Source: Candidatus Hydrogenedentota bacterium
Lineage (GTDB): Bacteria; Hydrogenedentota; Hydrogenedentia; Hydrogenedentales; CAITNO01
Reading direction: 5' to 3'
Assembly (NCBI GenBank): GCA_012730105.1
Contig: JAAYBJ010000284.1
Coordinates: 7,872-71,871 of the forward strand
DNA length: 64,000 nt
In this document: positions 1 through 64,000 of the stretch, piece by piece
Position numbering within the stretch: position 1 is the stretch's first letter
Layout: every line of letters begins with the position of its first letter
Position numbers and translations under genes: made by a program
The notes under the pieces: model-generated
What the model was told of the DNA's origin: nothing
Seen by the model: the letters and a program-made list of their open reading frames with translations, nothing else
Database searches by the model: none

Positions 1-73
1 ACCGGTGTCGGGATGATCGTACTGCAGAACACGGGATGGGCAAGCATGTGCAGGACAAAACGACCCTGTGTTC

Positions 74-1060
74 TTATGGGTCGGTTTTGCTGTATCTCCT
101 GTAGGCCTCCGCCACGTTTTTAACAAATTCCGGTTTGTCTTTGGGCAGGCAGTACATAACAACGCCGGAAGCGAGGCCGTTTTTCGTGGCTTCCAATCCG
201 ATCTCCAGGCATTGCTTGATATAGGCCGGGGTTGGTTCGTCCGGGGACTGGGAATGCTTGGTCCCATAGACCATGACCACGAGAGGCATCTTTTGCGTCA
301 GGCCGCCCATTGTCGTGCGTTCGTTTAGCCATTCCCGGTAGGTGGTGATCTGCGGCAGCAGGAGAGACGTGTCCGACAGATTTTTGTGCGGATAGAAATA
401 GGGGAAAATAACGCCGTCAATGACGCCCGCCTCGACATGGGGGGCGATCGTTTCCTGGTATCCATAATAGCATACCACCAGGAAGGCCAGTTGTGGGGTG
501 ATCTTGTGGGCTTCTCCCATCATTTGCTTGCAGTAGGCGGGTGTGAACTTGCTGACATTGCCGTTAAAGTCATCTATACAGAGGCCTTTTATAACGGGGT
601 ACTGTTGCGCCAACCGGGCGCACTCAACGGCCCACTTGATATAATCGTCGCCGAAAGGTTCGGGGACGCCCTCCGACGGCGGAGTCAGGTACAACCACAG
701 GCCGACACCCGCCTTTTGGAATTCCGGGGCCATGCGCTGGAAATCTTGCCATGCCTTAGGGTAGTGCTTTTCCTGCCACACCAGGTGCATGTAGTCTTTC
801 GCGCCCATTTCCTGCAGCACCGTCAGCAGGCGGTTAATATCCGTGTTTTCCTCCGGAGTGCGCACGCCGACATTGACATAGTCGCCCACAAGCGGTGTAA
901 GTGCGGGTACCTCTGGCCCGGTGAAGCCAGCCGCTTGTGGCTTAGATGCGGCGGGCGTTGCCTCCACCTGTTCCGCATGACAGCACAAGGTTGAAAGTGC
1001 GGACAACAGGACACAAGTCGCTATCAGTGCTTTCATTGCATAATCTCCTTTGATTTTCAA
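74..1060 (-). CDS. Secreted hypothetical protein, possibly a TIM-barrel glycoside-hydrolase-like fold
   Basis: 328 aa ORF with an N-terminal signal peptide (MKALIATCVLLSALSTLC...). No motif I can assign to a named family. Composition and size are compatible with a GHL/DUF-type TIM barrel. Confidence 0.5.
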   Translation of the reverse strand: MKIKGDYAMKALIATCVLLSALSTLCCHAEQVEATPAASKPQAAGFTGPEVPALTPLVGDYVNVGVRTPEENTDINRLLTVLQEMGAKDYMHLVWQEKHYPKAWQDFQRMAPEFQKAGVGLWLYLTPPSEGVPEPFGDDYIKWAVECARLAQQYPVIKGLCIDDFNGNVSKFTPAYCKQMMGEAHKITPQLAFLVVCYYGYQETIAPHVEAGVIDGVIFPYFYPHKNLSDTSLLLPQITTYREWLNERTTMGGLTQKMPLVVMVYGTKHSQSPDEPTPAYIKQCLEIGLEATKNGLASGVVMYCLPKDKPEFVKNVAEAYRRYSKTDP

Positions 1061-1203
1061 AGTCTATGCTTCCCTTTTCCATAATGTCAATCAACAAAGG
1101 GGCAACTGACTGGTAAAAGAACGGAAAAGAATGGGAGGCAGACATTCCTGTCTGCCCATATTCTGCCGGACAGACTGGAAGGTCTGACCTGCGTTTTACC
1201 CTG

Positions 1204-4200
1204 TTACTCCATTAAGTCGTGTTGGGCTTCCGGTGGGATGACATAGTGTTCCGGGGGCTGCAGGGTGACACGGACCCGAATGGGAGAAACGATACCGCCC
1301 GGTGCGCTGAAACGGGCCGTATAGTCGCCTTTAGCGAGTACCGTAGCGGGGGCGTCATTTTCGCTCAACACCGGTTCCGAAAATTCCGGGCCATAACGGC
1401 GCGACGCTTCCCCTGGCCAGAAGAACCCGTATTGTCCCGCTGTCAACGGACCTTTCCACACCAGAACATGCCCGTCAATTTCCACCTGCGGATTCTCCAG
1501 GAGCTGTTCGTCTACCGAGGCCAGGGCTTTCACGTCATCAATGGCGCAGGAGACGGTGGTATTGGCGGGCAATCCATTGTAATAGAAATTCAGCACACGG
1601 ACCAGGCTGTAATCGATTGGATCCGTTTCTGGTCGCGGGATCTGATGGTAGCGCCAGCCTTCATAGTCATTGGTGATGTAGAAGTCCGTGGCCTTCACGC
1701 CGTCCAGCATCTGCAGTTTGAACAGACCGCCCTTGCCGTCGCCCTTGAGCCAAAAACCGATGGCCTGGTGGGCGGACAGATTCAGCGGCGGGTTGAAACT
1801 TTTGCCGAACACGGACCAGCCTGTGTTGGCGTCAAGCGTGTTTTCGGCGGTGTAGACGGCGCAGCGGCCGCCTGCCCTGGCATCCGTTTCGCTGATGCGG
1901 ATATGGTGCGCCACACCCGCAAGCGTGGATCCCGCCATCCCGTTCGCGGCGTCCAGAACCGGCTCGATCTCTCCCGGAACTTTCAAATACGGCGCGAGCG
2001 TATCAAAACTTTCCAGCGTGACCGCCTCGGCCGCATGGTAGGCCGGACCTGCTTCCAGCCAGGGCCCGGGTTGCACATGGAACTGAACACCTACCGCCGC
2101 CGGGCCGTCCGTAACCCGGACCGGCCAGGAACACGCGGCTGTTTCCGTGCCGGTAATCTCATGCCACGGCCCGTAAGCTACCCGCTGAAACACATCGTTT
2201 CCATCCTTCTTTACCAGGCGGTATTCGCGGCGCATATCGAGCAGGCTGGCGCGTTTCTCCGGCGTTTTTACACCGCCCAGCGCGGGATCGACGCGAAGCA
2301 GCGCGCGCATGGTTTCCGGTACGCGCCCCGACAGGCGCAGCCGTTCATAGCGGGAAATCAGATCCAGGATTTCACCGGTGAAGGGATGTTTGGAAGCGGC
2401 GTCCAGCGACACCTGGAACGACATGGAGGAATCGTAGCCGATGGTTGCGCCTAGAATGTACTCGTACATGTCCGGGGTGCAGCTGGTGTCATAGCCGTAA
2501 TACCAGCCGATGTCCAGGGGCATGCCGTTGCGTTTCATGCCGTCAAATGCGGGGGAGCGCTCATCGAGGTACCCCTTGAGATCGCCGTGACCGTCCGCGG
2601 ACGCGCTTCGCGCAAGGATGTGCCAGGAGTAGTGGCTGTAACTGCTGGCCTGGATCAGGATATCTTTGCGGGCGAGTTTGTCAAAGAAGGCCTTGTGCAG
2701 CCGGGGATTGTAATACCAGTGTTCCCCCTGGAGCCGCTCCGAACCGTCGAAATAGATCATGTCGATGTCGCAGGCGTTGGCAACCCGGGCGAAATTGGAG
2801 GACACTTCGTCCATAAGCGTCGTATCCATGTCGAAAAGAAAATAGCCGTAGGAGCGTTTCAGATGGCGCACCGGCCGCCCCTTTTCATGGGCGGTGGCCC
2901 TGGTGCCGAGAATGCCTCGTTGGCACTGCAGGAATCCGAAACGGGTATCCAGGGACCGCGCCCCGTAGGAGATCAGTTCATCGCCTAGCTGCACCACGGT
3001 GCCGTCGCCCAAATAGCCGCCGTCCTCGGCGGGGAAATCAGTGGGTGCGGCTGCCGTAAGCAACATGCCCGTATTTTCATTTACGTCCGCCGCGAGAAGG
3101 GCCGAGGCGTCACGGACCAGGCGCGGATCGGGTACGGGGGTAAGGTAGGGATCAGGTGGATAGATGGACGGGCCCAGGAAATGAAGGCCGGCGTGAAATC
3201 CTTCCTCCTGAAAGCGCCGGAACGTGCGTGCGAGTGACTTCAGGCCGTCGGGAAAATGATCGGTGTTGATCTCGTAGTGGCCCGTGGCCTTTGCCCAGGA
3301 TTCCTGGCCCATGAGAATCATGTCGAACCCGCCGCGCCGGGCCAGTGCGAGCACGGGTTCCATCTGGGATTCCTTGAAACGGGTGATGAACAGGTAGGAG
3401 CGCTTGATCCCCGGCGACCGTTTGTTCCATATCCCTCCCGGCCTGGGGGAGGGCAGGCCCGCGGCCGCTTCGAAGCGTTCCATGACCTCCATGAACGATT
3501 CGCGCGGGGCGGCGAGAATCCCAAATCGGGCGGGTTGCAGGCCGTATGTGGCAAGGGTTTCCAGCGCCAGCACTTTGCCCGGATCGGCCCAATAGGCGGA
3601 ACCGGGTTCGAAATCCTCGAGCAGCACCGCCTCCTCAACGCCGTTACGTTCCACCACCGCCTCAATATGATCAACGATGCAGGTCACGGTTTCATGGGCC
3701 GGGATGCCGTTGTAATAGATATTAAGGCCGGTGACGCGTTCCGGATGCAGCGTGTCGTAGGGGGCTTCCTCAACAGTGACGTGTCTCCAGCCTGTGAAGG
3801 TAATGGGGATATAGGTGTCCCGGCAGCCGCCTCGGTCGTCGGCGGGCTGGATTTTCAATTGTTCACCCTTGCCGTCGCCATGCACCCACGCGCGAATAGA
3901 TTTCAGTCCGCTCAGGTCGAGGGCGTGGGGGAGTTGCCGGGTGGACACGGACCATCCACCGGGTTCGGCGGCATTGTGCGCCGTAAAAATGGTCGCGCCC
4001 TGTCCCGCCTTGGCCTGATCGGTTAGTGTCATGGTGTGGGTGCATCCGGAGCGGTCGGATTCATGGCGCGCGAGGCTGCGCATGAGCGGGTGGATGTTGG
4101 GCTCCGCCGCCGACAGCGAGACGGTGTGCGAGGCCGTGCTGCCGGCATTGAGCGTGCCCAGTATCTCCGCGTCACCGGGCAGTGCCAGGGAAAACAGGCG

Positions 4201-4560
4201 CAGTTTTTCCGGTGGCACCGAGAATTCCAGCCGGGTCAACTCAAACAAGGCGAAGCCGTCGCCGGGTAGAACGTCATACGCGCACAGTCCGCCTCCGGGG
4301 AACGTGGCGGTCAGGCGGTCCGATTCAAGGTGGACCAATTCCGGAACCAGTCGGTCCTCACCAACAACAACCTCCAGAATGGGTTCCGCGCATGCAGGGA
4401 AGACGTCCTGTCCCTCGGGGACTTCCATCGTCGCATATCCCTTTTCGTCAATCTTCAGGACGGCGGTTCCCAGGTTGAATACCGTTTCTGCCCAGGCGAC
4501 TGTCTGTACTGTGGACACCACTAACACCGGGAGACAATAATATAAGCGATGACGATTCAT
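1204..4560 (-). CDS. Large secreted multidomain glycoside-hydrolase-like protein with a duplicated ~150 aa beta-sandwich (CBM-like) module
   Basis: 1118 aa ORF with a signal peptide (MNRHRLYYCLPVLVVSTVQTVAWA). Two internal repeats of a ~150 aa module (…WSVSTRQLP…KSIRAWVHGDGKGEQLKIQ… and …WSVFGKSFNPP…IGFWLKGDGKGGLFKLQ…). The central region resembles a TIM-barrel hydrolase. Confidence 0.55.
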   Translation of the reverse strand: MNRHRLYYCLPVLVVSTVQTVAWAETVFNLGTAVLKIDEKGYATMEVPEGQDVFPACAEPILEVVVGEDRLVPELVHLESDRLTATFPGGGLCAYDVLPGDGFALFELTRLEFSVPPEKLRLFSLALPGDAEILGTLNAGSTASHTVSLSAAEPNIHPLMRSLARHESDRSGCTHTMTLTDQAKAGQGATIFTAHNAAEPGGWSVSTRQLPHALDLSGLKSIRAWVHGDGKGEQLKIQPADDRGGCRDTYIPITFTGWRHVTVEEAPYDTLHPERVTGLNIYYNGIPAHETVTCIVDHIEAVVERNGVEEAVLLEDFEPGSAYWADPGKVLALETLATYGLQPARFGILAAPRESFMEVMERFEAAAGLPSPRPGGIWNKRSPGIKRSYLFITRFKESQMEPVLALARRGGFDMILMGQESWAKATGHYEINTDHFPDGLKSLARTFRRFQEEGFHAGLHFLGPSIYPPDPYLTPVPDPRLVRDASALLAADVNENTGMLLTAAAPTDFPAEDGGYLGDGTVVQLGDELISYGARSLDTRFGFLQCQRGILGTRATAHEKGRPVRHLKRSYGYFLFDMDTTLMDEVSSNFARVANACDIDMIYFDGSERLQGEHWYYNPRLHKAFFDKLARKDILIQASSYSHYSWHILARSASADGHGDLKGYLDERSPAFDGMKRNGMPLDIGWYYGYDTSCTPDMYEYILGATIGYDSSMSFQVSLDAASKHPFTGEILDLISRYERLRLSGRVPETMRALLRVDPALGGVKTPEKRASLLDMRREYRLVKKDGNDVFQRVAYGPWHEITGTETAACSWPVRVTDGPAAVGVQFHVQPGPWLEAGPAYHAAEAVTLESFDTLAPYLKVPGEIEPVLDAANGMAGSTLAGVAHHIRISETDARAGGRCAVYTAENTLDANTGWSVFGKSFNPPLNLSAHQAIGFWLKGDGKGGLFKLQMLDGVKATDFYITNDYEGWRYHQIPRPETDPIDYSLVRVLNFYYNGLPANTTVSCAIDDVKALASVDEQLLENPQVEIDGHVLVWKGPLTAGQYGFFWPGEASRRYGPEFSEPVLSENDAPATVLAKGDYTARFSAPGGIVSPIRVRVTLQPPEHYVIPPEAQHDLME

Positions 4561-4756
4561 AACGATTCCTTTAACGAAGTATTCAAATCATTGTTGTTTC
4601 ATAGGCTATTCTAAATCAAACACAAACAGAACAGGGAAAATGTGCGGGAACTAGTATGGTATTGGCTGAATGGCCGTCTCTTTTGCTATGATTTATCCAA
4701 GGGTGCGATGGGGGGCAACGTAAACACACCGATCACCCCATAGAAAGGAATATCCA

Positions 4757-5515
4757 ATGAACACATCGCAGATCTTGCAGGACTTAGTCAGCATGTCCCA
4801 TTACCTTGGCGACGAGCGCCGGGGGTATGCCATACTGGGAGAAGGGAACACCTCCGCCCGGATAGACGGGGACAGCCTCTATATAAAAGCATCCGGAACC
4901 TGTCTTGGCACGATGACTGAAAAGGATTTTCTTCCGGTATCCATTTCCCGGGTAACCCGCATTCTGGACGCGAAGGATGCCACTGACGCGGATGTGAAGG
5001 AAGCGCTACGCGGCTCCCTGATCGATTCCGGCGAAGTTCGCATGCCCTCCGTGGAAACCATGATGCACGCCCTGCTGTATGCCTACCCGGAATATTGTTT
5101 TATTGGACACACCCATCCGGTGGCTACAAACGGCATCCTGTGCTCCGTAAACGCCGAAGCGGCTTTTTCAGGACGCTTGTGTCCTGATCATATTGTTGTT
5201 ATGGGCCGCGCAACCGTATTTGTGCCCTATGTGGATCCCGGGCTGGTACTGGCCAGAGAAGTGCGTGACCGGGTGCGGTCCTTTGTTGAACGGGAAAATG
5301 AGCTTCCCAAGGCTATCGCACTGCAGAATCACGGGCTTTTCGCCCTGGGCCCGACGGCCAAAGCGGTGACGAACATTACTGACATGGCGGAAAAGATGTC
5401 CCATGTCTTGATCGGCGTTTACAGCGCGGGCGGTCCCCAGTTTATGACGCCCGCCGACATAGACCGCATCGCCACGCGCCCGGATGAAAAGTACCGTCAG
5501 GACAAAATCGGCTGA
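4757..5515 (+). CDS. Class II aldolase/adducin-family protein (fuculose- or rhamnulose-phosphate-aldolase-like)
   Basis: 252 aa. N-terminal LGEGNTSAR…YIKASG and HTHP metal-binding motifs typical of the class II aldolase/adducin N-terminal domain. RBS AAAGGAA upstream. Confidence 0.75.
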   Translation: MNTSQILQDLVSMSHYLGDERRGYAILGEGNTSARIDGDSLYIKASGTCLGTMTEKDFLPVSISRVTRILDAKDATDADVKEALRGSLIDSGEVRMPSVETMMHALLYAYPEYCFIGHTHPVATNGILCSVNAEAAFSGRLCPDHIVVMGRATVFVPYVDPGLVLAREVRDRVRSFVERENELPKAIALQNHGLFALGPTAKAVTNITDMAEKMSHVLIGVYSAGGPQFMTPADIDRIATRPDEKYRQDKIG

Positions 5516-5579
5516 GTAGAAAACATATCCATTACTCCAGGGAGCGAACACAACGCTCAAGACACAGAAGGTAATCCTA

Positions 5580-7193
5580 ATGAGCAAGATCGATACATTT
5601 AAAGAGGCGAATAAAGCACTTCCTGAAACCTATAGGGCTTGGCAGGTATTTGGCGCCGGGCTAGAAAACGTGGGGAAGGACGGCAAGCCGGTGTCCGTGC
5701 CGCTGCGTCCTCCCGCGCGCAACGAGGTGCTGCTTCGTGTGGACGCGCTGGGATTGTGTCTTTCCGACATGAAAATTATCGCGCAAGGCGGCAATCATCC
5801 GCGCCTGCGCGGCCGTGATCTGCAAAACGACCCGACGGTCCTGGGCCACGAATGCGCCGCGACGATTGTCGCCGTCGGCCATGATTGGAAGAACCAGTTT
5901 CAACCCGGCCAGCGCTTCATTGTTCAGGCCGACATCTACTACAAGGGTGTGGGCTACGCTTTTGGGTACATGATTCCCGGCGGCCTGGCGGAATATGCCT
6001 ACTTCGACGAGCGCGGACTTGCCGGGGACGAAGGCTGCTACCTGCTCCCGGTACAGGAAGGGACCGGCTATAGCGAAGCCGCGCTGAGCGAACCCTGGGC
6101 GTGTGTCGAAATGTCCTACGCCCTGGAAGACCGCGTGGAACCGACCGGCAAGAAACAGTTGATCGTAACGAAAGACTGCAGCGCCTGCAAAGAGCGTTTT
6201 CCGGGAGCGACCTTTGTCTCCCCGGCCCTGGAGGGCGTGGGGGAGGAGACCTATGACGACATCATCATCGCGAACCCGACGCCTGCGCTGGTGGAAACCC
6301 TGGGAGCGCGTTTAAACCCCAACGGGGTTATGTTCCTGGTCGGCGAACCCGCCGAAACCGGTGATGCCATGATTGACGTGGGCGCCGTTCATTACCAGAA
6401 CAAACGGTACCTCGGCGGCGGTGACACCCTGGACAAGATAGCGGAAGTCAACCGGCGTCAAGATTTGCTTCCAGGCGGAACGGGGCTTTTTATCGGCGCC
6501 GGCGGGCCCATGGGTCAAATGCACGTACAACGCGCCATTGAAAAGCAGAACGGGCTGGGTTGCGTGGTGGTGACCGATCTGGACCGGAAACGCCTGGACC
6601 ATATCGAAAACCGTTTTGGCACGCTTGCGCGTTCCCGCAATGTACAACTCATTACACTGGCCCCTACGGATTTCGATAGTCAGGAAGCCATGAACGCACG
6701 CATCGTTGAACTTGGCGGTCCGGATGGTTATTCAGACGTGGTCGTGCTTGCCCCGGTTCCCGCGCTGGTGCGGCAAGGGGCCGGCCTGGCGGCGCGAAAT
6801 GGCTTCGTCAACCTCTTCGCCGGACTGGCAACAGGCACTAAAGCGCCCGTTCCCATCGAACAACTTTGCCGCGGCGTCAAGATGATCGGGTGCAGCGGCA
6901 GCCGTATCAGTGACTTGAGGGCCGTTCTTGCCATGGTTGAGGGCAAGGCACTGGAAAGCAACCGTAGCGTGGCGGCCATCGGGGGGCTTGATGCCGCCCA
7001 CCTCGGACTAAAATCTGTGAAGGAGGCTTCCTATCCGGGCAAAATCATTATCTACACCCAGGTGCCTTCCTTTCCCTTGACCCCGCTCGAGAAACTGGCA
7101 GAAACAGAACCAGACATTGCCGCCCACCTGAGCGAAGATGGTTCTTGGACCAACGAGACGGAACGTGCTTTCCTGGAAAAGTACCTGCCGTAG
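5580..7193 (+). CDS. Zinc-type alcohol dehydrogenase (MDR superfamily), atypically long form
   Basis: 537 aa. GroES-like N-terminus with Cys…GHEcA zinc-ligand pattern (LGLCLSDM…GHECAATIVAVG) and a Rossmann GxGxxG (GAGGPMG). RBS GAAGGTAA upstream. Confidence 0.7.
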   Translation: MSKIDTFKEANKALPETYRAWQVFGAGLENVGKDGKPVSVPLRPPARNEVLLRVDALGLCLSDMKIIAQGGNHPRLRGRDLQNDPTVLGHECAATIVAVGHDWKNQFQPGQRFIVQADIYYKGVGYAFGYMIPGGLAEYAYFDERGLAGDEGCYLLPVQEGTGYSEAALSEPWACVEMSYALEDRVEPTGKKQLIVTKDCSACKERFPGATFVSPALEGVGEETYDDIIIANPTPALVETLGARLNPNGVMFLVGEPAETGDAMIDVGAVHYQNKRYLGGGDTLDKIAEVNRRQDLLPGGTGLFIGAGGPMGQMHVQRAIEKQNGLGCVVVTDLDRKRLDHIENRFGTLARSRNVQLITLAPTDFDSQEAMNARIVELGGPDGYSDVVVLAPVPALVRQGAGLAARNGFVNLFAGLATGTKAPVPIEQLCRGVKMIGCSGSRISDLRAVLAMVEGKALESNRSVAAIGGLDAAHLGLKSVKEASYPGKIIIYTQVPSFPLTPLEKLAETEPDIAAHLSEDGSWTNETERAFLEKYLP

Positions 7194-7220
7194 GGAAGAG
7201 AAAGGAGCCCGGGTGACGCG

Positions 7221-10200
7221 TTAATTCGAGACGTGCGCACCGCCCCTCCGGGTAAGCCACTGAAGCAACCGTTTGAAATCGTTGATGATCACATACATGG
7301 ACGGTATAATAAAAAGCACGATAAAGGTGGCAAAGAGAATACCATATCCCAGAGACAAGGCCATGGGTATCAGGAAACGTGCCTGCCGCGAGGTCTCGAA
7401 GATCATGGGGGCCAAGCCGCCGAAAGTCGTCAAGGTGGTCAAAAGCATCGGGCGAAAGCGCTGCACGGCTGAACTGTAGATGGCCATAAACGGATCCATG
7501 CCCTGTTCCCGTTGATTGGCGTTTGCGAAATTGATCATCACCAGTGAATCGTTCACCACCACCCCGGACAGGGCGACAATACCGAAGATACTGGGAATGC
7601 AAAGGTCGTATCCCATGAGCAGGTGTCCCCAGAAGGCACCAACAATGCCAAAGGGGATGCTCAACATGACGATAAAGGGCTGCAGATAGCTGCGAAACGG
7701 AATGGCAAGCATGGCATAAATGGCCAATAAGGCCATCGTAAATGTAATACGCAAACTACCGAAACTTTTTCTGATATCGGACTGATGCCCTTCAAAAGAG
7801 TAGCTTAGCCCGGGATAATCCCGGGTATACCGGGGTAAGATAGTCTGTTCAATCGCGGAGAGCACTTCCCCAGCGCGGCTTCTGGGGACGACATCGGCGG
7901 ATACCTGCACAACGCGTCTTCCATTCCTTCTGTTTATGGTGGTGTAGGCTCTGCCCCGGTCGAACTTGGCAATTTCCCGGAATGGCACAAACACGCCGGA
8001 CGGGGTGCGTAGCATCAGATCCTCAATCATCTGTTCAGAGGCACGGTCTTTTTTGGGCAGCCGTACCATGACTTTAATTTCATTTCTGCCCCGTTGTTGA
8101 CGCAACACCTCGGCGCCATACAGCGCGTGCCTCACCTGCCGGGCAACTTCACGGGCGGTCAGGCCGAGGCTTTTCCCTTCGGCTTTCAACGTAAAATCAA
8201 TTTGATTTTTTCCTGGCTCAAATCCATCGTCCACATCTTCAACGCCGGCGAAGGAAGCAATATCCTGGGCCAACTCCGCGCTCACCTTTTCCAGGATATC
8301 CATATCCAAATGCGTTATTTCAACCGTGACAGGACGCCCCCGTCCGCCGGGCCCACCCGAGTCCGCCGCGAAGCGCATGGTGTCTATACCGGAAAGTTCG
8401 CCCACCTCCGCACGCCACAGCTGGGTAAATTCGGAGGTACTCATGATATTTTTACGGATATCCGGTTCAATCAATTGAGCCCTTACCCTCCCGACATGAC
8501 CGCCCCCTAGTCCGATATCGGTAACCACGGCGGTGACTAACTCGGGATGACCTGCATCTTCCGCAACTTTCCTGGCGGCATCTTCAATGATTTTAACAAG
8601 CGCCTCTGTGCGCGAGACGGGCGCGCCATAGGGGAGTGCGATCTGCGCGTCCGCATAATCGGATTCCATGACCGGGAACAGTTGAAATCCCATTCTGCCG
8701 CTGAAGGCATACGCCAGGGTCGTGATCAGCAACGTCAAAGAAAAGGCCATCGTCACATAGCGGTATCGAACCGCCATCTTTACGACAGGCCCGTATTGAT
8801 GGTGGACCCACCAGGTAAATCCTCGACTGAAGGCCTGCTGCCATCCATGCAGTACTTTCAGGAGTCCTTTCAACTGACGGTCATGGTGGTGCCCCAAATG
8901 CCCGGGCAGGACAAACATGCATTCGATCAAGGATATTGTAAATGTTATGCATACCACCACGGGGATCATCTGAAACATTTTGCCTGTGGTGCCCGGAATG
9001 AAATAGATGGGGATAAACGCCGCTATGTTCGTGAGGATGCTGAACACAACCGATACGGCCACCTCACGTGCGCCGGCAATGGCGGCGTCCAAAAACTTCA
9101 TCCCCTGCTGATGATAAGAATAGATGTTTTCACCGACTACGATGGCATCGTCCACCACGATGCCCAGCGCAATAATATACGCGAAAAGAGACATCATATT
9201 AATGGTCACGTCAAAAAACGGCAGAAAAAGAAAGGAGCCCATAAAGGAAATGGGCACGCCCATCATGACCCAAAAGGCCAAACGCGCCTCCAGGAAGAGC
9301 CCGAGCAAGCCCAGTACGAGCACCAAGCCTATGGCGCCGTTCTTAAGCAACATGCCAAAACGCTGACGATAGGTCTCTGAGCGGTCATCATAGACATCGG
9401 TCATGACTCCGGGCGGCAAATAGGCCTGAAATTCCTCCAGTCGGGCCAGCGCGCCATCGGAAACCTGCATCGGGGTTTCCTTGCCAATACGGTATACCTC
9501 AATCATTACAGCGTTCTTGCCGTTATACCTCGAAAATCGGTCTGTATCGGCAAAACTGTCATCAATATCGGCGATATCACGCAACAGGACTTTGCTGCCG
9601 CTTTCCGTGTTGATTATCGGCAGTTCGGCGAATTGCTTACCGTAATCCCGTCTTTCCTTAAGTCGAACGAGGATTTCACCACCCTCTGTTTTCATGCCCC
9701 CGGCAGGAATATCGGCGGCGCTTTCGGTCAACTTTTGCGCCAGCATGCCCAGGGTCAGCCCATATCGGCGCAATTCATCCTGGTGCGGCTCAATACTGAT
9801 TTCAAGCGGGGGGAGGCCCTCAATATCAGCCTGGGTAACGTCGGGTGACTGGACGACAAACTCGCGGAGCCGCTCCGCCAGGGCATGCAGGCTTGTATTG
9901 GGCACATCGCCATACAGGACAATACTAAGGACCTCACGACGCCACTGGGTAATACGGGTTTCAGGTTCTTCCGCCTCCTCGGGAAAGGTAATGATACGGT
10001 CGACCTCGCTGGTAATTTCCTGGGCAAGCCTGAATACGTTGGCGCCGAGCAGCAATTCAATGGTAACGGTGCCCATTCCTTCCCGGGCTTCCGAAATGAC
10101 TTCGTCCACCCCCTCCAAATTACGCACGGCTTCTTCAATGGAAAGGAGGATTGAACTTTCCACTTCTTCAGGACTGGCCCCCGGATAAGCCACGGAGACG

Positions 10201-10370
10201 GTAACGGTATCAAGGGATACATCGGGGAACACTTCCTGGGTAATGTTCCGAAGCGAAAGAAAACCACCGACCAGACAGGCCAACATGATCAGGTTGGCCG
10301 CCACGCCGTGACCTGCCATCCAGGCAATCGGCCCGCGGGTATTCCCGGAATGCTTGTCCGGGCTGCTCAT
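7221..10370 (-). CDS. RND efflux transporter permease (AcrB/CzcA family)
   Basis: 1049 aa, 12-TM architecture, typical AcrB N-terminus (…GPIAWMAGHGVAANLIMLACLVGG…). Its start overlaps the stop of the upstream MFP gene. Confidence 0.9.
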   Translation of the reverse strand: MSSPDKHSGNTRGPIAWMAGHGVAANLIMLACLVGGFLSLRNITQEVFPDVSLDTVTVSVAYPGASPEEVESSILLSIEEAVRNLEGVDEVISEAREGMGTVTIELLLGANVFRLAQEITSEVDRIITFPEEAEEPETRITQWRREVLSIVLYGDVPNTSLHALAERLREFVVQSPDVTQADIEGLPPLEISIEPHQDELRRYGLTLGMLAQKLTESAADIPAGGMKTEGGEILVRLKERRDYGKQFAELPIINTESGSKVLLRDIADIDDSFADTDRFSRYNGKNAVMIEVYRIGKETPMQVSDGALARLEEFQAYLPPGVMTDVYDDRSETYRQRFGMLLKNGAIGLVLVLGLLGLFLEARLAFWVMMGVPISFMGSFLFLPFFDVTINMMSLFAYIIALGIVVDDAIVVGENIYSYHQQGMKFLDAAIAGAREVAVSVVFSILTNIAAFIPIYFIPGTTGKMFQMIPVVVCITFTISLIECMFVLPGHLGHHHDRQLKGLLKVLHGWQQAFSRGFTWWVHHQYGPVVKMAVRYRYVTMAFSLTLLITTLAYAFSGRMGFQLFPVMESDYADAQIALPYGAPVSRTEALVKIIEDAARKVAEDAGHPELVTAVVTDIGLGGGHVGRVRAQLIEPDIRKNIMSTSEFTQLWRAEVGELSGIDTMRFAADSGGPGGRGRPVTVEITHLDMDILEKVSAELAQDIASFAGVEDVDDGFEPGKNQIDFTLKAEGKSLGLTAREVARQVRHALYGAEVLRQQRGRNEIKVMVRLPKKDRASEQMIEDLMLRTPSGVFVPFREIAKFDRGRAYTTINRRNGRRVVQVSADVVPRSRAGEVLSAIEQTILPRYTRDYPGLSYSFEGHQSDIRKSFGSLRITFTMALLAIYAMLAIPFRSYLQPFIVMLSIPFGIVGAFWGHLLMGYDLCIPSIFGIVALSGVVVNDSLVMINFANANQREQGMDPFMAIYSSAVQRFRPMLLTTLTTFGGLAPMIFETSRQARFLIPMALSLGYGILFATFIVLFIIPSMYVIINDFKRLLQWLTRRGGAHVSN

Positions 10371-11659
10371 TGACCCGCATCCCGCGCATCGACTGTGCCC
10401 GAAGTTTCGTCTGTATCCGAAGGGGCGGCGGTGCGCAACAGCATCCCTTCCACGGGCGCAGCCAGGTCGGTGATGACCAGGGCCTCCCCGTCTAGAATGC
10501 CGTCAGAAATATACACTTCTTCCTGGGAACTCCAGGCCACGGTCACCGGACGAATGTTCAAGGTGTTTTCCGGGGTCATTATCCAAACCGTATTTCCCTC
10601 ATGAAGATGGGTGCGCGAGATGGACGCAATCCCGGGAATGGTTTTGCCTTCGATAAGCACCCGGACAAAGGAATCAAGCAACAGCACCCGCTCCGGGGCA
10701 TCATTCGCATGCAGGTTCAGAGGGTCCTCAACGGTTATAAGAAGGCGCGCCATGCGCCCCTGCGGCTCAAGATCCGGAAGCAGCCTTGCCACATGCCCGG
10801 TTCGGTGGTGTTCCTCGCCCCAGGCCACCGGATTGTAGACCCGGGCTAAGGAGCCCAGTTCGTCATTTGACTCCGGCAGCACTATCCATGACAGTTCATT
10901 CAGTGGCACGGATACTTCAATCCAGAATACATCGGTGCCCGCCAGTGTGGCCAATGAGCTTCCCGCCGAAACATAGGCGCCCTTTTCAACAGACCGGGTG
11001 AGAACAACGGCATTGAAGGGGGCGATAATGGCAGTCCGCTCCAGATCGAGTTTCGCCTTTTCCACCGCGCTTTCAGCAACGGCAACCGTTGCTTCCTTGG
11101 CTGCCAACTGGGGTTTTCGCAACAACAGATCAAGGTCCGGCGCTTCAATATTCTCCAAAAGCAGCTCGTATTCGCTCCGGGCCACGGCCTGTTGCCCCAT
11201 TTCGATGCGCACCTCGGATTCGGCCTTTACAAGATTGCCTTCTTGTTGTTCAAGGGCAAGTTCATAATCCTCCCGGTCCACCTGAAGAATCTTGGTATCT
11301 TTCTTCAGGATGCCGCCGGGGACAAAATCCGGGCTTACCTCCGTAATCTGGCCGCTTATTCGCGCCGCCAACTGTATGCGCAACGCGGGGATTACCGTCC
11401 CCATGGCATGTACGATAACCTGTCTATCCTCCAAAACAACCGGAACGGTGCCCACCAGAACAGCCTGCTTACGCGGCTTCTGTCTTTCAGGTACGGGACG
11501 GTTAATAAGCCAATACCGCGAAATAACGATTGTCACAAGTACCAACGTCGCAATCAAGAGCAACTGGATAATGGAAAATAGTGTTCTAAAAAAACGGGAC
11601 GTTTTCAGGGGTTGATTGCCATCAGTTTCTTTATAGGCGCTCATACTCGTTTTTCCCAT
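10367..11659 (-). CDS. RND efflux periplasmic adaptor (membrane fusion protein, HlyD-like)
   Basis: 430 aa. N-terminal TM anchor, coiled-coil region, beta-barrel/lipoyl-like segments. Operon position between OMF and RND. Confidence 0.85.
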   Translation of the reverse strand: MGKTSMSAYKETDGNQPLKTSRFFRTLFSIIQLLLIATLVLVTIVISRYWLINRPVPERQKPRKQAVLVGTVPVVLEDRQVIVHAMGTVIPALRIQLAARISGQITEVSPDFVPGGILKKDTKILQVDREDYELALEQQEGNLVKAESEVRIEMGQQAVARSEYELLLENIEAPDLDLLLRKPQLAAKEATVAVAESAVEKAKLDLERTAIIAPFNAVVLTRSVEKGAYVSAGSSLATLAGTDVFWIEVSVPLNELSWIVLPESNDELGSLARVYNPVAWGEEHHRTGHVARLLPDLEPQGRMARLLITVEDPLNLHANDAPERVLLLDSFVRVLIEGKTIPGIASISRTHLHEGNTVWIMTPENTLNIRPVTVAWSSQEEVYISDGILDGEALVITDLAAPVEGMLLRTAAPSDTDETSGTVDARDAGQ

Positions 11660-11698
11660 AGTGGGGGAAACACCATGTTTACACTCCGCATTCTGTTT

Positions 11699-13324
11699 TT
11701 AATTACTTGATTGGACCGATGTTTCGTCGACTCCGGTTAATCCGGAAACGCTCTCTTGCTCCGGCATATCAAGGCCATGTTTTTCCATCCAAGTGCCGCC
11801 CAAGGCGAGGCAGATCTGGAGCCGGTATTGGAGGCGAACGAATTCCGCCTGTACTATGCGCCTCTCCACGGCCTGCAGTTGCGTCATGGCAGTCAGGACC
11901 GGCAAATAATCTATCACGCCGTTCAAATAGCGCTGCATGGCCTGTTCATACGTGTCTTTTATGGCCTTTTGTTCCTGTTTCAGCAATTCGACATATTCGG
12001 CCTGTTTTTCTTCACGCATCATTGCCAGTTCCACTTCCAGAACACTTTCCAGGATGCTTAATTGATACGCGGCAAGGCGTTCTTCAACCACGGCGCGGGT
12101 GCGTTCAACTTCCGCCTTGCGCCGTCCTCCGTCAAAAAGCGGCCCTGTCAGGCTTCCCGCCAACCTTGCCAGCCAGTTGTCAAAAATGGCGGTCCACTCT
12201 TCCGCGTTATAGGACGCCCCGGCGGAAAGCCTGATCGCGGGCATCCTGTCCGCACGCGCGGCGCTAACATACCAATCCGCTGCCTGCAGGCGCAAGCCCG
12301 TTGCCCGGACATCGGGGCGGTTTGCCAGCAAATCCGCCGGCAAGCCCGCTTCGGGCAAGGGACCCACTTCCGGTAAAACATCCGTCTTGATGGCAGGCGT
12401 ATTTCGAGGCGCCTTACCCATCAACACAGCCAATTCGAGTAATGCCGCGTCCAGCGACTCTTCCAGGGTCGGTACCAAAGAGGCGGTCTGTGCCGTCACC
12501 TGCCGCTGTTGATAGACATCAAGCGCCGTGGCGAGGCCCCTGGCAAAGCGAAACTTTATAAGAGTCAACGTTGTCTCGTTCAGTGTATGCTGCTCATTAA
12601 CCAGGTTTAGCACCTGCCGGTTGGCAGCAACTGTCAGCCACTGCCGTGCAACCGTTCCGGAAAGGCTCAGCATGGCGCCGTATACATCTTCCCTGGACGA
12701 CTCCAGTTCAAGCAGGGCCGCCTGATGCTGCGAACGGACACGCCCCCAAAGATCCACTTCGTAACTGCTCGCCAACCCGAAACTGTAGGAATGGCTTACC
12801 GTGGTAACGCTGGAGGGGGGGGATGCTTCCGTCAAGGTCTGGGCTGCCTGGAGGCGTGACTGCAGGGAGCGAAGTTCAGAGGAGAACGAACTTTCGCCAC
12901 CGCCTTGCACATCCGGATTCAGCAAGGTTCCCAATGCGGCCAGCCGTTTGTTCAACACTTCCAAATCAGATGCTGCGAGATCCGCCTGCATATGACGGCG
13001 GCTGACGGAGGTTTCTCCCGTAATACTCAGTTCCGGGAATCTGCCGGCTCCCGCTTTACGTGCAAGTTGCTCTGCCTGCAACAACCGGGAATTCATCTGC
13101 TGCAATGACAAGTTGCCGGCCAAAGCCGCCTCAATTAATTGGTTCAGTTCCTCGGAATTGAACGAGGTCCACCAACATTCCGGAACAGGCGCACCAGCGT
13201 CATACAACGTATAGGCTTCAGGAAAAAAGGCTTTTTGATCCCTCGGTTCGGGATCAAAACGGGCACAGCCGAACACGGCCGCAATAAAAAACAGGACGCT
13301 TGTAATTGAAAGAAAAAAACGCAT
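11699..13324 (-). CDS. Efflux outer-membrane factor (TolC/NodT-family lipoprotein)
   Basis: 541 aa. Lipoprotein signal (…AAVFGC), two tandem TolC-like repeats. First gene of the OMF-MFP-RND operon. Confidence 0.85.
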   Translation of the reverse strand: MRFFLSITSVLFFIAAVFGCARFDPEPRDQKAFFPEAYTLYDAGAPVPECWWTSFNSEELNQLIEAALAGNLSLQQMNSRLLQAEQLARKAGAGRFPELSITGETSVSRRHMQADLAASDLEVLNKRLAALGTLLNPDVQGGGESSFSSELRSLQSRLQAAQTLTEASPPSSVTTVSHSYSFGLASSYEVDLWGRVRSQHQAALLELESSREDVYGAMLSLSGTVARQWLTVAANRQVLNLVNEQHTLNETTLTLIKFRFARGLATALDVYQQRQVTAQTASLVPTLEESLDAALLELAVLMGKAPRNTPAIKTDVLPEVGPLPEAGLPADLLANRPDVRATGLRLQAADWYVSAARADRMPAIRLSAGASYNAEEWTAIFDNWLARLAGSLTGPLFDGGRRKAEVERTRAVVEERLAAYQLSILESVLEVELAMMREEKQAEYVELLKQEQKAIKDTYEQAMQRYLNGVIDYLPVLTAMTQLQAVERRIVQAEFVRLQYRLQICLALGGTWMEKHGLDMPEQESVSGLTGVDETSVQSSN

Positions 13325-13629
13325 GTGATCTCGTGCTTATGGGTAACTACCAATAGCATTGGGATGCTTCGCCTCTCGACAGGCGTTGCCATGCTTCTAC
13401 TCTCAAGAAATAAACAGACATCCTGATAAGGGCGATTTCCTCATATGAAGAACATGATGATACAAAATTAGGCAGGACAATTTCATTATCTGTGAAAAGG
13501 GACTTCATTCCCTTGCGTTTGACACACTCTACAGACACGATGAAATTTCGTTGGAGGCATTCATCAGGACTATTCCTCCCGGTAGGATTTGATACCATCT
13601 CCGAACGAATGCTAGAATTCAGCGACCGG

Positions 13630-13840
13630 TTCTCAGGGCGATAGTCGCTCTGACGCTAAGAGGGAATCCGGTGAGAATCCGGAACTGCCCCGCAGCGGTA
13701 AACAGGAACGAACGGCGCGATCGTGGTGTCTTTTCAACACGGTAAACGCACTGGTCCCATTGGATGGGGCTGGGAAGCGGCGTCAAGTAGGAACAGCCTC
13801 CAGGGAATATGCCTGTAAGTCCGAAGACCTGCCGGAAAAA
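13630..13840 (+). promoter_or_regulatory. Cobalamin (AdoCbl) riboswitch
   Basis: Matches the conserved core …AGAGGGAATCCGGTGAGAATCCGGAACTGCCCCGCAGCGGTAAACAGG…, then …GCACTGGTCCC…GGGAAGCGGCG…, then the B12-box …GTAAGTCCGAAGACCTGCCGG. Lies ~120 nt upstream of the CDS at 13958. Confidence 0.85.
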
Positions 13841-13957
13841 GTAATGCGACGCTATTCTAATTCTGAAAGCCATGTTCGAGGTGGAATATCGCAGAGTCAA
13901 TTTCCCCCTAGCATGCCTTGACGACTTGAATGGCCCGCAAGAAACGAGGGTTTCATC

Positions 13958-15346
13958 ATGAATCAAAATGCACCAGTTCCCCACCCGACCTCCTTTTCAT
14001 CCCTTGTCGTAAGACACAGTCTGTTATTGATTGTTGTCTTTCACCTTGCATTGTCAGCGGTTGCACAAGGGCCGTCTTCTTTAAACCAAGCCCTGATTAA
14101 GCCTTATTACATGTTTCCGGTGTCTTTGGAATCAGCGCTGGTCAGTTTTGACTGGGACGCCTCGGGGGCACTCCACTATACCGTGGGTGACCCAAATTAC
14201 GGGTTAAAATTGGAAGTATATAAGCTTTCACAAGACACCCCAATTCTGGTTTATGAAACCGCAAGCGCTTGGGTCGGCTCATTGCTGACTTGTATCGGAG
14301 ATTACATTTACTTTAATGACGGCGGGGATTACTTGCGGGGAGACTTTAATTACTATTTCTACAACGCATCAAACCCGGAAACCGTGGTGCCTCTGCTAAT
14401 AGCACCTTACGGCGCCAGCCTCTGGGGTGTTACCGGCCGCGGTACGGATGAACTTTTTGCTTCCGGTTCCACGGCAACCTGGGGACCGGCATCGTTATTT
14501 TACAGTCCCCTGGACAGTTCGGGCATGCTGGAATCCACGCCTCCGGTGGTATTCGGTGAGATTGGCGATTCCCCTGGCCCCATGGCCTTTGATCCCTCCG
14601 GTAATCTGTACTATGTGCCGGGCTATGCCTACAGCGGCACGGCAACGATTTACCGTTGGAACGTCCAGGAGGTGGATGCCGCTTTGACAGGCGGGTCCGG
14701 TATGGGTCTTCAGCCCGCCGGACACGACTGGGCGACATTACCCGCGCCCTACGACGGTGCGACAGGCATGATTGCCGACCCCTATGGGAACATTTATGTT
14801 ACGGCAACATCCTGGGGCGCGCCCAGCCAACTGCTGGCATTCAGGGAAGACAACGCAATGGTGACACCCGCCGCGGAATATGTTGGAAGACTGGAAACAT
14901 TACGTTACCGGGATAACGCCATCTACATGAGTTGCGCGAACGGTATTTTTCGTATGCCGTTACTCACCGTGGAATTCTCCCTTGAAGACACGGATGTACT
15001 GGCCACAGTGGGGGAGACCGCGGTCTTTGCGATTAACGCAACAGGCGGCATAGGCAACCGAAGCTATCACTGGTACCGAATGGACGATCAGAATACGAGA
15101 GTACTCGTGGGAACCGACCTGTCCCACTATTCCATGACCGCCCAAAGTGAAGACTCGGGAACCGTCTATTTCTGCCTGGTCAAGGATGATGTGTATTCGA
15201 TTGAATCGCCCCATTTCAGCCTGACGGTTCAAGACCCGGTACCCTTGGCAGCCCCCGTAATATTGTTGTCCGGCGCGATCATACTTGCCGTGGCGGGCAG
15301 TATCGTGCTTATTAAACGCCGTTCCCCGGCAGAAGATATTGCCTGA
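13958..15346 (+). CDS. Secreted beta-propeller + Ig-like domain protein with C-terminal exosortase-type sorting anchor (VPLPA/PEP-CTERM-like)
   Basis: 462 aa. Signal peptide. About 6 repeated blade motifs (GDPNYG…, GDYIYFNDGGDY, SGNLYYVPGYAY, YGNIYVTATSW, NAIYMSCANGIF). Ig-like domain (…DSGTVYFCLV…). C-terminus VPLAAPVILLSGAIILAVAGSIVLIKRRS. Preceded by the B12 riboswitch. Confidence 0.7.
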   Translation: MNQNAPVPHPTSFSSLVVRHSLLLIVVFHLALSAVAQGPSSLNQALIKPYYMFPVSLESALVSFDWDASGALHYTVGDPNYGLKLEVYKLSQDTPILVYETASAWVGSLLTCIGDYIYFNDGGDYLRGDFNYYFYNASNPETVVPLLIAPYGASLWGVTGRGTDELFASGSTATWGPASLFYSPLDSSGMLESTPPVVFGEIGDSPGPMAFDPSGNLYYVPGYAYSGTATIYRWNVQEVDAALTGGSGMGLQPAGHDWATLPAPYDGATGMIADPYGNIYVTATSWGAPSQLLAFREDNAMVTPAAEYVGRLETLRYRDNAIYMSCANGIFRMPLLTVEFSLEDTDVLATVGETAVFAINATGGIGNRSYHWYRMDDQNTRVLVGTDLSHYSMTAQSEDSGTVYFCLVKDDVYSIESPHFSLTVQDPVPLAAPVILLSGAIILAVAGSIVLIKRRSPAEDIA

Positions 15347-15431
15347 AAACAGCCCGGCCGAAAAGTTGCAAAACACTCCTTGTTTTTGCTAAAGTATGTT
15401 CACTCTCTTGAGGGGATATGCAGCCATATAC

Positions 15432-15508
<77 letters not shown>

Positions 15509-15520
15509 TTTGTTTTTATG

Positions 15521-15551
15521 CCGCCTGGTTTTGCCAGGCGGTATTTTTTTT
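15521..15551 (+). terminator. Rho-independent terminator downstream of tRNA-Asp
   Basis: GC hairpin CCGCCTGG-ttttg-CCAGGCGG followed by a T9 tract. Functional on the + strand only. Confidence 0.7.
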
Positions 15552-15657
15552 CTCACGGGTGAAGCACGGAAAGTTTATAAGGCCTATTGGACCTATAAAA
15601 AGGGCCCTGCGGTAGTTCCGCAGGACCCTTACGTATGCTGCAAGCGTTTTTGGGGGA

Positions 15658-16824
15658 TCAGTCACACAGTTCGAACACGCCGGCGCCGCCCATGCCGCCG
15701 CCGATGCACATGGTTTCCAAGCCCCACTTGACACCACGCTTCTTCATCTCATAAATCAGCTGGGTGGCAAGTTTTGCACCCGTTGCACCGAGGGGATGAC
15801 CAAGAGCGATGGCGCCGCCATTCACATTGACAATCGCCGGATCGAGATTGTAATGCTTGACCACGTACAGGGTCTGCGAGGCAAAAGCTTCGTTGCACTC
15901 AATCAACCCAATGTCGGCGATAGTAATGCCGGCCTGCTTCAAGGCACTGTCAATGGCGGGAATCTGGGCCGGCCCGAGATATCCGGGATCACCGGCGCCC
16001 ACGGCATAGCCGCGTAAACGCGCCATCGGTTTCAAGCCCAGTTCCTTGACGGCCTTAGCGCTTGCGAGGACGGTAGCCGCTGCACCGCAGCTGGTCTGGC
16101 TGGAGTTACCGGCCGTGGCAATGCCTTTTCCGCCAGGCCCCGCAAAGGCAGGCTTTAATTTGGCCAAACCTTCCAAGGTGGTCTCAGGGCGGGGACCCTC
16201 ATCCGTGTCAAAAGTAAACGTTTTGCCGTTTGGCGCTTTGACTTCGAGCGGTACGATTTGTTCCTTGAACGTGCCCTTCGCAATGGCCTCAGAGGCGCGC
16301 TGATTGCTCATTACGCCCCATTCGTCGCATTCTTCACGGGTAATGTTAAAGTCCTTGCCCATGTTGTCCGCGCATTGGCCCATACCGGTATAAGCGCGGG
16401 GATTGCTCTTGACCAGCGACGGGTTGGGCATCAACTTGTTACCGCCCATGGGGATAAGACTCATGGACTCGACACCGCCCGCGATGGCGATATCGAGCAT
16501 GCCGCACTCAATCTTGGCGCCCGCGATGGCCATAGACTCCAATCCGGAGGAGCAGAACCTGTTCACGGTCTCGCCGGGAATGGTATCAGGCAACCCTGCG
16601 ATAAGCAGGGCCAGACGCCCGACATTCATGCCGGACTCCGCTTCGGGAAATGCACAACCAAGAACACAGTCTTGGATCTTTTCTGCTGGAATGCCGGAAC
16701 GCTTTACGGCTTCCCGAATCGCGGCGGCGGCCAGGTCATCGGGACGCACATGGGCAATCGCGCTGCCGGCTTTGGACCGGCCCACAGCCGTGCGAACGGC
16801 TGAAACTACATATACGTTTTCCAT
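15658..16824 (-). CDS. fadA: Acetyl-CoA C-acyltransferase (3-ketoacyl-CoA thiolase)
   Basis: 388 aa. Thiolase N-terminus (VYVVSAVRTAVGRSKAG…) with an active-site Cys region. Adjacent to fadN. Confidence 0.9.
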   Translation of the reverse strand: MENVYVVSAVRTAVGRSKAGSAIAHVRPDDLAAAAIREAVKRSGIPAEKIQDCVLGCAFPEAESGMNVGRLALLIAGLPDTIPGETVNRFCSSGLESMAIAGAKIECGMLDIAIAGGVESMSLIPMGGNKLMPNPSLVKSNPRAYTGMGQCADNMGKDFNITREECDEWGVMSNQRASEAIAKGTFKEQIVPLEVKAPNGKTFTFDTDEGPRPETTLEGLAKLKPAFAGPGGKGIATAGNSSQTSCGAAATVLASAKAVKELGLKPMARLRGYAVGAGDPGYLGPAQIPAIDSALKQAGITIADIGLIECNEAFASQTLYVVKHYNLDPAIVNVNGGAIALGHPLGATGAKLATQLIYEMKKRGVKWGLETMCIGGGMGGAGVFELCD

Positions 16825-16838
16825 GCTTACACTCTCCT

Positions 16839-19241
16839 TTAGTTACGCAGCGGCTTGCCGCTGGCAAGCATGTTCTGAATCCGCGCCTGAGTTTTTTCGG
16901 TACCGCAAAGGCTTACGAAAGCCTCGCACTCGAGATCAAGGAAATCCTGCTCGGTCATGGGGGTGCCTGCGGCACGATCGCCACCGCACAGGATATTCGC
17001 AATATGACTGCTGATCAGCATATCATGCTCGCTCGCCCAACCGGCTTCTTTCATGCCCCAGACACCGGCTGCAAAAACAGCCTTAGCGCTTTCACCCAGG
17101 GCGTACAGGCGCGGCTTGCGCGGCGGGGCATAACCCGCCACCACCATGCCGCGGCATACCGCCTTGGCCTTCTGAATCTGGTGGTCATAGTTAGGCAGCA
17201 CGATGTCGCTGGCACGGAAATAGCCCAGTTCGATCACTTCGGCGCCGCTGGTGCCGACTTTCGCGGTCGCAATGTTTTCAAAAGCCCGGCGCACAAAGGG
17301 GAAGGCGTCATTGGGCTGGATGTTCTCTGGCATATACTCCAGAGCGCGCACCAGCAGTTCCGTGGTGCCGCCGCCCGCAGGAATCACACCCACACCCACT
17401 TCAACAAGTCCTGCGTAGGTTTCACCGGCCAGAACGACTTTGTCCGCGTGTTGGCAGATTTCCACACCGCCGCCGAAGGTATAATGATGCGGCGCCGCAA
17501 CGACGGGCGCACTGCAGTATTTCATGCGCATGCCGATACCTTGCAGGCCGCGCACCATGTCTTCGAGGCCTTTCCAATTCTCCTGCATGGCGTCACCCAG
17601 AACAAGCATCAGGTTCGCGCCCGCGCAGAAATGGGGCCCCTGGTTGCCAATAACCATGCCCTCAAATTTGCCTTCTTCCAGCAGGTCAACACCCTTGTTA
17701 AGTACGGCGACAATATCGGGGCCGATGGCATTCATCTTGCAGTGGAATTCAGCGCAAATGATCCCGTCTCCAAGATCCACCAGGCTGGCTTCATCCATTT
17801 TCTCCACGATGTTTGTGGGATTGGCCTTGACATTGATTAGTTTCAATTCGTTCGGATTGGTGGGCACCGGTTTGTAGGTCTTCGTCGCGAGGTCGAAGAA
17901 CAGGTCCACGCCTTTTTCGGACTTGTAAAACGACTTGCCGCCAGCCTCCTTGACCGCCTGTGCGATGGGCGGCAAGGCGATGCCTTCGGCAGCCATCCGT
18001 TCACAGACTTCGTCAAAGCCGAGGATGTCCCAGGTCTCGAAAATGCCGACTTCCCAGGCAAATCCCCACTTGCAGGCATTATCCAGATTCACGATATCAT
18101 CCGTGATTTCAGGAATACGGTTGCCCGCGTATTGGGCCATGTTCGCGAAAAACTTGAAGAGGAACTTGGAACCTTCGTCATCTCCGAAATGCATGACCTT
18201 CAGTTTTTCAGCGAGGCTGCCCGCGCTGCGCGCCGCGCCCGTGCAGGCAAACCGAGGCTTGACAGGAGCGCGATAGTCCACCGTCGCCGGGTCAAAGCCA
18301 AGAATAACCTTCTTGCCTTTTTCATCCCGTTCCTTGGTGGCCTTGTAAAATCCGGAACCAGACTTGTTCCCGAAATAGCCCTTTTCGATCATCTTGTCGA
18401 ACCAGTCCGGGCCTTTCATCATGTCACGGCGTTCATCATCCGGGCAGCCGTTATACACGTTGCCGACCACTTTCTGAAGGGTGTCCAGCCCCACAAGGTC
18501 GGCCGTCCTGAAGGTCGCCGAACTCGCATGGCCGATGGCGGGTCCGGTCAGGGCGTCGATTTCCTCCACACCCAGGCCGGCTTTTGTCATTTCATGCATC
18601 AGGTATTGCATGGCAAAGGTGATGATACGGTTGGCTACAAAGTTGGGCGTGTCCTTGGCATAGACGATACCCTTGCCGAGCACGTTTTCACCAAAAGCGC
18701 CCACTTCCTTTACCACTTCGGGTTTCGTCTTAGCCGTGGGAATTACTTCAAGAAGTTTGAGGTAACGCGGGGGATTGAAGAAATGGGTGCCCAGGAAATG
18801 CTGGGCCATTTCATCGGGCATATCTTCAGCCATCGCGGAGATGAGAATACCGCTGGTATTGGAACTGACAATGCTACCCGGCTTCCTGTACTTTGCCACT
18901 TGCGCGAAAATCTTTTTCTTGATGTCAAGTTTTTCAATGACCACTTCGATGATCATATCGCAATCCGAGATTTTCTCCATGTCGTCCTCGAAATTGCCGA
19001 TCTCGATCATGTCGATATACGACTTGACATACAAGGGCGCCGGCTTGGCCTTTAACAAGGCCGCTTTGGCGCCGGCCGCGATTGCATCGCGCTTTGCCTT
19101 GTTCTTTTTGTCCTCATCGGACAGATTCGGGGGCACGATATCCAGCATGACACTTGGAATACCGCAGTTGGCCAGGTGCGCGGCGATGGCCGCACCCATG
19201 ACGCCCGAACCCAATACTGCGACACGTTTAATTTCCCTCAT
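16839..19241 (-). CDS. fadN: Multifunctional 3-hydroxyacyl-CoA dehydrogenase / enoyl-CoA hydratase (FadN/FadJ-like)
   Basis: 800 aa. N-terminal NAD-binding GSGVMGAAIA of 3-hydroxyacyl-CoA dehydrogenase, C-terminal crotonase-fold region. RBS AAGGAG 10 nt upstream. Confidence 0.85.
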   Translation of the reverse strand: MREIKRVAVLGSGVMGAAIAAHLANCGIPSVMLDIVPPNLSDEDKKNKAKRDAIAAGAKAALLKAKPAPLYVKSYIDMIEIGNFEDDMEKISDCDMIIEVVIEKLDIKKKIFAQVAKYRKPGSIVSSNTSGILISAMAEDMPDEMAQHFLGTHFFNPPRYLKLLEVIPTAKTKPEVVKEVGAFGENVLGKGIVYAKDTPNFVANRIITFAMQYLMHEMTKAGLGVEEIDALTGPAIGHASSATFRTADLVGLDTLQKVVGNVYNGCPDDERRDMMKGPDWFDKMIEKGYFGNKSGSGFYKATKERDEKGKKVILGFDPATVDYRAPVKPRFACTGAARSAGSLAEKLKVMHFGDDEGSKFLFKFFANMAQYAGNRIPEITDDIVNLDNACKWGFAWEVGIFETWDILGFDEVCERMAAEGIALPPIAQAVKEAGGKSFYKSEKGVDLFFDLATKTYKPVPTNPNELKLINVKANPTNIVEKMDEASLVDLGDGIICAEFHCKMNAIGPDIVAVLNKGVDLLEEGKFEGMVIGNQGPHFCAGANLMLVLGDAMQENWKGLEDMVRGLQGIGMRMKYCSAPVVAAPHHYTFGGGVEICQHADKVVLAGETYAGLVEVGVGVIPAGGGTTELLVRALEYMPENIQPNDAFPFVRRAFENIATAKVGTSGAEVIELGYFRASDIVLPNYDHQIQKAKAVCRGMVVAGYAPPRKPRLYALGESAKAVFAAGVWGMKEAGWASEHDMLISSHIANILCGGDRAAGTPMTEQDFLDLECEAFVSLCGTEKTQARIQNMLASGKPLRN

Positions 19242-19294
19242 CGCATCATTTCTCCTTATTGATTGACTCGCAACTTGGGCCTTACCATTGTATA

Positions 19295-19310
19295 CTTAAC
19301 GGTCGTTAAG
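19295..19310. promoter_or_regulatory. Perfect 7-2-7 inverted repeat CTTAACG-GT-CGTTAAG in the fadN promoter region (candidate operator)
   Basis: Seen directly. Lies ~55 bp upstream of the fadN start, overlapping promoter-like hexamers. Confidence 0.35.
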
Positions 19311-19554
19311 CATTATCTATGGTACACCATTTCCAGTCCTACTTCAAGTTTATTTTTCCCGCCCAACGCCCTTCTATCTCATCAGTCAATACGGGGGCAT
19401 TCTGCTCTTGGGCAGTTCTGTCGCAGTGAAATATTGTTCCCGCCACACATTTGCGTTACCATATACCGTCTTTTTCTTTGCGATACACAAACTGCATAAG
19501 ATAACCACGGGCATGGTTCGAGACCTTAGGTAAAAAGAGAATGTTCCCAGTCCG

Positions 19555-20427
19555 ATGACATGTATTATTCATATAACAGACTTGCACTTCTGGAATATTG
19601 TTTATAATCCGTTCTACCTCTGCAACAAACGCATTCTGGGTAATTTGAACCTGATACTGCGACGTCATCGCTATGTTCACAAGGAAAGGGCTCAATCCTT
19701 TCTGCAGGTACTCTCCGAAATTCAGCCCGACGGCATACTAATTGGCGGCGACCTGACCACAACGGCAACGCGCGAGGAATTTCAGCAGGCCGCGAATTTT
19801 CTGGACCAAGTATCGGCACGATGTCCCGCAATTTATCTTCTCCCCGGTAATCACGATTATTACACGTTTGAATCCTGCCGGAAGCACCGATTCGAACACT
19901 ATTGCGGAAAACACGCGCCAATAAGCGTGGACCCTGTTCTATCCATGCTGCCCGGAGATATCTCCTTAATACGCATTCCCACGGTCAGACCAAACCTGAT
20001 CACTTCACGTGGCTTCATATCCGAAGAACAACTTACTAAGGTGAAAAAACTTCTTGAAAGAAAGGGCCCCAACCCGACACTTGCCCTTGCACATTACCCC
20101 GTACTTTCACGTACAGCGCATTATCATTCCGGATATGACAGAAGGCTCGGCGGCGCCAGTGCCCTAAGGGGTATACTGGGGCACTCAGGCCATCCCATTC
20201 TCTACCTTGCCGGCCATGTCCACGTTTTCACCCATACCATGGATCCGACATACAACAATATTACGCATATAACCACAAGCGCGTTATTCTATGACAAACA
20301 GAAACGGCGTGGCGGATTCACGGAAATCAAAGTGGATGCCGGAACTATGCGGATTTTCCCCTGGAGTTATCAGGACGGTTGGATCAGGGGCGTGGAATCA
20401 CATCCCGCCGCCGAAGTACCCTGCTGA
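19555..20427 (+). CDS. Metallophosphoesterase (calcineurin-like phosphoesterase)
   Basis: 290 aa. Motifs DLHF, GDLT, GNHDYY, GHVH in canonical order. Confidence 0.8.
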   Translation: MTCIIHITDLHFWNIVYNPFYLCNKRILGNLNLILRRHRYVHKERAQSFLQVLSEIQPDGILIGGDLTTTATREEFQQAANFLDQVSARCPAIYLLPGNHDYYTFESCRKHRFEHYCGKHAPISVDPVLSMLPGDISLIRIPTVRPNLITSRGFISEEQLTKVKKLLERKGPNPTLALAHYPVLSRTAHYHSGYDRRLGGASALRGILGHSGHPILYLAGHVHVFTHTMDPTYNNITHITTSALFYDKQKRRGGFTEIKVDAGTMRIFPWSYQDGWIRGVESHPAAEVPC

Positions 20428-20459
20428 AAGGGTCATCGGTCCACCACAAGTTCACCTTC

Positions 20460-22736
20460 TTAGAGAGTCACCGTATCCGCCTTCATGGTCAGGGTCCATC
20501 GGTTGCCCTCCCGTTGAATCGTCATGGCGCGCTGCATTGTATCGCCATCCAAAGGCCCTTCCTGTCCGGTCCAGGGACACTTGACCACCGGTATCGCACC
20601 CGTTTCGGATTCGATTACCACTGTGGTAACGCACCCATCTTTCATTGTCGCCGAAACGAGGAAAGCGCCTACAGCACGCAATGCAGCGAAGGAGACCTCT
20701 TTCCAACTTTCCGGTATGGCCGGGAATACCCGGATCGTTCCCGTATGGCTTTGCAGCAGCATTTCATTCAAACCGGCGGCAAACGCGAAGTTGCCTTCAA
20801 GCGTAAAGGGTCTGTAGGTAAACTCGCTGTGTCCTTTACCGGACTGGTCGCCGTTACAATGGAAACCATTACGCAGCACGAAGGCTTCCGCGAATGTTTT
20901 CAGCGCCTTTTCCGCCGTGGCGCCGTCACCCGCACGGGCCGCGATGGATGCCAGCCATGAAAAGCTGTAGCCTGTCCACCAATCCGTCCCCAATCTCTTG
21001 AGATCCTCCAGTGTGGCGCGAATCGTCCGTTCATCGTCAACCCCGTTGGAAATATCCACGAGGCCCAGGGGATGAATCGCCATGGCGTGGGAAAAATGGC
21101 GATGTGACGCTTTGAGGGGATGCCCTTCGGCCACCAGCAAGGCGCCTGAACTGTCCAGCGCCAGCGGCGGCATTTCTTCCAGCGCATTGCGCCAGCGTTT
21201 CGTGTCTTCCGGCTTGTTTAGTTCCAGGGCAAGTTCCGCTGTTTTTTCAAACGTCCACCTGATTAACGCATTATCATAATTGGTGATGGACGGGAACCAG
21301 GCCTCGGGATTGTTATCATTGATTTCCGGGGAAGAACTAAGCGGCAGGGTTCTTTTCCCGCCGGTGTCGCGCTCATTTGTCACCGCTTCCAGGAAAATGG
21401 CAACCGCTTCAAGCCACGGATAAGCCCGTTCCTCCAGGAAGCGCCGGTCCCGGCTGAATAGCCAATGCAGGTAGAAATGATGGGCAAGCCAGGCCCCGGT
21501 GGTGGCGGAATGGGTGTACTGGCGCCAGCCGCCGATTTGTTTCAGTTCCAGATCGCTTGTCATAGGCACGTTCAAACCGGGCATGCCGAAGAAACGGTGC
21601 GTCCAGTCTTCGGCATTACGCCGGTTTTCCCAGAGCCAATCCAGGAAGCCGAGCCCCTCCTCAAGGCGGTTGCCGCTGTAACACGGCCAATAACTCAGCT
21701 GCGTGTTCAAGTCATGATGGTAATCCCCTTTCCACGGGGGGAGTTTGCCGTCATCCGCGGTCCACGGCCCCTGCAGCGTGATAGGCGGCGCCGCACGACG
21801 GGCGGCCGCGCCAAATTTATACATATCCAGGTACCACTGCTTTTCGATGGCTGGATCAGGCACCTGAATTCTTCCCTTTTCCCAAAAGCCCCGCCACCAG
21901 TGTTCATGGGAAACACGCAAGGTCTCAACCCGTTCGAGGGCGCCTTCCGCCCGTTCACGCGCAATGGCTTCTGGGTCGGAACCCTCATAACTTGAAGCGA
22001 TGCTCCACGCGGCCACGGTTCCCGTTGCCGTATCCCGCCGGCACAAAGCGGCCGCGAAAGAGAAGTCTTCATACCCTTGTTGCCTAAAGGTGGAACTGTT
22101 TCCTTCCATGCGCCGTTCCGGCGGGGGATATCCCAGACTGGAGAGTTCCCCCATAACAAAGCCTTTGGAAACGTTGTTATCCTCCGAACCCGCGAAGTCC
22201 GGCGCTTTCAGCAAAAGTGAGGCCCCGGGAGCCCCTTCAATTTCAATGATCCCCACCGCCTCTTCGGCGTGTATCCAGACGCGTATTACGACGCCGCCAT
22301 CAAGCGTTATTTCTGAAACCCCGCTTGTCACCTGCAGACGCCCCTCGGAAAAGCTCACCTGTTGGGGAAAAGTGATTTCTATTCTTCCCGCGGGAATTTT
22401 GGTGGGTGCGGGACGGTGGTAGGGTTCATCGTAAAGCGCTTTAAGTTCATCATAACGTCTTTCCCGTTCCCACTGACGCATTTTAACGTAGGAGTAGTCT
22501 TCGGAGTAATATTCCGGAACCGGCCGCAGATCCCACAAGTCGGTCCTGTCCAAAGAAACATACAAGGGCGCTCCCTCTCCCCATACCAGGGCCCCCAGCA
22601 CGCCGTTTCCCAAGGGGAACGCTTCATCCCAGGTGGCCGCGGGCACGGTATACTGCAAACCGTGTTCCGCATTTGGCAACTCGTCGGCAAAAGAGAACAG
22701 GGAGAGTGTTCCCATAAGGATACAGAGGGAGCTCAT
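20460..22736 (-). CDS. Secreted glycoside hydrolase, GH95-like (alpha-L-fucosidase family) by N-terminal signature
   Basis: 758 aa. Signal peptide. N-terminus WDEAFPLGNGVLGALVWGEGAP…LDRTDLWD resembles the GH95/GH65 N-terminal domain motif (W.EALPIGNGRLGAMVFG…TLW). Size fits GH95. Confidence 0.55.
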   Translation of the reverse strand: MSSLCILMGTLSLFSFADELPNAEHGLQYTVPAATWDEAFPLGNGVLGALVWGEGAPLYVSLDRTDLWDLRPVPEYYSEDYSYVKMRQWERERRYDELKALYDEPYHRPAPTKIPAGRIEITFPQQVSFSEGRLQVTSGVSEITLDGGVVIRVWIHAEEAVGIIEIEGAPGASLLLKAPDFAGSEDNNVSKGFVMGELSSLGYPPPERRMEGNSSTFRQQGYEDFSFAAALCRRDTATGTVAAWSIASSYEGSDPEAIARERAEGALERVETLRVSHEHWWRGFWEKGRIQVPDPAIEKQWYLDMYKFGAAARRAAPPITLQGPWTADDGKLPPWKGDYHHDLNTQLSYWPCYSGNRLEEGLGFLDWLWENRRNAEDWTHRFFGMPGLNVPMTSDLELKQIGGWRQYTHSATTGAWLAHHFYLHWLFSRDRRFLEERAYPWLEAVAIFLEAVTNERDTGGKRTLPLSSSPEINDNNPEAWFPSITNYDNALIRWTFEKTAELALELNKPEDTKRWRNALEEMPPLALDSSGALLVAEGHPLKASHRHFSHAMAIHPLGLVDISNGVDDERTIRATLEDLKRLGTDWWTGYSFSWLASIAARAGDGATAEKALKTFAEAFVLRNGFHCNGDQSGKGHSEFTYRPFTLEGNFAFAAGLNEMLLQSHTGTIRVFPAIPESWKEVSFAALRAVGAFLVSATMKDGCVTTVVIESETGAIPVVKCPWTGQEGPLDGDTMQRAMTIQREGNRWTLTMKADTVTL

Positions 22737-22781
22737 ACGATAATTCCTTTCAAAAAGGGCCAGTTGCCCCGGGAAGCGGCA

Positions 22782-23831
22782 TCATTTCGCGTCTTCCAGT
22801 TCTTTGGGAGTACGCATGACGGCGATGGCATCATCGTAACCGATACTGCCCTCCGAATACAGTTTCTTGACACTGCGGTCCATAGTCAGCATGCCGGTCT
22901 TGGCGCTCGTCTCCAAAATGCTGTAAATCTGATGGGTCTTGTTTTCACGTATCAAGTTACCGATTGCCTGATTGTTGCGGAGCACCTCGCACGCCAGCAC
23001 GCGCCCCTTGCCGTCCTTCCGAGGCAAAAGCCGCTGGGAAATAATCGCAAGCAGGGTTGATGAAAGTTGGAAACGGATCTGCTGCTGCTGCATCGCGGGA
23101 AACACGTCCACAATACGATCCACCGTCTGAATGGCGTCGTTGGTATGGAGTGTCGCGAAGATAAGATGGCCTGTTTCAGCGGCTGTCAGGGCCGCCTGGA
23201 TGGTTTCAATATCCCGCATTTCTCCGATCAGAATGACATCGGGATTTTGCCGGAGCACATATTTCAAGGCGCTGGAAAAACTGTGGGTGTCTCCGCCCAC
23301 TTCACGCTGATCGACAATACTGTGACGATGAAGATGAATATACTCGATGGGGTCTTCAATGGTGATGATGTGGCAGGCGCGGTTCGTATTGATCAGATCT
23401 ATCAGCGATGCCTGCGTGGTCGTTTTTCCGCTTCCGGTGGGCCCCGTCACCAGAACAAGTCCCTGTTTCGCCTTTGCAAGCCCTTTGACATGCTCCGGAA
23501 GTCCAAGTTCGGACAGACTTGGAATTTCTTCGGGAATGGGGCGCAAAGCGGCAGTCACCGCACCTTTCTGATAATACACATTTACACGAAAGCGGTGCTT
23601 GCCGCCCGCGGCCAGGGAAAAATCCAATTCCTTGTCCTTCTCAAAAGACTCCTGCTGTTCCTTTGTCAAAAAACCATAGATCAGGGCCTTTGCCTGTTCC
23701 GGCGTAAAGGGTTCGGTTTTGTGGCGAAACAGTTGCCCGTTAACGCGCAAAATAGGGGGGGCGCCGGCGCTGATCAGCAAATCGGAGGCTTTCTCCTGTC
23801 GAACAAGATCAAAAAGGGCCTTGATATTCAT
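22782..23831 (-). CDS. pilT: Type IV pilus retraction ATPase PilT (twitching motility)
   Basis: Walker A GPTGSGKTTT, PilT-type N-terminus (MNIKALFDL…ASDLLISAGAPP). Start chosen at the Met with GGGAGAG RBS. The ORF track extends 11 codons further. Confidence 0.85.
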   Translation of the reverse strand: MNIKALFDLVRQEKASDLLISAGAPPILRVNGQLFRHKTEPFTPEQAKALIYGFLTKEQQESFEKDKELDFSLAAGGKHRFRVNVYYQKGAVTAALRPIPEEIPSLSELGLPEHVKGLAKAKQGLVLVTGPTGSGKTTTQASLIDLINTNRACHIITIEDPIEYIHLHRHSIVDQREVGGDTHSFSSALKYVLRQNPDVILIGEMRDIETIQAALTAAETGHLIFATLHTNDAIQTVDRIVDVFPAMQQQQIRFQLSSTLLAIISQRLLPRKDGKGRVLACEVLRNNQAIGNLIRENKTHQIYSILETSAKTGMLTMDRSVKKLYSEGSIGYDDAIAVMRTPKELEDAK

Positions 23832-24047
23832 AGAACTCTCCCGTCGGGATTGCCCCGGACGCATTTAGGGTTCCCATCCTACTGCAGTTGCCTTTTGCTG
23901 TTTATTTTAACATGACACACGATGTAAACCGAAGCACTTCCCATACCAGAGCCGGTTTTGATTCCGGCAATCGTGATTCTATACACTCTATTTTTGAACA
24001 GAGTCCAAGAATTCCGTAACCACACACTTTTCGTATGCAAGAGGAAC

Positions 24048-24824
24048 ATGTCTACGCCGCAAATTTTACTTACCAATGACGATGGCATCGGCGCGCCGGG
24101 CCTTCACTATCTGGCCGAGGCGCTTTCGACGGTTGGAGATATACACGTTTACGCGCCCGACCGCCAGCGCAGCGCTGTCGGTCACGGGGTCAGTCTCCAT
24201 TTACCCCTGCGGGTCACAGAGATACGCCCGCGATGGCATATGGTTGACGGGACTCCCGCGGATTGTGTCATTCTCGCAGTCCGCAAATTACTGGGTTTTC
24301 GTCCCGACCTGGTGGTCTCCGGCATCAATCCCGGCGCGAATCTTGGCGATGATGTTACCTATTCGGGCACGGTGGCCGGCGCTTTTGAGGGCATGCTGCT
24401 GGGCATCCCTTCCTTTGCCATATCCATTGTCACGCATCAACCCAAACACTTTGAAACAGCCCAACGCGCGGCCAGCCTGCTTGCCACGCTCATCCTGCGA
24501 CAAGGACTGCCTCAGGACATCATGCTGAACGTCAATCTTCCGGATATTCCACCGGAGGATATTACCGGCATTGAGGCAACAACCATGGGCCGCCGTAACT
24601 ACCAGGATGAAATTGTGGAACGCAAAGATCCCAGGAATGGCACCTATTACTGGATAGGGGGTGACATGCCGGATCATTACGCCACCCCGGGATCCGATTT
24701 TGAAGCGGTAGGCAATCAACGGGTCAGCGTGACGCCTCTCAAACGCAACCTCACGGAATACGATTCGCTGGACGACTTGAGAGGGACCCTGTCTTCGCTG
24801 TCGTACCACGACAAAAACCGTTAA
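24048..24824 (+). CDS. surE: 5'/3'-nucleotidase SurE
   Basis: N-terminus MSTPQILLTNDDGIGAPGL is the canonical SurE motif. AGAGGA RBS 5 nt upstream. The ORF track starts 30 codons earlier at 23958. Confidence 0.85.
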   Translation: MSTPQILLTNDDGIGAPGLHYLAEALSTVGDIHVYAPDRQRSAVGHGVSLHLPLRVTEIRPRWHMVDGTPADCVILAVRKLLGFRPDLVVSGINPGANLGDDVTYSGTVAGAFEGMLLGIPSFAISIVTHQPKHFETAQRAASLLATLILRQGLPQDIMLNVNLPDIPPEDITGIEATTMGRRNYQDEIVERKDPRNGTYYWIGGDMPDHYATPGSDFEAVGNQRVSVTPLKRNLTEYDSLDDLRGTLSSLSYHDKNR

Positions 24825-24899
24825 GGCGCAAGTAAGCGCCCTTTCGCCCATGTTACTTGTTAAACGCAACCCTATCGTTCTCACAGGAACTTCGGTACC

Positions 24900-25886
24900 A
24901 TGCAGGATGGCGAGGCATCAGATGTAAATAGCCAGCCCAGGGAGATCCAGACGGAAAGCGCTTCACTCTCCCGCCGTTTTCTCGCGCTTTTCCTGTATCT
25001 TGGCTTCGCACCGACCGCCTGCTTTCTTCGCGGCAAACATGCTAGCCCCTATGGGCGAATACACCTCAGGCAGGCTTTGACCTTGTGGAGCGCCCTTGGA
25101 ATCCTTGGCCTGCTTATGCTATCCATCATTGTGTGCTACTCCGTCCTTGTGGTCCGGGACCGTTCGTGGGCGGAAAGCCGTTCCGCAGAAGTCTGGATTC
25201 TCAGTTTCGGACGCAAATGCCTGCTCGTCTGGTCCGTGTTTTGGTTTTTGGGGATCTGGCGTTGCCTTCGAGGGTCTTCCCACCCGGTGCCTTACCTTGA
25301 CTGGCTCTCCCGACGAGTCTGTTTCCGGCGCCTCGGGAGCATCATCGTAAGCCTCTTCTTTGTGGCCATGCTTACCCTCGTGCCGTTCACGTTGTATGCC
25401 GACCATCTCGCCACGGGTGAACCCGAGAAAGGGAGGGTGTTTTTGCTCTACGATGATTTGGACATCTTCCCCCGCCCCCTTTTTTCAGTGGCCATGTACC
25501 GTATGATTCGAGAAACGCTTCATCGCTGGGGGCCCGACAGCGCCGTATTGCTGCCGCTCACCCGAGAGAATATTGACCTTTCCCTCGCCACGGGAAAGAT
25601 TGTTTTCATCGGCTCCCATGGCACTTCCAAAGGCCTGCTTCTTCGGGACGGCTATTATCGGCCCCAGGATGTGGCAATACGGAATGGGGGAAAGGGCCCC
25701 CTGTACGTCTACCTGGCTGGATGTGACAGCGGCACACAGCGCGAGGCCTGGGAGCGGGCGTTCAGCCCCGCCACCGTCAAAAGTTACGACAGAATGACGC
25801 CCACCCTGGAACACCTGCTGTGGTTATGGACTTCAGGGCCACGGCTGGTGCAGGAGATGTCCGACACAACGGATGCACAGCGCTGA
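24900..25886 (+). CDS. 4-TM membrane protein with C-terminal caspase-like (His/Cys dyad) domain; function unknown
   Basis: 328 aa. Four hydrophobic helices in the first ~165 aa. C-terminal soluble domain has hydrophobic-strand+HG (KIVFIGSHG) and hydrophobic-strand+C (LYVYLAGCDSG) spaced ~35 aa apart, as in caspase/CHAT/metacaspase folds. Confidence 0.5.
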   Translation: MQDGEASDVNSQPREIQTESASLSRRFLALFLYLGFAPTACFLRGKHASPYGRIHLRQALTLWSALGILGLLMLSIIVCYSVLVVRDRSWAESRSAEVWILSFGRKCLLVWSVFWFLGIWRCLRGSSHPVPYLDWLSRRVCFRRLGSIIVSLFFVAMLTLVPFTLYADHLATGEPEKGRVFLLYDDLDIFPRPLFSVAMYRMIRETLHRWGPDSAVLLPLTRENIDLSLATGKIVFIGSHGTSKGLLLRDGYYRPQDVAIRNGGKGPLYVYLAGCDSGTQREAWERAFSPATVKSYDRMTPTLEHLLWLWTSGPRLVQEMSDTTDAQR

Positions 25887-25894
25887 CGCCCCAA

Positions 25895-26695
25895 CTATTT
25901 CAGTCCCAGCACATCCTGCATATCATACAAGCCGGGAGGCGCGGCGACAGCGAAATGGGCGGCACGCAAGGCGCCACGGGCGAAATTATCCCGGCTGTGA
26001 GCCTTGTGTGTCAGTTCAATTCGTTCACCACAGCCGATAAAAGAAACCGTGTGTTCTCCGACCACGTCACCGCCACGAATGGCATGCACACCAATTTGTC
26101 TTTCCGGCCTGGCCCCGACCATCCCTTCCCGTCCAAAAACGGTATCACCTGGATATTCCAATCCAAGTCCCCGAGCCACCTGTTCCGCCAGTCGGACGGC
26201 CGTGCCACTGGGACTGTCCTTCTTTTGGTTGTGGTGTATTTCCACGATTTCAGCATTGTACTCAAGCCCCAGCCGTTGGGCTACTTCTCTGGCGAGTTTA
26301 AAGAGCAGATTGACACCCATACTCATATTAGGCGCATAAACGATCGGGATTTTGGATGAAAACACGCGAAGTTCTTCCACCTGCGCTGCTGAAAGACCCG
26401 TGGTGCCGATAACCGCCGCTAGTCCTGACGCGTACGCGGCCCCCACATTGCCGAGACAAGACTCCGCGGAGGTGAAATCGATCAGGACGTCGGCCTCCAT
26501 GAGTTGTGAGGCGGCGTCAGCGCCTAGTCTTACCTGATGCGGCATGCCCCGGGAATCCATCAATTGCAAATCCCGGCCGGCGAACTGCGACAGGTCGAAA
26601 GCCCCGGCAATTCTGGTATTTTCCGTCAAAATGGATAGTTCCATTATACGGCGGCCCATCCGGCCGCAGGCGCCTGCGACACATATCGATACCAT
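25895..26695 (-). CDS. dapB: 4-hydroxy-tetrahydrodipicolinate reductase
   Basis: 266 aa. N-terminus SICVAGACGRMGRRI (NAD-binding). Typical DapB length. Confidence 0.85.
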   Translation of the reverse strand: MVSICVAGACGRMGRRIMELSILTENTRIAGAFDLSQFAGRDLQLMDSRGMPHQVRLGADAASQLMEADVLIDFTSAESCLGNVGAAYASGLAAVIGTTGLSAAQVEELRVFSSKIPIVYAPNMSMGVNLLFKLAREVAQRLGLEYNAEIVEIHHNQKKDSPSGTAVRLAEQVARGLGLEYPGDTVFGREGMVGARPERQIGVHAIRGGDVVGEHTVSFIGCGERIELTHKAHSRDNFARGALRAAHFAVAAPPGLYDMQDVLGLK

Positions 26696-26715
26696 GCGTT
26701 ACTCTCCTTGCCTGA

Positions 26716-29700
26716 TTAGTTCAGGGCGCTTAGCGCCCAGTTGATATCGTACCCCGTATCTGACACCGTAAGCAGAATTTCCCGGACGTTTTCATAACAT
26801 GTCACGAGACTATCGCTGTCGGTGGCGGATTCCAAACGCATACTGACCAGGTTTACCAAAAACATCATAAACATCACGCGTTCAAACTGTTCCTTGTTCA
26901 CCCAGCGGCGCTGAGAATACCAATGTATCATTAGAATCGCCTGCATCTCGGGATTTTCGAACAGGGAGAACAGTACCGGCCCCCAGATTTGCACATCCAA
27001 TTCCAGCAGATCGGCACGATGCGCCAGGCAGATGCTGACCAATCGCGCATCCTGCCATGCACGCCATTCATCGCCCGAAAGCGCCTTAAATGCCTCAGCA
27101 ACCGGTTTTATCATAAGCCAATCCCGCATCCATTGATGACCCGTTTGCTCCGCCGCTGGTATTCTCCCCGGGGGATTTGGTTCATCAACTATCGGGGACG
27201 TTAAAGAAACGGATTCTTTGTCTGCCATCTTCTGGTCGTCTACCTCGGTATCCATAGACATTGATTCGGCAAGGCGGCGCATGAGACAAAAAACGATTGG
27301 AACCCGCCAGAACAACAGCAACTGTTCCGGCGGAGAATCCGCCTCGGGCAGGTTGGCGGCGAGATAGGCAAGAACCGGTTCAGGCAAACAAAGGCGTATT
27401 TCTCCTCCCATCCATTTCAACAAAACTCGCAAATCGTCATCTACGTGCCGCAGGATGGCGGCAGCATCACTCTTCTTTCCGGTGAATGCGTTCACTCCGC
27501 GCAGAAACGCGGCAAGTTTGTCCTCCCACGGACCCAATACCCGCCCATCATCGCTATAAGACAGCACATGACGAAGCATGTCGGAACACATAAATTCACG
27601 GAACGGATCCAATATCTCCTCGAGATGCATTTCCAGGTAGGCTTCCTGGACGCTGGAAACGCCGGCTCCGGCGAGTTTGCCGTGCAGACGGCCCCACGAA
27701 TTGTCGAGATCGCGTAGCTGCCGAACAAGGAAAAAAGTTTTGAACTCATAAGCATGCATTTCCAGGTGCAACCCGGTCTTCATCAGACTCTCACAGTGAT
27801 GCAGGTATTCCAGTTGCGTACATTCATCACGCCAAATAACGTAGGCCCGTGGATCCGTGTCCAAGCCCAGGGCCTCGACCAGGGATCGACGCCGAAGCAC
27901 CTTTTCTTCTGCCCGTCCCTCATTGATGGCTGTGGAAGTGTGCAGCACGCCTTTGGTGGTCGTATAGGCGTTGTTGTAGATAATAAGGGCATGCTCTTCG
28001 CCGCGCCCGTTGGCGTAGGCCATGACATTTTCATCCACCCAGCCTTCCGGGGTGGTGAAATCAAAAAGCGCGAATCGTTCCGCACCGCTGAATAGATATC
28101 GTTTTCGTACGATCGGGAAAATTTCCCGTTCGTGACGATGAATAAGGCCGGAATCGGGCTGTTCGTCCCTGTACGCCCGGCGGTATTCCATACCGTACTT
28201 TTCCGTAAGACCTTCAATCTGGCCATGCCCAAACATGGGAAGTCCCGGCATGGTCACCAGCAGCACGGAAACGCCGAAATACTTGTCGCCCTTTCCGAAT
28301 TGGGCTATCGCGGTGTCTTCATCCGGATTGTTCATGAAATTCACAAAACGCTGTAAGACTTCCGGACTGAATTCAAGCACATTTTTTATGGTCTGCCGGA
28401 ACTTGCTGTTATCCTCCATTTTCAGCATGTTCATAAACGCGCTGTTATACACGCGATGCATGCCCAAAGTACGGACAAAATATCCTTCCATCAGCCAGAA
28501 GGCTTCCGCCAACAACAGGGTGTTGGGAGCTTCCCGGGCGACACGATCCACGACTTCGCGCCAAAATTCATTGGGAAACATGCGATCAAATTCGATGCGG
28601 TCCATGCCGAAAGCCGCCCGCGACGGAATGGCCCCGGCATCGCCCGGTTTGGGAAACCAAAGCCGCTGGTAGTGCCGCTTGGCAAGGGTCATGGCGGCAT
28701 CGAATCGTATTATAGGGAAGCGGCGTGCCACTTGAAGTATTGTCTGAATGACCGCTTCCCGCGTATCCTGCAGCATGAAATTTAACTGTGCCGTATCATT
28801 CCACGGCATGCTGGTGCCGTCATTGCCGTGATAAATATAGGTGTTCTTACCGGTCCTTCGGTCCGTGCGTCTGAAGACGACCGCAGCGTCTTTATGGGTC
28901 CAATACCCATCTTCAATGAACAGTCCCACCCGGTCATCTTGGGATAAATCAGGACCATCGAAATGATAGGCGGGGAACGGGGGCTGCTCCAGTTGCAGGA
29001 AGCGTTCAGGATGTTCAATCATCCATTTTGAATAGATGCCCATATGGTTGGGCACCATGTCGCCGGCCAGGCGAATTCCCCGGAGCCCGGCACGATGGGC
29101 GAGATCCTGCAAGGCCGCTTCTCCCCCCAAGTCTTCTGATATCGAATAGTCGTACAAACTATAGGCGGAAGCGGCCGCCTCCGCATTGCCCATGCGCCGC
29201 TTAATCTCCTGCGATGCCGAAGACCGTTCCCAGACACCGATGAGCCACAGGGCGTTAATACCCCAATGCGCGAGTTGATCCAGTTCCGCATCGGGGATGT
29301 CGCTCAGAAAGGCAAGATGTCGCCCGTATTTTTTCGACAATTGGTCAAGCCATACATAGGCTAGTTTGGCCAGCAAGACCACATTAGGCATCCAGTCCTC
29401 ATCGCGGGAAAAGGCTTCCGGCTCCGCGTAATCCGCTTCGCTGAAGGAATACGCGGAAACCGGGCCGGGACCCCACCCCCGAAAGAAGGTTTCTTCCTGC
29501 ATTACTCCGCGTGCGATGAACCAGCGTTCGACAATATCCGCCGGCAACAGATGGCGCCATCGGTTAATCAGGTATTCCAGTTGCCCTTCCAGCGAATCCG
29601 GGCACCTGCGTATGGGCTCCCTGAGGGTTTCAAACAACGTCTGTTGTGTATGTGGGGAAGGGGGCTGCGTGTTCAGCCAGGATTCGAACTCGCCGACAAA

Positions 29701-30279
29701 ACAATACAAGGGCGTTTTTGCCTGCAATGCCGTGTCATCGTACAGGGGGAGAAATCGCTTTAACGCAGGGTTTTCGTGGGCCACCCTCAAAATAAATAGT
29801 TCCCAGAGCGCGTAGTCCGTGTGAGAATGATCATTACTGGTTCCATCCAGAAATTGACGGGCTGACACCGTATTCTCAAGCACGGGCCGCGGAGGATAGT
29901 ACGCGACGAAGGATGCCAACACCTCGTCTGCTTTCTTTTTGCCCAACGTTGCGCAAACATGGGAGAGACCCTGCCCCAGGATCCCCGGAAAACTGATTCT
30001 GGTATACAAGGCCAGCAAATGCCGATAGGCCTCATGAAGCAGCATTAAAGCCAGCAGTTCACCTGAACGTATCGTTTCCGTCGCTTTCGCGTCATCCGAC
30101 ACCCTCTTGTTAAAGGCGTCAGACAACAACCTCGCATACTGCATCCTGCTTGCCGCGGGATCAACTGATGCCCGTGCGACAAGGGCGTCCGCGTCATACA
30201 AGACACGGGCGTCCATGTTCAGAGAAAGCCCGCAGGGAAAATAGAAATCATTCTCCCCGCGTTTTAAAACTTTATTCAT
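26716..30279 (-). CDS. Large cytoplasmic GH13 (alpha-amylase family) protein with long uncharacterised N-terminal region
   Basis: 1187 aa, no signal peptide. GH13 regions I-IV present: GDMVPNH, IIRFDAAM (nucleophile Asp), LLLAEAFW (acid/base Glu), FMNNPDED. Confidence 0.7.
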   Translation of the reverse strand: MNKVLKRGENDFYFPCGLSLNMDARVLYDADALVARASVDPAASRMQYARLLSDAFNKRVSDDAKATETIRSGELLALMLLHEAYRHLLALYTRISFPGILGQGLSHVCATLGKKKADEVLASFVAYYPPRPVLENTVSARQFLDGTSNDHSHTDYALWELFILRVAHENPALKRFLPLYDDTALQAKTPLYCFVGEFESWLNTQPPSPHTQQTLFETLREPIRRCPDSLEGQLEYLINRWRHLLPADIVERWFIARGVMQEETFFRGWGPGPVSAYSFSEADYAEPEAFSRDEDWMPNVVLLAKLAYVWLDQLSKKYGRHLAFLSDIPDAELDQLAHWGINALWLIGVWERSSASQEIKRRMGNAEAAASAYSLYDYSISEDLGGEAALQDLAHRAGLRGIRLAGDMVPNHMGIYSKWMIEHPERFLQLEQPPFPAYHFDGPDLSQDDRVGLFIEDGYWTHKDAAVVFRRTDRRTGKNTYIYHGNDGTSMPWNDTAQLNFMLQDTREAVIQTILQVARRFPIIRFDAAMTLAKRHYQRLWFPKPGDAGAIPSRAAFGMDRIEFDRMFPNEFWREVVDRVAREAPNTLLLAEAFWLMEGYFVRTLGMHRVYNSAFMNMLKMEDNSKFRQTIKNVLEFSPEVLQRFVNFMNNPDEDTAIAQFGKGDKYFGVSVLLVTMPGLPMFGHGQIEGLTEKYGMEYRRAYRDEQPDSGLIHRHEREIFPIVRKRYLFSGAERFALFDFTTPEGWVDENVMAYANGRGEEHALIIYNNAYTTTKGVLHTSTAINEGRAEEKVLRRRSLVEALGLDTDPRAYVIWRDECTQLEYLHHCESLMKTGLHLEMHAYEFKTFFLVRQLRDLDNSWGRLHGKLAGAGVSSVQEAYLEMHLEEILDPFREFMCSDMLRHVLSYSDDGRVLGPWEDKLAAFLRGVNAFTGKKSDAAAILRHVDDDLRVLLKWMGGEIRLCLPEPVLAYLAANLPEADSPPEQLLLFWRVPIVFCLMRRLAESMSMDTEVDDQKMADKESVSLTSPIVDEPNPPGRIPAAEQTGHQWMRDWLMIKPVAEAFKALSGDEWRAWQDARLVSICLAHRADLLELDVQIWGPVLFSLFENPEMQAILMIHWYSQRRWVNKEQFERVMFMMFLVNLVSMRLESATDSDSLVTCYENVREILLTVSDTGYDINWALSALN

Positions 30280-30588
30280 GTTATTCCTTCAGCATTAAAG
30301 CGCAGGTAACGTTTCCCCATCCCCGAATCCGCTGCTTGCTGCAGGGAAACCACCGAAAGCAATTAAGCATATATGATAACACCCCGAAATTGCCACGATG
30401 CAATAGATTGGGCTTCCGTCTGTTCTATCGACGGCTGTTTCCCGGGAAACAGGTTTATTTTACCACACACGCCGTGTCGCCATGTTGTTGCCTTACGAAG
30501 TGGTGTTATATACTCTGAAATAGTGGCCTTATTGTAATCAGGATATATACACGACCTTTGTGTACCAACGCATCAGGATGTATTTGCT

Positions 30589-31467
30589 ATGGCTTTCAGC
30601 ATGACAGGATTCGCCCGGCAGGAAACGGAAATCTCGGGGGAAACGGCGGTAATCGAGATCAGCAGTGTAAACCATCGCTTTCTCGATCTGAGTTTGCGAC
30701 TGCCCAGCCAATGGTCGATTCTGGAACCCGCCTTGCGCGACATTGTCAAGACATTGATCTCACGGGGCAAGGTCTATATCTGTGTGCGGCATGGCAGAAG
30801 TCTCGGAATAGCCCCTCCCGTCCGGCTGGATGTGGAACGGGCCGGCGCGTATATTGAAGCGGCCCGCGAACTGATGCATCTTATGCGTTCCACGGATTCT
30901 ATGTCCCTGGACACATTGATCGCCCTGGACGGCGTGATTACCCCGATGGAAGAAGAAGTCGACCTGGAAAAGGTCAAGGAACAACTGAGTGCCGCGATCA
31001 GAACCGCGCTGCTTCAACTCAATGAAGTCCGCGCAAAAGAAGGCGCCGCGCTCCTGGCTGCCATCGCGGAACACCTGCGCAGCCTGGATTCCCTGGTGTG
31101 CAGGGTGGAAAAACGCGCCCCGGAACTGCTCACCCTGTACGAGGAAAAACTCCGGCAGCGTATAGCGGATATAAATGCGGAGGTGGGGGTAAAAGAAGAA
31201 CGGCTGTCCATGGAGGTGGCCATGATGGCCGACCGTATGGATGTCACAGAGGAACTTGTGCGGTTCAGGGCGCATATCGCGCACGCCCACGATATTCTCG
31301 CCTCCGAAGGTCCCGTGGGACGGGACCTTAATTTCCTGGTGCAGGAAATGCAGCGTGAAGCCAACACACTGGGTTCCAAACTGCGTGATGTGGAAGTCAG
31401 CCGGGATACCATAGAAATCAAAACCGAAATTGAAAAAATTCGGGAACAAGTCCAAAACCTCGAGTAG
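30589..31467 (+). CDS. yicC: YicC/YloC-family stress-induced protein
   Basis: 292 aa. N-terminus MTGFARQE…ISSVNHRFLDL is diagnostic of the YicC N-terminal domain, with a C-terminal DUF1732-like region. Confidence 0.8.
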   Translation: MAFSMTGFARQETEISGETAVIEISSVNHRFLDLSLRLPSQWSILEPALRDIVKTLISRGKVYICVRHGRSLGIAPPVRLDVERAGAYIEAARELMHLMRSTDSMSLDTLIALDGVITPMEEEVDLEKVKEQLSAAIRTALLQLNEVRAKEGAALLAAIAEHLRSLDSLVCRVEKRAPELLTLYEEKLRQRIADINAEVGVKEERLSMEVAMMADRMDVTEELVRFRAHIAHAHDILASEGPVGRDLNFLVQEMQREANTLGSKLRDVEVSRDTIEIKTEIEKIREQVQNLE

Positions 31468-31479
31468 CCGGGAGAAGTC

Positions 31480-32046
31480 ATGGGAAGAGGTCTTGTCTTT
31501 GTGGTATCCGCACCTTCAGGAGCGGGGAAAAGTACCCTGTTGTCAATCGCCAGAAAACGTCTGCCCGACTTGGCCGTAACAGTATCCGCGACAACCCGTC
31601 AGCCACGGCCAGGCGAAAAAGACGGTGTGGATTATTATTTTCTTTCGCGGGAAGAATTTAGAAAAGCGATCGCACGAAACGCTTTCGCTGAATGGGCGGA
31701 AGTGCACGGCCAGTTTTATGGTACCTTCAAGTCGGAAATAGAGCGCCATATCGGGCAGAGCGGCACCATTGTCCTGGAACTTGATGTGCAAGGCATGCAA
31801 AGCATTAGAAGCCTGTATCCGGACATGGTTTCCATATTTATTGTGCCGCCAAGCCTGGAGGAACTCAAAAGCCGTCTCATTTCCCGGGGTACCAACGAGG
31901 AGGAAGATATTCGCCTGCGTCTGGCAAACGCTACACGGGAGATGGAGGCACAATCTGAATTTGACCATATCATCGTGAATGATGACGTCGAAAACGCCGC
32001 GACACAACTGGTCGCACTTTTCCAAACATCCCCCCAAGCGTCCTGA
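31480..32046 (+). CDS. gmk: Guanylate kinase
   Basis: 188 aa. P-loop SAPSGAGKST and TTRQPRPGE…DGVDYYF motifs. Confidence 0.9.
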   Translation: MGRGLVFVVSAPSGAGKSTLLSIARKRLPDLAVTVSATTRQPRPGEKDGVDYYFLSREEFRKAIARNAFAEWAEVHGQFYGTFKSEIERHIGQSGTIVLELDVQGMQSIRSLYPDMVSIFIVPPSLEELKSRLISRGTNEEEDIRLRLANATREMEAQSEFDHIIVNDDVENAATQLVALFQTSPQAS

Positions 32047-32171
32047 AGCGATCGGGGCGGGAAATTCGGTTAATAAACGCTTTTGTGCTATACTACCGCC
32101 CATCGAATTCCATCCGAAAAGACGGATTGTCCGCCAAGCGCGGGTTCACGGTAAAGAACAGGAGTATTTTC

Positions 32172-32408
32172 ATGCCTTCACCCTATTGCGTAGATGATTT
32201 TAAAGAAAAATTCGACAGCCTCTACCGGCTTGTAATCGTGTCCTCCGCCAGAGCCATACATTTGGCCAAAAACGAACCGCGTGGTTTCGGTTCCGCTTTG
32301 CGCTCTCAAAAACCCACGATAAAGGCGCTGGAAGAAGTACTTGGAGGCAAGTTGTCTTATATTACCGCCGGGGAAGAAGAAGAAACCTTTGCAGAGTACG
32401 AAGACTAG
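32172..32408 (+). CDS. rpoZ: DNA-directed RNA polymerase subunit omega
   Basis: 78 aa from the Met with AGGAG RBS. …KFDSLYRLVIVSSARAIHL matches the omega helix-turn pattern. Conserved gmk-rpoZ-coaBC synteny. The ORF track starts at 32085. Confidence 0.7.
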   Translation: MPSPYCVDDFKEKFDSLYRLVIVSSARAIHLAKNEPRGFGSALRSQKPTIKALEEVLGGKLSYITAGEEEETFAEYED

Positions 32409-32414
32409 TTTTAA

Positions 32415-33614
32415 ATGATGCCTTTTGCCGAAAAATCCGTTCTTTTGGGGGTGTGCGGCTCCATCGCGGCATACAAGGCATGTGACTTGGCTTCCAAGCT
32501 TCGGGAGCAGGGGGCTGAAGTGATATGCGCGCTTACGGCTTCCGCAAGACAGATTGTGCAGCCCGCCACTTTTGAAGCCCTTACCGGCACCCGGGCCATA
32601 ACGGATCTTTTTGTTCCTGCCGCCAATCCGGAAATCAGCCACATTGCCGTTGCCCAACGCGTTCATCTCTGTCTGATAGCGCCGGCCACAGCCAACATCA
32701 TCGCCAAAGCCGCAAACGGCCTTGCCGATGATTGGATCAGCACCACCTTGCTGGCGACACGGGCGCCCGTTCTTTTCGCCCCTGCCATGAATACCAACAT
32801 GTATACTCATGCCGCAACGCAGGAGAATATCAGAATCTTGCGGGAACGGGGCGCCTTGTTTGTGGGGCCGGCATCGGGAAGACTGGCCTGCGGCTCGGAA
32901 GGCCCCGGGCGCATGGCTGAAATTTCGGATATTCTTGATGCGGCCCTGATTGCAGCAAGCCAACAGAAAGATTACGCCGGTAAACGCGTCTTGATCAACA
33001 GCGGTCCAAATCACGAACCCATTGATCCCATGCGTTACCTGGGCAATTGTTCTTCAGGGAAAATGGGAAGGGCGCTTGCCCTTGAAGCGCTTCGCCGCGG
33101 CGCGGAAGTCTGCGTGGTCACCGGACCCGCAGCGGTTTCCCCGCCCCATGGCGCTCAAGTTATTTCTGTACAAACAGCGGAAGAAATGTACGAATCGGTA
33201 ATGCTGCGTATGGACAGTTATGACATTATCATCGGCGCCGCCGCTGTCGCGGACTACACGCCGGAAACAGTCACACCGGAAAAGATCAAACGGCAGGAAA
33301 AAGACTTGCTTCTTCGTTTGCGGCCGAATCGCGATATCATCGCCTCAGTTGCCGCCCGCAAAACGCCGAATCAACGGGTCGTGGGATTTGCCGCAGAAAC
33401 AGGCGATATTCTTAAGAATGCCGAAGAAAAACTGAGCCGGAAACAACTGGACATGATTATCGCCAATGTTATCGGCGGTGATTCCTGTGCCGTTGGCTCG
33501 GACCGGGGAGATGCGTATATTCTGACGCAAAATCAAGTTGCTGAACACTTGGAAAACATTGATAAAAATTTGCTGGCCAAGTGTATTTTTGACCATTTAG
33601 CGGCTCTGGATTGA
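32415..33614 (+). CDS. coaBC: Bifunctional phosphopantothenoylcysteine decarboxylase / phosphopantothenate-cysteine ligase
   Basis: 399 aa. N-terminal flavoprotein motif (LLGVCGSIAAYKA), C-terminal CoaB domain. Synteny with rpoZ. Confidence 0.9.
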   Translation: MMPFAEKSVLLGVCGSIAAYKACDLASKLREQGAEVICALTASARQIVQPATFEALTGTRAITDLFVPAANPEISHIAVAQRVHLCLIAPATANIIAKAANGLADDWISTTLLATRAPVLFAPAMNTNMYTHAATQENIRILRERGALFVGPASGRLACGSEGPGRMAEISDILDAALIAASQQKDYAGKRVLINSGPNHEPIDPMRYLGNCSSGKMGRALALEALRRGAEVCVVTGPAAVSPPHGAQVISVQTAEEMYESVMLRMDSYDIIIGAAAVADYTPETVTPEKIKRQEKDLLLRLRPNRDIIASVAARKTPNQRVVGFAAETGDILKNAEEKLSRKQLDMIIANVIGGDSCAVGSDRGDAYILTQNQVAEHLENIDKNLLAKCIFDHLAALD

Positions 33615-33704
33615 TGCTTTCGCCCTTTCTCCGTCGGAATTTGAGGCAGGTATCTTAAGGGCCTTAAGCATTCAAAGTTTGTTCCAGTACTACGATAGGG
33701 AGTA

Positions 33705-34691
33705 ATGAAAATGCGTTTCGTCGTTATATTCGCCTTGTGTATGTTGTTCGGTGCTTTGTTTACAACAGCCGAAGAAACCAAAACAGCCGCGACCGAGAAG
33801 TCACTTGTGGAACGTCTGGGTTTCGCCCCGGACGCGAGGGTGCTTATTGTCAACGGCGACGATTTTGGCATGAATCATGCCACGAATGAAGGTACGCTGA
33901 AAGCGCTAAAGAACGGTGCCCTGACCTCTTCCACCATCATGGTATGCTGTCCCTGGTTTGAAGAGGCGGCGGATATGGCCAGAAAAAATCCCAAGGCCAA
34001 TCTGGGCGTACACACAACGCTCACCAGCGAATGGGGGCGGTACAAATGGGGCCCTGTGCTCGGGTGTTCCGCGGTTCCGAGCCTCTGCACGGACAAAGGC
34101 TACTTCCACGGAGAGGTCTTCGATATTTACGCCACATCCAGCCTGGATGAAGCGGAAAAGGAAGTGCGGGCCCAGATTGACAAAATGTTGGCGGCGGGCA
34201 TCGATGTAACCCATATTGATTCCCACATGGGGGCGATGCAATACGATGCCGTATATCATGAACGTTATATCCGCATAGCCGATTCTTACGATCTGCCCTG
34301 CCGCCTTCCGGGCAGGGATATGCTGCTCGCCCTTGGACAGGAACACCTGCTTGACCTTGCTAAAGAACTCAACGTCCTGGGCCCGGAAGTGCTGTACATG
34401 GGCGACCCGGACTCTATTGAAGGGACTGAAGCCTGGTTCAAAGATCGCATCAGCAATATTGAAAAAGGCAAGGTAAGCGAAATGTATATCCATTGCGCCG
34501 TGGATGCGCCGGAAATGCATGCCACAACCGGTTCCACACAACGGAGGGTGGCCGACACGGAGTTCTTCAGCGATCCGGCTACTATGACTTGGATTCGTGA
34601 ACAGGGGATTGAATTGATCAGTTACCGTGAACTCCGCGAACTTCAGAGAACCGGCAAAGCGCTTCCCCGCGTTTCACACTACGGGTGGTAA
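33705..34691 (+). CDS. Secreted YdjC/ChbG-family carbohydrate deacetylase
   Basis: 328 aa. Signal peptide. LIVNGDDFGMNHATNEG motif of the ChbG/HpnK/YdjC family. Confidence 0.7.
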   Translation: MKMRFVVIFALCMLFGALFTTAEETKTAATEKSLVERLGFAPDARVLIVNGDDFGMNHATNEGTLKALKNGALTSSTIMVCCPWFEEAADMARKNPKANLGVHTTLTSEWGRYKWGPVLGCSAVPSLCTDKGYFHGEVFDIYATSSLDEAEKEVRAQIDKMLAAGIDVTHIDSHMGAMQYDAVYHERYIRIADSYDLPCRLPGRDMLLALGQEHLLDLAKELNVLGPEVLYMGDPDSIEGTEAWFKDRISNIEKGKVSEMYIHCAVDAPEMHATTGSTQRRVADTEFFSDPATMTWIREQGIELISYRELRELQRTGKALPRVSHYGW

Positions 34692-34790
34692 CAAACAAAC
34701 TGTCGTTTACCAATCCCTCCCTACACTGGACGCAATGGGGGGGCCCGCACTTTCCCGGCGTGAACTTCGTCTCAGGCGGAAAACGTGTTT

Positions 34791-36215
34791 CTATGAACGT
34801 ATCATCTTGGTGAGTTGATCGATTCTCTGGCGTGCCGCCCGATCGTTTTCCGCATGGTGAGACATTTTGTCACAGGCATACAGCACAGTCGTATGGTCCC
34901 GCCCGCCAAAGTGTTCGCCCACATCGCTCAGGGACAGCCCCGGGACCAGGGTCTTGCAGAGATACATCGCCAGTTGCCGCGGGTAGACCACCTGTTGTTT
35001 GCGGCTTTTCCCGCGCAAATCCGCAATACGCACGTCAAAGTGTTCCGCCACGGCGCGTTGTATCTGTTCCACGGTAATGGGCCTGATCTTTTCGCTGCCG
35101 ATAAGATCCCGCAACACATTTTCCACCATGGCCAGCGTAATCTTTTGCTCGGTCAATTTACTGTACGCGTATACGGTAATCAACGCGCCTTCGAGTTCCC
35201 TGATATTCGTGGTGATATAGGTTGCGATATACCGCAGCACCTCTGAGGGAACATTGATATTGTCCATCTTCGCCTTGTTTTGCAAAATGGCGATGCGCGT
35301 CTCCAAATCCGGAGGCTGGATATCCGTGACGAGTCCCCACTCGAACCGCGACACCAAACGCTGTTCAATACCCTCGATCTCCTTGGGACTGCGGTCACTG
35401 GAGATCACAATCTGTTTGTGTGCGTCAAACAGCGCATTAAAGGTGTGAAAGAACTCTTCCTGCGTCGCCTCCTTGCCGGAGATGAAATGTATATCATCGA
35501 TAAGGAGCATATCCACGCGTCTGTATTTCGCACGGAAACGCTGGGTGTCCTTTTCGGCGATGCTCTGGATCAGCTCATTCGTAAACGCTTCGGAAGAAAG
35601 GAAAACGACCTTGGAACTCGGATCCGCCGCAAGCAACCATTGGCCCACGGCCTGCATCAAATGGGTTTTCCCCAGCCCGGTGCCCCCGTATAAAAACAGG
35701 GGATTATACGCGCGTCCAGGGGATTGGACAACCGCTTTCGCGGCCGCGTGCGCGAAGCGGTTCCCGTTGCCGATCACAAAGCGATCAAACGTGTACTTCG
35801 GGTTAAACCCCGGATAACTCTGTTTTGTTCTGCCCGCGTGTTGTCGAGACGGAGTAGACGAAACCGACGGAACTGATCTACTGTTTTTTTTCTCAGAAGC
35901 GGGGGAACCGGACTCGGCATAGGGCATATACTTGACGGTTTTGAGCGCGGGCTCTTCACGCCTCAACGCTTCCAGTACGGCTTCCTGATAGTGGTCTTCA
36001 AGCCAATTCGCAAAAAAAGTGCTGGGCACACGGACCGTAATCACCCCTTCGTGATACCCATCATACGATGTTTGCAGGAACCAGTTTTTGTAGCTGTATT
36101 CATCAAGTGTATCGCGTAAATGTATTTGTGCCCGATCCCAGAGATTATCATGTATTCCATTAACTTTTGCATTTCCAGTCTGCATCAGTTCATTCATGAA
36201 TAAACCACCCTTCAT
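34791..36215 (-). CDS. dnaA: Chromosomal replication initiator protein DnaA
   Basis: 474 aa. AAA+ Walker A GGTGLGKTHL, sensor motifs, C-terminal DNA-binding domain (…RDHTTVLYACDKM…). Confidence 0.95.
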   Translation of the reverse strand: MKGGLFMNELMQTGNAKVNGIHDNLWDRAQIHLRDTLDEYSYKNWFLQTSYDGYHEGVITVRVPSTFFANWLEDHYQEAVLEALRREEPALKTVKYMPYAESGSPASEKKNSRSVPSVSSTPSRQHAGRTKQSYPGFNPKYTFDRFVIGNGNRFAHAAAKAVVQSPGRAYNPLFLYGGTGLGKTHLMQAVGQWLLAADPSSKVVFLSSEAFTNELIQSIAEKDTQRFRAKYRRVDMLLIDDIHFISGKEATQEEFFHTFNALFDAHKQIVISSDRSPKEIEGIEQRLVSRFEWGLVTDIQPPDLETRIAILQNKAKMDNINVPSEVLRYIATYITTNIRELEGALITVYAYSKLTEQKITLAMVENVLRDLIGSEKIRPITVEQIQRAVAEHFDVRIADLRGKSRKQQVVYPRQLAMYLCKTLVPGLSLSDVGEHFGGRDHTTVLYACDKMSHHAENDRAARQRIDQLTKMIRS

Positions 36216-36481
36216 TCAAAAAAATTTATAAAAAAGGCGAATGAAACACCAATACCCAGCAAATAAACAGAATTCCAGAGAGAACAAACCGTTTAATTCC
36301 CGCCTGATGGCGGTACTCCCATCCCGATCCACGGGGAATAAAGCGTTCAAAATATCTTTCGCCCGAGGCGTCAAAAACGCCAGAAAATCAGCCCCGCCCC
36401 GGACGGCAACACCGAACACACAAAACTTTTATAGTATGAGTTTGCACCAACTCCATGATGCTTGTCAAGGCATTCTGCAAG

Positions 36482-36883
36482 TTATTGCTGCATAAGCTTT
36501 TTGGCGCGTTCCCAATACGCGTCCAATCTCTCTGTGGAGCAACTTTCCAAAGACACGCCCTCCTGGCTCGCTATTTTCCTTACACATTCAAGGCGTTTTT
36601 GAAAACGGGACGTGGTTTTATCAAGGGATTCTATCGGGTCAACACCCAAGAAACGCGCCACGCTGAAGGCCGCAAAAAGCAGGTCGCCTAGTTCCTCTCC
36701 GGCGTGAACAACATTATCTTCACGAACAGCCGACTCGAGTTCTTCCAACTCCTCCCTTACCTTATCCAGGACACCATAAATGTCGGGCCAGTCAAATCCC
36801 GTCGCCGCCGCATTATATTGAATTTGTATGGCAGTCCTCACCGGGCAGGCTGAATTTTTACTTACACAGAAAAGATCTGGCAT
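36482..36883 (-). CDS. MazG-family nucleotide pyrophosphohydrolase (small single-domain form)
   Basis: 133 aa. EELGDLLF…A motif of the MazG/NTP-PPase all-alpha fold. Confidence 0.65.
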   Translation of the reverse strand: MPDLFCVSKNSACPVRTAIQIQYNAAATGFDWPDIYGVLDKVREELEELESAVREDNVVHAGEELGDLLFAAFSVARFLGVDPIESLDKTTSRFQKRLECVRKIASQEGVSLESCSTERLDAYWERAKKLMQQ

Positions 36884-37179
36884 GATTAACCCTTACAACA
36901 GTATTAATCCGATTTCCGTTCTGATTGTTCTCCCCGCGCGTAACCGTTTCGCGAAAAAGATAAGAGGGCGCACATGCGCCTTTCATGAGGGTAGAATGTT
37001 AAAAAATTCAAGAAACGTGAAATGCTACAGAAAAAGTATGATACACTATTGGTACGATCATGCAAAACGTCAAGGAGCAAAGCATTGTAGATCTATCTCT
37101 TAGCGTTGCATAAACTTGCAGAAACGTTGTCTTTCGGAACACCGAGAAGCCCGCACAAGGATAAAAAAGGACTTTTCCA

Positions 37180-37806
37180 ATGGCTAAATCAATTCAAGAG
37201 TTGATTCAGGAACTGAATGACAAAACCGCCGGGTGGGCAACGCGACGCGATGCCGTGGAAACCTTGGGCAAGTACGCCCATCGCCTTGTAACGGAACTGC
37301 TGAACCATCAGCAGGAAGAAGACATGGATGTCCAGATGGAAGTAGAGCGCAGCCTGCAACCGCTTCATGTTCTGCTCGAAACCCCCGGCAAAACGCAAAA
37401 ACAGTATACGCTCCGGGAACTGGCGCTTGCCTGCGAAAGACATGGCCATCGCACTGTGGACACCTATAAGACCGGATTCGTAGTCACCGTAAAATTAGAG
37501 GAGGGCCGAAGCCATCGTGTCTACATCATGCCCAACAAATCAACAGAAAGCAAAAAAATCATCCGACTATTTACGCTCTGCGGGGAGGCTTCCCCTGAAA
37601 TGCTTTCCTGGGCCCTTAAGGCCAATGCGAAATTGACACATGCCGCATTCTCGATATTGACGTTTGATGACGAGGAACAATTGGCAATCATTAATAATAT
37701 TCTCAAAGAGGATGCCACACCGGCACTAATCAAGCGTGGTGTCAAGGAAATGGCGTTTTACGGTGACTGGCTGGAAGAGAAGTTAAGCGACAGGGACATC
37801 CTTTGA
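37180..37806 (+). CDS. Hypothetical protein (N-terminal HEAT-like repeat; C-terminal alpha/beta domain)
   Basis: 208 aa. RBS present. No recognisable catalytic motif. First gene of a three-gene cluster. Confidence 0.5.
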   Translation: MAKSIQELIQELNDKTAGWATRRDAVETLGKYAHRLVTELLNHQQEEDMDVQMEVERSLQPLHVLLETPGKTQKQYTLRELALACERHGHRTVDTYKTGFVVTVKLEEGRSHRVYIMPNKSTESKKIIRLFTLCGEASPEMLSWALKANAKLTHAAFSILTFDDEEQLAIINNILKEDATPALIKRGVKEMAFYGDWLEEKLSDRDIL

Positions 37807-37852
37807 GTGTATTACCACGCGCTGATGCGCGGTAGCGCGAAAAAGGGCTTTC

Positions 37853-38371
37853 GTGAAAATGGCGGAAATCAATCCTGATGTAACAGTCCTGTGTTTTGAG
37901 GAAAGTGGGGGCGCCCTTCACCCTGACGGTGATTATTCCGGCCGGGATCTTAGCGGTATGGATTTATCCGGGGCTAATTTGTGCGGCGCCAATTTTTCAA
38001 ATGCGAAACTATGCAACGCGTGCTTGAAGGGAGCGCGTTTGACCGGCGCAATCTTTGAAAACGCCGATCTGACCGGTGCCGATATCGAACTCGCGATTCT
38101 AGGCGGCGCGAATCTGGTCAGGGCGAAACTTATTCGCGCGAACCTGAAACGTGCCAACCTGGTTGGGGTACGGGCAGATCATGCCGATTTCACGGAGGCG
38201 GATCTTTATTATTCCCGACCCGGAAACGGATGCTTCGTACAAGCCGTATTCCAAAACGCTTCTCTTGAACGGGCGATTTTTCGCCGGGCAAATCTTCGCA
38301 ATGCCGACATGCGCGGTATTCAGGGGCAGGCAAATTTTGAGAATGCCATTCTGGAAGGGGTTAAAAGATGA
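37853..38371 (+). CDS. Pentapeptide-repeat protein
   Basis: 172 aa. About 25 tandem A(D/N)LxG pentapeptides (…ANLCGANFSNAKLCNACLKGARLTGAIFENADLTGADIELAILGGANLVRAKL…). Confidence 0.85.
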   Translation: MKMAEINPDVTVLCFEESGGALHPDGDYSGRDLSGMDLSGANLCGANFSNAKLCNACLKGARLTGAIFENADLTGADIELAILGGANLVRAKLIRANLKRANLVGVRADHADFTEADLYYSRPGNGCFVQAVFQNASLERAIFRRANLRNADMRGIQGQANFENAILEGVKR

Positions 38372-38928
38372 TTTTCGCGCATTTTTTAACCGATGTAAAC
38401 GAGGCCAATATGTTTCTGGTGGCATGCCCGGCGAGTAAAAAGGCGCTCCTTGTGGATGCCGCCTGCGGTGACCCGCGCCTTGACCTGTTTCTGAAAAAAC
38501 ATGGTCTTTCCCTCGAGGCCCTGTTTATTACGCATGATCATTATGACCATACAAACGGGGCGAGTGAAATTGTAAGAAGATATGGGGTTGAACTGTATGC
38601 GGGGCAGGCGCAAGTGGCCGGAATAAAAACCAGTGTGGTTCGCCTGAATGACAAAATAATCTGCGGCTCAATTGAGGGCAGGGTGGTGGAGTTACCCGGT
38701 CATACACCAACGTCTCTGGGACTGGTATTGCCCGGAATGGTATTTACGGGCGACGCGCTTTTTGCCGGCAGCATCGGCGGGGTTGCGAATGAACAAGACC
38801 GCGACCTGGAAACCGGAAAGATACGGCAACATATATTCACCCTTCCCGATGACTACCTGATCCATACAGGCCACGGTCCTTCAAGCACGGTATATGTCGA
38901 GAAAACCTACAATCCCTTTTTCGTCTGA
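38368..38928 (+). CDS. MBL-fold metallo-hydrolase (glyoxalase II-like)
   Basis: 186 aa. HxHxDH motif (THDHYDHTNG). Start overlaps the upstream stop (ATGA). Confidence 0.8.
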   Translation: MIFAHFLTDVNEANMFLVACPASKKALLVDAACGDPRLDLFLKKHGLSLEALFITHDHYDHTNGASEIVRRYGVELYAGQAQVAGIKTSVVRLNDKIICGSIEGRVVELPGHTPTSLGLVLPGMVFTGDALFAGSIGGVANEQDRDLETGKIRQHIFTLPDDYLIHTGHGPSSTVYVEKTYNPFFV

Positions 38929-38934
38929 AAGCGC

Positions 38935-39831
38935 TTATTCGATGGGGGTAAACAAGGCCAGGGAACGGCAGATTTGCGCTGTCGCCCGCGATTTGTTCAG
39001 AACATAAAAATGGATGCCGGGCGCTCCCTGGGCGATCAATTCTTCCGCCTGGCGGGCGGCGTAGTACACTCCCACCGCATATTGGCCCTCATCATCATCG
39101 TTATGCACCTCCAAACGGCGCAGTAATTTCGGACTGAGACGGGTACCGCACATACGGGTAAGCCGCTGTATTTGGGTCAGGTTGGTTACGGGCAAAATGC
39201 CTGGAATTATCGGCACATCGATGCCGATTTCGACACAACGGTCCCGAAACCTGAAATAGTCGCTGTTTTCAAAGAACAATTGGGTAACAATGACATCCGC
39301 GCCCGCGTCCACCTTACGTTTCAGGTTATCAAGATCAACCGCCGAAGAGGGAGCCTCGGGATGGGTTTCCGGATATCCTGCAACAGCGATGCCCAGTTCA
39401 GGAAATTCATCGCGTATCAGGCAGACCAACTCATTGGCATGGCTCAATCCTCCCGGAACAGGAGTAAATGCGGTCGCATCCCGCGGCGGATCACCGCGCA
39501 AAGCGACAATGTGATTAATTCCCAACGCCAATGCGTTTTTTATATATTGGACCAATTCATCCCGGGTGCTTCCCACACAGGTAAGGTGGGAAGCCAGTGG
39601 TATGCCGGGGTATTGCCCATGTATCTGGGATAATATATCCAAGGTTCGCTCGCGCGTACCGCCACCGGCGCCATAGGTGCATGTAATATACGCCGGCCTG
39701 CAATTTACCAATTCACGCAAATGTTCAAAAAGACTTCGCCTGCCTTCCTCCGTTTTGGGCGGAAACAGTTCAAACGAAATCACGGGCCTGCCCGACGCAT
39801 ACAACGTTTGCAAATTGACGTTCACCACCAA
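38935..39831 (-). CDS. metF: 5,10-methylenetetrahydrofolate reductase
   Basis: 298 aa. N-terminal SFELFPPKT…ITCTYGAGG motif. Confidence 0.9.
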   Translation of the reverse strand: MVVNVNLQTLYASGRPVISFELFPPKTEEGRRSLFEHLRELVNCRPAYITCTYGAGGGTRERTLDILSQIHGQYPGIPLASHLTCVGSTRDELVQYIKNALALGINHIVALRGDPPRDATAFTPVPGGLSHANELVCLIRDEFPELGIAVAGYPETHPEAPSSAVDLDNLKRKVDAGADVIVTQLFFENSDYFRFRDRCVEIGIDVPIIPGILPVTNLTQIQRLTRMCGTRLSPKLLRRLEVHNDDDEGQYAVGVYYAARQAEELIAQGAPGIHFYVLNKSRATAQICRSLALFTPIE

Positions 39832-39935
39832 TACTTCCTTTTCTTGACACGTTTATCGACGTTCATCAGTGTATAACCGAAATCTATTTTAAAGAGAAAA
39901 GCCTCCTGTCCCCAAAGCAGTTCTTATTTACAACC

Positions 39936-41699
39936 TTACAAAACATCATCTAACCGTTTGCAGACATCGCTGTAACAATTTTGATGGGCCTGTATATTGG
40001 CTTCCCTGTTTACGGCCACCTCAATAATCCTGGACCTCTTCTGTGAGAGGCCGAACCTCAACGCCTTTTGAAACCGGTCCCCGGTCGTTACCTGTTCATA
40101 ATCAATCTTAAACATGGCGGCAGCTTGCCGAAAATCATAGTCATGAGAACTTGAAAAGCACGCGTCAAGCACCTCCTTATAGGCAGCAATGGGTAGAAAG
40201 GAAAAAATGCCGCCGCCCCTGTTGTTAATAATCACAAGGATAACAGGCTTTGGCGCTTTCGATAGCAAGGCCAGGGAATTTATGTCATGAAGCGCCGCCA
40301 TATCCCCCAGAATCGCCACCACACCAGATTGGGCGGACCACCCCATTCCAGCGGCGGTGGCGATATTCCCGTCAATGCCACTGACACCCCGATTGGCATG
40401 AATAATGTCCGAAGAACAGTTTTTACCGAGCATGTCCATATCACGAACAGGCATGCTGTTTCCCATCATCAAGAACCCGGCACCATCAAGGTTGTCATCC
40501 ACCATCCGCGCTATCAGCAGTTCAGACAAATCACGATTCTTTGCAAAAAATCGTTCCAGGACCTGTTCCACCACGGCATCGGCCGCCTGGAGCCCTTCAA
40601 GAAACGACCCGCCTCCCCGATGAATATCCGCAACCTCCAGCTGGGCAATCAGTTCTCCCATGTCGCTTTCATAATGGCGGGAGACATGATTCACGAGACC
40701 GCGGTGTTCTTGTCTTGGCGAAACATGGATATATGCGGGATTCAATGTGCGCAGATGATCCTGCAGGCCCTTGGAAACAAAGGTATCGCCAAGATGCAGC
40801 ACGACATCCGGCCTGCATTGCGAGCGGAATTTATCCGAACGCAATAACAGATCGTAATATCGAATTACCGCTGGACATCTGTCTTTGCGACGACAACCGG
40901 AGGTAATGTCCGCGAATACGGGCCACCCAAGTTTATTGGCGACTTGAACAGCGGATTCCTGTTCCCGGGCGGTGAGAAGCCGGCCCGCAAGAATTAAGCC
41001 GCGTCGGGCTGAAGAGAGGGTGGTCGCCAAGCTGGCGCGCTGCACGGAGGAAAGAAGCCTTTCCGGCCTCTCCCATACGGTAAAGGGCCGAACGCCCGCC
41101 TTCCATTCCTTCAGCCCGGCAAGATAGCCCCGTGGCCACGTTTTTTTTACAGGCACTGGCGCTAACGGTTCCCGATACATACAGTTGATATGTATGGGAC
41201 CTCCCGGGCTTCGGAGCCCTTTTGCAAGCACATCGTCCACTTTCGCCAGCAGAGATTCGACCGGTATGTGTTCATCGGGGCAGGGAAGGTTGAGTTGTCC
41301 TCTTACAAAAGAGGTGAATATTCCCTCCTGGTGCACGGTTTGGTTGGCGCCGCATGCCTGGAGCTCAGGCGGCCTGTCGGCGCTCAGAATTACGAGGGGC
41401 AAAGCCGATTGGCATGCTTCAGCAACCGCAGGCCAGCAGTTGGCCACGGCAGTGCCGGAGGTGCATATGACGGCCGCCGGACTTCCCGCCCGTGCACACC
41501 CCAACGCGAAGTAGGCGGCGCCCCGTTCATCAAAATGAATCAAGGCGGAAGCGTTACGATTTTGAAAGGCGGCCACCGCAAGCGGGGCGCTCCGTGAACC
41601 CGGCGCAATTATAAAATGGCGAACGCCGTTTCTGGTCAATTCCTCGACGATAAGGCCCGCCCAGAGATAATTCAGGTTAGGCGTTTCCATGGGCACCAT
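39936..41699 (-). CDS. menD: 2-succinyl-5-enolpyruvyl-6-hydroxy-3-cyclohexene-1-carboxylate synthase
   Basis: ThDP enzyme. Conserved MenD N-terminus begins at METPNLNYLWAGLIVEEL. Start placed at the Met just upstream of the menF stop (possible coupling). The ORF track extends to 41957. Confidence 0.8.
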   Translation of the reverse strand: MVPMETPNLNYLWAGLIVEELTRNGVRHFIIAPGSRSAPLAVAAFQNRNASALIHFDERGAAYFALGCARAGSPAAVICTSGTAVANCWPAVAEACQSALPLVILSADRPPELQACGANQTVHQEGIFTSFVRGQLNLPCPDEHIPVESLLAKVDDVLAKGLRSPGGPIHINCMYREPLAPVPVKKTWPRGYLAGLKEWKAGVRPFTVWERPERLLSSVQRASLATTLSSARRGLILAGRLLTAREQESAVQVANKLGWPVFADITSGCRRKDRCPAVIRYYDLLLRSDKFRSQCRPDVVLHLGDTFVSKGLQDHLRTLNPAYIHVSPRQEHRGLVNHVSRHYESDMGELIAQLEVADIHRGGGSFLEGLQAADAVVEQVLERFFAKNRDLSELLIARMVDDNLDGAGFLMMGNSMPVRDMDMLGKNCSSDIIHANRGVSGIDGNIATAAGMGWSAQSGVVAILGDMAALHDINSLALLSKAPKPVILVIINNRGGGIFSFLPIAAYKEVLDACFSSSHDYDFRQAAAMFKIDYEQVTTGDRFQKALRFGLSQKRSRIIEVAVNREANIQAHQNCYSDVCKRLDDVL

Positions 41700-43188
41700 C
41701 CTTGATGATAATGCGCGTAAATTGCGCCATCTTCGCGTCCAACTCCTGCCATTCTTCCTCCGGGTCGGACCCGGGAACGATTCCCGCACCGGCATATAAG
41801 ATAAGGGAAGTATCAAGAACAAGCCCGCTGCGTATGCCGACACAAAACTCGGCGTCTTCAGTCCCAACCCATCCCACAGGAGACGCGTAAATACCCCGTT
41901 CAAAAGGTTCCTTTTCGAGTATCCAGCGCATGGCGGCAGCGGCGGGTTTTCCGCCAACAGCGGGCGTTGGATGCAGCGCGGTCAGTAATTCTTCATCCTC
42001 AACGCCGGGCTGCAACGCACCTTCCATCGGTGTAATCAAATGCTGGCAATAATTCAGTTTGACAATATCAGGTGTGGACGGGACCGAAAGTCGTGAACAG
42101 AAGGGGGCCAGCGCGCTTTTTATGGTTTCAACAACGATTTCATGCTCCCGCCGTTCCTTTTCATCAGCGAACAGTGTCCTTTCAAGGGCCAGGTCCTCAT
42201 CGGGAACGGTGTCCCGGCGTCGCGTGCCCGCCAAGGCTTCGCTCTGAAGGAAGATACCACTGCGGCTGTACAAGCGCTCCGGGGAAGCCCCGAGAAATGC
42301 ACGGCCATGCCCCGGCTGGAAACAGAACAGGTAAACATTTCGGGTGCATCGCGCCAAGGCTTGTGCCAATGAAACCGGGTTCACAGGGCTGTCCCCCTGA
42401 AACGTGGTCTCCCTGGCCAGAACCACCTTTTCCAAGTCGGAAGTCGCCATGTCCGCAAGGGCCTGATTAACAAGAGCACACCACGCGGCACGGTCGGGTA
42501 AGTCAGATCGTTCCTGGAATCGCGGTAGCGAAGCGGGGGAGGGGGGCATGTCAAAACGCAGTTGTTTCAGTAGTGCCAGCGCCTCGCGCCTGCCTTCCTC
42601 ACCTTTCAGCGTACAGGCAAGATGGCAGACATTCCCGTTCCGGAAAAGTTCCACCAATGGCGCCACGAAGCGGCATGTTTTGAAGTTCCTCCACAGGCGG
42701 CCATTTTCGGCGTGGAAATGGAAGCGAAATCCTCCATAATACCGGGCGGAGCGCGATTGTTCGGAAAGGCTTTCACGAATCCGGCGCAGCGCGGCATCGA
42801 CAAAGGCATTCCCTTCAGGCGCAATGATATGGGCTTCGCCGATACCTGCCATTTCCGTGCGTTGCGAACGATCCCGCCAATAATACCGCGAGGGATGGCA
42901 TTGCGCTTCCAGCCAGTCCAAGAAGGACAGGGGCGGAATGCCCTCCTCCACACGCAGGCAACGTTCGCGAGGCACGACGGCTTGTTCAACGCGCCTGACC
43001 AATCCGTCGCGCGCCTTCTCGAGAATGGCGCGCATATCGCGGCCGGACACGTCCAGAGATGTGGAGTTGTGGGAAGATACTATTGTCATTATGCTCTTAC
43101 CGGGTAAGCGGACGAGAGAACTCAAAGAAATACGGGCGCTTATATGATAAACAAAACCTAGGGTCTTTAGAAACGCGACAGGCGCCAT
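41677..43188 (-). CDS. menF: Isochorismate synthase
   Basis: Chorismate-binding domain (…FCFQPGHGRAFLGASPERL…AGTRRR…). The true start may be the internal Met at 43089. Confidence 0.8.
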   Translation of the reverse strand: MAPVAFLKTLGFVYHISARISLSSLVRLPGKSIMTIVSSHNSTSLDVSGRDMRAILEKARDGLVRRVEQAVVPRERCLRVEEGIPPLSFLDWLEAQCHPSRYYWRDRSQRTEMAGIGEAHIIAPEGNAFVDAALRRIRESLSEQSRSARYYGGFRFHFHAENGRLWRNFKTCRFVAPLVELFRNGNVCHLACTLKGEEGRREALALLKQLRFDMPPSPASLPRFQERSDLPDRAAWCALVNQALADMATSDLEKVVLARETTFQGDSPVNPVSLAQALARCTRNVYLFCFQPGHGRAFLGASPERLYSRSGIFLQSEALAGTRRRDTVPDEDLALERTLFADEKERREHEIVVETIKSALAPFCSRLSVPSTPDIVKLNYCQHLITPMEGALQPGVEDEELLTALHPTPAVGGKPAAAAMRWILEKEPFERGIYASPVGWVGTEDAEFCVGIRSGLVLDTSLILYAGAGIVPGSDPEEEWQELDAKMAQFTRIIIKDGAHGNA

Positions 43189-43256
43189 CTCGCTGAAGCA
43201 TACATCCTTAGCTGCGGGAAAAGAAAGCCAAATTTCCCGGCCGGTGTCGTTATGAT

Positions 43257-45713
43257 TCAGATAAAGAGATTCATATCCGCCTGCTCAGCGCGTCCCAGGT
43301 AGGCGCCCACACCACCGATTTCAATACCGTCGATGAGTTCTTCTTTTTTGATGCCCATAACATCCATGCTCATGGAACATACAACCAGCCGTATGCCGGC
43401 GGCACGGGCGGCCGCGACCAGTTCCTCGGGAGCCATTACATTCTTGGTTTTCATGACATACCGCATCATCATGGAACCTACCCCGGCCATGTTCATTTTT
43501 GAAAGGCGCAACTTGCCGGGGCCTTTGGGCATCATCATACCGAACATCCGGTCAAGCAGTCCCTTGGACACCCGCGGCGGCTGCGCCTTGCGCAACACGT
43601 TGATTCCCCAAAAGGTGAAAAAGATGGTTACATCACTGTCCATGGCGGCCGCTCCGTTCGCAATGACAAAGGTCGCCATGACGCGATCCAGGTCGTCGCT
43701 GAAGCAGACAATGGTTTTTGATTTCCTGCCGGTTGGAGGGACTGCCGGAACAAGCCCTTGAGGAGCGGGGACTGTCGCTGCCAATCCCCGGCGTATGCGC
43801 GCGACATAACGGCCACCATCAGGTCTCGCTTCAAGCAGGGTATTTCCAGTGCTTGTGCACCAAGCGGGAATATCCGCGATGAATCCCACATCCGTGGCCG
43901 TCACCTCCAGAACATCTCCGGCGTTCATTCTGCTCATGCTTTGTTTTACCCTGGAAAGAGGACCGGGACACTGCAGGCCGCACACGTCCAGCTTTTGCGT
44001 CGTTACGGCGCCCTCCGGCGGCGATGCCTCAGGTGCCGAGGCAGAAGGTTCACGCTTGGAGTTGTCCACGCAAGCAGTTCCTGCGCCACCGGTGCCCCCG
44101 CCATTAAACCAGGACCAGGTACGATAGCCGCCATTCAGGTTGACCACATCAAATCCGGCCTGCTTCAACTGGCGGTAAGCGATATAGCCTCGCAGCCCTA
44201 CCGCGCAATACACGCCAATCTTGCGGTCTCGGGGCAGTTCGGCGTGCCGCTTGCGCAATTCCTCGAGTGGAATAATAGTCGCCCCGGAAATAACACCACA
44301 CTCCGTCTCATCCGGCATACGCACATCCAGCCAGAAAATATCCCGCTCAGCATCGTCCGCCTCTACTGTCAACGCGTCGCCTTTAATCATGTTGTGCGCG
44401 GTAAAACCAAGCATGTTGATGCCGCTTTTCGCGGAATTATACTGTGGTGAATAAGCCAGTTCCAGGTGTTCCAGCGCCTCGGCGTTCATCTTCTGGCTTA
44501 CGGCCACAGCCAAGACATCAATAGCATCATTGACGCCTTCCGGCCCGACAACCTGAGCCCCGAGCAGGAGCCCTTCAGGACTGAACAAGCCCTTTAAGGA
44601 AACGGGAACCGCCCCTGGATAGTATTTGGCGTGCTGCATGGGATGGATGTAGACACGAAAATAAGGTCGTCCTGCCTTCTTGAGGCGTTTTTCACTCCAC
44701 CCGGTACATGCAGCGACCTGGTTAAACACCTTAACAATGGAGGTGCCCAGAACTCCCGGATACGAAGCGGGCCTCCCACAAATGTTATCCGCCGCAATTC
44801 TCGCCTGCCGATTGACCGGCCCAGCCAGCGGCACAGCAGCGTCCTCTCCCGTGATAAGATCCCTGACCTGTACGGCGTCACCCACCGCATAGATATTCGC
44901 ATCGCTGGTCCGCATCCGATCATTTACCCTGATATGGCCACGTGGGCCGAGTTCAAGTCCGGCCTCGCGGGCAAGTTCAGAGCGGGGGGCCACCCCGGCG
45001 CACAGGCAAACCATATCCGCAGATATGCTGGATCCGTCATTCAAGGCCACCAGTTTTTCGTCGATGGAGACAACAGACGCATTCAGGCGCACTTCAACCC
45101 CGTTGAGTTGCAGTTCCTGGAGAAGGGTGGAAGTCATCTCCCGGTCCAAGGGGGGCAAGACTTGATCCAACATTTCGACCAGAGCAACTTTCACGCCGCG
45201 TTTTCGGAGGTTTTCGGCCAGTTCAAGGCCGATAAATCCGGCGCCGATGACACAGGCTTTCTCGACAGCATCCACCTTGTCTTTAAGGCGATCCATATCG
45301 TTTAGACTGTTCAGGGTGTACACGGCAGGCCCGTTAATACCCGGGATATCGGGGCGTATCGGCGCAGCGCCCGGTGCAAGCACCAGTACGTCATAGGATT
45401 GACGAGATGTTTGGCCGTCTTTTAGGTTGATGACTTCTACCATTTTATTCGCGATATCAATACGCCGCACTTCATGGCCCGTCCGAATATCTAGCCCATA
45501 TCGCGCGCGCAGGGTCTCCGCGCTTTGCACGATCATATTGGCACGATCTTCAATAACACCGCCCACATAGTAGGGCATACCACAGTTCGCAAAGGAAACC
45601 GCCTCGCCCTTTTCATAAACAATCACTTCCAAGGATTCATCAAGCCGCTTGATGCGCGCCGCACAGCTCATGCCGCCCGCCACACCGCCCACAATCACAA
45701 TCGTCTTAGCCAT
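43257..45713 (-). CDS. Four-domain CoA-disulfide/persulfide reductase fusion: CoADR (FAD/NAD) – rhodanese – TusA – DsrE-like
   Basis: 818 aa. CoADR active-site SFANCGMPYY and GxGxxG. Rhodanese Cys loop VYCAVGLRG. TusA CPGP motif (LQCPGPLSRV). C-terminal DsrE/DsrF-like domain. RBS AAGGAGAA. Confidence 0.85.
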   Translation of the reverse strand: MAKTIVIVGGVAGGMSCAARIKRLDESLEVIVYEKGEAVSFANCGMPYYVGGVIEDRANMIVQSAETLRARYGLDIRTGHEVRRIDIANKMVEVINLKDGQTSRQSYDVLVLAPGAAPIRPDIPGINGPAVYTLNSLNDMDRLKDKVDAVEKACVIGAGFIGLELAENLRKRGVKVALVEMLDQVLPPLDREMTSTLLQELQLNGVEVRLNASVVSIDEKLVALNDGSSISADMVCLCAGVAPRSELAREAGLELGPRGHIRVNDRMRTSDANIYAVGDAVQVRDLITGEDAAVPLAGPVNRQARIAADNICGRPASYPGVLGTSIVKVFNQVAACTGWSEKRLKKAGRPYFRVYIHPMQHAKYYPGAVPVSLKGLFSPEGLLLGAQVVGPEGVNDAIDVLAVAVSQKMNAEALEHLELAYSPQYNSAKSGINMLGFTAHNMIKGDALTVEADDAERDIFWLDVRMPDETECGVISGATIIPLEELRKRHAELPRDRKIGVYCAVGLRGYIAYRQLKQAGFDVVNLNGGYRTWSWFNGGGTGGAGTACVDNSKREPSASAPEASPPEGAVTTQKLDVCGLQCPGPLSRVKQSMSRMNAGDVLEVTATDVGFIADIPAWCTSTGNTLLEARPDGGRYVARIRRGLAATVPAPQGLVPAVPPTGRKSKTIVCFSDDLDRVMATFVIANGAAAMDSDVTIFFTFWGINVLRKAQPPRVSKGLLDRMFGMMMPKGPGKLRLSKMNMAGVGSMMMRYVMKTKNVMAPEELVAAARAAGIRLVVCSMSMDVMGIKKEELIDGIEIGGVGAYLGRAEQADMNLFI

Positions 45714-45764
45714 ACCGTTCTCCTTGTTTTTATTTACATTTGATCTTTGTTTTCACTGTGGTTG

Positions 45765-46040
45765 TTATCCAAAACGCCCGAAAGCCTCCAAAACTTCCTT
45801 GAGCACCCGCTTTCTATCCTCCTCATTATCCATGCCCTCTTCAAGACAGCAGTCCATGTGCTGGGTGACAATAATTTTGGCCACAGCGCGGATCGCCGCG
45901 TCCGTGGCGGCGAGTTGCCGCAACACATCGGTGCACTTACGCCCGTTCTCGACCATTTTCTTAATACCCCGCACCTGGCCTTCAACTTTTCCAAGCCGCA
46001 AGAGCACGTTATCTTTTGTAACTTCCATGTCTTTTGTCAT
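45765..46040 (-). CDS. CsoR/RcnR/CstR-family (DUF156) metal/persulfide-sensing transcriptional repressor
   Basis: 92 aa from the internal Met. Conserved …RLGKVEGQVRGIKKMVENGRKC…H…C… helix pattern with Cys/His sensing residues. The ORF track starts 44 codons upstream at 46172. Confidence 0.75.
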   Translation of the reverse strand: MTKDMEVTKDNVLLRLGKVEGQVRGIKKMVENGRKCTDVLRQLAATDAAIRAVAKIIVTQHMDCCLEEGMDNEEDRKRVLKEVLEAFGRFG

Positions 46041-46059
46041 GCTATTTTCCAATGCGTTG

Positions 46060-46082
46060 TTATACCCATACCCGGTATGAAT
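46060..46082. promoter_or_regulatory. Candidate CsoR-type operator: pseudo-palindrome ATACC-CATACCC-GGTAT
   Basis: Seen ~20 bp upstream of the csoR-like start. Resembles the GC-rich-core ATACC…GGTAT operators of the CsoR/CstR family. Confidence 0.5.
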
Positions 46083-46252
46083 ATACACCACCGCACCCCA
46101 GATTTGCAATACTATTTTTTGGCCCTTTTTTCTGTCAAACAGCCGTTCTGAAAATTTTTGTTTTATATACAATATACTGTGGCCGAGAAAAAAAATTCCT
46201 CAAAATATAGGGTTTTCAGGTTGCTTTAAAATCAAATTTTTGATATACTTAA

Positions 46253-48748
<2,496 letters not shown>

Positions 48749-48795
48749 GACTGAGCGCTAAAAACGCTCGAAATGAATACGGTAACTATAGAAAG

Positions 48796-51363
48796 TTGAT
48801 CTCTGCCATGGATGCTCCCGAACGGATAAAACCTATAGCGATCGAGCAGGAAATGAAAAATTCCTTCCTCGATTACTCAATGAGTGTAATTGTTAGCCGC
48901 GCGCTTCCCGATGTGCGCGATGGGCTCAAACCGGTGCACCGGCGTGTTTTGTACGCCATGCACAATCTGAACCTCTCCAAGGGACGACCCTACCGGAAAT
49001 CGGCGGCCATCGTGGGCGATACGATGGGCAAATACCATCCTCATGGCGACTCCTCCATCTATGATACGCTGGTCCGGCTCGCCCAGGACTGGAATATGCG
49101 TTATCCGCTCGTGGACGGCCAGGGCAACTTCGGCTCCATAGACGGTGACAGTGCGGCAGCCATGCGGTACACCGAATCGCGCATGGAAGGCATCACGGCG
49201 CTGATGCTGAACGACATCGAAAAACAAACGGTGAACATGGTTCCCAACTATGACGGCCGCGAACTGGAACCCTCCGTGCTTCCGGCTGCTATACCCAACC
49301 TGCTTGTGAATGGTTCCTACGGCATCGCGGTGGGCATGGCGACCAGTTGCCCGCCCCATAACCTCACGGAAGTATGTAACGGCCTGATACACCTGATTGA
49401 CAATCCCGAAGCGAAACCCAAAGATCTGATGCGCTTTATACACGGGCCGGATTTCCCCACAGGCGGCATCATCTGCGGACGTGCCGGCATCGTTGAAGCC
49501 TATGCTACGGGCCGCGGACGCGTCACCGTGCGCGCGAAAGTTGCCGTTGAAACCAGAAAAGACAGCGGCAAGGAACGCCTGATCATCCAGGAAATTCCGT
49601 ACCAGGTCAATAAAACACGGCTCATCGAAAATATCGTCGAACTGGTTCAAAACAAGACCGTCGAAGGCATTACCGACCTGCGTGATGAATCCGACAAAGA
49701 CGGCATGCGCGTTGTCATTGAACTGCGGAAAGGCGAAGAACCGGAAGTCGTGCTGAACCAATTATATAAGCACACCCAATTGCAGGCAACGGCAAGCATC
49801 ATCATGCTTGCCTTGGTCAATAACACGCCGCGCGTGCTAAACCTGCGTGAGTTGCTCTACTACTATGTTCAGCACCGGGCTGAAATTATTGAACGGCGCA
49901 CCCGCTTCGATCTCACCAAGGCCGAAGAACGCGCGCACATCGTTGAAGGCCTGCTGAAGGCCATCGATAATATTGACGAGGTAATCAAGATCATCCGCGA
50001 ATCAGCGGACTCGGAAGACGCGCAGCACCGCCTGATGAAGCGCTTTGACTTTTCGGAACCACAGGCCAACGCCATTCTTGCCATGCGCCTGCGCCGCCTG
50101 ACCGGCCTGGAACGTTCCGAACTCGAGCAGGAATACCGCGACCTCATCCAGGAGATCGAACGGCTGCGCCACATCCTTTCCAGTGACAAAACAATACTTG
50201 CTGAAGTGCGCAAGGAAGTGGAAAAGGTGAAGGAAGATTATGGCGATGCCCGCCGCACAGAAATCCTTGATGAACTCGGGGAATTCCACGTGGAAGACCT
50301 CATCGCCGATGAGAATATGGTGGTAACCGTATCCAACCAGGGGTACATCAAGCGCCTTCCCGTATCCACCTACCGCAAACAGCGGCGGGGCGGCAAAGGC
50401 GTCACCGGCATGGACACCAAGGAAGACGATTTCGTTCGCGATCTTTTTATAGCCTCCGCACACCAGTATATGCTTTTTTTTACCAACCTGGGCAGGCTCT
50501 ACTGGCGCAAGGTGTATGATCTTCCCAAGGCCGGCCGCACCGCGCGGGGACGGGCGATCGTGAATTTGCTGAATCTTTCCCAGGATGAAACCGTAACCGC
50601 CCTTCTGCCCGTGCGCGATCTGAACGAAGAAGGGCTGTTTATCTGCATGGTCACGCGCAAGGGGATCATCAAGAAAACGACGCTTAAAGCGTTCAGCAAT
50701 CCCCGCGCGGCCGGCATTATCGCCATTGACCTTGATGACGGCGATATGTTGTGGGATACGCTCATCACTACCGGGAAGGACAATATTTTGATCGCCACTC
50801 ATGAGGGATTGGCTATACGCTTTCCTGAATCAGATGTGAGGCCCATGGGGCGCACCGCCCGGGGCGTAATCGGCATCCGGCTTCAGCCTGACGACTATGT
50901 GGTGGGCGTCTCGCTGGCCGAGGACGACAAGACGGTGTTGAGCGTGACGGAAAATGGCTTCGGGAAACGCACTCAGGTGGGAGAATACCGGTTGCAGCAC
51001 CGTGGCGGCCAGGGTATTATCAACATCAAAACCAGCGAACGCAACGGGAACGTTGTGTCCATGTTGACCGTGGACGATGACGATGAAATCGTGCTGGTCG
51101 GCACGGACGGCACGGTGATCCGCACTGGCGTCGCCGGGATCAGCACAATCGGGCGAAACACTCAGGGCGTCAAAATAATGAAACCCCAGCCCGACGCCGT
51201 AGTCAGTGCCGTGGCACGCGCATTGGGTGACAAGAAGGAACAAGACGCCACCGAATCCGCGCCCACCGAGGTAAGCGAGTCCGACTTGTCTTCGCAAAAC
51301 GGCTCCGCAGCCGCGGAACAGCTCGATCTCGAAGATGAGTTCGAGGAAGAAAGCGAAGAATAG
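48796..51363 (+). CDS. gyrA: DNA gyrase subunit A
   Basis: 855 aa. QRDR-region …HPHGDSSIYD…, active-site Tyr region, C-terminal beta-pinwheel repeats, acidic tail. Confidence 0.95.
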   Translation: MISAMDAPERIKPIAIEQEMKNSFLDYSMSVIVSRALPDVRDGLKPVHRRVLYAMHNLNLSKGRPYRKSAAIVGDTMGKYHPHGDSSIYDTLVRLAQDWNMRYPLVDGQGNFGSIDGDSAAAMRYTESRMEGITALMLNDIEKQTVNMVPNYDGRELEPSVLPAAIPNLLVNGSYGIAVGMATSCPPHNLTEVCNGLIHLIDNPEAKPKDLMRFIHGPDFPTGGIICGRAGIVEAYATGRGRVTVRAKVAVETRKDSGKERLIIQEIPYQVNKTRLIENIVELVQNKTVEGITDLRDESDKDGMRVVIELRKGEEPEVVLNQLYKHTQLQATASIIMLALVNNTPRVLNLRELLYYYVQHRAEIIERRTRFDLTKAEERAHIVEGLLKAIDNIDEVIKIIRESADSEDAQHRLMKRFDFSEPQANAILAMRLRRLTGLERSELEQEYRDLIQEIERLRHILSSDKTILAEVRKEVEKVKEDYGDARRTEILDELGEFHVEDLIADENMVVTVSNQGYIKRLPVSTYRKQRRGGKGVTGMDTKEDDFVRDLFIASAHQYMLFFTNLGRLYWRKVYDLPKAGRTARGRAIVNLLNLSQDETVTALLPVRDLNEEGLFICMVTRKGIIKKTTLKAFSNPRAAGIIAIDLDDGDMLWDTLITTGKDNILIATHEGLAIRFPESDVRPMGRTARGVIGIRLQPDDYVVGVSLAEDDKTVLSVTENGFGKRTQVGEYRLQHRGGQGIINIKTSERNGNVVSMLTVDDDDEIVLVGTDGTVIRTGVAGISTIGRNTQGVKIMKPQPDAVVSAVARALGDKKEQDATESAPTEVSESDLSSQNGSAAAEQLDLEDEFEEESEE

Positions 51364-51397
51364 GGGAGGGAGCGGATTCCACGGTGCATTATAGAAA

Positions 51398-51472
51398 TGG
51401 CGCCCCGAACAGGAATCGAACCTGTGTTTAGCGCTTAGGAGGCGCTCGTTCTATCCACTGAACTATCGGGGC
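51398..51472 (-). tRNA. tRNA-Arg (CCT)
   Basis: Cloverleaf folded by hand on the minus strand: acceptor GCCCCGA/TCGGGGC, D-arm GTTC…GAAC, anticodon stem AGCGC/GCGCT with loop CTCCTAA, T-arm ACAGG-TTCGATT-CCTGT, CCA encoded. Confidence 0.85.
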
Positions 51473-51480
51473 GCATAGTT

Positions 51481-51513
51481 CCCCGCCGTTTTTGCGGCGG
51501 GGATTTTTTCTTT
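51481..51513 (+). terminator. Rho-independent terminator after gyrA
   Basis: CCCCGCCG-ttttt-GCGGCGGGG hairpin followed by a T-rich tract. Confidence 0.65.
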
Positions 51514-51609
51514 ATCACAAGGGCTTGTCAACAAAATGCGGGCCCCTATTGTACCCTTCAGGGGCGGCGGATTTAAAGGCTTGTTGCAGGATTCGCGTCA
51601 ACGCCTTTT

Positions 51610-53016
51610 TTATACCGGGGTAACATCATAGCCCAAGTACTTCTCAAAGGCTTCTTTCACGGGCGCCATGACGTGACCGGGCGTTACGGCGGTATGATGA
51701 CGGTGTCCGGCCATACCGACGGTCATCAGGGTCTGCTGCATATCCGGGAATTCCGCGACGCCGCCGCAACCGAAAAAGTCCGCGGGAATCGGATCATCCG
51801 TGAACCGGCCTTCGCCCAGGTAGAACTTCAGTTTTCCCTCGTCCGTGATCAAGTTGCCGAACGTGAAGGCGCCGGGTTTTATGCGGCCTACGTTACAGCC
51901 GTAGGAACAGCCTTTACCTACCGTGTTGGCCAGGATGGCGTGTTCACAAATATCGCCTATGCCCGTCATCATGTCCTGGGGCACCGGACCACAATGAAAC
52001 AGGATGCACTTGTTTTCTTCATTGCCGTAATTGTTGTTCCAGTCAAGACAGGACGCCACTTCACCGGAAGCGCTGCGCAGTGCATGCATTGAAATGGCGC
52101 TGCCCATGTCCACCTCGCAGGCGACCGGGATTTTGCGATTGTTCATTTCGCTGAGCAGCACACAGCAGGAAATACCATATTGCTGCTGCATTTCTATCCA
52201 GCAGCGCACGGCCATGGCATCCAGCCGCATTTCTTCCACCAGGCTGTCCAGCACCACCCCGAGGCGGGTAATGGTCTCAAAGGCGCTTTTCGGCGTGTTT
52301 CCCCAGTTGCTGTAATTCTGCAGGACCTTCGCTTTCTTGACAACCGCCTTGTCCGACATTTTGAGGGCGTTCATTCGCGCGAATACATCGGACATGTCAA
52401 GCGTTTCCATGGTAATTCCATGGCGTTGCAGCGCGATCTCGTCAATACGCACGGTCTTGAACGCTGTAGTGCGCGCGCCAATCGCGCCGACCGTCATGGA
52501 ACGCATCTTTTTTACGACGCGGCACATACGGTCAAAATAGTCTATGTTTTCGGCGAATCGCGGATTGGACGGGTGAACCGTGTGGGGTTTAAGAATCGTA
52601 AATTTTACCCCGTACTGACAAAAGACGTCCATGATGGAGAACTTTCCGCAGAAAGAATCACGGCGCAGTTCAGGACGCATCTTATCAAGTTCGTCCGGGA
52701 AAGCCTGGATAAAAATGGGCACTCCGGCGTCTTTCAACGCGGCCACCGCACCCGTTTCATCGCCAAAATTCGGCAGGCTCAAAATGACGCCGTCAAATTT
52801 ACCGGCGTTCTCGCGAAGGAAATTGGCATATACCTCACCCTCGAGCGGCGTTTCCACCGCGCCGTGCCGGGTGGCCTTGGGATCCAGCATAAGCACCTTG
52901 TGGCCCAGCTTCCTGAGTTCCGCCGCCAGTTCCCGGCGGGCGCCCGCCTGCAGTGAAGCGGGGAAGAAACCACGGTTTCCAAAAAATAACGCGAAACAAC
53001 TCTTTTCCTGTTTCAT
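51610..53016 (-). CDS. L-fucose/L-arabinose isomerase-family protein (short form)
   Basis: 468 aa. N-terminus CFALFFGNRGFFP characteristic of the FucI/AraA family N-domain. Confidence 0.6.
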   Translation of the reverse strand: MKQEKSCFALFFGNRGFFPASLQAGARRELAAELRKLGHKVLMLDPKATRHGAVETPLEGEVYANFLRENAGKFDGVILSLPNFGDETGAVAALKDAGVPIFIQAFPDELDKMRPELRRDSFCGKFSIMDVFCQYGVKFTILKPHTVHPSNPRFAENIDYFDRMCRVVKKMRSMTVGAIGARTTAFKTVRIDEIALQRHGITMETLDMSDVFARMNALKMSDKAVVKKAKVLQNYSNWGNTPKSAFETITRLGVVLDSLVEEMRLDAMAVRCWIEMQQQYGISCCVLLSEMNNRKIPVACEVDMGSAISMHALRSASGEVASCLDWNNNYGNEENKCILFHCGPVPQDMMTGIGDICEHAILANTVGKGCSYGCNVGRIKPGAFTFGNLITDEGKLKFYLGEGRFTDDPIPADFFGCGGVAEFPDMQQTLMTVGMAGHRHHTAVTPGHVMAPVKEAFEKYLGYDVTPV

Positions 53017-53039
53017 AGATCTCTCCTTTGCTGACGGGC

Positions 53040-53966
53040 TCAGCCCGCAGCGGTGCCGGGGTTGATGCGGTCCACGCTACCGACCAGTTCCAAGTCTTCT
53101 TCGATAACCTTCCTCGTCGCCCTGTAAACGGCCTCGGGCGACTCTTCAGGGGCACTTTCCAGCAGGGCCTCGTAAGGCTGCCTGATAGCCGTTGCAACAT
53201 TAATTTTAGCGATTCCATGACGTATCGCGTCAAGTACGCAGTTTTTACGTATGCCCGTGCCGCCGTGCAGAACCAGCGGGATGCCCGTTGTTTGGCGTAT
53301 CGCTTCCAGCCGCTCGATACTCAAGCGGGCTTCCAGTTTCTTTTCCCGGCGCGCCGAGGCCCCGATCGCTCCATGAACGCTGCCCACGGCGACCGACAGC
53401 CAGTCCACCCCGGTTTCCGCCACAAAGCGCCGCGCTTCTTCCGGATCGGTAAATCCTTTACCGGAGGCGAATAATTCCTCATAGGGCGGGAGCGGACCGG
53501 CCTCATGGCCCATCACGGCGCCCAATTCCGCTTCCACCGCCACACCGGAGGCATGGGCCATGTCCACAATGCGTCGGGTCGCGGCGATGTTTTCCTCCAA
53601 CGGCAGGCGCGAAGCGTCCACCATGACGGAGTCGTAACCCAGCGCGACAGCCTCGCCGAGGACGGCCTCGTAATCCACGGGCAGATGGTCTTCATCGATG
53701 ACGGGGACGTGATCCAGATGCAGCCGCGTAAAACGCTCATCTTTGACCTGCTGATACAGTTCGTATATGGGGCGCGGCCCGCCCGCGGCAAACTTGACCC
53801 ACTCCAGCCGTGCCACCATGATCAGACCGAAACAACGGGTATCACGCAACGCCCTGACCACGGGTTCCATCATGGGAAAATAGGGGATATTAAAACCGGG
53901 TATGGCCGTCCGCGCCAGCGCGGCACGTTCCATTAAAACCTGTATTCCTGGAGTCACTTGTGTCAT
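53040..53966 (-). CDS. Class II ketose-bisphosphate aldolase (FBA/tagatose-bisphosphate aldolase family)
   Basis: 308 aa. AIPGFNIP N-terminal motif and His-rich metal site (…SVHGAIG…LVLHGGTG…). Confidence 0.75.
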   Translation of the reverse strand: MTQVTPGIQVLMERAALARTAIPGFNIPYFPMMEPVVRALRDTRCFGLIMVARLEWVKFAAGGPRPIYELYQQVKDERFTRLHLDHVPVIDEDHLPVDYEAVLGEAVALGYDSVMVDASRLPLEENIAATRRIVDMAHASGVAVEAELGAVMGHEAGPLPPYEELFASGKGFTDPEEARRFVAETGVDWLSVAVGSVHGAIGASARREKKLEARLSIERLEAIRQTTGIPLVLHGGTGIRKNCVLDAIRHGIAKINVATAIRQPYEALLESAPEESPEAVYRATRKVIEEDLELVGSVDRINPGTAAG

Positions 53967-54205
53967 ACGAAGCCCTTGGAATAAAAACGGGGAAGGTACA
54001 AATCCTTTTACACGAAAGACTTACAATATCATGAACGTGAAGAAACGCTCAAGTTTGATTTATTTTCCGATTTAACGGGAAACAGGGAAAATGGGGGAAA
54101 GCGCGTATTTATTTCGTCATTTCCTGTTGTCACCCCTTGCACCGAAAGCAAGGAGAAACGACCTTTAAATCAAGAGATTGTTAAAAAGTTTCGGGTATTC
54201 CGGGA

Positions 54206-56401
54206 TCAGTTTAGCGGTGTTTCCGACGGGACGGCCAAGGTTGCCTGCAACTGCAGTAGCACCTGAAGATATTGTACGTTCATTTGCGCCACGACACCCA
54301 GATCATTCCGGTTGCGCGCATCCTTGGCATACAGTTCAATGCACTGCCGTGCGAGGTCGACCGCCTGCTGTATCTGCCCGGCGGCGGCGCTCCTGCCTTC
54401 AGTCAATCCGGACGCCGAGGCCTGTTCCTGAAAAACGCCATAGGCCCGATTCAGCGCCATCATGGATTCGAGGTAGTGGGCGCGCATACGCAGACGATTC
54501 AGCAGCAATGCCGCCCAGCTTTGGCCCTGCGCATCCAGTCCCGGAATCATCAGACCGATCGCGGCGATGGCTTCCCGGTCCTTTTCCAACAACGCCTGCT
54601 GCTCAACCACGATTTCTCCGGATCGGGTCAGAACACGCTGCCAGGATTCGGTTTTCAGTCCCTCGAGGGTATCCGGAAACGCCGGGAAACCCACCGCCGC
54701 CCATCCGGGCGCCAGTAGCATGGGCCGGTCATCGTAGGGATTGGCGGGCGGCGTATGGGGCGCCATGGCATCATAAGCGAGATATATACCCTTCAGGGAA
54801 GCGGCATCCTGCCCGTAAAGCCTGCGCACATACTCCCCGTAGAACTGATCCGCCGACAACTCCGGGCTCCAGCAAAACTCGGCAAGATACCGGATATTAT
54901 GCTCGATGCCGGACAGTTTCCAGCCTAACAGGGTCACGGCTTCCACACCCTGTTCCAGACACTTGCGGTACATGCGTTCCTGCCAGGTCACCCGCCACTG
55001 GGGGAACCATTGTTCCCCGTCAAATTCCCACCAGTCAATCATCCAGGTAGGCCGCCCTTGCTGCGCCGGCTGGTAGTATTCCAAGTGTCCGTTCACGGTC
55101 TGCTCGGGGTCGTAGGTGTTTAGCGAGGCGAAACGTATCTCCGGGGGAAAGTCTGGGTGAAGGCCCGGAAACAAGTGTTGCACGAACCAGCCGCCCGTGG
55201 CGATACGGGCGCGCTCTTCGGGCGTCAATGCGTTGACCAGGTCCCGGAAATGATAGGCATAATCGATATCTCCCGCATGGGTATCCAGCGGGGTCCAGCG
55301 CGCGTATTCGGCGCGCATGGCCGAGGCGCCCGGCTCGCTGCCCACGGGACGGCCCAGCACGCCCCGGGCTTCGGACTGCCACATCCAGTAATAGTCCGAC
55401 TGCGGATAAGTATCCACCAGGGACCGGTAACGCTGGAGTGAGATTTGGAGGTTTTCCGGGCGAAGCGGGTCCAGGCAGTTCGCGCCGCCATCCGGCTTGT
55501 CCGTCCATTGGACGTTCCCCGATGGTGGAGCCATTAATTCAAAACCGACACACGTGCGCATGCCCCGGGCATGGGCATGATCGAGAACGGTACGCATCAT
55601 GGCCTGCACGGCATCGGCCTGGGCGGCGGGATTGCCTGCGTTTTCCACATAGGGCCGCGGCCCGAATACGGCTTCCCCGCCGAAAGCGGCCTCACCGGCC
55701 GCGCCCGCAGTGGGAAACACATCCACCGGTATACCGATGGCGGTTGGCGTCACACGAACCCCGTCCACGGTTTCCGTGAAAAAGGCCATGCCGGGGTAGA
55801 AATGAAACTGCAGGAAATTTAACCGCATGCGTACTGCCCGGTCTATCAGCAACTGGTAATCTTCCAGGTTGTACCCGGACATGCCGCAGAGAAAATTGTC
55901 CCAGGGCAAAAGTCCCCGGTATTTGAAAGCGGGCGCCTGTACAATATCTAAGGGCACTATGTGGAAGAGGGTCTGCTCAGGCAGGCGTTCGCCGCTGATC
56001 TGGAAATAGGCGCCATAGGCTTCCAGCAGGGCATAGATGCCGTATAACACGCCCTGTTCCGTAGGAGACGCAATATACACTGTCTTGTCCACGCTTTTCA
56101 GGGCGTATCCCTGGTCCGCCTGGGGACCTTCCGGAAGCGTTATGGTCCCGCCGGCAAGAGCCTCCCGGATTCCGGGGTTGTTTTCAGGGCTACCGTAGAG
56201 AACGTGAAAATCCGCGGCAGGCGTACTTTCCGTGACGATGGGGTTACTGAACAGTTTTGAGAAATATCCCTGCAGTTCTGTGCCTGCATAGGCCTGTAAG
56301 ACACCCGTATTGTCACCGTCATCCAGAAACACGACGGGCTGCGCGTCTTCGGCATAGGCGCAAACACTCAAAAAAAGAGCGGATAGCAGGGTAAATCGCA
56401 T
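54206..56401 (-). CDS. Secreted glycoside-hydrolase-like protein (GH20/GH67/GH115-type N-domain plus TIM barrel; family unassigned)
   Basis: 731 aa. Signal peptide. N-domain motif GVLYGIYALLEAYG typical of alpha/beta N-domains preceding TIM-barrel catalytic domains in several GH families. Confidence 0.5.
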   Translation of the reverse strand: MRFTLLSALFLSVCAYAEDAQPVVFLDDGDNTGVLQAYAGTELQGYFSKLFSNPIVTESTPAADFHVLYGSPENNPGIREALAGGTITLPEGPQADQGYALKSVDKTVYIASPTEQGVLYGIYALLEAYGAYFQISGERLPEQTLFHIVPLDIVQAPAFKYRGLLPWDNFLCGMSGYNLEDYQLLIDRAVRMRLNFLQFHFYPGMAFFTETVDGVRVTPTAIGIPVDVFPTAGAAGEAAFGGEAVFGPRPYVENAGNPAAQADAVQAMMRTVLDHAHARGMRTCVGFELMAPPSGNVQWTDKPDGGANCLDPLRPENLQISLQRYRSLVDTYPQSDYYWMWQSEARGVLGRPVGSEPGASAMRAEYARWTPLDTHAGDIDYAYHFRDLVNALTPEERARIATGGWFVQHLFPGLHPDFPPEIRFASLNTYDPEQTVNGHLEYYQPAQQGRPTWMIDWWEFDGEQWFPQWRVTWQERMYRKCLEQGVEAVTLLGWKLSGIEHNIRYLAEFCWSPELSADQFYGEYVRRLYGQDAASLKGIYLAYDAMAPHTPPANPYDDRPMLLAPGWAAVGFPAFPDTLEGLKTESWQRVLTRSGEIVVEQQALLEKDREAIAAIGLMIPGLDAQGQSWAALLLNRLRMRAHYLESMMALNRAYGVFQEQASASGLTEGRSAAAGQIQQAVDLARQCIELYAKDARNRNDLGVVAQMNVQYLQVLLQLQATLAVPSETPLN

Positions 56402-56556
56402 GATGGTTTTCCTTGGAAAGGGAGCGGCACAAAGTATGACAGCCCAAAGTGATACTTTGATTGAAATACCCTTGTCAGGGTGCTGTTATCCTAACGCATC
56501 CGGCCGGGCTTGTACAACCTGGGGGATGAAAGCGGGGGAGGAGGTAAAACAATCTC

Positions 56557-57498
56557 TTAAATCTTTCTGCGGTAGTAGTCAATAATAACCGCAGCCACAA
56601 TGATGCCCCCGGTCACGAGCCGCTTCAGGGGTTCCTGCGCGCCGATCTGAACCAGACCACTCTCCAGCACGGCTATGATGATCACACCGAACAGGGTGTT
56701 TATGACCTTGCCCCGGCCGCCCATCAGGCTGGTGCCGCCGATGACCACCGCCGCGATGGCCTGTAGTTCATACCCGATGCCGGCGTTGGGATCGGCGGCG
56801 GTCAGGCGGGCGCAATGAATCACAGCGGCCAGCGATGCCAGCCCGCCGCAGATCATATATACCAGCAGTTTCACCCTGCCGACGGCGATACCCGACAGCC
56901 GCGCGGCCTCTTCATTGCCCCCGATGGCGTACATGCTCCTGCCGGCGGTCGTATAGGAAAGCAGGAACTGCCCGGCCAGCACGACCAGCATGGCACATAA
57001 AAAGGGGAGAGATAGCCCCATGAAGTTGCCGCGATTGATCCATTCTATGCCCGTCCCGATGTATTGGGTTTTGGAGCCCGTCACCAGGTAGGCGCCGCCC
57101 CGGGCCGCCTCCAGCATGCCCAGCGTGACAATAAAGGCCGGCAATTGCCACCGAACCACAAAAAAACCGTTGACCGCGCCGCAAAGAATACCTACGCCCA
57201 CACAGGCCAGAATCGCGACGGGCAGGGGGGCCTGCCAGCGGACCAGGGCGAGACCGAGCACCGCGCCGCCCAGGGCCAGCACGGAGCCCACCGACAGGTC
57301 AATGCCGGCGATGATCAGGACGAAGGTCATGCCCGTGGCCAGAATCACCGCATCGGGAATCTGGTTGGCGATGGTGCGGAAGGTGGTCCAGGTGAAGAAG
57401 TAGTCCGTGGCGAAGCCGAACGCGGCAATCAGCAGGGCCAGTACCGCGGCAAGGCCAATATAATCCACCAGGGAACGCAGCAGGTAACGGCCGTACAT
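56557..57498 (-). CDS. Sugar ABC transporter permease (RbsC/XylH-like)
   Basis: 313 aa, ~9 TM, conserved EAA-like loop. Adjacent to the SBP gene. Confidence 0.85.
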   Translation of the reverse strand: MYGRYLLRSLVDYIGLAAVLALLIAAFGFATDYFFTWTTFRTIANQIPDAVILATGMTFVLIIAGIDLSVGSVLALGGAVLGLALVRWQAPLPVAILACVGVGILCGAVNGFFVVRWQLPAFIVTLGMLEAARGGAYLVTGSKTQYIGTGIEWINRGNFMGLSLPFLCAMLVVLAGQFLLSYTTAGRSMYAIGGNEEAARLSGIAVGRVKLLVYMICGGLASLAAVIHCARLTAADPNAGIGYELQAIAAVVIGGTSLMGGRGKVINTLFGVIIIAVLESGLVQIGAQEPLKRLVTGGIIVAAVIIDYYRRKI

Positions 57499-57499
57499 A

Positions 57500-58465
57500 T
57501 TACTTCACCGTCTCCGCGCTGACCAGTTCCACGGGCGTTTCCTTGTCTTCCGGAGCGGCCCCCGTTTCAATCAGGTGCAGGGCCGCCTCTATGCCGTAAA
57601 CAGCCAGCTGGTCCGCATACTGTGCCACCGTGGCCAAAAGTTCACCCTTGCGCACCATCTCCACCGCCGCGGTGATGGCGTCAAAACCGATGACATGAAT
57701 CTGCCCCAGTTTTCCCGCCGACCGCAACGCGGCCACCGCGCCCAGGGCCATGCTGTCATTGGCGCACAGCAGCGCCTTGAGCCCGGGCTGTTCCGTAATC
57801 AGCGCGGAAACGACTTGGTTCGCCTTGGCCATTTCCCAGTCACCCACCTGGGAGGCGACGATGTTCATGCCGGCCGCATCCATGGCCTCGCGAAAGCCCT
57901 GCAGGCGCTGTATGCCGTTGTAGGCAGAAGGCACGCCCTCAATGATGGCCACGGGATCGCCCGGTTGTAGTTTTTTCGCCAAGTACTCGCCCGCCATACG
58001 GGCGCCCTTGCGGTTGTCGGGCCCGACAAAGGGAATATGAATACCCCGTTCCGCCAAGACATCCGCGTCAAACTTGTTGTCTATGTTAATCACGACAACG
58101 CCCGCTTCCATGGCGCGCTGACAAACTTGCACGAGCGCCTTGGAATCCGCGGGAGCGATGACAATTGCGTTCACGCGTCGGCTCAGCATCTGCTCCACCA
58201 GTTGTATCTGACGGTTAACGTCCAGCTCATCCTTAATACCGTCCGCGAACAGCTCATAACGCTCAGCATGCGCAGCCTGATGGGCTTTTGCGCCCTCTTC
58301 CATGGTCAAGAAGAACTCGTTCGCCAACGATTTCATCACCAGTGCGATGCGCGGTTTTTCCGGCGCCTTCGTCTCGGGTTGAACCGCCCCGTTATCCTGT
58401 TTCCCACAGGCGGACACCAGCAATACGGTGATCATTAAAACATACGTTACGAAAATCTTTTTCAT
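57500..58465 (-). CDS. Sugar ABC transporter periplasmic substrate-binding lipoprotein (RbsB-like, PBP type I)
   Basis: 321 aa. Lipoprotein signal (…LLVSAC). LacI/RbsB periplasmic-binding fold signatures. Confidence 0.85.
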   Translation of the reverse strand: MKKIFVTYVLMITVLLVSACGKQDNGAVQPETKAPEKPRIALVMKSLANEFFLTMEEGAKAHQAAHAERYELFADGIKDELDVNRQIQLVEQMLSRRVNAIVIAPADSKALVQVCQRAMEAGVVVINIDNKFDADVLAERGIHIPFVGPDNRKGARMAGEYLAKKLQPGDPVAIIEGVPSAYNGIQRLQGFREAMDAAGMNIVASQVGDWEMAKANQVVSALITEQPGLKALLCANDSMALGAVAALRSAGKLGQIHVIGFDAITAAVEMVRKGELLATVAQYADQLAVYGIEAALHLIETGAAPEDKETPVELVSAETVK

Positions 58466-58657
58466 AGATCCTCCTTGCGATTAGCATATCAGCAGAAGGC
58501 ATTCCGGAACAATTGGAATACCCAGGGGCAGGGTCTATCACGGTGTACAGCCATGGCGGTAAAAAGTGGCGGTAAAAAGTTGAAATGCGCCAATGCTATT
58601 TGCTACACTTTCTTCAACAGTGCAGGGCATCGCAATGCACTGTCTCGCCTATGTTGC

Positions 58658-58735
58658 GTCCCCATCGTCTAGCCTGGCCTAGGACACCGCCCTTTCACGG
58701 CGGCGACAGGGGTTCAAATCCCCTTGGGGACGCCA
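58658..58735 (+). tRNA. tRNA-Glu (TTC)
   Basis: Near-identical in architecture to canonical bacterial tRNA-Glu (GTCCCCATCGTCTAG…CCCTTTCACGG…GGTTCAAATCCCC…GGGGACGCCA). Followed by a T8 run. Confidence 0.9.
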
Positions 58736-59299
58736 TTTTTTTTACTTGAGATCCTCTGCAACCGTATGCCAATGAATGCTATACCCCTGTAAATAAAGGG
58801 TGAAATGCATCAAATACCCTCTTGATAATTTTTTTTCGTGATTATACCTGTTGCGCCGCGGAATGACATTCTATGAGATAGTACGCCCGAATTTGGTACA
58901 CATGTAGGTGCACACGAAGGATTGCTACTCATCCGTGCTTCCGCGAATGGCCTCGATAGCCACCTTCGCTTTCGTTTTCGCGCTATGCTGCCTTCGTTCT
59001 CTCTTCATCGCAGTCCTCCTCACTGGCCACCAGTCTACTGTCATAGAACCTCTTATTCCCAAGTCCAGTTTTTGGGGCCCGCATCACCTGTCTGCTTTCC
59101 TAATACATGCTCATTCATCTGAGTTCGGCCATCTTCATCAATCTCCGTGTCATGCTCGTCTGCTTCCCGCCTTGCCTACGCAAGATTCAATAGCGGCATA
59201 TCCTTGGGTATAGGTGATAGCTGCGTACGGGGCATGTGAGGCCGGGGGGCGTTGTGGCAGAAAAGGCTCTTGAGGGAGCTGCGCGCGCTTCACCATCGT

Positions 59300-60253
59300 T
59301 CACAACCCATCGACCCAGTCCTGCACATCCTCTTCCGCCGTTACGGGAGGGCATTGAGTCTGATCCGTGATACACATGTCCTCATAGGAGAAATTAAAGT
59401 CTTTGGCCGCTTGTCGAAAAGCAGCGGCGACTTCGGGCGGCATCGCGGCATCGGACGCTTCGGGGGCGCGGGTCATGACATTTACCCCGGCGTACGCGCC
59501 GGCAGGCGTTGATCCGCAATAGTTGTACATGATCCAATTCGGATCGGGTTTGGAGAGGATGTACCAGCGCTCTTGCTGCGGTTGAAGGGGCGGGTTGGCG
59601 TAGATAACGTCCAGCAAGCCCGGTATTTGGTCGCTTATCCTCGGTTCCGCGATCAAGTAAACGGGATCCTCTTCGCTGCAGCTTCCATTTTCCGCGGGAG
59701 CACAGAAGGACGTATGGTACCACCACTGTTCCGCATTATAGATCCAGGAACTCGCCCTGCAGGGAAGGGCATCGTAGCCGCCCTCCCAGCCCGACCCGGG
59801 AACACCACAGTTCAGGCCCCGTACCTCCAGCCATGTTCCCTCGAGCTCGTCAAGGCTCTCAAGAACATACACGTTGTGAATGTTCTCGCAGCTAACCAGA
59901 CATCGGCCGTCCGTACCTTCCGGCAAGGTGGGTAAGCAACCATTTTCGGCGAAGCATTGCACCAAGGCACTGTATATCTCGCTGCCTTCTCCTTGAGCGA
60001 GTTGACAGACCAGGTTGCAGGCTTGTTGCTCGGCTTGTGCGCCCGCTGAACCACATGCGGCGTTGCATTCGAGTGCTTCACGGCAAGCAGGGTCCAACAC
60101 ACAAAGAATCATCTCTGTCGGGCAGTTCGCCAACCCACACATCAACACTTCGCGGTCCGAGTCCGGGGTGTCGCCGGTGTCGAACAAGCAAGTGCAGCCT
60201 TGAAGCAAAGCCAGAATGAGAAGGACGAAAATAGAAAGATGTATTCTGTTCAT
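59300..60253 (-). CDS. Violaxanthin-de-epoxidase-like (VDE-like) lipocalin lipoprotein with cysteine-rich N-terminal domain
   Basis: 317 aa from the Met with GGAGAAG RBS. Lipobox LLQGC. About 20 Cys in the first 150 aa. Lipocalin region aligns to plant [13 protein letters not shown] vs GKWFITRGLN; WYILSKP vs WYILSSK; YNYCGS…[12 protein letters not shown] vs [43 protein letters not shown] vs [20 protein letters not shown]. Confidence 0.7.
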   Translation of the reverse strand: [317 protein letters not shown]

Positions 60254-60624
60254 CAGTTCTTCTCCAGTCCCGAGGAATGAGGCTGTTCCCATCGCTTGGA
60301 CCGTTTTTCGGGTAAGTTAAGATGGTGATTTCCGTTTGTACCAGTAACCCATCCATATATTCGAACTGAAAGAAACGGCCAGAACCAAATGGTTTGGACC
60401 GCTCCCTTTCTTTCTCTTTCCTCCATGCACAATATACCAGATGCGGCGTGAACTGTCAAAGGGTGGCGATGACCGTTTCTCATGCATGATCTCCGGTGCA
60501 GTACCGGTGTCCCGGTGTGGCGTAGGAAAGGGCTTGATGCGGGCGTTGCTGGTTGTAAAACGTGAAATACGCGCCGTGCCGTTCTTCTGGATTCGGTCAT
60601 CGAGTGTGTTGCCCTCGAAGAGTC

Positions 60625-61284
60625 TTATTCAGCCTTCTCGGAAGAGTCTTTCAATTCTTTGATACGCACATTGCGGTACCACACCCGTTTGGCTTCATCC
60701 TGAAAGCCGATGTGACCTTCCAAGGGGCGATCTTTCATGGCCGATTGATTAAGGGCAATATCAATGATTTGTTCACCGTTGAGCACGACTTCCAGGTGGT
60801 GTCCCTTACAGGTAATGGTGTAGCGGTTCCATTCCCCCGCAGGTTTCGCCATGTTTTTTGACGGCCCGACAGTCCCTATGAGGCCGCCGCAGTCATGGTG
60901 GCCGGGATTTTCGAGGCCATGGGTATCGAGAATCTGCACCTCCATGCCGGTTTCCACCGGATTCAAGGGATCCCCCACCCGGAGGAAAACACCTGAATTA
61001 CCGGTTTTCTCTATCTTGAATTCCAAATCGAGAATGAAATCCGTGTAGGTACGCTCGGTCATGATGTACGCGTCGAAACGCTGCCAGCCTTCTTCCCCCG
61101 GTCGAGGTTTCAACGTGACCGTGCCCTCCGCTTCCACCAGCCAGTTGCCGGTAGTCTTCCACCCGGCAAGCGACTTGCCGTCAAAAAGCGGGACGAAATC
61201 GTCGTTAGACACTTGCTCCGCCTTGGACGTCGCCGCAACCAGTATCAAGGCCCCAATGCCCAGGAATAGTTTTGTCGTACTCAT
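60625..61284 (-). CDS. Secreted DUF1080-family protein (3-keto-disaccharide hydrolase / LamG-like)
   Basis: Signal peptide MSTTKLFLGIGALILVAATSKA. Motifs FDGKSLAGWK…GNWLVE…, …IGFQDE…WYRNVRIKEL typical of DUF1080. RBS GGAGA. Confidence 0.75.
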   Translation of the reverse strand: MSTTKLFLGIGALILVAATSKAEQVSNDDFVPLFDGKSLAGWKTTGNWLVEAEGTVTLKPRPGEEGWQRFDAYIMTERTYTDFILDLEFKIEKTGNSGVFLRVGDPLNPVETGMEVQILDTHGLENPGHHDCGGLIGTVGPSKNMAKPAGEWNRYTITCKGHHLEVVLNGEQIIDIALNQSAMKDRPLEGHIGFQDEAKRVWYRNVRIKELKDSSEKAE

Positions 61285-61316
61285 AGTTATTTCTCCGGTT
61301 TTCATCTTATTGTACG

Positions 61317-61496
61317 GATTAACCTAAAAACGGCTGTTGACGCGGGGAAAACCTTTCCAAAGAAAGGACTTAAAGGACGTAAAGGACGCAGCAACCGGGA
61401 GAACGTTTTACTGTCCTTTTGGTCGTTTATGTCCTTTAAGTCCTTTGGTTTGAAAACCGCGTCAGAATTCAACTGCCGTTTTTAGGATTAAAGCAT
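61317..61496. repeat. ~180 bp imperfect palindromic element with terminal inverted repeats (CCTAAAAACGGC…GCCGTTTTTAGG) and internal AAAGGAC/GTCCTTT 9-bp-period repeats
   Basis: Seen directly. Left arm has 3x AAAGGAC at 9-bp spacing; right arm has the complementary GTCCTTT copies. Flanked by CGCGG/CCGCG. Confidence 0.6.
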
Positions 61497-61521
61497 TCCC
61501 CGAGATAGCGCAGTTCGGGAC

Positions 61522-62232
61522 TCAGTCCTTTCTTTCGTCAGGGCTTAGTTCCGTGATGGGCGTCAGTAGCACCTTTCGGAACTCCACTTCACTGCCTTCC
61601 GCTTGAATCGCGATCTGGCCTTTGCTTGCGGTGCAGTCGTATCCGTAATTGACCAGGTCCTTGTTGACCCACACCTTGATCTTGTCGCCCAGGGCTTCGA
61701 TTACCATGCGATTCCATTCGCCCAGGGGCTTTTCCGAGCGATCGGTAAGATTTTCAACGCGGCGTTCCTTGCCCTCCGTGATGCCCCAATTCTCTTTGGG
61801 GCCCCGCCGTTTTTCCATGTCATCTACGGTGATATCCTCCACAATACACCAGAAGTCGCCCGCGTTCTTATGTTGCATTTGCACTTCCAGGGACTTGGGG
61901 AACATATCATAGAGGGCGCGGGGTGTGGAAGCATGGACCAGGACGCCACAGTTTCCAGGTTTCCCTGCAAACCGGTATTCAACCTCCAGCCGATAATTTT
62001 CGTATACGGTGTCGGTGATAAGGTGGCCCTTGGGATCGCCCATACTCACCAGATTCCCATCACGGACCACAAAGGAGGGGGTGATGTCTGGATTGTTGTC
62101 CGCATCGGGCACATCGGCATGCCACCCCGTCAGGTCTTTCCCGTTAAAGAGGCGGATCGGCTCTTGGTCCGCAAATGCCGTTACGGTTAAAGCGATGGAT
62201 AGAAGCGTAACAAAAAGACACATGTGCTTCAT
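61522..62232 (-). CDS. Secreted DUF1080-family protein (paralogue of the upstream gene)
   Basis: 236 aa. Signal peptide. FNGKDLTGWH… and …GQIAIQAEGSEVEFRKVLL motifs. Confidence 0.75.
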   Translation of the reverse strand: MKHMCLFVTLLSIALTVTAFADQEPIRLFNGKDLTGWHADVPDADNNPDITPSFVVRDGNLVSMGDPKGHLITDTVYENYRLEVEYRFAGKPGNCGVLVHASTPRALYDMFPKSLEVQMQHKNAGDFWCIVEDITVDDMEKRRGPKENWGITEGKERRVENLTDRSEKPLGEWNRMVIEALGDKIKVWVNKDLVNYGYDCTASKGQIAIQAEGSEVEFRKVLLTPITELSPDERKD

Positions 62233-62713
62233 GGTTCAACCCTTTATTGTTGTGTGACTACGGCTCAGTATAGGGCAATAACGCGTGAATGTGCAATCTG
62301 CCTAATTGCCCCCTGATAAATGTATCCGCAGGCGATTCGTTGCCTCATGTCAGGAAACTGGGTGCCTGTCGTAATCTTACTTTTGACGAAGACCGCTTTA
62401 TCCAATTTCGGCAAGAAATAGCGCGTGAAAAAACGACATTACCCCCACTATTATGACAGCCTAAGCAAAGATATGTTGGCTTGAACCGGCTTATCGACAT
62501 GCAAAGTGTGTTGACAAAAGAGTCCAAGAAATGAGACAAGCAAGGAAGGGTTCTTCGAAGAAGTGAAAGGTGAAGGTGGCGTTGGAGCAATTCCGCCCAG
62601 TTTTCTGGTTTCTGATATACTGCAGTTGAACCAGCAACAACAGCAGCCAGGTTTACGTCAGGTTTCACCTATGTTTGATCTAACGCGGACTATGCACGCA
62701 ACCCATTCACACG

Positions 62714-62793
62714 TCATTGCGAGCGGAGCGAAGCAATCTCATCCGCAAGTAGACTTTTTTATGCTGGGATTGCTTGGCTCCGCTCGCAATGAC
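62714..62793. repeat. Long hairpin: 26-bp stem (GTCATTGCGAGCGGAGCGAAGCAATC / GATTGCTTGGCTCCGCTCGCAATGAC, 25/26 paired) with a 28-nt loop
   Basis: Seen directly in a ~770 bp gene-free stretch. Generates mirror-image small ORFs on both strands (…VIASGAKQSH…SARNDG…), typical of spurious ORFs over repeated palindromes. Confidence 0.6.
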
Positions 62794-63002
62794 GGAATTT
62801 TTGGTCTTTACAATGTTCCACTTCTTGTTTTTTATAGAGGCTGTGAGCCGATAAACTATTAATATGGGGCGGGTTGAACCTTGGCGGAATATTTTGACCC
62901 TACGCGAACACCCCAAGAGTTGGCATACGGTTCGACGGATGGTTGTCCTCGACAAGGTCTTTCCGCCGGGGTTTGCAGGATGTCAGGGAGGATGAAATAT
63001 CA

Positions 63003-64000
63003 ATGAAGACCCAGCGCGCCGATCAGGATTTATATTCCCCGCAAGCAAAAAGTGTCAAGGAGGTCACGATCATTGCCTTGGTACTGGGTGGATTTCTCAG
63101 TGTCCTCATGGCCGCGGCGAATACGTATTTGGGCTTGAAGGCAGGGATGACAGTAAGCGCCTCAATTCCCGCCGCGGTGATCAGCACAGCCATCCTGCGC
63201 GGTATCTTCCGGCGCGGAACGATTCTTGAGAACAATATCGTGCAGACGATGGCGTCGGCGGGAGAGAGCCTGGCGGCGGGCGCAATCTTCACGATCCCCG
63301 CGCTCTTGTTGGTTGGCGCCTGGCAGGAGTTCAAGTTTTGGCCCACCACACTGATCGTTTTGTTGGGCGGGTTGCTTGGCGTCGTGTTCATGGTGCCCTT
63401 GCGCCGTGCCCTGATTGTCGAACGCCCGGAACTGATCTATCCTGAGGGCGTGGCGTGTTCCGAGGTATTAAGAGCCGGCCAGAAAGGGGGGAAAGATATC
63501 CGCCTGATACTTGCCGGACTTGGCCTTGGCGCCCTGTTCAAATTTTTCGTGACGGGACTGCACCTGGTCAAGTCGGTGGTCGAGGGAGCTGTCGGCGTGG
63601 GCCGCTCTGTATTGTATTTTGGTTCGGACATGAGTCTGGCCCTGGTAGCCGTGGGCTACATTGTCCGGCTCCCCATTGCGTCTCTCATATTCCTGGGCGG
63701 TGTCATCGGGTGGGTCATTTCGATTCCGATGCTCGGAGGCCGGGAATCCGATGCGGCCCCGCTCGAAGCCGCCTGGAACCTCTGGTCCACGCAAGTGCGT
63801 TTCATGGGAGTGGGCGCGATGCTCGTCGGCGGCCTGCATTCCATATGGCGCGTCCGCGGCGGCATCTTGTCCGGAGTGACTGCGCTTCACCGTATCGGCG
63901 GCAGCGCCGGTTCGGACGGGACCGAGGAACGGCCCCGCACGGAACGGGACATGCCGCTGACCGCGTTACTGCTGGTGTTTCTGCCCAGCGTTTTCGGCAC
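63003..64000 (+). CDS. OPT-family oligopeptide transporter, truncated by the window edge
   Basis: Open frame from the ATG at 63003 to the window end with no stop; absent from the ORF track because it is incomplete. N-terminus …ANTYLGLKAGMTVSASIPAAVISTAILR…ILENNIVQTMASAGESLAAGAIFTIPAL matches the conserved OPT-family N-terminal TM region. Confidence 0.75.
   Translation, partial: MKTQRADQDLYSPQAKSVKEVTIIALVLGGFLSVLMAAANTYLGLKAGMTVSASIPAAVISTAILRGIFRRGTILENNIVQTMASAGESLAAGAIFTIPALLLVGAWQEFKFWPTTLIVLLGGLLGVVFMVPLRRALIVERPELIYPEGVACSEVLRAGQKGGKDIRLILAGLGLGALFKFFVTGLHLVKSVVEGAVGVGRSVLYFGSDMSLALVAVGYIVRLPIASLIFLGGVIGWVISIPMLGGRESDAAPLEAAWNLWSTQVRFMGVGAMLVGGLHSIWRVRGGILSGVTALHRIGGSAGSDGTEERPRTERDMPLTALLLVFLPSVFG

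Follow-up and report, generated by a model that had tools for sequence, protein, structure and literature searches.

In the 64,000-nucleotide stretch of DNA analyzed here (the window), the region 13610–13957 is a genuine cobalamin riboswitch lying upstream of, and on the same strand as, a gene (13958–15346, + strand) that encodes a 462 aa protein consisting of an exported six-bladed beta-propeller, an Ig-like domain and a C-terminal membrane tail. We refer to the family of this propeller as A; it is unnamed and has no family model in Pfam or NCBIfam. The evidence as a whole is best explained, with a probability of about 0.6, by a riboswitch-gated, envelope-held propeller that takes part in corrinoid scavenging as a candidate binder. 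Its likeliest candidate function would be to capture corrinoids, or to hand them off, while tethered to the cell envelope, with B12 shortage as the inducing condition.

The covariance model RF00174 matched the leader at 13610–13850 (+ strand) with 88.4 bits at a gathering score of 31.5 (E = 1.8e-20, model positions 1–189, not truncated), and the aptamer was found to carry a large P6 extension. A preliminary description of this DNA had predicted such a match with an E-value below 1e-5 and had quoted three conserved motif blocks, all of which were located where it had placed them. Direct reading of the leader letters gave the T-loop core motif GGGAATCCGGTGAGAATCCGG at 13662–13682 and the B12 box AAGTCCGAAGACCTGCCGG at 13818–13836; the L5 loop CCCCG lies inside the aptamer at about 13686–13690 (+ strand). 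A putative sigma-70-like promoter, assigned by consensus match (TTGATA and TAGAAT separated by 18 nt, plus a TG extension; 10 of the 12 consensus positions agree), is located at 13589–13618 (+ strand) and overlaps the 5' end of the RF00174 match. The minimum free energy fold of the whole leader was no more stable than that of shuffled sequence (z = 0.06) and was therefore uninformative.

The expression platform (13851–13957, + strand) comprises the 107 nt between the end of the aptamer and the ATG at 13958, and no intrinsic terminator was detected in it. It contains the Shine-Dalgarno sequence GAGGG (13946–13950, + strand), located 7 nt before the ATG and held within a small hairpin, GAAAC-GAGG-GUUUC (13941–13954, + strand). 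The GAGGG sequence was unchanged in 15 of 15 Hydrogenedentota leaders, and the hairpin folded in seven of them (the window and six close relatives), being weak or absent in the remaining, more divergent loci, a point against the explanation favoured here. Since the pairing also shifts its register among loci, a role for the hairpin is something that we only infer, and its loop may be the L13 partner of L5. Plentiful cobalamin would shut off the single downstream gene if the element behaves as an OFF switch, most likely by an L5–L13 loop-loop contact that would hide the invariant ribosome-binding site.

The gene at 13958–15346 is the sole gene downstream of the riboswitch on the + strand, in agreement with the earlier claim that the riboswitch can regulate no other. 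It is followed on its 3' side by a tRNA-Asp gene (15432–15508) and then by a terminator-like hairpin (15518–15544). Its product is identical to the protein P0001 from public metagenomes. As had been proposed, the gene does not encode a TonB-dependent receptor, an ABC component or a cobalamin biosynthesis enzyme, and the host is not a member of Bacteroidetes, the nearest relatives being Candidatus Hydrogenedentota MAGs. Transport and exosortase genes were absent from the 36 ORFs scanned in the window, and a TonB-dependent receptor was found neither in the window nor among the neighbours in about 40 related loci. Near the propeller gene of the window and its clade, no btuB or btuFCD genes were found, and none for the partners B and C described below, which counts against the favoured explanation. 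Conserved synteny around the Hydrogenedentota propeller genes did not extend beyond close relatives. Other genes in the window include an RND efflux operon, fatty-acid oxidation genes, glycoside hydrolases, dnaA, gyrB and gyrA; E. coli-type DnaA boxes were not enriched.

Modeling of the protein using AlphaFold2 (pLDDT 88.7, pTM 0.82) bore out the architecture suggested at the outset, namely a signal peptide, about six blades and an Ig-like domain. The Sec-type signal peptide occupies residues 1–36 (13958–14065, + strand), with a helix at residues 13–33 in the model; cleavage is predicted at AVA|QG from the A-x-A rule, and there is no lipobox cysteine in the signal region (...LALSAVA|QGPSS). 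The predicted ectodomain comprises residues 37–425 (14066–15232). The propeller occupies residues ~40–340 (14075–14977, + strand) and was modeled as six four-stranded blades over residues ~48–340. It is followed by an eight-stranded Ig-like beta-sandwich at residues 346–425 (14993–15232, + strand). The equivalent region of the homolog from locus L017 matches Pfam Ig_3 and I-set, and the domain is confined to Hydrogenedentota members, the Kiritimatiellia homologs having other C-terminal domains. A Pfam scan of the window protein returned a single SBBP repeat as the sole match.

The C-terminal tail (15233–15343, + strand) consists of DPVPLAAP, a membrane helix (residues 431–455, 15248–15322) and KRR, that is, a Pro-containing motif, a hydrophobic helix and a basic cluster at the extreme C-terminus. 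The order of [EP]P[VM]P, membrane helix and basic residues is conserved among Hydrogenedentota homologs. This tripartite layout equally fits a plain membrane anchor. The preliminary description had read it as a VPLAAP-TM-KRR sorting signal of an exosortase-anchored protein. The tail itself is present, but in a search of NCBIfam and Pfam with the whole protein and six isolated tails (E ≤ 10) it stayed below the cut-off of every sorting model. The PEP-CTERM and other sorting models (TIGR02595, PF07589 and variants) likewise remained below cut-off for the window protein, five homolog tails and P0002, and LPXTG, MYXO-CTERM and GlyGly-CTERM gave only sub-threshold noise in these searches. No tail resembling DPVPLAAP-helix-KRR was found in other proteins of the window. 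With no sorting model matched and no exosortase gene among the scanned ORFs of the 64 kb, the exosortase part of that claim is not supported for this protein. In contrast, the distant A members P0060 and P0072, as well as the first-gene products of loci L039 and L042, pass PEP-CTERM cut-offs. The tail would serve as a membrane anchor or else as a divergent sorting signal, and it could have arisen by degeneration of a PEP-CTERM signal like that of its relatives. A plain C-terminal inner-membrane anchor facing the periplasm and exosortase anchoring are equally possible. In a diderm, a C-terminal helix would leave the protein anchored to the inner membrane on its periplasmic side, and exposure at the surface would require a sortase-like step; its cellular location, including the "surface" location proposed earlier, should be taken as presumptive.

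To delimit family A, the profiles A1 and A2 were used, the first sequence of both being the window protein; membership was defined by a full-length match to the propeller profile A2 together with the motifs SFDWD, FNDGG and RLET. At E ≤ 1e-30 the profile A2 recovered 68 cluster representatives, and at E ≤ 1e-10 it recovered 100. Clustered at 50% identity, the family amounts to about 100 clusters, distributed over Hydrogenedentota, Kiritimatiellia, Verrucomicrobiota and Planctomycetota; its invariant motifs include SFDWD, FNDGG, GATG..D and RLET, and the window protein qualifies as a member. Residues W66, W156, R233/W234 and R311/E313 are likewise invariant in the family. The propeller is the only module common to all of these lineages, while the C-terminal parts vary. 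In each of the 26 genome loci with upstream DNA, RF00174 lay upstream of A on its strand; it was also found upstream of the distant members P0055, P0060 and P0068, the Chthoniobacter flavus A gene and one Planctomycetota locus. In all, the propeller was linked to the riboswitch in 31/31 testable loci (those with enough upstream DNA) from four lineages. A literature search found no link of Hydrogenedentes or Kiritimatiellia to B12 riboswitches, and one co-mention of PEP-CTERM and a cobalamin riboswitch proved coincidental.

Outside the window's clade, the A gene adjoins, or is fused with, a gene for a second exported domain, B, whose best structural matches are the B12-binding proteins BtuH2 and BtuG1. 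B is located downstream of A in the loci L029, L032, L034 and L035, and it forms the C-terminus of a conserved upstream partner protein in 11 Kiritimatiellia and Verrucomicrobiota loci. In L017, which lies in the complete 5.1 Mb Hydrogenedentota genome OY782877.1, B is fused to A in one protein of 1123 aa; this was the only match when HMM searches for the ~770-aa Kiritimatiellia partner and the B domain were run on the window and the other Hydrogenedentota loci. B carries a PEP-CTERM signal that passes the cut-offs or an N-terminal membrane anchor; its weak similarity to LIC_13355 was uninformative. A pseudopilin-like gene, C, lies 3' of B in most Verrucomicrobiota and Planctomycetota operons. 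RF00174 was found at six of the seven distinct B-C loci sampled, the lone exception being that of Ruficoccus amylovorans, where the first gene is not A and no riboswitch was detected even at E ≤ 1. The cultured Chthoniobacter flavus Ellin428 has a full A-B-C operon with a riboswitch; its A gene lies at 7826–8995 of locus L035, and the neighbouring B gene is CfE428DRAFT_2133. As A, B and C are all exported, a B12-independent isozyme is argued against.

These associations are also compatible with a propeller that belongs to the B12-starvation regulon and does not bind corrinoids itself, serving instead as a docking site or scaffold for B, a pseudopilus or a transporter, or presenting B12-loaded carriers. 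NHL, YWTD and SGL propellers are common protein-interaction platforms, the two or three tandem propellers of the A proteins P0035 and P0036 are typical of scaffolds, and almost every A is accompanied by B, as a pair or in a fusion; B is similar to a domain proven to bind B12 and could, like DUF4465, do the binding. However, about 15 Hydrogenedentota loci have A as their sole gene under riboswitch control and neither B nor C nearby. Moreover, in L042, where the order is riboswitch, DUF4465 with PEP-CTERM, B, C, CobT, CobS and CobC-like, the known binder DUF4465 occupies the position held elsewhere by A, which suggests that the first gene supplies binding. We regard a scaffold that does not bind corrinoids as unlikely.

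The occurrence of A under B12 riboswitches in four lineages, often paired or fused with B, indicates that the family probably belongs to a B12-scavenging system that has not been described so far. The preliminary description had arrived at B12 acquisition from the usual role of B12 riboswitches and by comparison with BtuG, the Bacteroides surface lipoprotein that captures B12, is classified as Pfam PF16819, and is riboswitch-controlled and induced by B12 shortage (PMC6143338, PMC10404256). The acquisition reading draws its strongest support from the comparison of loci, namely the 31/31 linkage, the fused or adjacent BtuH-like domain and the replacement of A by DUF4465 in L042, but A is not a relative of BtuG. 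Both are exported beta-propellers under a cobalamin riboswitch that are associated with a BtuH-type domain, and BtuG1 is a propeller–BtuH domain fusion just as the L017 protein is a fusion of the B domain and the A propeller. However, BtuG has seven blades, a lipobox and BtuB as its neighbour and complex partner, whereas the window protein has six blades, lacks both a lipobox and a btuB neighbour, and does not match PF16819, and these differences led us to reject it as a BtuG relative. No BtuG chain in the PDB matched the propeller profile A2 at E ≤ 10. As a corrinoid binder, A would be a functional analog and not a homolog of BtuG.

The Bacteroides B12-binding accessory protein BtuH (PDB 7BIZ; PMC8941943) differs from the putative B12 binder B in anchoring, since B has PEP-CTERM or an N-terminal membrane anchor and not a lipobox; B is not encoded in the window, and the window protein itself has no BtuH-like domain. 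The DUF4465/BtuJ jelly-roll proteins are proven B12 binders, secreted and riboswitch-linked, which also occur in Verrucomicrobiota and Planctomycetota (PMC13398666). Their fold is unrelated to the propeller of A and there is no sequence similarity between them.

The six-bladed fold itself is shared with the SGL, Drp35 and NHL families. This generic SGL/NHL-type fold, which often serves as an enzyme or a protein-interaction module, counted against binding by A. We know of no SGL, Drp35 or NHL family linked to B12. The fold also raises the question of whether the propeller could be an extracytoplasmic enzyme of the SGL/lactonase/hydrolase type that is induced by B12 shortage and releases or remodels corrinoids, for example from carrier molecules or detritus. 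However, identity to such proteins was only 6–15%, and the window protein matched neither the SGL and NHL models of Pfam nor any other enzyme or family-level model of this group. The invariant Asp residues belong to FDxxG, a structural motif that recurs in each blade. In the only alignable blade, the near-invariant Thr of GATG falls at the position of D229, the catalytic calcium ligand of DFPase. We consider an enzyme improbable.

Under B12 shortage the protein could also serve another purpose, for example to attach the cell to particles or to partner cells that produce B12, or, in a B12 producer, to capture cobalt. The combination of a propeller, an Ig-like domain and an anchor resembles adhesins, and B12 riboswitches also control cobalt transporters in B12 producers. 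PEP-CTERM exoproteins can scavenge metals, as exemplified by ZepA, which takes up this role for zinc within a dedicated starvation regulon under the Zur regulator (PMC10957091). ZepA is a precedent for an exported micronutrient scavenger of the exosortase type, and distant A members and B have canonical PEP-CTERM tails; it differs in ligand, fold and regulator (Zur versus a riboswitch), and the tail of the window protein fails the PEP-CTERM models. Against adhesion or cobalt capture, the linked partners are B12-specific, with B resembling BtuH, and the L042 operon combines DUF4465 with cobT, cobS and a cobC-like gene, which act in lower-ligand attachment during corrinoid salvage. In addition, cobalt-transport genes were seen in no locus, and we consider these functions very improbable.

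Corrinoid scavenging by an envelope-held propeller would then proceed as follows. When B12 is scarce, the Sec-exported propeller with its Ig-like stalk would be made and held at the envelope by the C-terminal membrane helix. In related lineages, A would work in corrinoid scavenging beside the BtuH-like B and the pseudopilin-like C, while in the window's clade it stands alone at its locus. Its most likely role would be to bind extracytoplasmic cobalamin or other corrinoids and to pass them to the uptake machinery. A further proposal, which is tentative and rather doubtful, is that Hydrogenedentota and the PVC phyla (Verrucomicrobiota, Kiritimatiellia and Planctomycetota) possess a new riboswitch-controlled A-B-C apparatus with an exosortase-sorted or membrane-tethered A, which would take up corrinoids and carry them across the envelope without needing an adjacent BtuB-type receptor, and that the window A is a stand-alone direct B12 binder.

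Accessory envelope proteins that capture B12 decide competitive fitness in gut Bacteroides, and they have so far been characterized almost only there (BtuG, H, J and K), the exception being in-vitro B12-binding assays of a few DUF4465 proteins of other phyla. The present analysis adds an unnamed B12-riboswitch-linked family in four environmentally widespread, mostly uncultured lineages. It differs from the Bacteroides systems in the type of propeller and in anchoring (PEP-CTERM or a C-terminal helix), and it has a BtuH-like partner and, unexpectedly, a pseudopilin-like one. The idea lends itself to direct testing in cultured Chthoniobacter flavus Ellin428, which contains the whole A-B-C operon together with its riboswitch. 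If the idea is confirmed, B12 capture would have recruited propellers a second time and independently, with the candidate binder A as the new family, and a concrete role in nutrient uptake would emerge for certain PEP-CTERM proteins and for part of the enigmatic pseudopilin-like proteins of the PVC phyla. It would also show how Hydrogenedentota, Kiritimatiellia, Verrucomicrobiota and Planctomycetota compete for B12.

Scanning the whole window against Rfam 15 revealed a single riboswitch, a cobalamin riboswitch (RF00174) at 13610–13850 on the + strand, which scores 88.4 bits where the gathering score is 31.5 (E = 1.8e-20). The hit is untruncated and spans the model from end to end. A preliminary description had proposed this riboswitch from three motif blocks, all of which were located in the sequence, and had expected an E-value below 1e-5; the cobalamin aptamer is genuine. 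Upstream of the ATG at 13958, positions 13589–13618 hold a sigma-70-like promoter (TTGATA-18-TAGAAT, extended by TG), and the leader contains no terminator-like hairpin between the aptamer and this ATG. The ribosome-binding site GAGGG, located 7 nt 5' of the ATG, is invariant in 15/15 Hydrogenedentota leaders, and in the window and six close relatives it is held in a GAAAC/GUUUC hairpin. By analogy with established cobalamin riboswitches, ligand binding would bring loop L5 (CCCCG, about 13686–13690) into contact with the Shine-Dalgarno-bearing loop L13, and this contact would block translation. This step has only moderate support, since divergent loci show just a weak hairpin.

The ORF at 13958–15346 (+) is the sole same-strand gene downstream of the riboswitch, in agreement with the one-gene control suggested earlier. 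It is followed by tRNA-Asp(GTC) (15432–15508) and a strong terminator-like hairpin (15518–15544). No terminator was found between the stop codon and the tRNA, and the riboswitch-controlled transcript may extend into the tRNA; a promoter-like sequence, TTGCAA..TAAAGT (about 15366–15396), could drive the tRNA separately. The same tRNA also lies 3' of homologs in loci L001 (72% identical) and L004 (47% identical). Elsewhere, the window contains dnaA (34791–36215, −), gyrB (46280–48748) and gyrA (48796–51363), which probably places it close to the replication origin; it has no excess of E. coli-type DnaA boxes (12 vs. 10.8 expected). An 817-aa protein encoded at 43257–45713 (−) combines pyridine-nucleotide disulfide oxidoreductase, rhodanese, TusA and DsrE/DsrF-like domains, which is a sulfur-relay fusion architecture.

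In the 462-aa product of the riboswitch-controlled gene, Pfam detected one SBBP propeller repeat only (26.1 bits) and NCBIfam gave nothing meaningful. Modeling using AlphaFold2 with 27 homologs led to a confident model (pLDDT 88.7, pTM 0.82), which bore out the propeller, Ig-like domain and C-terminal helix described from the sequence. It contains an N-terminal helix (residues 13–33), read as a signal peptide with an AVA|QG cleavage site and no cysteine, six four-stranded blades (residues ~48–340), an eight-stranded Ig-like sandwich (346–425) and a membrane helix (431–455) followed by KRR. The protein is thus predicted to be exported via Sec, with a propeller and Ig-like ectodomain tethered through the C-terminal helix.

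The tail, DPVPLAAP-helix-KRR, had been considered an exosortase sorting signal. The tail itself is real, and the Hydrogenedentota homologs retain its order of an [EP]P[VM]P motif, a membrane helix and basic residues. However, PEP-CTERM, VPXXXP, VPLPA and other curated sorting models gave no match at cut-off with either the whole protein or isolated tails, and neither an exosortase among the window ORFs scanned nor a second such tail among the window proteins was found. The architecture fits a simple type-I membrane anchor equally well, which in a diderm would place the ectodomain in the periplasm. Distant family members end in canonical VPEP-helix-RRR tails passing TIGR02595 or PF07589, so a degenerate PEP-CTERM descendant is plausible. 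An RND efflux operon with all its components (NodT-type outer-membrane factor, adaptor, AcrB-type pump; 7221–13324, −) is transcribed away from the promoter region of the riboswitch. It is evidence of a diderm envelope and so is relevant to the site of a protein anchored in this way.

A word-indexed search revealed only 34 relatives, the named ones from Candidatus Hydrogenedentes, and a scan of one genome per species found 28 loci with homologs in Hydrogenedentota (up to 72% identity), Kiritimatiellia and other Verrucomicrobiota. When 1.84 billion cluster representatives were searched exhaustively with a propeller-only HMM profile, 288 matched at E ≤ 1e-3, 100 at E ≤ 1e-10 and 68 at E ≤ 1e-30. 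Many of the matching proteins consist of a lone propeller, 320–390 aa in length, with a PEP-CTERM tail; tandem copies, two or three per polypeptide, occur in some members, namely P0035 (894 aa), P0036 (924 aa) and L018 (5863–8757). RF00174 was found upstream on the same strand in 26/26 genome loci with upstream DNA (L015 and L028, which start at a contig end, were not counted). Among distant members, leaving aside three contigs with ≤280 nt of upstream DNA, it precedes P0055 (91 bits), P0068 (73 bits) and P0060 (37 bits). It also precedes the propeller gene of the cultured Chthoniobacter flavus Ellin428 (L035; riboswitch 48 bits, propeller HMM E = 7.8e-55) and a frameshifted copy in a Planctomycetota MAG (L038). 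In total, the riboswitch lies upstream in 31/31 testable loci, and the link is a property of the propeller family, designated A.

Kiritimatiellia homologs carry FG-GAP or other domains in place of the Ig-like domain and membrane tail. Only the propeller is common to all lineages, which makes it the B12-linked module. An extracytoplasmic SGL-type enzyme is improbable for this propeller, since a near-invariant Thr aligns with the catalytic D229 of DFPase and the invariant Asp residues belong to a repeated structural FDxxG motif. Among the close Hydrogenedentota relatives of the window locus, the A gene is monocistronic without conserved neighbours. In one Hydrogenedentes MAG (L015), an Acido-Lenti-1 RNA (RF01687, 45.5 bits, 1105–1151) lies just past the homolog stop codon. 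In L024, a DUF1638 and hydantoinase/oxoprolinase-like fusion (7926–10886) is directly 3' of a Kiritimatiellia-type propeller gene; DUF1638 is often encoded near corrinoid-dependent methyltransferases.

Two partners accompany A in other lineages. Component B is a ~280-aa domain with the motifs GPYS..DAPIPGFVGPDG...GFDLEAVG. It occurs as a PEP-CTERM protein encoded directly downstream of A (L029, L032, L034, L035); at the C-terminus of a conserved ~770-aa protein that also has He_PIG Ig-like domains and whose gene separates the riboswitch from A in 11 Kiritimatiellia/Verrucomicrobiota loci; and at the N-terminus of one 1123-aa protein from Hydrogenedentota (L017, 4243–9830, chromosome OY782877.1). 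The latter, a Rosetta-stone fusion, continues through Big_12/CopC-like Ig domains into a C-terminal half in which the A propeller is followed by an Ig-like domain and a membrane tail. The gene after it encodes 772 aa without a Pfam match, and its similar tail, MPLLSTY-helix-RKR, suggests that Hydrogenedentota may have a C-terminal signal specific to the lineage.

Component C (~260–300 aa) has a prepilin-type methylation motif (N_methyl), a GspG-like N-terminus and a C-terminal DGH motif, and is consistently the last gene of the riboswitch operons. It comes after B in L017 (9834–10727), L029 (10358–11059), L032 (2295–3104), L034 (6445–7221), L035 (10305–11102) and L037–L042, including L038 (10421–11338, −), where it has its own second cobalamin riboswitch (11329–11519, −, 100.8 bits). 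We know of no explanation for a role of a pseudopilin-like protein in B12 uptake. RF00174 is present in 6/7 distinct B–C loci sampled. The exception, the B–C locus of Ruficoccus amylovorans (L037, 7796–11162), in which a different PEP-CTERM protein precedes the pair, has no A gene and no riboswitch even at E ≤ 1; therefore, B–C may work outside B12 control or under another regulator.

The BtuH domain has picomolar affinity for B12 and is found by itself, alongside Ig-like PKD domains or, in BtuG1, joined to a propeller (PMC8941943). B, which is BtuH-like, shows the same three arrangements: alone, with Ig-like domains and propeller-fused. In a Verrucomicrobia MAG (L042, 5937–11397), RF00174 is followed by a DUF4465 gene with PEP-CTERM (E = 4.9e-50), B, C, CobT, CobS and a CobC-like phosphatase. 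B12 binding by DUF4465 proteins has been proven by experiment (PMC13398666), and a proven binder family therefore sits where the propeller stands elsewhere. This operon runs on into lower-ligand attachment genes, so that exported candidate B12-binding proteins are co-transcribed with cytoplasmic corrinoid genes.

The comparative evidence suggests, with a probability of roughly 0.6, that the window protein serves corrinoid acquisition, most likely binding cobalamin or other corrinoids and handing them on as an independently recruited analog of BtuG. A scaffold or docking function without corrinoid binding would fit the frequent use of such propellers in protein interactions and the almost constant pairing or fusion of A with B; this is nevertheless unlikely, because in about 15 Hydrogenedentota loci A is the sole riboswitch-controlled gene. 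Another role, such as adhesion or cobalt capture, is very unlikely given B12-specific partners, and the export of every component in practice rules out a B12-independent isozyme.

The proposed corrinoid-acquisition system would work like the accessory B12-binding proteins BtuG, BtuH and BtuJ of Bacteroides. However, the window protein differs from BtuG in every testable defining feature, namely family model, number of blades, lipobox and adjacency to btuB. Neither the A propellers nor B fall within any Pfam or NCBIfam family, and full-text literature searches found no published description of the family. The zinc-scavenging PEP-CTERM exoprotein ZepA (PMC10957091) is a conceptual precedent for exosortase-type micronutrient scavengers. 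We rate riboswitch-controlled extracytoplasmic B12-capture accessory proteins as a known kind, and the propeller family, the phyla, the anchoring and the unexplained pseudopilin-like partner as new. Tentatively, A, B and C could form a distinct uptake apparatus of Hydrogenedentota and PVC phyla, independent of an adjacent BtuB. Chthoniobacter flavus Ellin428 has all four elements, namely the riboswitch, A, B (CfE428DRAFT_2133) and C (L035, 7568–11102, SLWZ01000003.1), with a divergent DUF6580 membrane protein gene upstream (6783–7367, −), and this cultured bacterium is a ready experimental system.

What the first reader, a model, noticed from the sequence alone, without database searches (positions are those of the whole stretch)
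43257..46082. CstR-like persulfide-sensing module: CsoR-family repressor, ATACC-N7-GGTAT operator and a four-domain CoADR-rhodanese-TusA-DsrE fusion, divergent from gyrB
A 92-aa CsoR/CstR-family repressor (45765..46040) is followed in the same operon by an 818-aa single polypeptide. That polypeptide combines a CoA-disulfide reductase (SFANCGMPYY), a rhodanese (CAVGLRG), a TusA (CPGP) and a DsrE-like domain.

In Staphylococcus and Enterococcus these activities are spread over the cst operon or CoAPR and detoxify sulfide, persulfide and CoA-persulfide under CstR control. Here they are fused into one enzyme.

The pseudo-palindrome ATACCCATACCCGGTAT lies ~20 bp upstream of the repressor gene and matches the architecture of CsoR-family operators. 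The divergent placement directly upstream of gyrB-gyrA is unusual.
Basis: partly seen in the sequence, partly recalled or inferred. Interest (0 to 1): 0.6.

Follow-up and report, generated by a model that had tools for sequence, protein, structure and literature searches.

The report
CsoR-type repressor with persulfide-reductase fusion operon
A small self-regulated two-gene operon in a Hydrogenedentes genome pairs a CsoR-family repressor with a common four-domain sulfur-handling enzyme; it most likely detects and removes reactive sulfur, and only the repressor's copper-like sensor site is unusual.

Summary
45765..46040(-) encodes a 91-aa (not 92) PF02583 repressor. 43257..45713(-) encodes an 818-aa CoADR–rhodanese–TusA–DrsE_2 protein, confirmed by HMMs and an AlphaFold model with disordered linkers.

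The palindrome at 46062..46078 is a real operator. It sits 1 nt downstream of a -10 box, and this block is the only conserved stretch in seven orthologous promoters.

- The fusion is not special. It occurs in at least 598 species genomes across many phyla and was described in Bacteroides fragilis (BF638R_0572, repressed by MarR-type BmoR).
- The repressor keeps the copper-type C36-H61-C65 ligands and Glu82, so it fails the x-C-x-C fingerprint of known CstRs. It also lacks the Tyr35 of copper sensors.
- TACC-N7-GGTA operators are generic to the CsoR family, and the gyrB adjacency is lineage-specific.

Context favours sulfur. The repressor–fusion pair travels as a unit through different flanks. 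No fusion-linked homologue has Tyr35. Of 68 Y-C-H-C homologues, 35 sit beside copper-ATPase or HMA-motif ORFs and none beside sulfur genes. In other phyla an ArsR- or MarR-type repressor takes the same position.

Verdict: a probable persulfide-responsive operon with a variant sensor site. Modest interest.

The parts
46104..46109 (-). -35 hexamer TTGCAA of the operon promoter
   Evidence: The promoter scan finds TTGCAA-18 nt-TATATT at 46109..46080(-). By my reading of the upstream sequences and alignment, a TTGnnn hexamer lies 17-18 nt upstream of TATAyT in all seven orthologous promoters.
46080..46085 (-). -10 hexamer TATATT
   Evidence: Orthologues have TATACT. The TATA and final T columns are invariant in alignment A4.
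46062..46078 (.). Operator. Read on the gene strand it is ATACCGGGTATGGGTAT, i.e. ATACCS-N5-GGGTAT. It starts 1 nt after the -10 hexamer and so covers the likely transcription start.
   Evidence: Orthologous sites are ATACCCCGTATGGGTAT (L081), ATACCCGGTAGGGGTAT (L173), ATACCCGGTACGGGTAT (L174), ATACCCGGTATGGGTAT (L175) and ATACATAGTATATGTAT (L087). The core has the same architecture as the validated S. mitis cst operator ATACCCTTATGGGGTAT (PMC8643695).
45765..46040 (-). CsoR-family repressor gene, 91 aa. Sensor residues are Cys36 (45933-45935), His61 (45858-45860) and Cys65 (45846-45848). Lys35 replaces the Tyr of copper sensors. Glu82 is kept.
   Evidence: PF02583 at E=2.5e-23. Residue alignment to GtCsoR, SpCstR and InrS. 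Clade conservation. ATG 46040 is the start used in orthologues. The 135-aa TTG extension would run through the promoter and operator.
45714..45764 (-). 51-nt spacer between the two genes, with the Shine-Dalgarno AAGGAG at 45720-45725. No promoter or terminator was predicted in it.
   Evidence: Sequence read; scan.
43257..45713 (-). Gene for the 818-aa four-domain fusion enzyme
44397..45704 (-). CoA-disulfide-reductase-like FAD/NAD(P)H domain (residues 4-439). Active-site Cys44 lies in SFANCG (45582-45584).
   Evidence: Pyr_redox_2 and Pyr_redox_dim. TIGR03385 scores 451 bits, below the equivalog cut-off of 578.8. Cys44 is invariant in 78 homologues.
44112..44342 (-). Rhodanese domain (residues 458-534), catalytic Cys503 (44205-44207)
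   Evidence: PF00581. Aligned to the Npsr rhodanese domain. Cys503 is invariant.
44013..44096 (-). Disordered Gly/Pro/Ser/Ala-rich linker (residues 540-567)
   Evidence: pLDDT below 50 in the AlphaFold model. The columns are variable and gapped in A2.
43788..43994 (-). TusA domain (residues 574-642), Cys582 in CPGP (43968-43970)
   Evidence: PF01206 at E=1e-19. Cys582 is conserved in at least 90% of 78 homologues.
43734..43769 (-). Second disordered linker (residues 649-660)
   Evidence: pLDDT below 50.
43263..43724 (-). DsrE2-like DrsE_2 domain (residues 664-817), conserved Cys779 (43377-43379)
   Evidence: PF13686 at E=3.5e-57. PDB 3PNX at E=1.7e-28. Cys779 is invariant.
43226..43242 (-). 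Weak terminator-like hairpin followed by a T-run, 15 nt after the fusion stop codon. Possible end of the operon.
   Evidence: The scan found no more such sites than expected in shuffles (5 found, 3.8 expected), so this is tentative. Read-through into menF-menD cannot be excluded.

Best explanation
This is an autoregulated bicistronic operon for clearing reactive sulfur species.

Regulation. A sigma-70-type promoter (TTGCAA-18-TATATT) is followed 1 nt later by a CsoR-family operator, ATACCS-N5-GGGTAT. In the reduced state the 91-aa repressor, a tetramer by family analogy, binds this site and blocks transcription of its own gene and of the downstream enzyme gene. Sulfane sulfur (organic or inorganic per- or polysulfide) attacks the Cys36/Cys65' pair. 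Di-, tri- or tetrasulfide bridges form between subunits, the repressor leaves the DNA and the operon is derepressed.

Enzyme. The induced 818-aa enzyme is a CoAPR/Npsr-type NAD(P)H- and FAD-dependent persulfide reductase (Cys44 plus rhodanese Cys503). It is extended through two flexible linkers by a TusA domain (Cys582) and a DsrE2-like domain (Cys779). These probably collect sulfane sulfur and relay it to the rhodanese and CoA site, where it is reduced to H2S.

Shown here: gene structure, domain structure, conserved cysteines, the promoter/operator footprint, conserved pairing of the two genes, and absence of a copper context.

Inferred: the inducer, the crosslink chemistry, the direction of sulfur flow and the substrate.
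For: - Domains and solved relatives. The closest relatives (Npsr, BaCoADR-RHD, EfCoAPR) are persulfide or CoA-persulfide reductases.
- One invariant or near-invariant Cys per domain in 78 homologues.
- Four folded modules separated by disordered linkers.
- The repressor+fusion pair is kept in relatives whose fusion is 78, 74, 73, 71, 60 and 54% identical, and the flanks change completely in the last two. The pair was found again starting from the repressor side, in L093.
- A phylogenetic footprint of the -10 box plus operator.
- Signature/context test:
  - 68 CsoR homologues have Tyr35-C-H-C. Of these, 35 lie within 4 kb of an ORF with P1B-ATPase or HMA sequence motifs and none near sulfur domains.
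  - Every fusion-linked homologue lacks Tyr35 (Lys, Ala, Pro, Gly, Asp or Ser).
  - One orthologue has Tyr at the His position (L173/P0124), and the Paenibacillus one has the classical CstR Asn.
- Tyr35 and Glu81 are needed for Cu(I) allostery in copper sensors (PMC8643695).
- No ORF with P1B-ATPase or HMA sequence motifs in the 64-kb window, and only one operator match in it.
- In Planctomycetota and Phycisphaerales an ArsR/SmtB-family regulator sits in the same position. Among small ORFs within 500 bp of the fusion in the 80 species loci kept from the scan, 20 match the ArsR-family HTH_5 model and 2 match PF02583. In B. fragilis a MarR-type repressor controls the same enzyme. Interchangeable small repressors on one effector fit stress-inducible detoxification.
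- Precedent: CstR represses the CoAPR gene in E. faecalis (PMC9405070).
Against: - His61 and Glu82, part of the Cu(I) site and its second shell, are retained in nearly all clade members. The three characterised persulfide-sensing clusters are x-C-x-C.
- The best solved match is a copper CsoR (4M1P, 54.7 bits), only marginally above SpCstR (51.2 bits).
- The operator type is shared with copper CsoRs.
- No experiment exists on this clade or on the four-domain enzyme's substrate.
- In B. fragilis the enzyme was linked to thiol/disulfide balance under oxygen, not to sulfide.
- Only 64 kb of the genome was seen, so a copper efflux target elsewhere cannot be excluded.
Confidence: 0.6

Rival explanations
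1. The repressor is an ordinary Cu(I)-sensing CsoR. Copper binds Cys36-His61-Cys65 and releases the repressor. The fusion enzyme is a copper-stress accessory, for example repairing thiols or handling sulfide under copper stress.
For: - The x-C-H-C ligand set and Glu82 are present.
- The top solved hit is a Cu-CsoR.
- The best, though sub-threshold, NCBIfam hit is RicR.
- The operator is of the type found upstream of copper csoR genes.
Against: - Tyr35 is nearly invariant in bona fide copper sensors and energetically linked to Cu(I)-driven allostery (PMC8643695). It is absent in every fusion-linked member.
- His61 is Tyr in a 75%-identical orthologue.
- No ORF with copper-ATPase or HMA motifs is in the window or, bar one unchecked motif match in L174, within 4 kb of any clade member. 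By contrast 35 of 68 Y-C-H-C homologues have one.
- The conserved partner is a sulfur-relay enzyme.
Confidence: 0.12
2. The repressor is a general thiol-oxidation or electrophile sensor (disulfide stress, oxidants). The enzyme acts mainly as a CoA-disulfide or low-molecular-weight-disulfide reductase that keeps thiol/disulfide balance, as proposed for B. fragilis BF638R_0572.
For: - BF638R_0572 is derepressed 50-fold in a bmoR mutant and is tied to thiol/disulfide balance during oxygen exposure.
- The CoADR domain is strongly similar to TIGR03385 (451 bits).
- A dithiol sensor can in principle be oxidised by many agents. Tetrathionate also releases CstR.
- Thioredoxin or glutaredoxin genes lie next to the fusion in a few species.
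Against: - Three of the four domains (rhodanese, TusA, DsrE2-like) are sulfane-sulfur carriers, each with a conserved Cys.
- The TIGR03385 score is below the equivalog cut-off.
- The closest characterised enzymes reduce persulfides rather than disulfides.
Confidence: 0.2
3. The two genes are only neighbours. The repressor regulates itself or a distant target, and the fusion gene is expressed independently.
For: - 51 nt separate the genes.
- Most other phyla have the fusion without a CsoR neighbour: only 2 of the 80 species loci kept have one.
- One relative with a 61%-identical fusion has no adjacent regulator.
Against: - Same strand, a short gap (15-53 nt in the orthologues), and a strong Shine-Dalgarno but no promoter or terminator predicted in the spacer.
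- The pair is conserved through rearranged flanks in at least 7 lineages.
- The conserved promoter/operator lies only upstream of the repressor gene.
Confidence: 0.05

Closest known systems
Enterococcus faecalis / Streptococcus mitis cst-like operon (CstR with CoAPR and the rhodaneses RhdA and RhdB)
   Same: - A CsoR-family dithiol repressor controls a CoADR-rhodanese persulfide reductase.
- The operator core is ATACCC-N5-GGGTAT.
- The enzyme's first 535 residues align to EfCoAPR 8A56 at E=1.9e-131.
   Different: - CstR has Asn or another residue at the Y position (x-C-x-C). Here His61 is kept.
- The separate rhodaneses are absent here. Instead TusA and DsrE2-like domains are fused to the reductase.
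Bacteroides fragilis BF638R_0572 (four-domain pyridine nucleotide-disulfide oxidoreductase) with BmoR
   Same: - Same four domains in the same order at nearly the same coordinates: CoADR 14-440, Rhodanese 462-540, TusA 589-657, DrsE_2 671-825.
- It is also held off by an adjacent small repressor.
- Bacteroidota homologues are about 44% identical over the full length.
   Different: - The regulator there is MarR-type, not CsoR-type.
- It was studied in oxidative-stress terms. Its substrate is unknown.
Shewanella loihica Npsr and Bacillus anthracis CoADR-RHD
   Same: Best solved-structure matches (526 and 493 bits). They cover the reductase and rhodanese domains and both catalytic cysteines.
   Different: They end after the rhodanese domain, with no TusA or DsrE tail.
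Staphylococcus aureus CstA (rhodanese-TusA-DsrE-like sulfurtransferase) under CstR
   Same: - The order rhodanese, TusA, DsrE-like matches residues about 452-818 here.
- CstA is also under a CsoR-family repressor (PMC9918477).
   Different: - CstA has no flavoprotein reductase domain.
- It works in an oxidative SQR/CstB pathway.
- It was not compared directly by sequence here.
Cu(I)-sensing CsoR (Geobacillus 4M1P, M. tuberculosis 2HH7, B. subtilis)
   Same: PF02583 fold, C-H-C ligands, Glu81 equivalent, and a TACC-N7-GGTA operator.
   Different: Tyr35 is replaced by Lys. There is no copA/copZ neighbour; the partner is a sulfur enzyme.

Membership tests
CsoR/RcnR superfamily (PF02583) | Match to the family HMM above the gathering score | tested here: met
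   82.7 bits against a cut-off of 22.8
CstR (persulfide sensors, SSN clusters 3/4/10 of Fakhoury 2021) | Two conserved Cys at the X and Z positions | tested here: met
   Cys36 and Cys65 are invariant in the clade
CstR (persulfide sensors, SSN clusters 3/4/10 of Fakhoury 2021) | Loss of the Cu-ligating His at the Y position (x-C-x-C) | tested here: not met
   His61 aligns with the CsoR His, where SpCstR has Asn. His is kept in all but one clade member, P0124/L173, which has Tyr.
CstR (persulfide sensors, SSN clusters 3/4/10 of Fakhoury 2021) | Genomic neighbourhood of sulfide/persulfide detoxification genes | tested here: met
   Co-oriented CoADR-rhodanese-TusA-DrsE_2 gene 51 nt downstream. The pairing is conserved in at least 7 lineages.
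CstR (persulfide sensors, SSN clusters 3/4/10 of Fakhoury 2021) | cst-type operator in the promoter | tested here: met
   ATACCS-N5-GGGTAT is conserved and matches the S. mitis core. It does not discriminate, because copper csoR loci have the same type.
CstR (persulfide sensors, SSN clusters 3/4/10 of Fakhoury 2021) | Release from DNA by persulfide through intersubunit Cys-Sn-Cys bridges; insensitive to Cu(I) | not testable with these tools
   Needs anisotropy or EMSA plus mass spectrometry
Cu(I)-sensing CsoR | C-H-C first-shell ligands | tested here: met
   Cys36, His61, Cys65
Cu(I)-sensing CsoR | Second-shell Tyr35 (allosteric network) | tested here: not met
   Lys35 here. The position is never Tyr in fusion-linked members, but is Tyr in the 68 Y-C-H-C homologues.
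Cu(I)-sensing CsoR | Second-shell Glu81 | tested here: met
   Glu82 is conserved in at least 90% of the 17 aligned homologues and invariant in the close clade
Cu(I)-sensing CsoR | copA/copZ in the immediate neighbourhood | tested here: not met
   No DKTGT or HMA motif ORF in the 64-kb window. One fusion-linked locus (L174) gave an unchecked HMA-motif match in a neighbouring ORF; no other did.
Ni/Co sensors RcnR / InrS | N-terminal His at the W position (H-C-H-H or H-C-H-C) | tested here: not met
   No His in residues 1-60. NCBIfam RcnR scores 37.7 bits against a cut-off of 138.
FrmR (formaldehyde sensor) | N-terminal Pro2 with Cys (P-C-H-x) | tested here: not met
   The N-terminus is MTKD. NCBIfam FrmR scores 31 bits against a cut-off of 133.
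CoADR-RHD / Npsr / CoAPR persulfide reductases | Class I pyridine-nucleotide-disulfide oxidoreductase with a single redox Cys in SFxNCG | tested here: met
   Cys44 in SFANCG is invariant in 78 homologues
CoADR-RHD / Npsr / CoAPR persulfide reductases | C-terminal rhodanese domain with a catalytic Cys | tested here: met
   PF00581. Cys503 aligns with the Npsr rhodanese loop and is invariant.
CoADR-RHD / Npsr / CoAPR persulfide reductases | Bound CoA and NAD(P)H-dependent reduction of CoASSH or polysulfide | not testable with these tools
   Enzyme assay required
CoA-disulfide reductase proper (TIGR03385 equivalog) | Score above the curated equivalog cut-off | tested here: not met
   451.2 bits against a cut-off of 578.8
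Four-domain CoADR-Rhodanese-TusA-DrsE_2 proteins (BF638R_0572 type) | The same four domains in the same order in one polypeptide of about 810-830 aa | tested here: met
   One search compared with Table 3 of PMC6158253. All 120 listed homologues share the Pfam set. At least 598 genomic relatives.
DsrE2 sulfur carrier (NF047629 equivalog) | Score above the curated cut-off | tested here: not met
   79 bits against a cut-off of 210. It is a DrsE_2-family domain, not the DsrE2 equivalog.

The most novel reading that the evidence does not exclude
The Hydrogenedentes repressors (K/P/A/G-C-H-C-E, without Tyr35) may be a further, independently evolved lineage of CsoR-family reactive-sulfur sensors that still carries the complete Cu(I) first shell. 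That would make them either an evolutionary intermediate between CsoR and CstR or a sensor responding to both Cu(I) and persulfide. It would also show that loss of Tyr35, not loss of His, is the first step in retuning the family from copper to sulfur.
Probability: 0.3. Interest if true: 0.55.

Novelty: new variant of a known kind. Interest (0 to 1): 0.35.

Why it matters
The question of what makes one CsoR-family dithiol site sense copper and another sense persulfide is open; Fakhoury et al. 2021 address exactly this.

A natural clade that keeps C-H-C and Glu81, has lost Tyr35, and is wired to a sulfur-relay reductase offers a ready test case. Suggested variants are K35Y and H61N.

The comparison also shows that one widespread but biochemically uncharacterised four-domain enzyme is placed under CsoR-, ArsR- or MarR-type repressors in different phyla. 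This marks it as a general stress-inducible sulfur or thiol detoxification module worth characterising.

For genome annotation, 'metal-sensitive transcriptional regulator' is probably misleading for this gene.

Tried and rejected
- Literature search for CoADR + rhodanese + TusA + DsrE found nothing. Rewording found the B. fragilis paper.
- The metagenome scan seeded with the repressor clade returned mostly generic copper CsoRs and only one close relative, L093. I reused that set as an unbiased control.
- NCBIfam gave no above-threshold name for either protein or for the ArsR-type neighbours. BigR similarity is only 42-63 bits against a cut-off of 155, so I do not call them BigR/SqrR.
- PDB 6AHX, a D-C-H-C 'putative cytosolic protein' and the second-best structural hit, could not be identified in the literature.
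- A greedy ORF filter discarded true regulators in favour of longer antisense ORFs. I therefore scanned all 228 candidate neighbour ORFs.
- Regulation of gyrB by the repressor: rejected. By my reading of the intergenic sequences, gyrB has its own conserved TTGCTT-17-TATACT promoter more than 100 bp from the operator, and only one operator exists.
- The second 818-aa ORF in the window (16839..19295) as a possible paralogue: rejected. It is a FadB-like 3-hydroxyacyl-CoA dehydrogenase/enoyl-CoA hydratase.
- The 135-aa TTG-start version of the repressor (as called in P0121): rejected, because it would contain the promoter and operator.


Full report
**Observation**

The window comes from a Candidatus Hydrogenedentes metagenome-assembled genome; the fusion protein is 100% identical to P0001, named as such by NCBI.

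- ORF 43257..45713(-) follows 51 nt downstream on the same strand, preceded by an AAGGAG Shine-Dalgarno. It encodes 818 aa with Pyr_redox_2 (4-282), Pyr_redox_dim (327-426), Rhodanese (458-534), TusA (574-642) and DrsE_2 (664-817), all above Pfam cut-offs.
- An AlphaFold2 model built on 78 homologues has mean pLDDT 87.2. It shows four folded modules separated by disordered linkers at residues 540-567 and 649-660. The domain boundaries are therefore supported twice.
- Cys44 (SFANCG), Cys503 (rhodanese) and Cys779 (DrsE_2) are invariant in the 78 sequences. Cys582 (TusA CPGP) is conserved in at least 90%.

**The enzyme**

- Residues 1-535 align best to solved Shewanella Npsr (3NTA, E=1.2e-156), B. 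anthracis CoADR-RHD (3ICR) and E. faecalis CoA-persulfide reductase (8A56). The C-terminal domain matches the putative sulfurtransferase 3PNX.
- It does not reach the equivalog cut-offs for CoA-disulfide reductase or DsrE2.
- In CoAPR, persulfide passes from the rhodanese Cys via the swinging pantetheine arm of CoA to the flavin-proximal Cys and is released as H2S (PMC9405070).
- In S. aureus CstA, rhodanese, TusA and DsrE homologues are fused and pass sulfane sulfur from rhodanese to TusA (PMC9918477).
- The protein here is in effect a CoAPR/Npsr core carrying a CstA-like tail on flexible tethers. A cysteine relay Cys779 / Cys582 -> Cys503 -> CoA -> Cys44/FAD is the simplest reading. The direction of flow and the substrate are inferred.

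**The fusion is not unusual**

- All 120 listed database homologues (49-100% identity) share the same Pfam set and are named by their sources as Hydrogenedentes, Planctomycetota, Phycisphaerales or Bacillota.
These include Clostridium, Paenibacillus, Phocaeicola/Prevotella, Treponema, Actinomycetota and Gallionella.
- The identical architecture was published for B. fragilis BF638R_0572. That gene is derepressed 50-fold when the adjacent MarR-type repressor BmoR is deleted (PMC6158253).

**The repressor**

- Aligned with solved family members, Cys36, His61 and Cys65 coincide with the Cu(I) ligands of Geobacillus CsoR. SpCstR (7MQ1) has Asn at the His position.
- Glu82 corresponds to the second-shell Glu81. 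Position 35, Tyr in copper sensors, is Lys.
- Fakhoury et al. 2021 define the three persulfide-sensing clusters as x-C-x-C. They define copper sensors as x-C-H-C with nearly invariant Tyr35 and Glu81 that couple Cu(I) binding to DNA release.
- The protein therefore fits neither fingerprint. There is no N-terminal His (RcnR/InrS) or Pro2 (FrmR), and no NCBIfam model reaches its threshold.
- In the close clade Cys36 and Cys65 are invariant, position 35 is never Tyr, the extra Cys64 is not conserved, and one 75%-identical orthologue has Tyr in place of His61.

**Context test**

I collected CsoR-family genes from two sources: loci fetched through the fusion, and 80 metagenome loci fetched through the repressor.

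For each I read positions 35/36/61/65/82 and scanned 4 kb either side for copper motifs (P1B-ATPase DKTGT+CPx, HMA) and for the four sulfur domains.

| Group | n | Copper-motif neighbour | Sulfur-domain neighbour |
|---|---|---|---|
| Tyr35-C-H-C homologues | 68 | 35 | 0 |
| Fusion-linked homologues (all lack Tyr35: Lys/Ala/Pro/Gly/Asp/Ser) | 16 loci | 1 (unchecked HMA-motif match in L174) | all |

- The fusion-linked group includes L093, which was found from the repressor side.
- A few Tyr-less homologues in the control set do sit near metal ATPases (for example L101). Tyr loss alone is therefore suggestive, not diagnostic.
- The 64-kb window holds no ORF with copper-ATPase or HMA motifs and no second CsoR gene.

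**Synteny**

- The repressor-fusion pair is kept in relatives whose fusion is 78, 74, 73 and 71% identical. All four are divergent from gyrB. Three of them have menF-menD downstream, as in the window; the 73% relative (L081) instead has a protein-kinase gene on the opposite strand.
- The pair is also kept in relatives at 60% and 54% identity whose flanks are entirely different. The pair is the conserved unit, and the gyrB adjacency is a lineage-specific accident.
- One relative with a 61%-identical fusion has no adjacent regulator.
- In a Planctomycetota and a Phycisphaerales genome an ArsR/SmtB-family gene occupies the same upstream position.
- Among small ORFs within 500 bp of the fusion in the 80 species loci kept, 20 match the ArsR-family HTH_5 model, a few are MarR-like and only 2 match PF02583. 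The two are a Paenibacillus with the classical D-C-N-C signature and a Fusibacter.
- One effector under interchangeable small repressors is the pattern expected of an inducible detoxification gene.

**Promoter and operator**

- The palindrome alone is not significant in the window.
- In seven orthologous upstream regions the only conserved block is TATAyT-n-ATACCCGGTATGGGTAT. By my reading of these sequences, a TTGnnn hexamer lies 17-18 nt upstream of the TATAyT.
- The promoter scan independently reports TTGCAA-18-TATATT at 46109..46080(-).
- The operator, best written ATACCS-N5-GGGTAT, begins 1 nt after the -10 hexamer and so covers the start-site region, a classic repressor position.
- Its core equals that of the validated S. 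mitis cst operator (ATACCCTTATGGGGTAT).
- TACC-N5-11-GGTA, almost always N7, also lies upstream of 50 of 79 mostly copper-type csoR genes. The operator proves CsoR-family autoregulation, not the identity of the inducer.
- Only one site exists in the window. gyrB appears to have its own conserved promoter more than 100 bp away (my reading), so gyrB is unlikely to be a target.
- A weak hairpin with a T-run follows the fusion stop codon. Read-through into menF-menD is not excluded.

**Conclusion**

- Most likely (about 0.6): an autoregulated, reactive-sulfur-inducible operon that works like cstR-coaP. Its effector is a member of a widespread, already described but biochemically uncharacterised four-domain family. 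Its sensor is a variant that keeps the copper His but lacks Tyr35.
- Rivals: a general thiol-oxidation response (about 0.2), a true copper sensor (about 0.12), and mere adjacency (about 0.05).
- Membership in 'CstR' as currently defined fails on the His criterion. Functional analogy to CstR rests on context and remains to be tested.

Noticed in passing
L088:4587-4898 and L089:4631-4942; also about 20 of the 80 loci L001-L080: In Planctomycetota, Phycisphaerales and many Bacillota the same four-domain enzyme gene is preceded by an ArsR/SmtB-family regulator instead of a CsoR-type one. In B. fragilis the regulator is a MarR-type. Repressor families are swapped on one effector.
   Followed up: partly
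L173:2673-2948 (protein P0124): The 75%-identical orthologue of the repressor has Tyr in place of the copper-ligand His61 (TQYMDCC). The His is therefore dispensable in at least one close relative.
   Followed up: partly
window 46140-46250: The gyrB-repressor intergenic region holds further conserved blocks shared with L081 and L173, for example CCTATATTTTGAKGAA and a TATATTGT element. It also holds a conserved TTGCTT-17-TATACT that is probably the gyrB promoter. The function of the extra blocks is unknown.
   Followed up: no
window 13610-13850 (+): Cobalamin riboswitch (RF00174, 88 bits) upstream of ORF 13922..15346(+). That ORF has only a faint beta-propeller repeat hit.
   Followed up: no
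window 34791-36215 (-): dnaA lies about 10 kb from gyrB-gyrA, so the locus is near the probable replication origin. It is not in the classical dnaA-dnaN-recF-gyrB order.
   Followed up: no
window 16839-19295 (-): A second ORF of exactly 818 codons is a FadB-like 3-hydroxyacyl-CoA dehydrogenase/enoyl-CoA hydratase. It is unrelated to the fusion, and the equal length is coincidence.
   Followed up: yes
window 15432-15508, 51398-51472, 58658-58735: tRNA-Asp(GTC), tRNA-Arg(CCT) and tRNA-Glu(TTC).
   Followed up: no
L093:3400-3470: In this 60%-identical repressor locus, which is also followed by the fusion, the half-sites TATACCC and GGGGTATA are separated by about 11-12 nt rather than 5, with a TATAAG between them. 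This is a different operator geometry.
   Followed up: no
L084:8537-8824: In the relative with a 60%-identical fusion, an acyl-CoA-binding protein (ACBP) gene directly follows the fusion gene. This fits a CoA-centred function.
   Followed up: no
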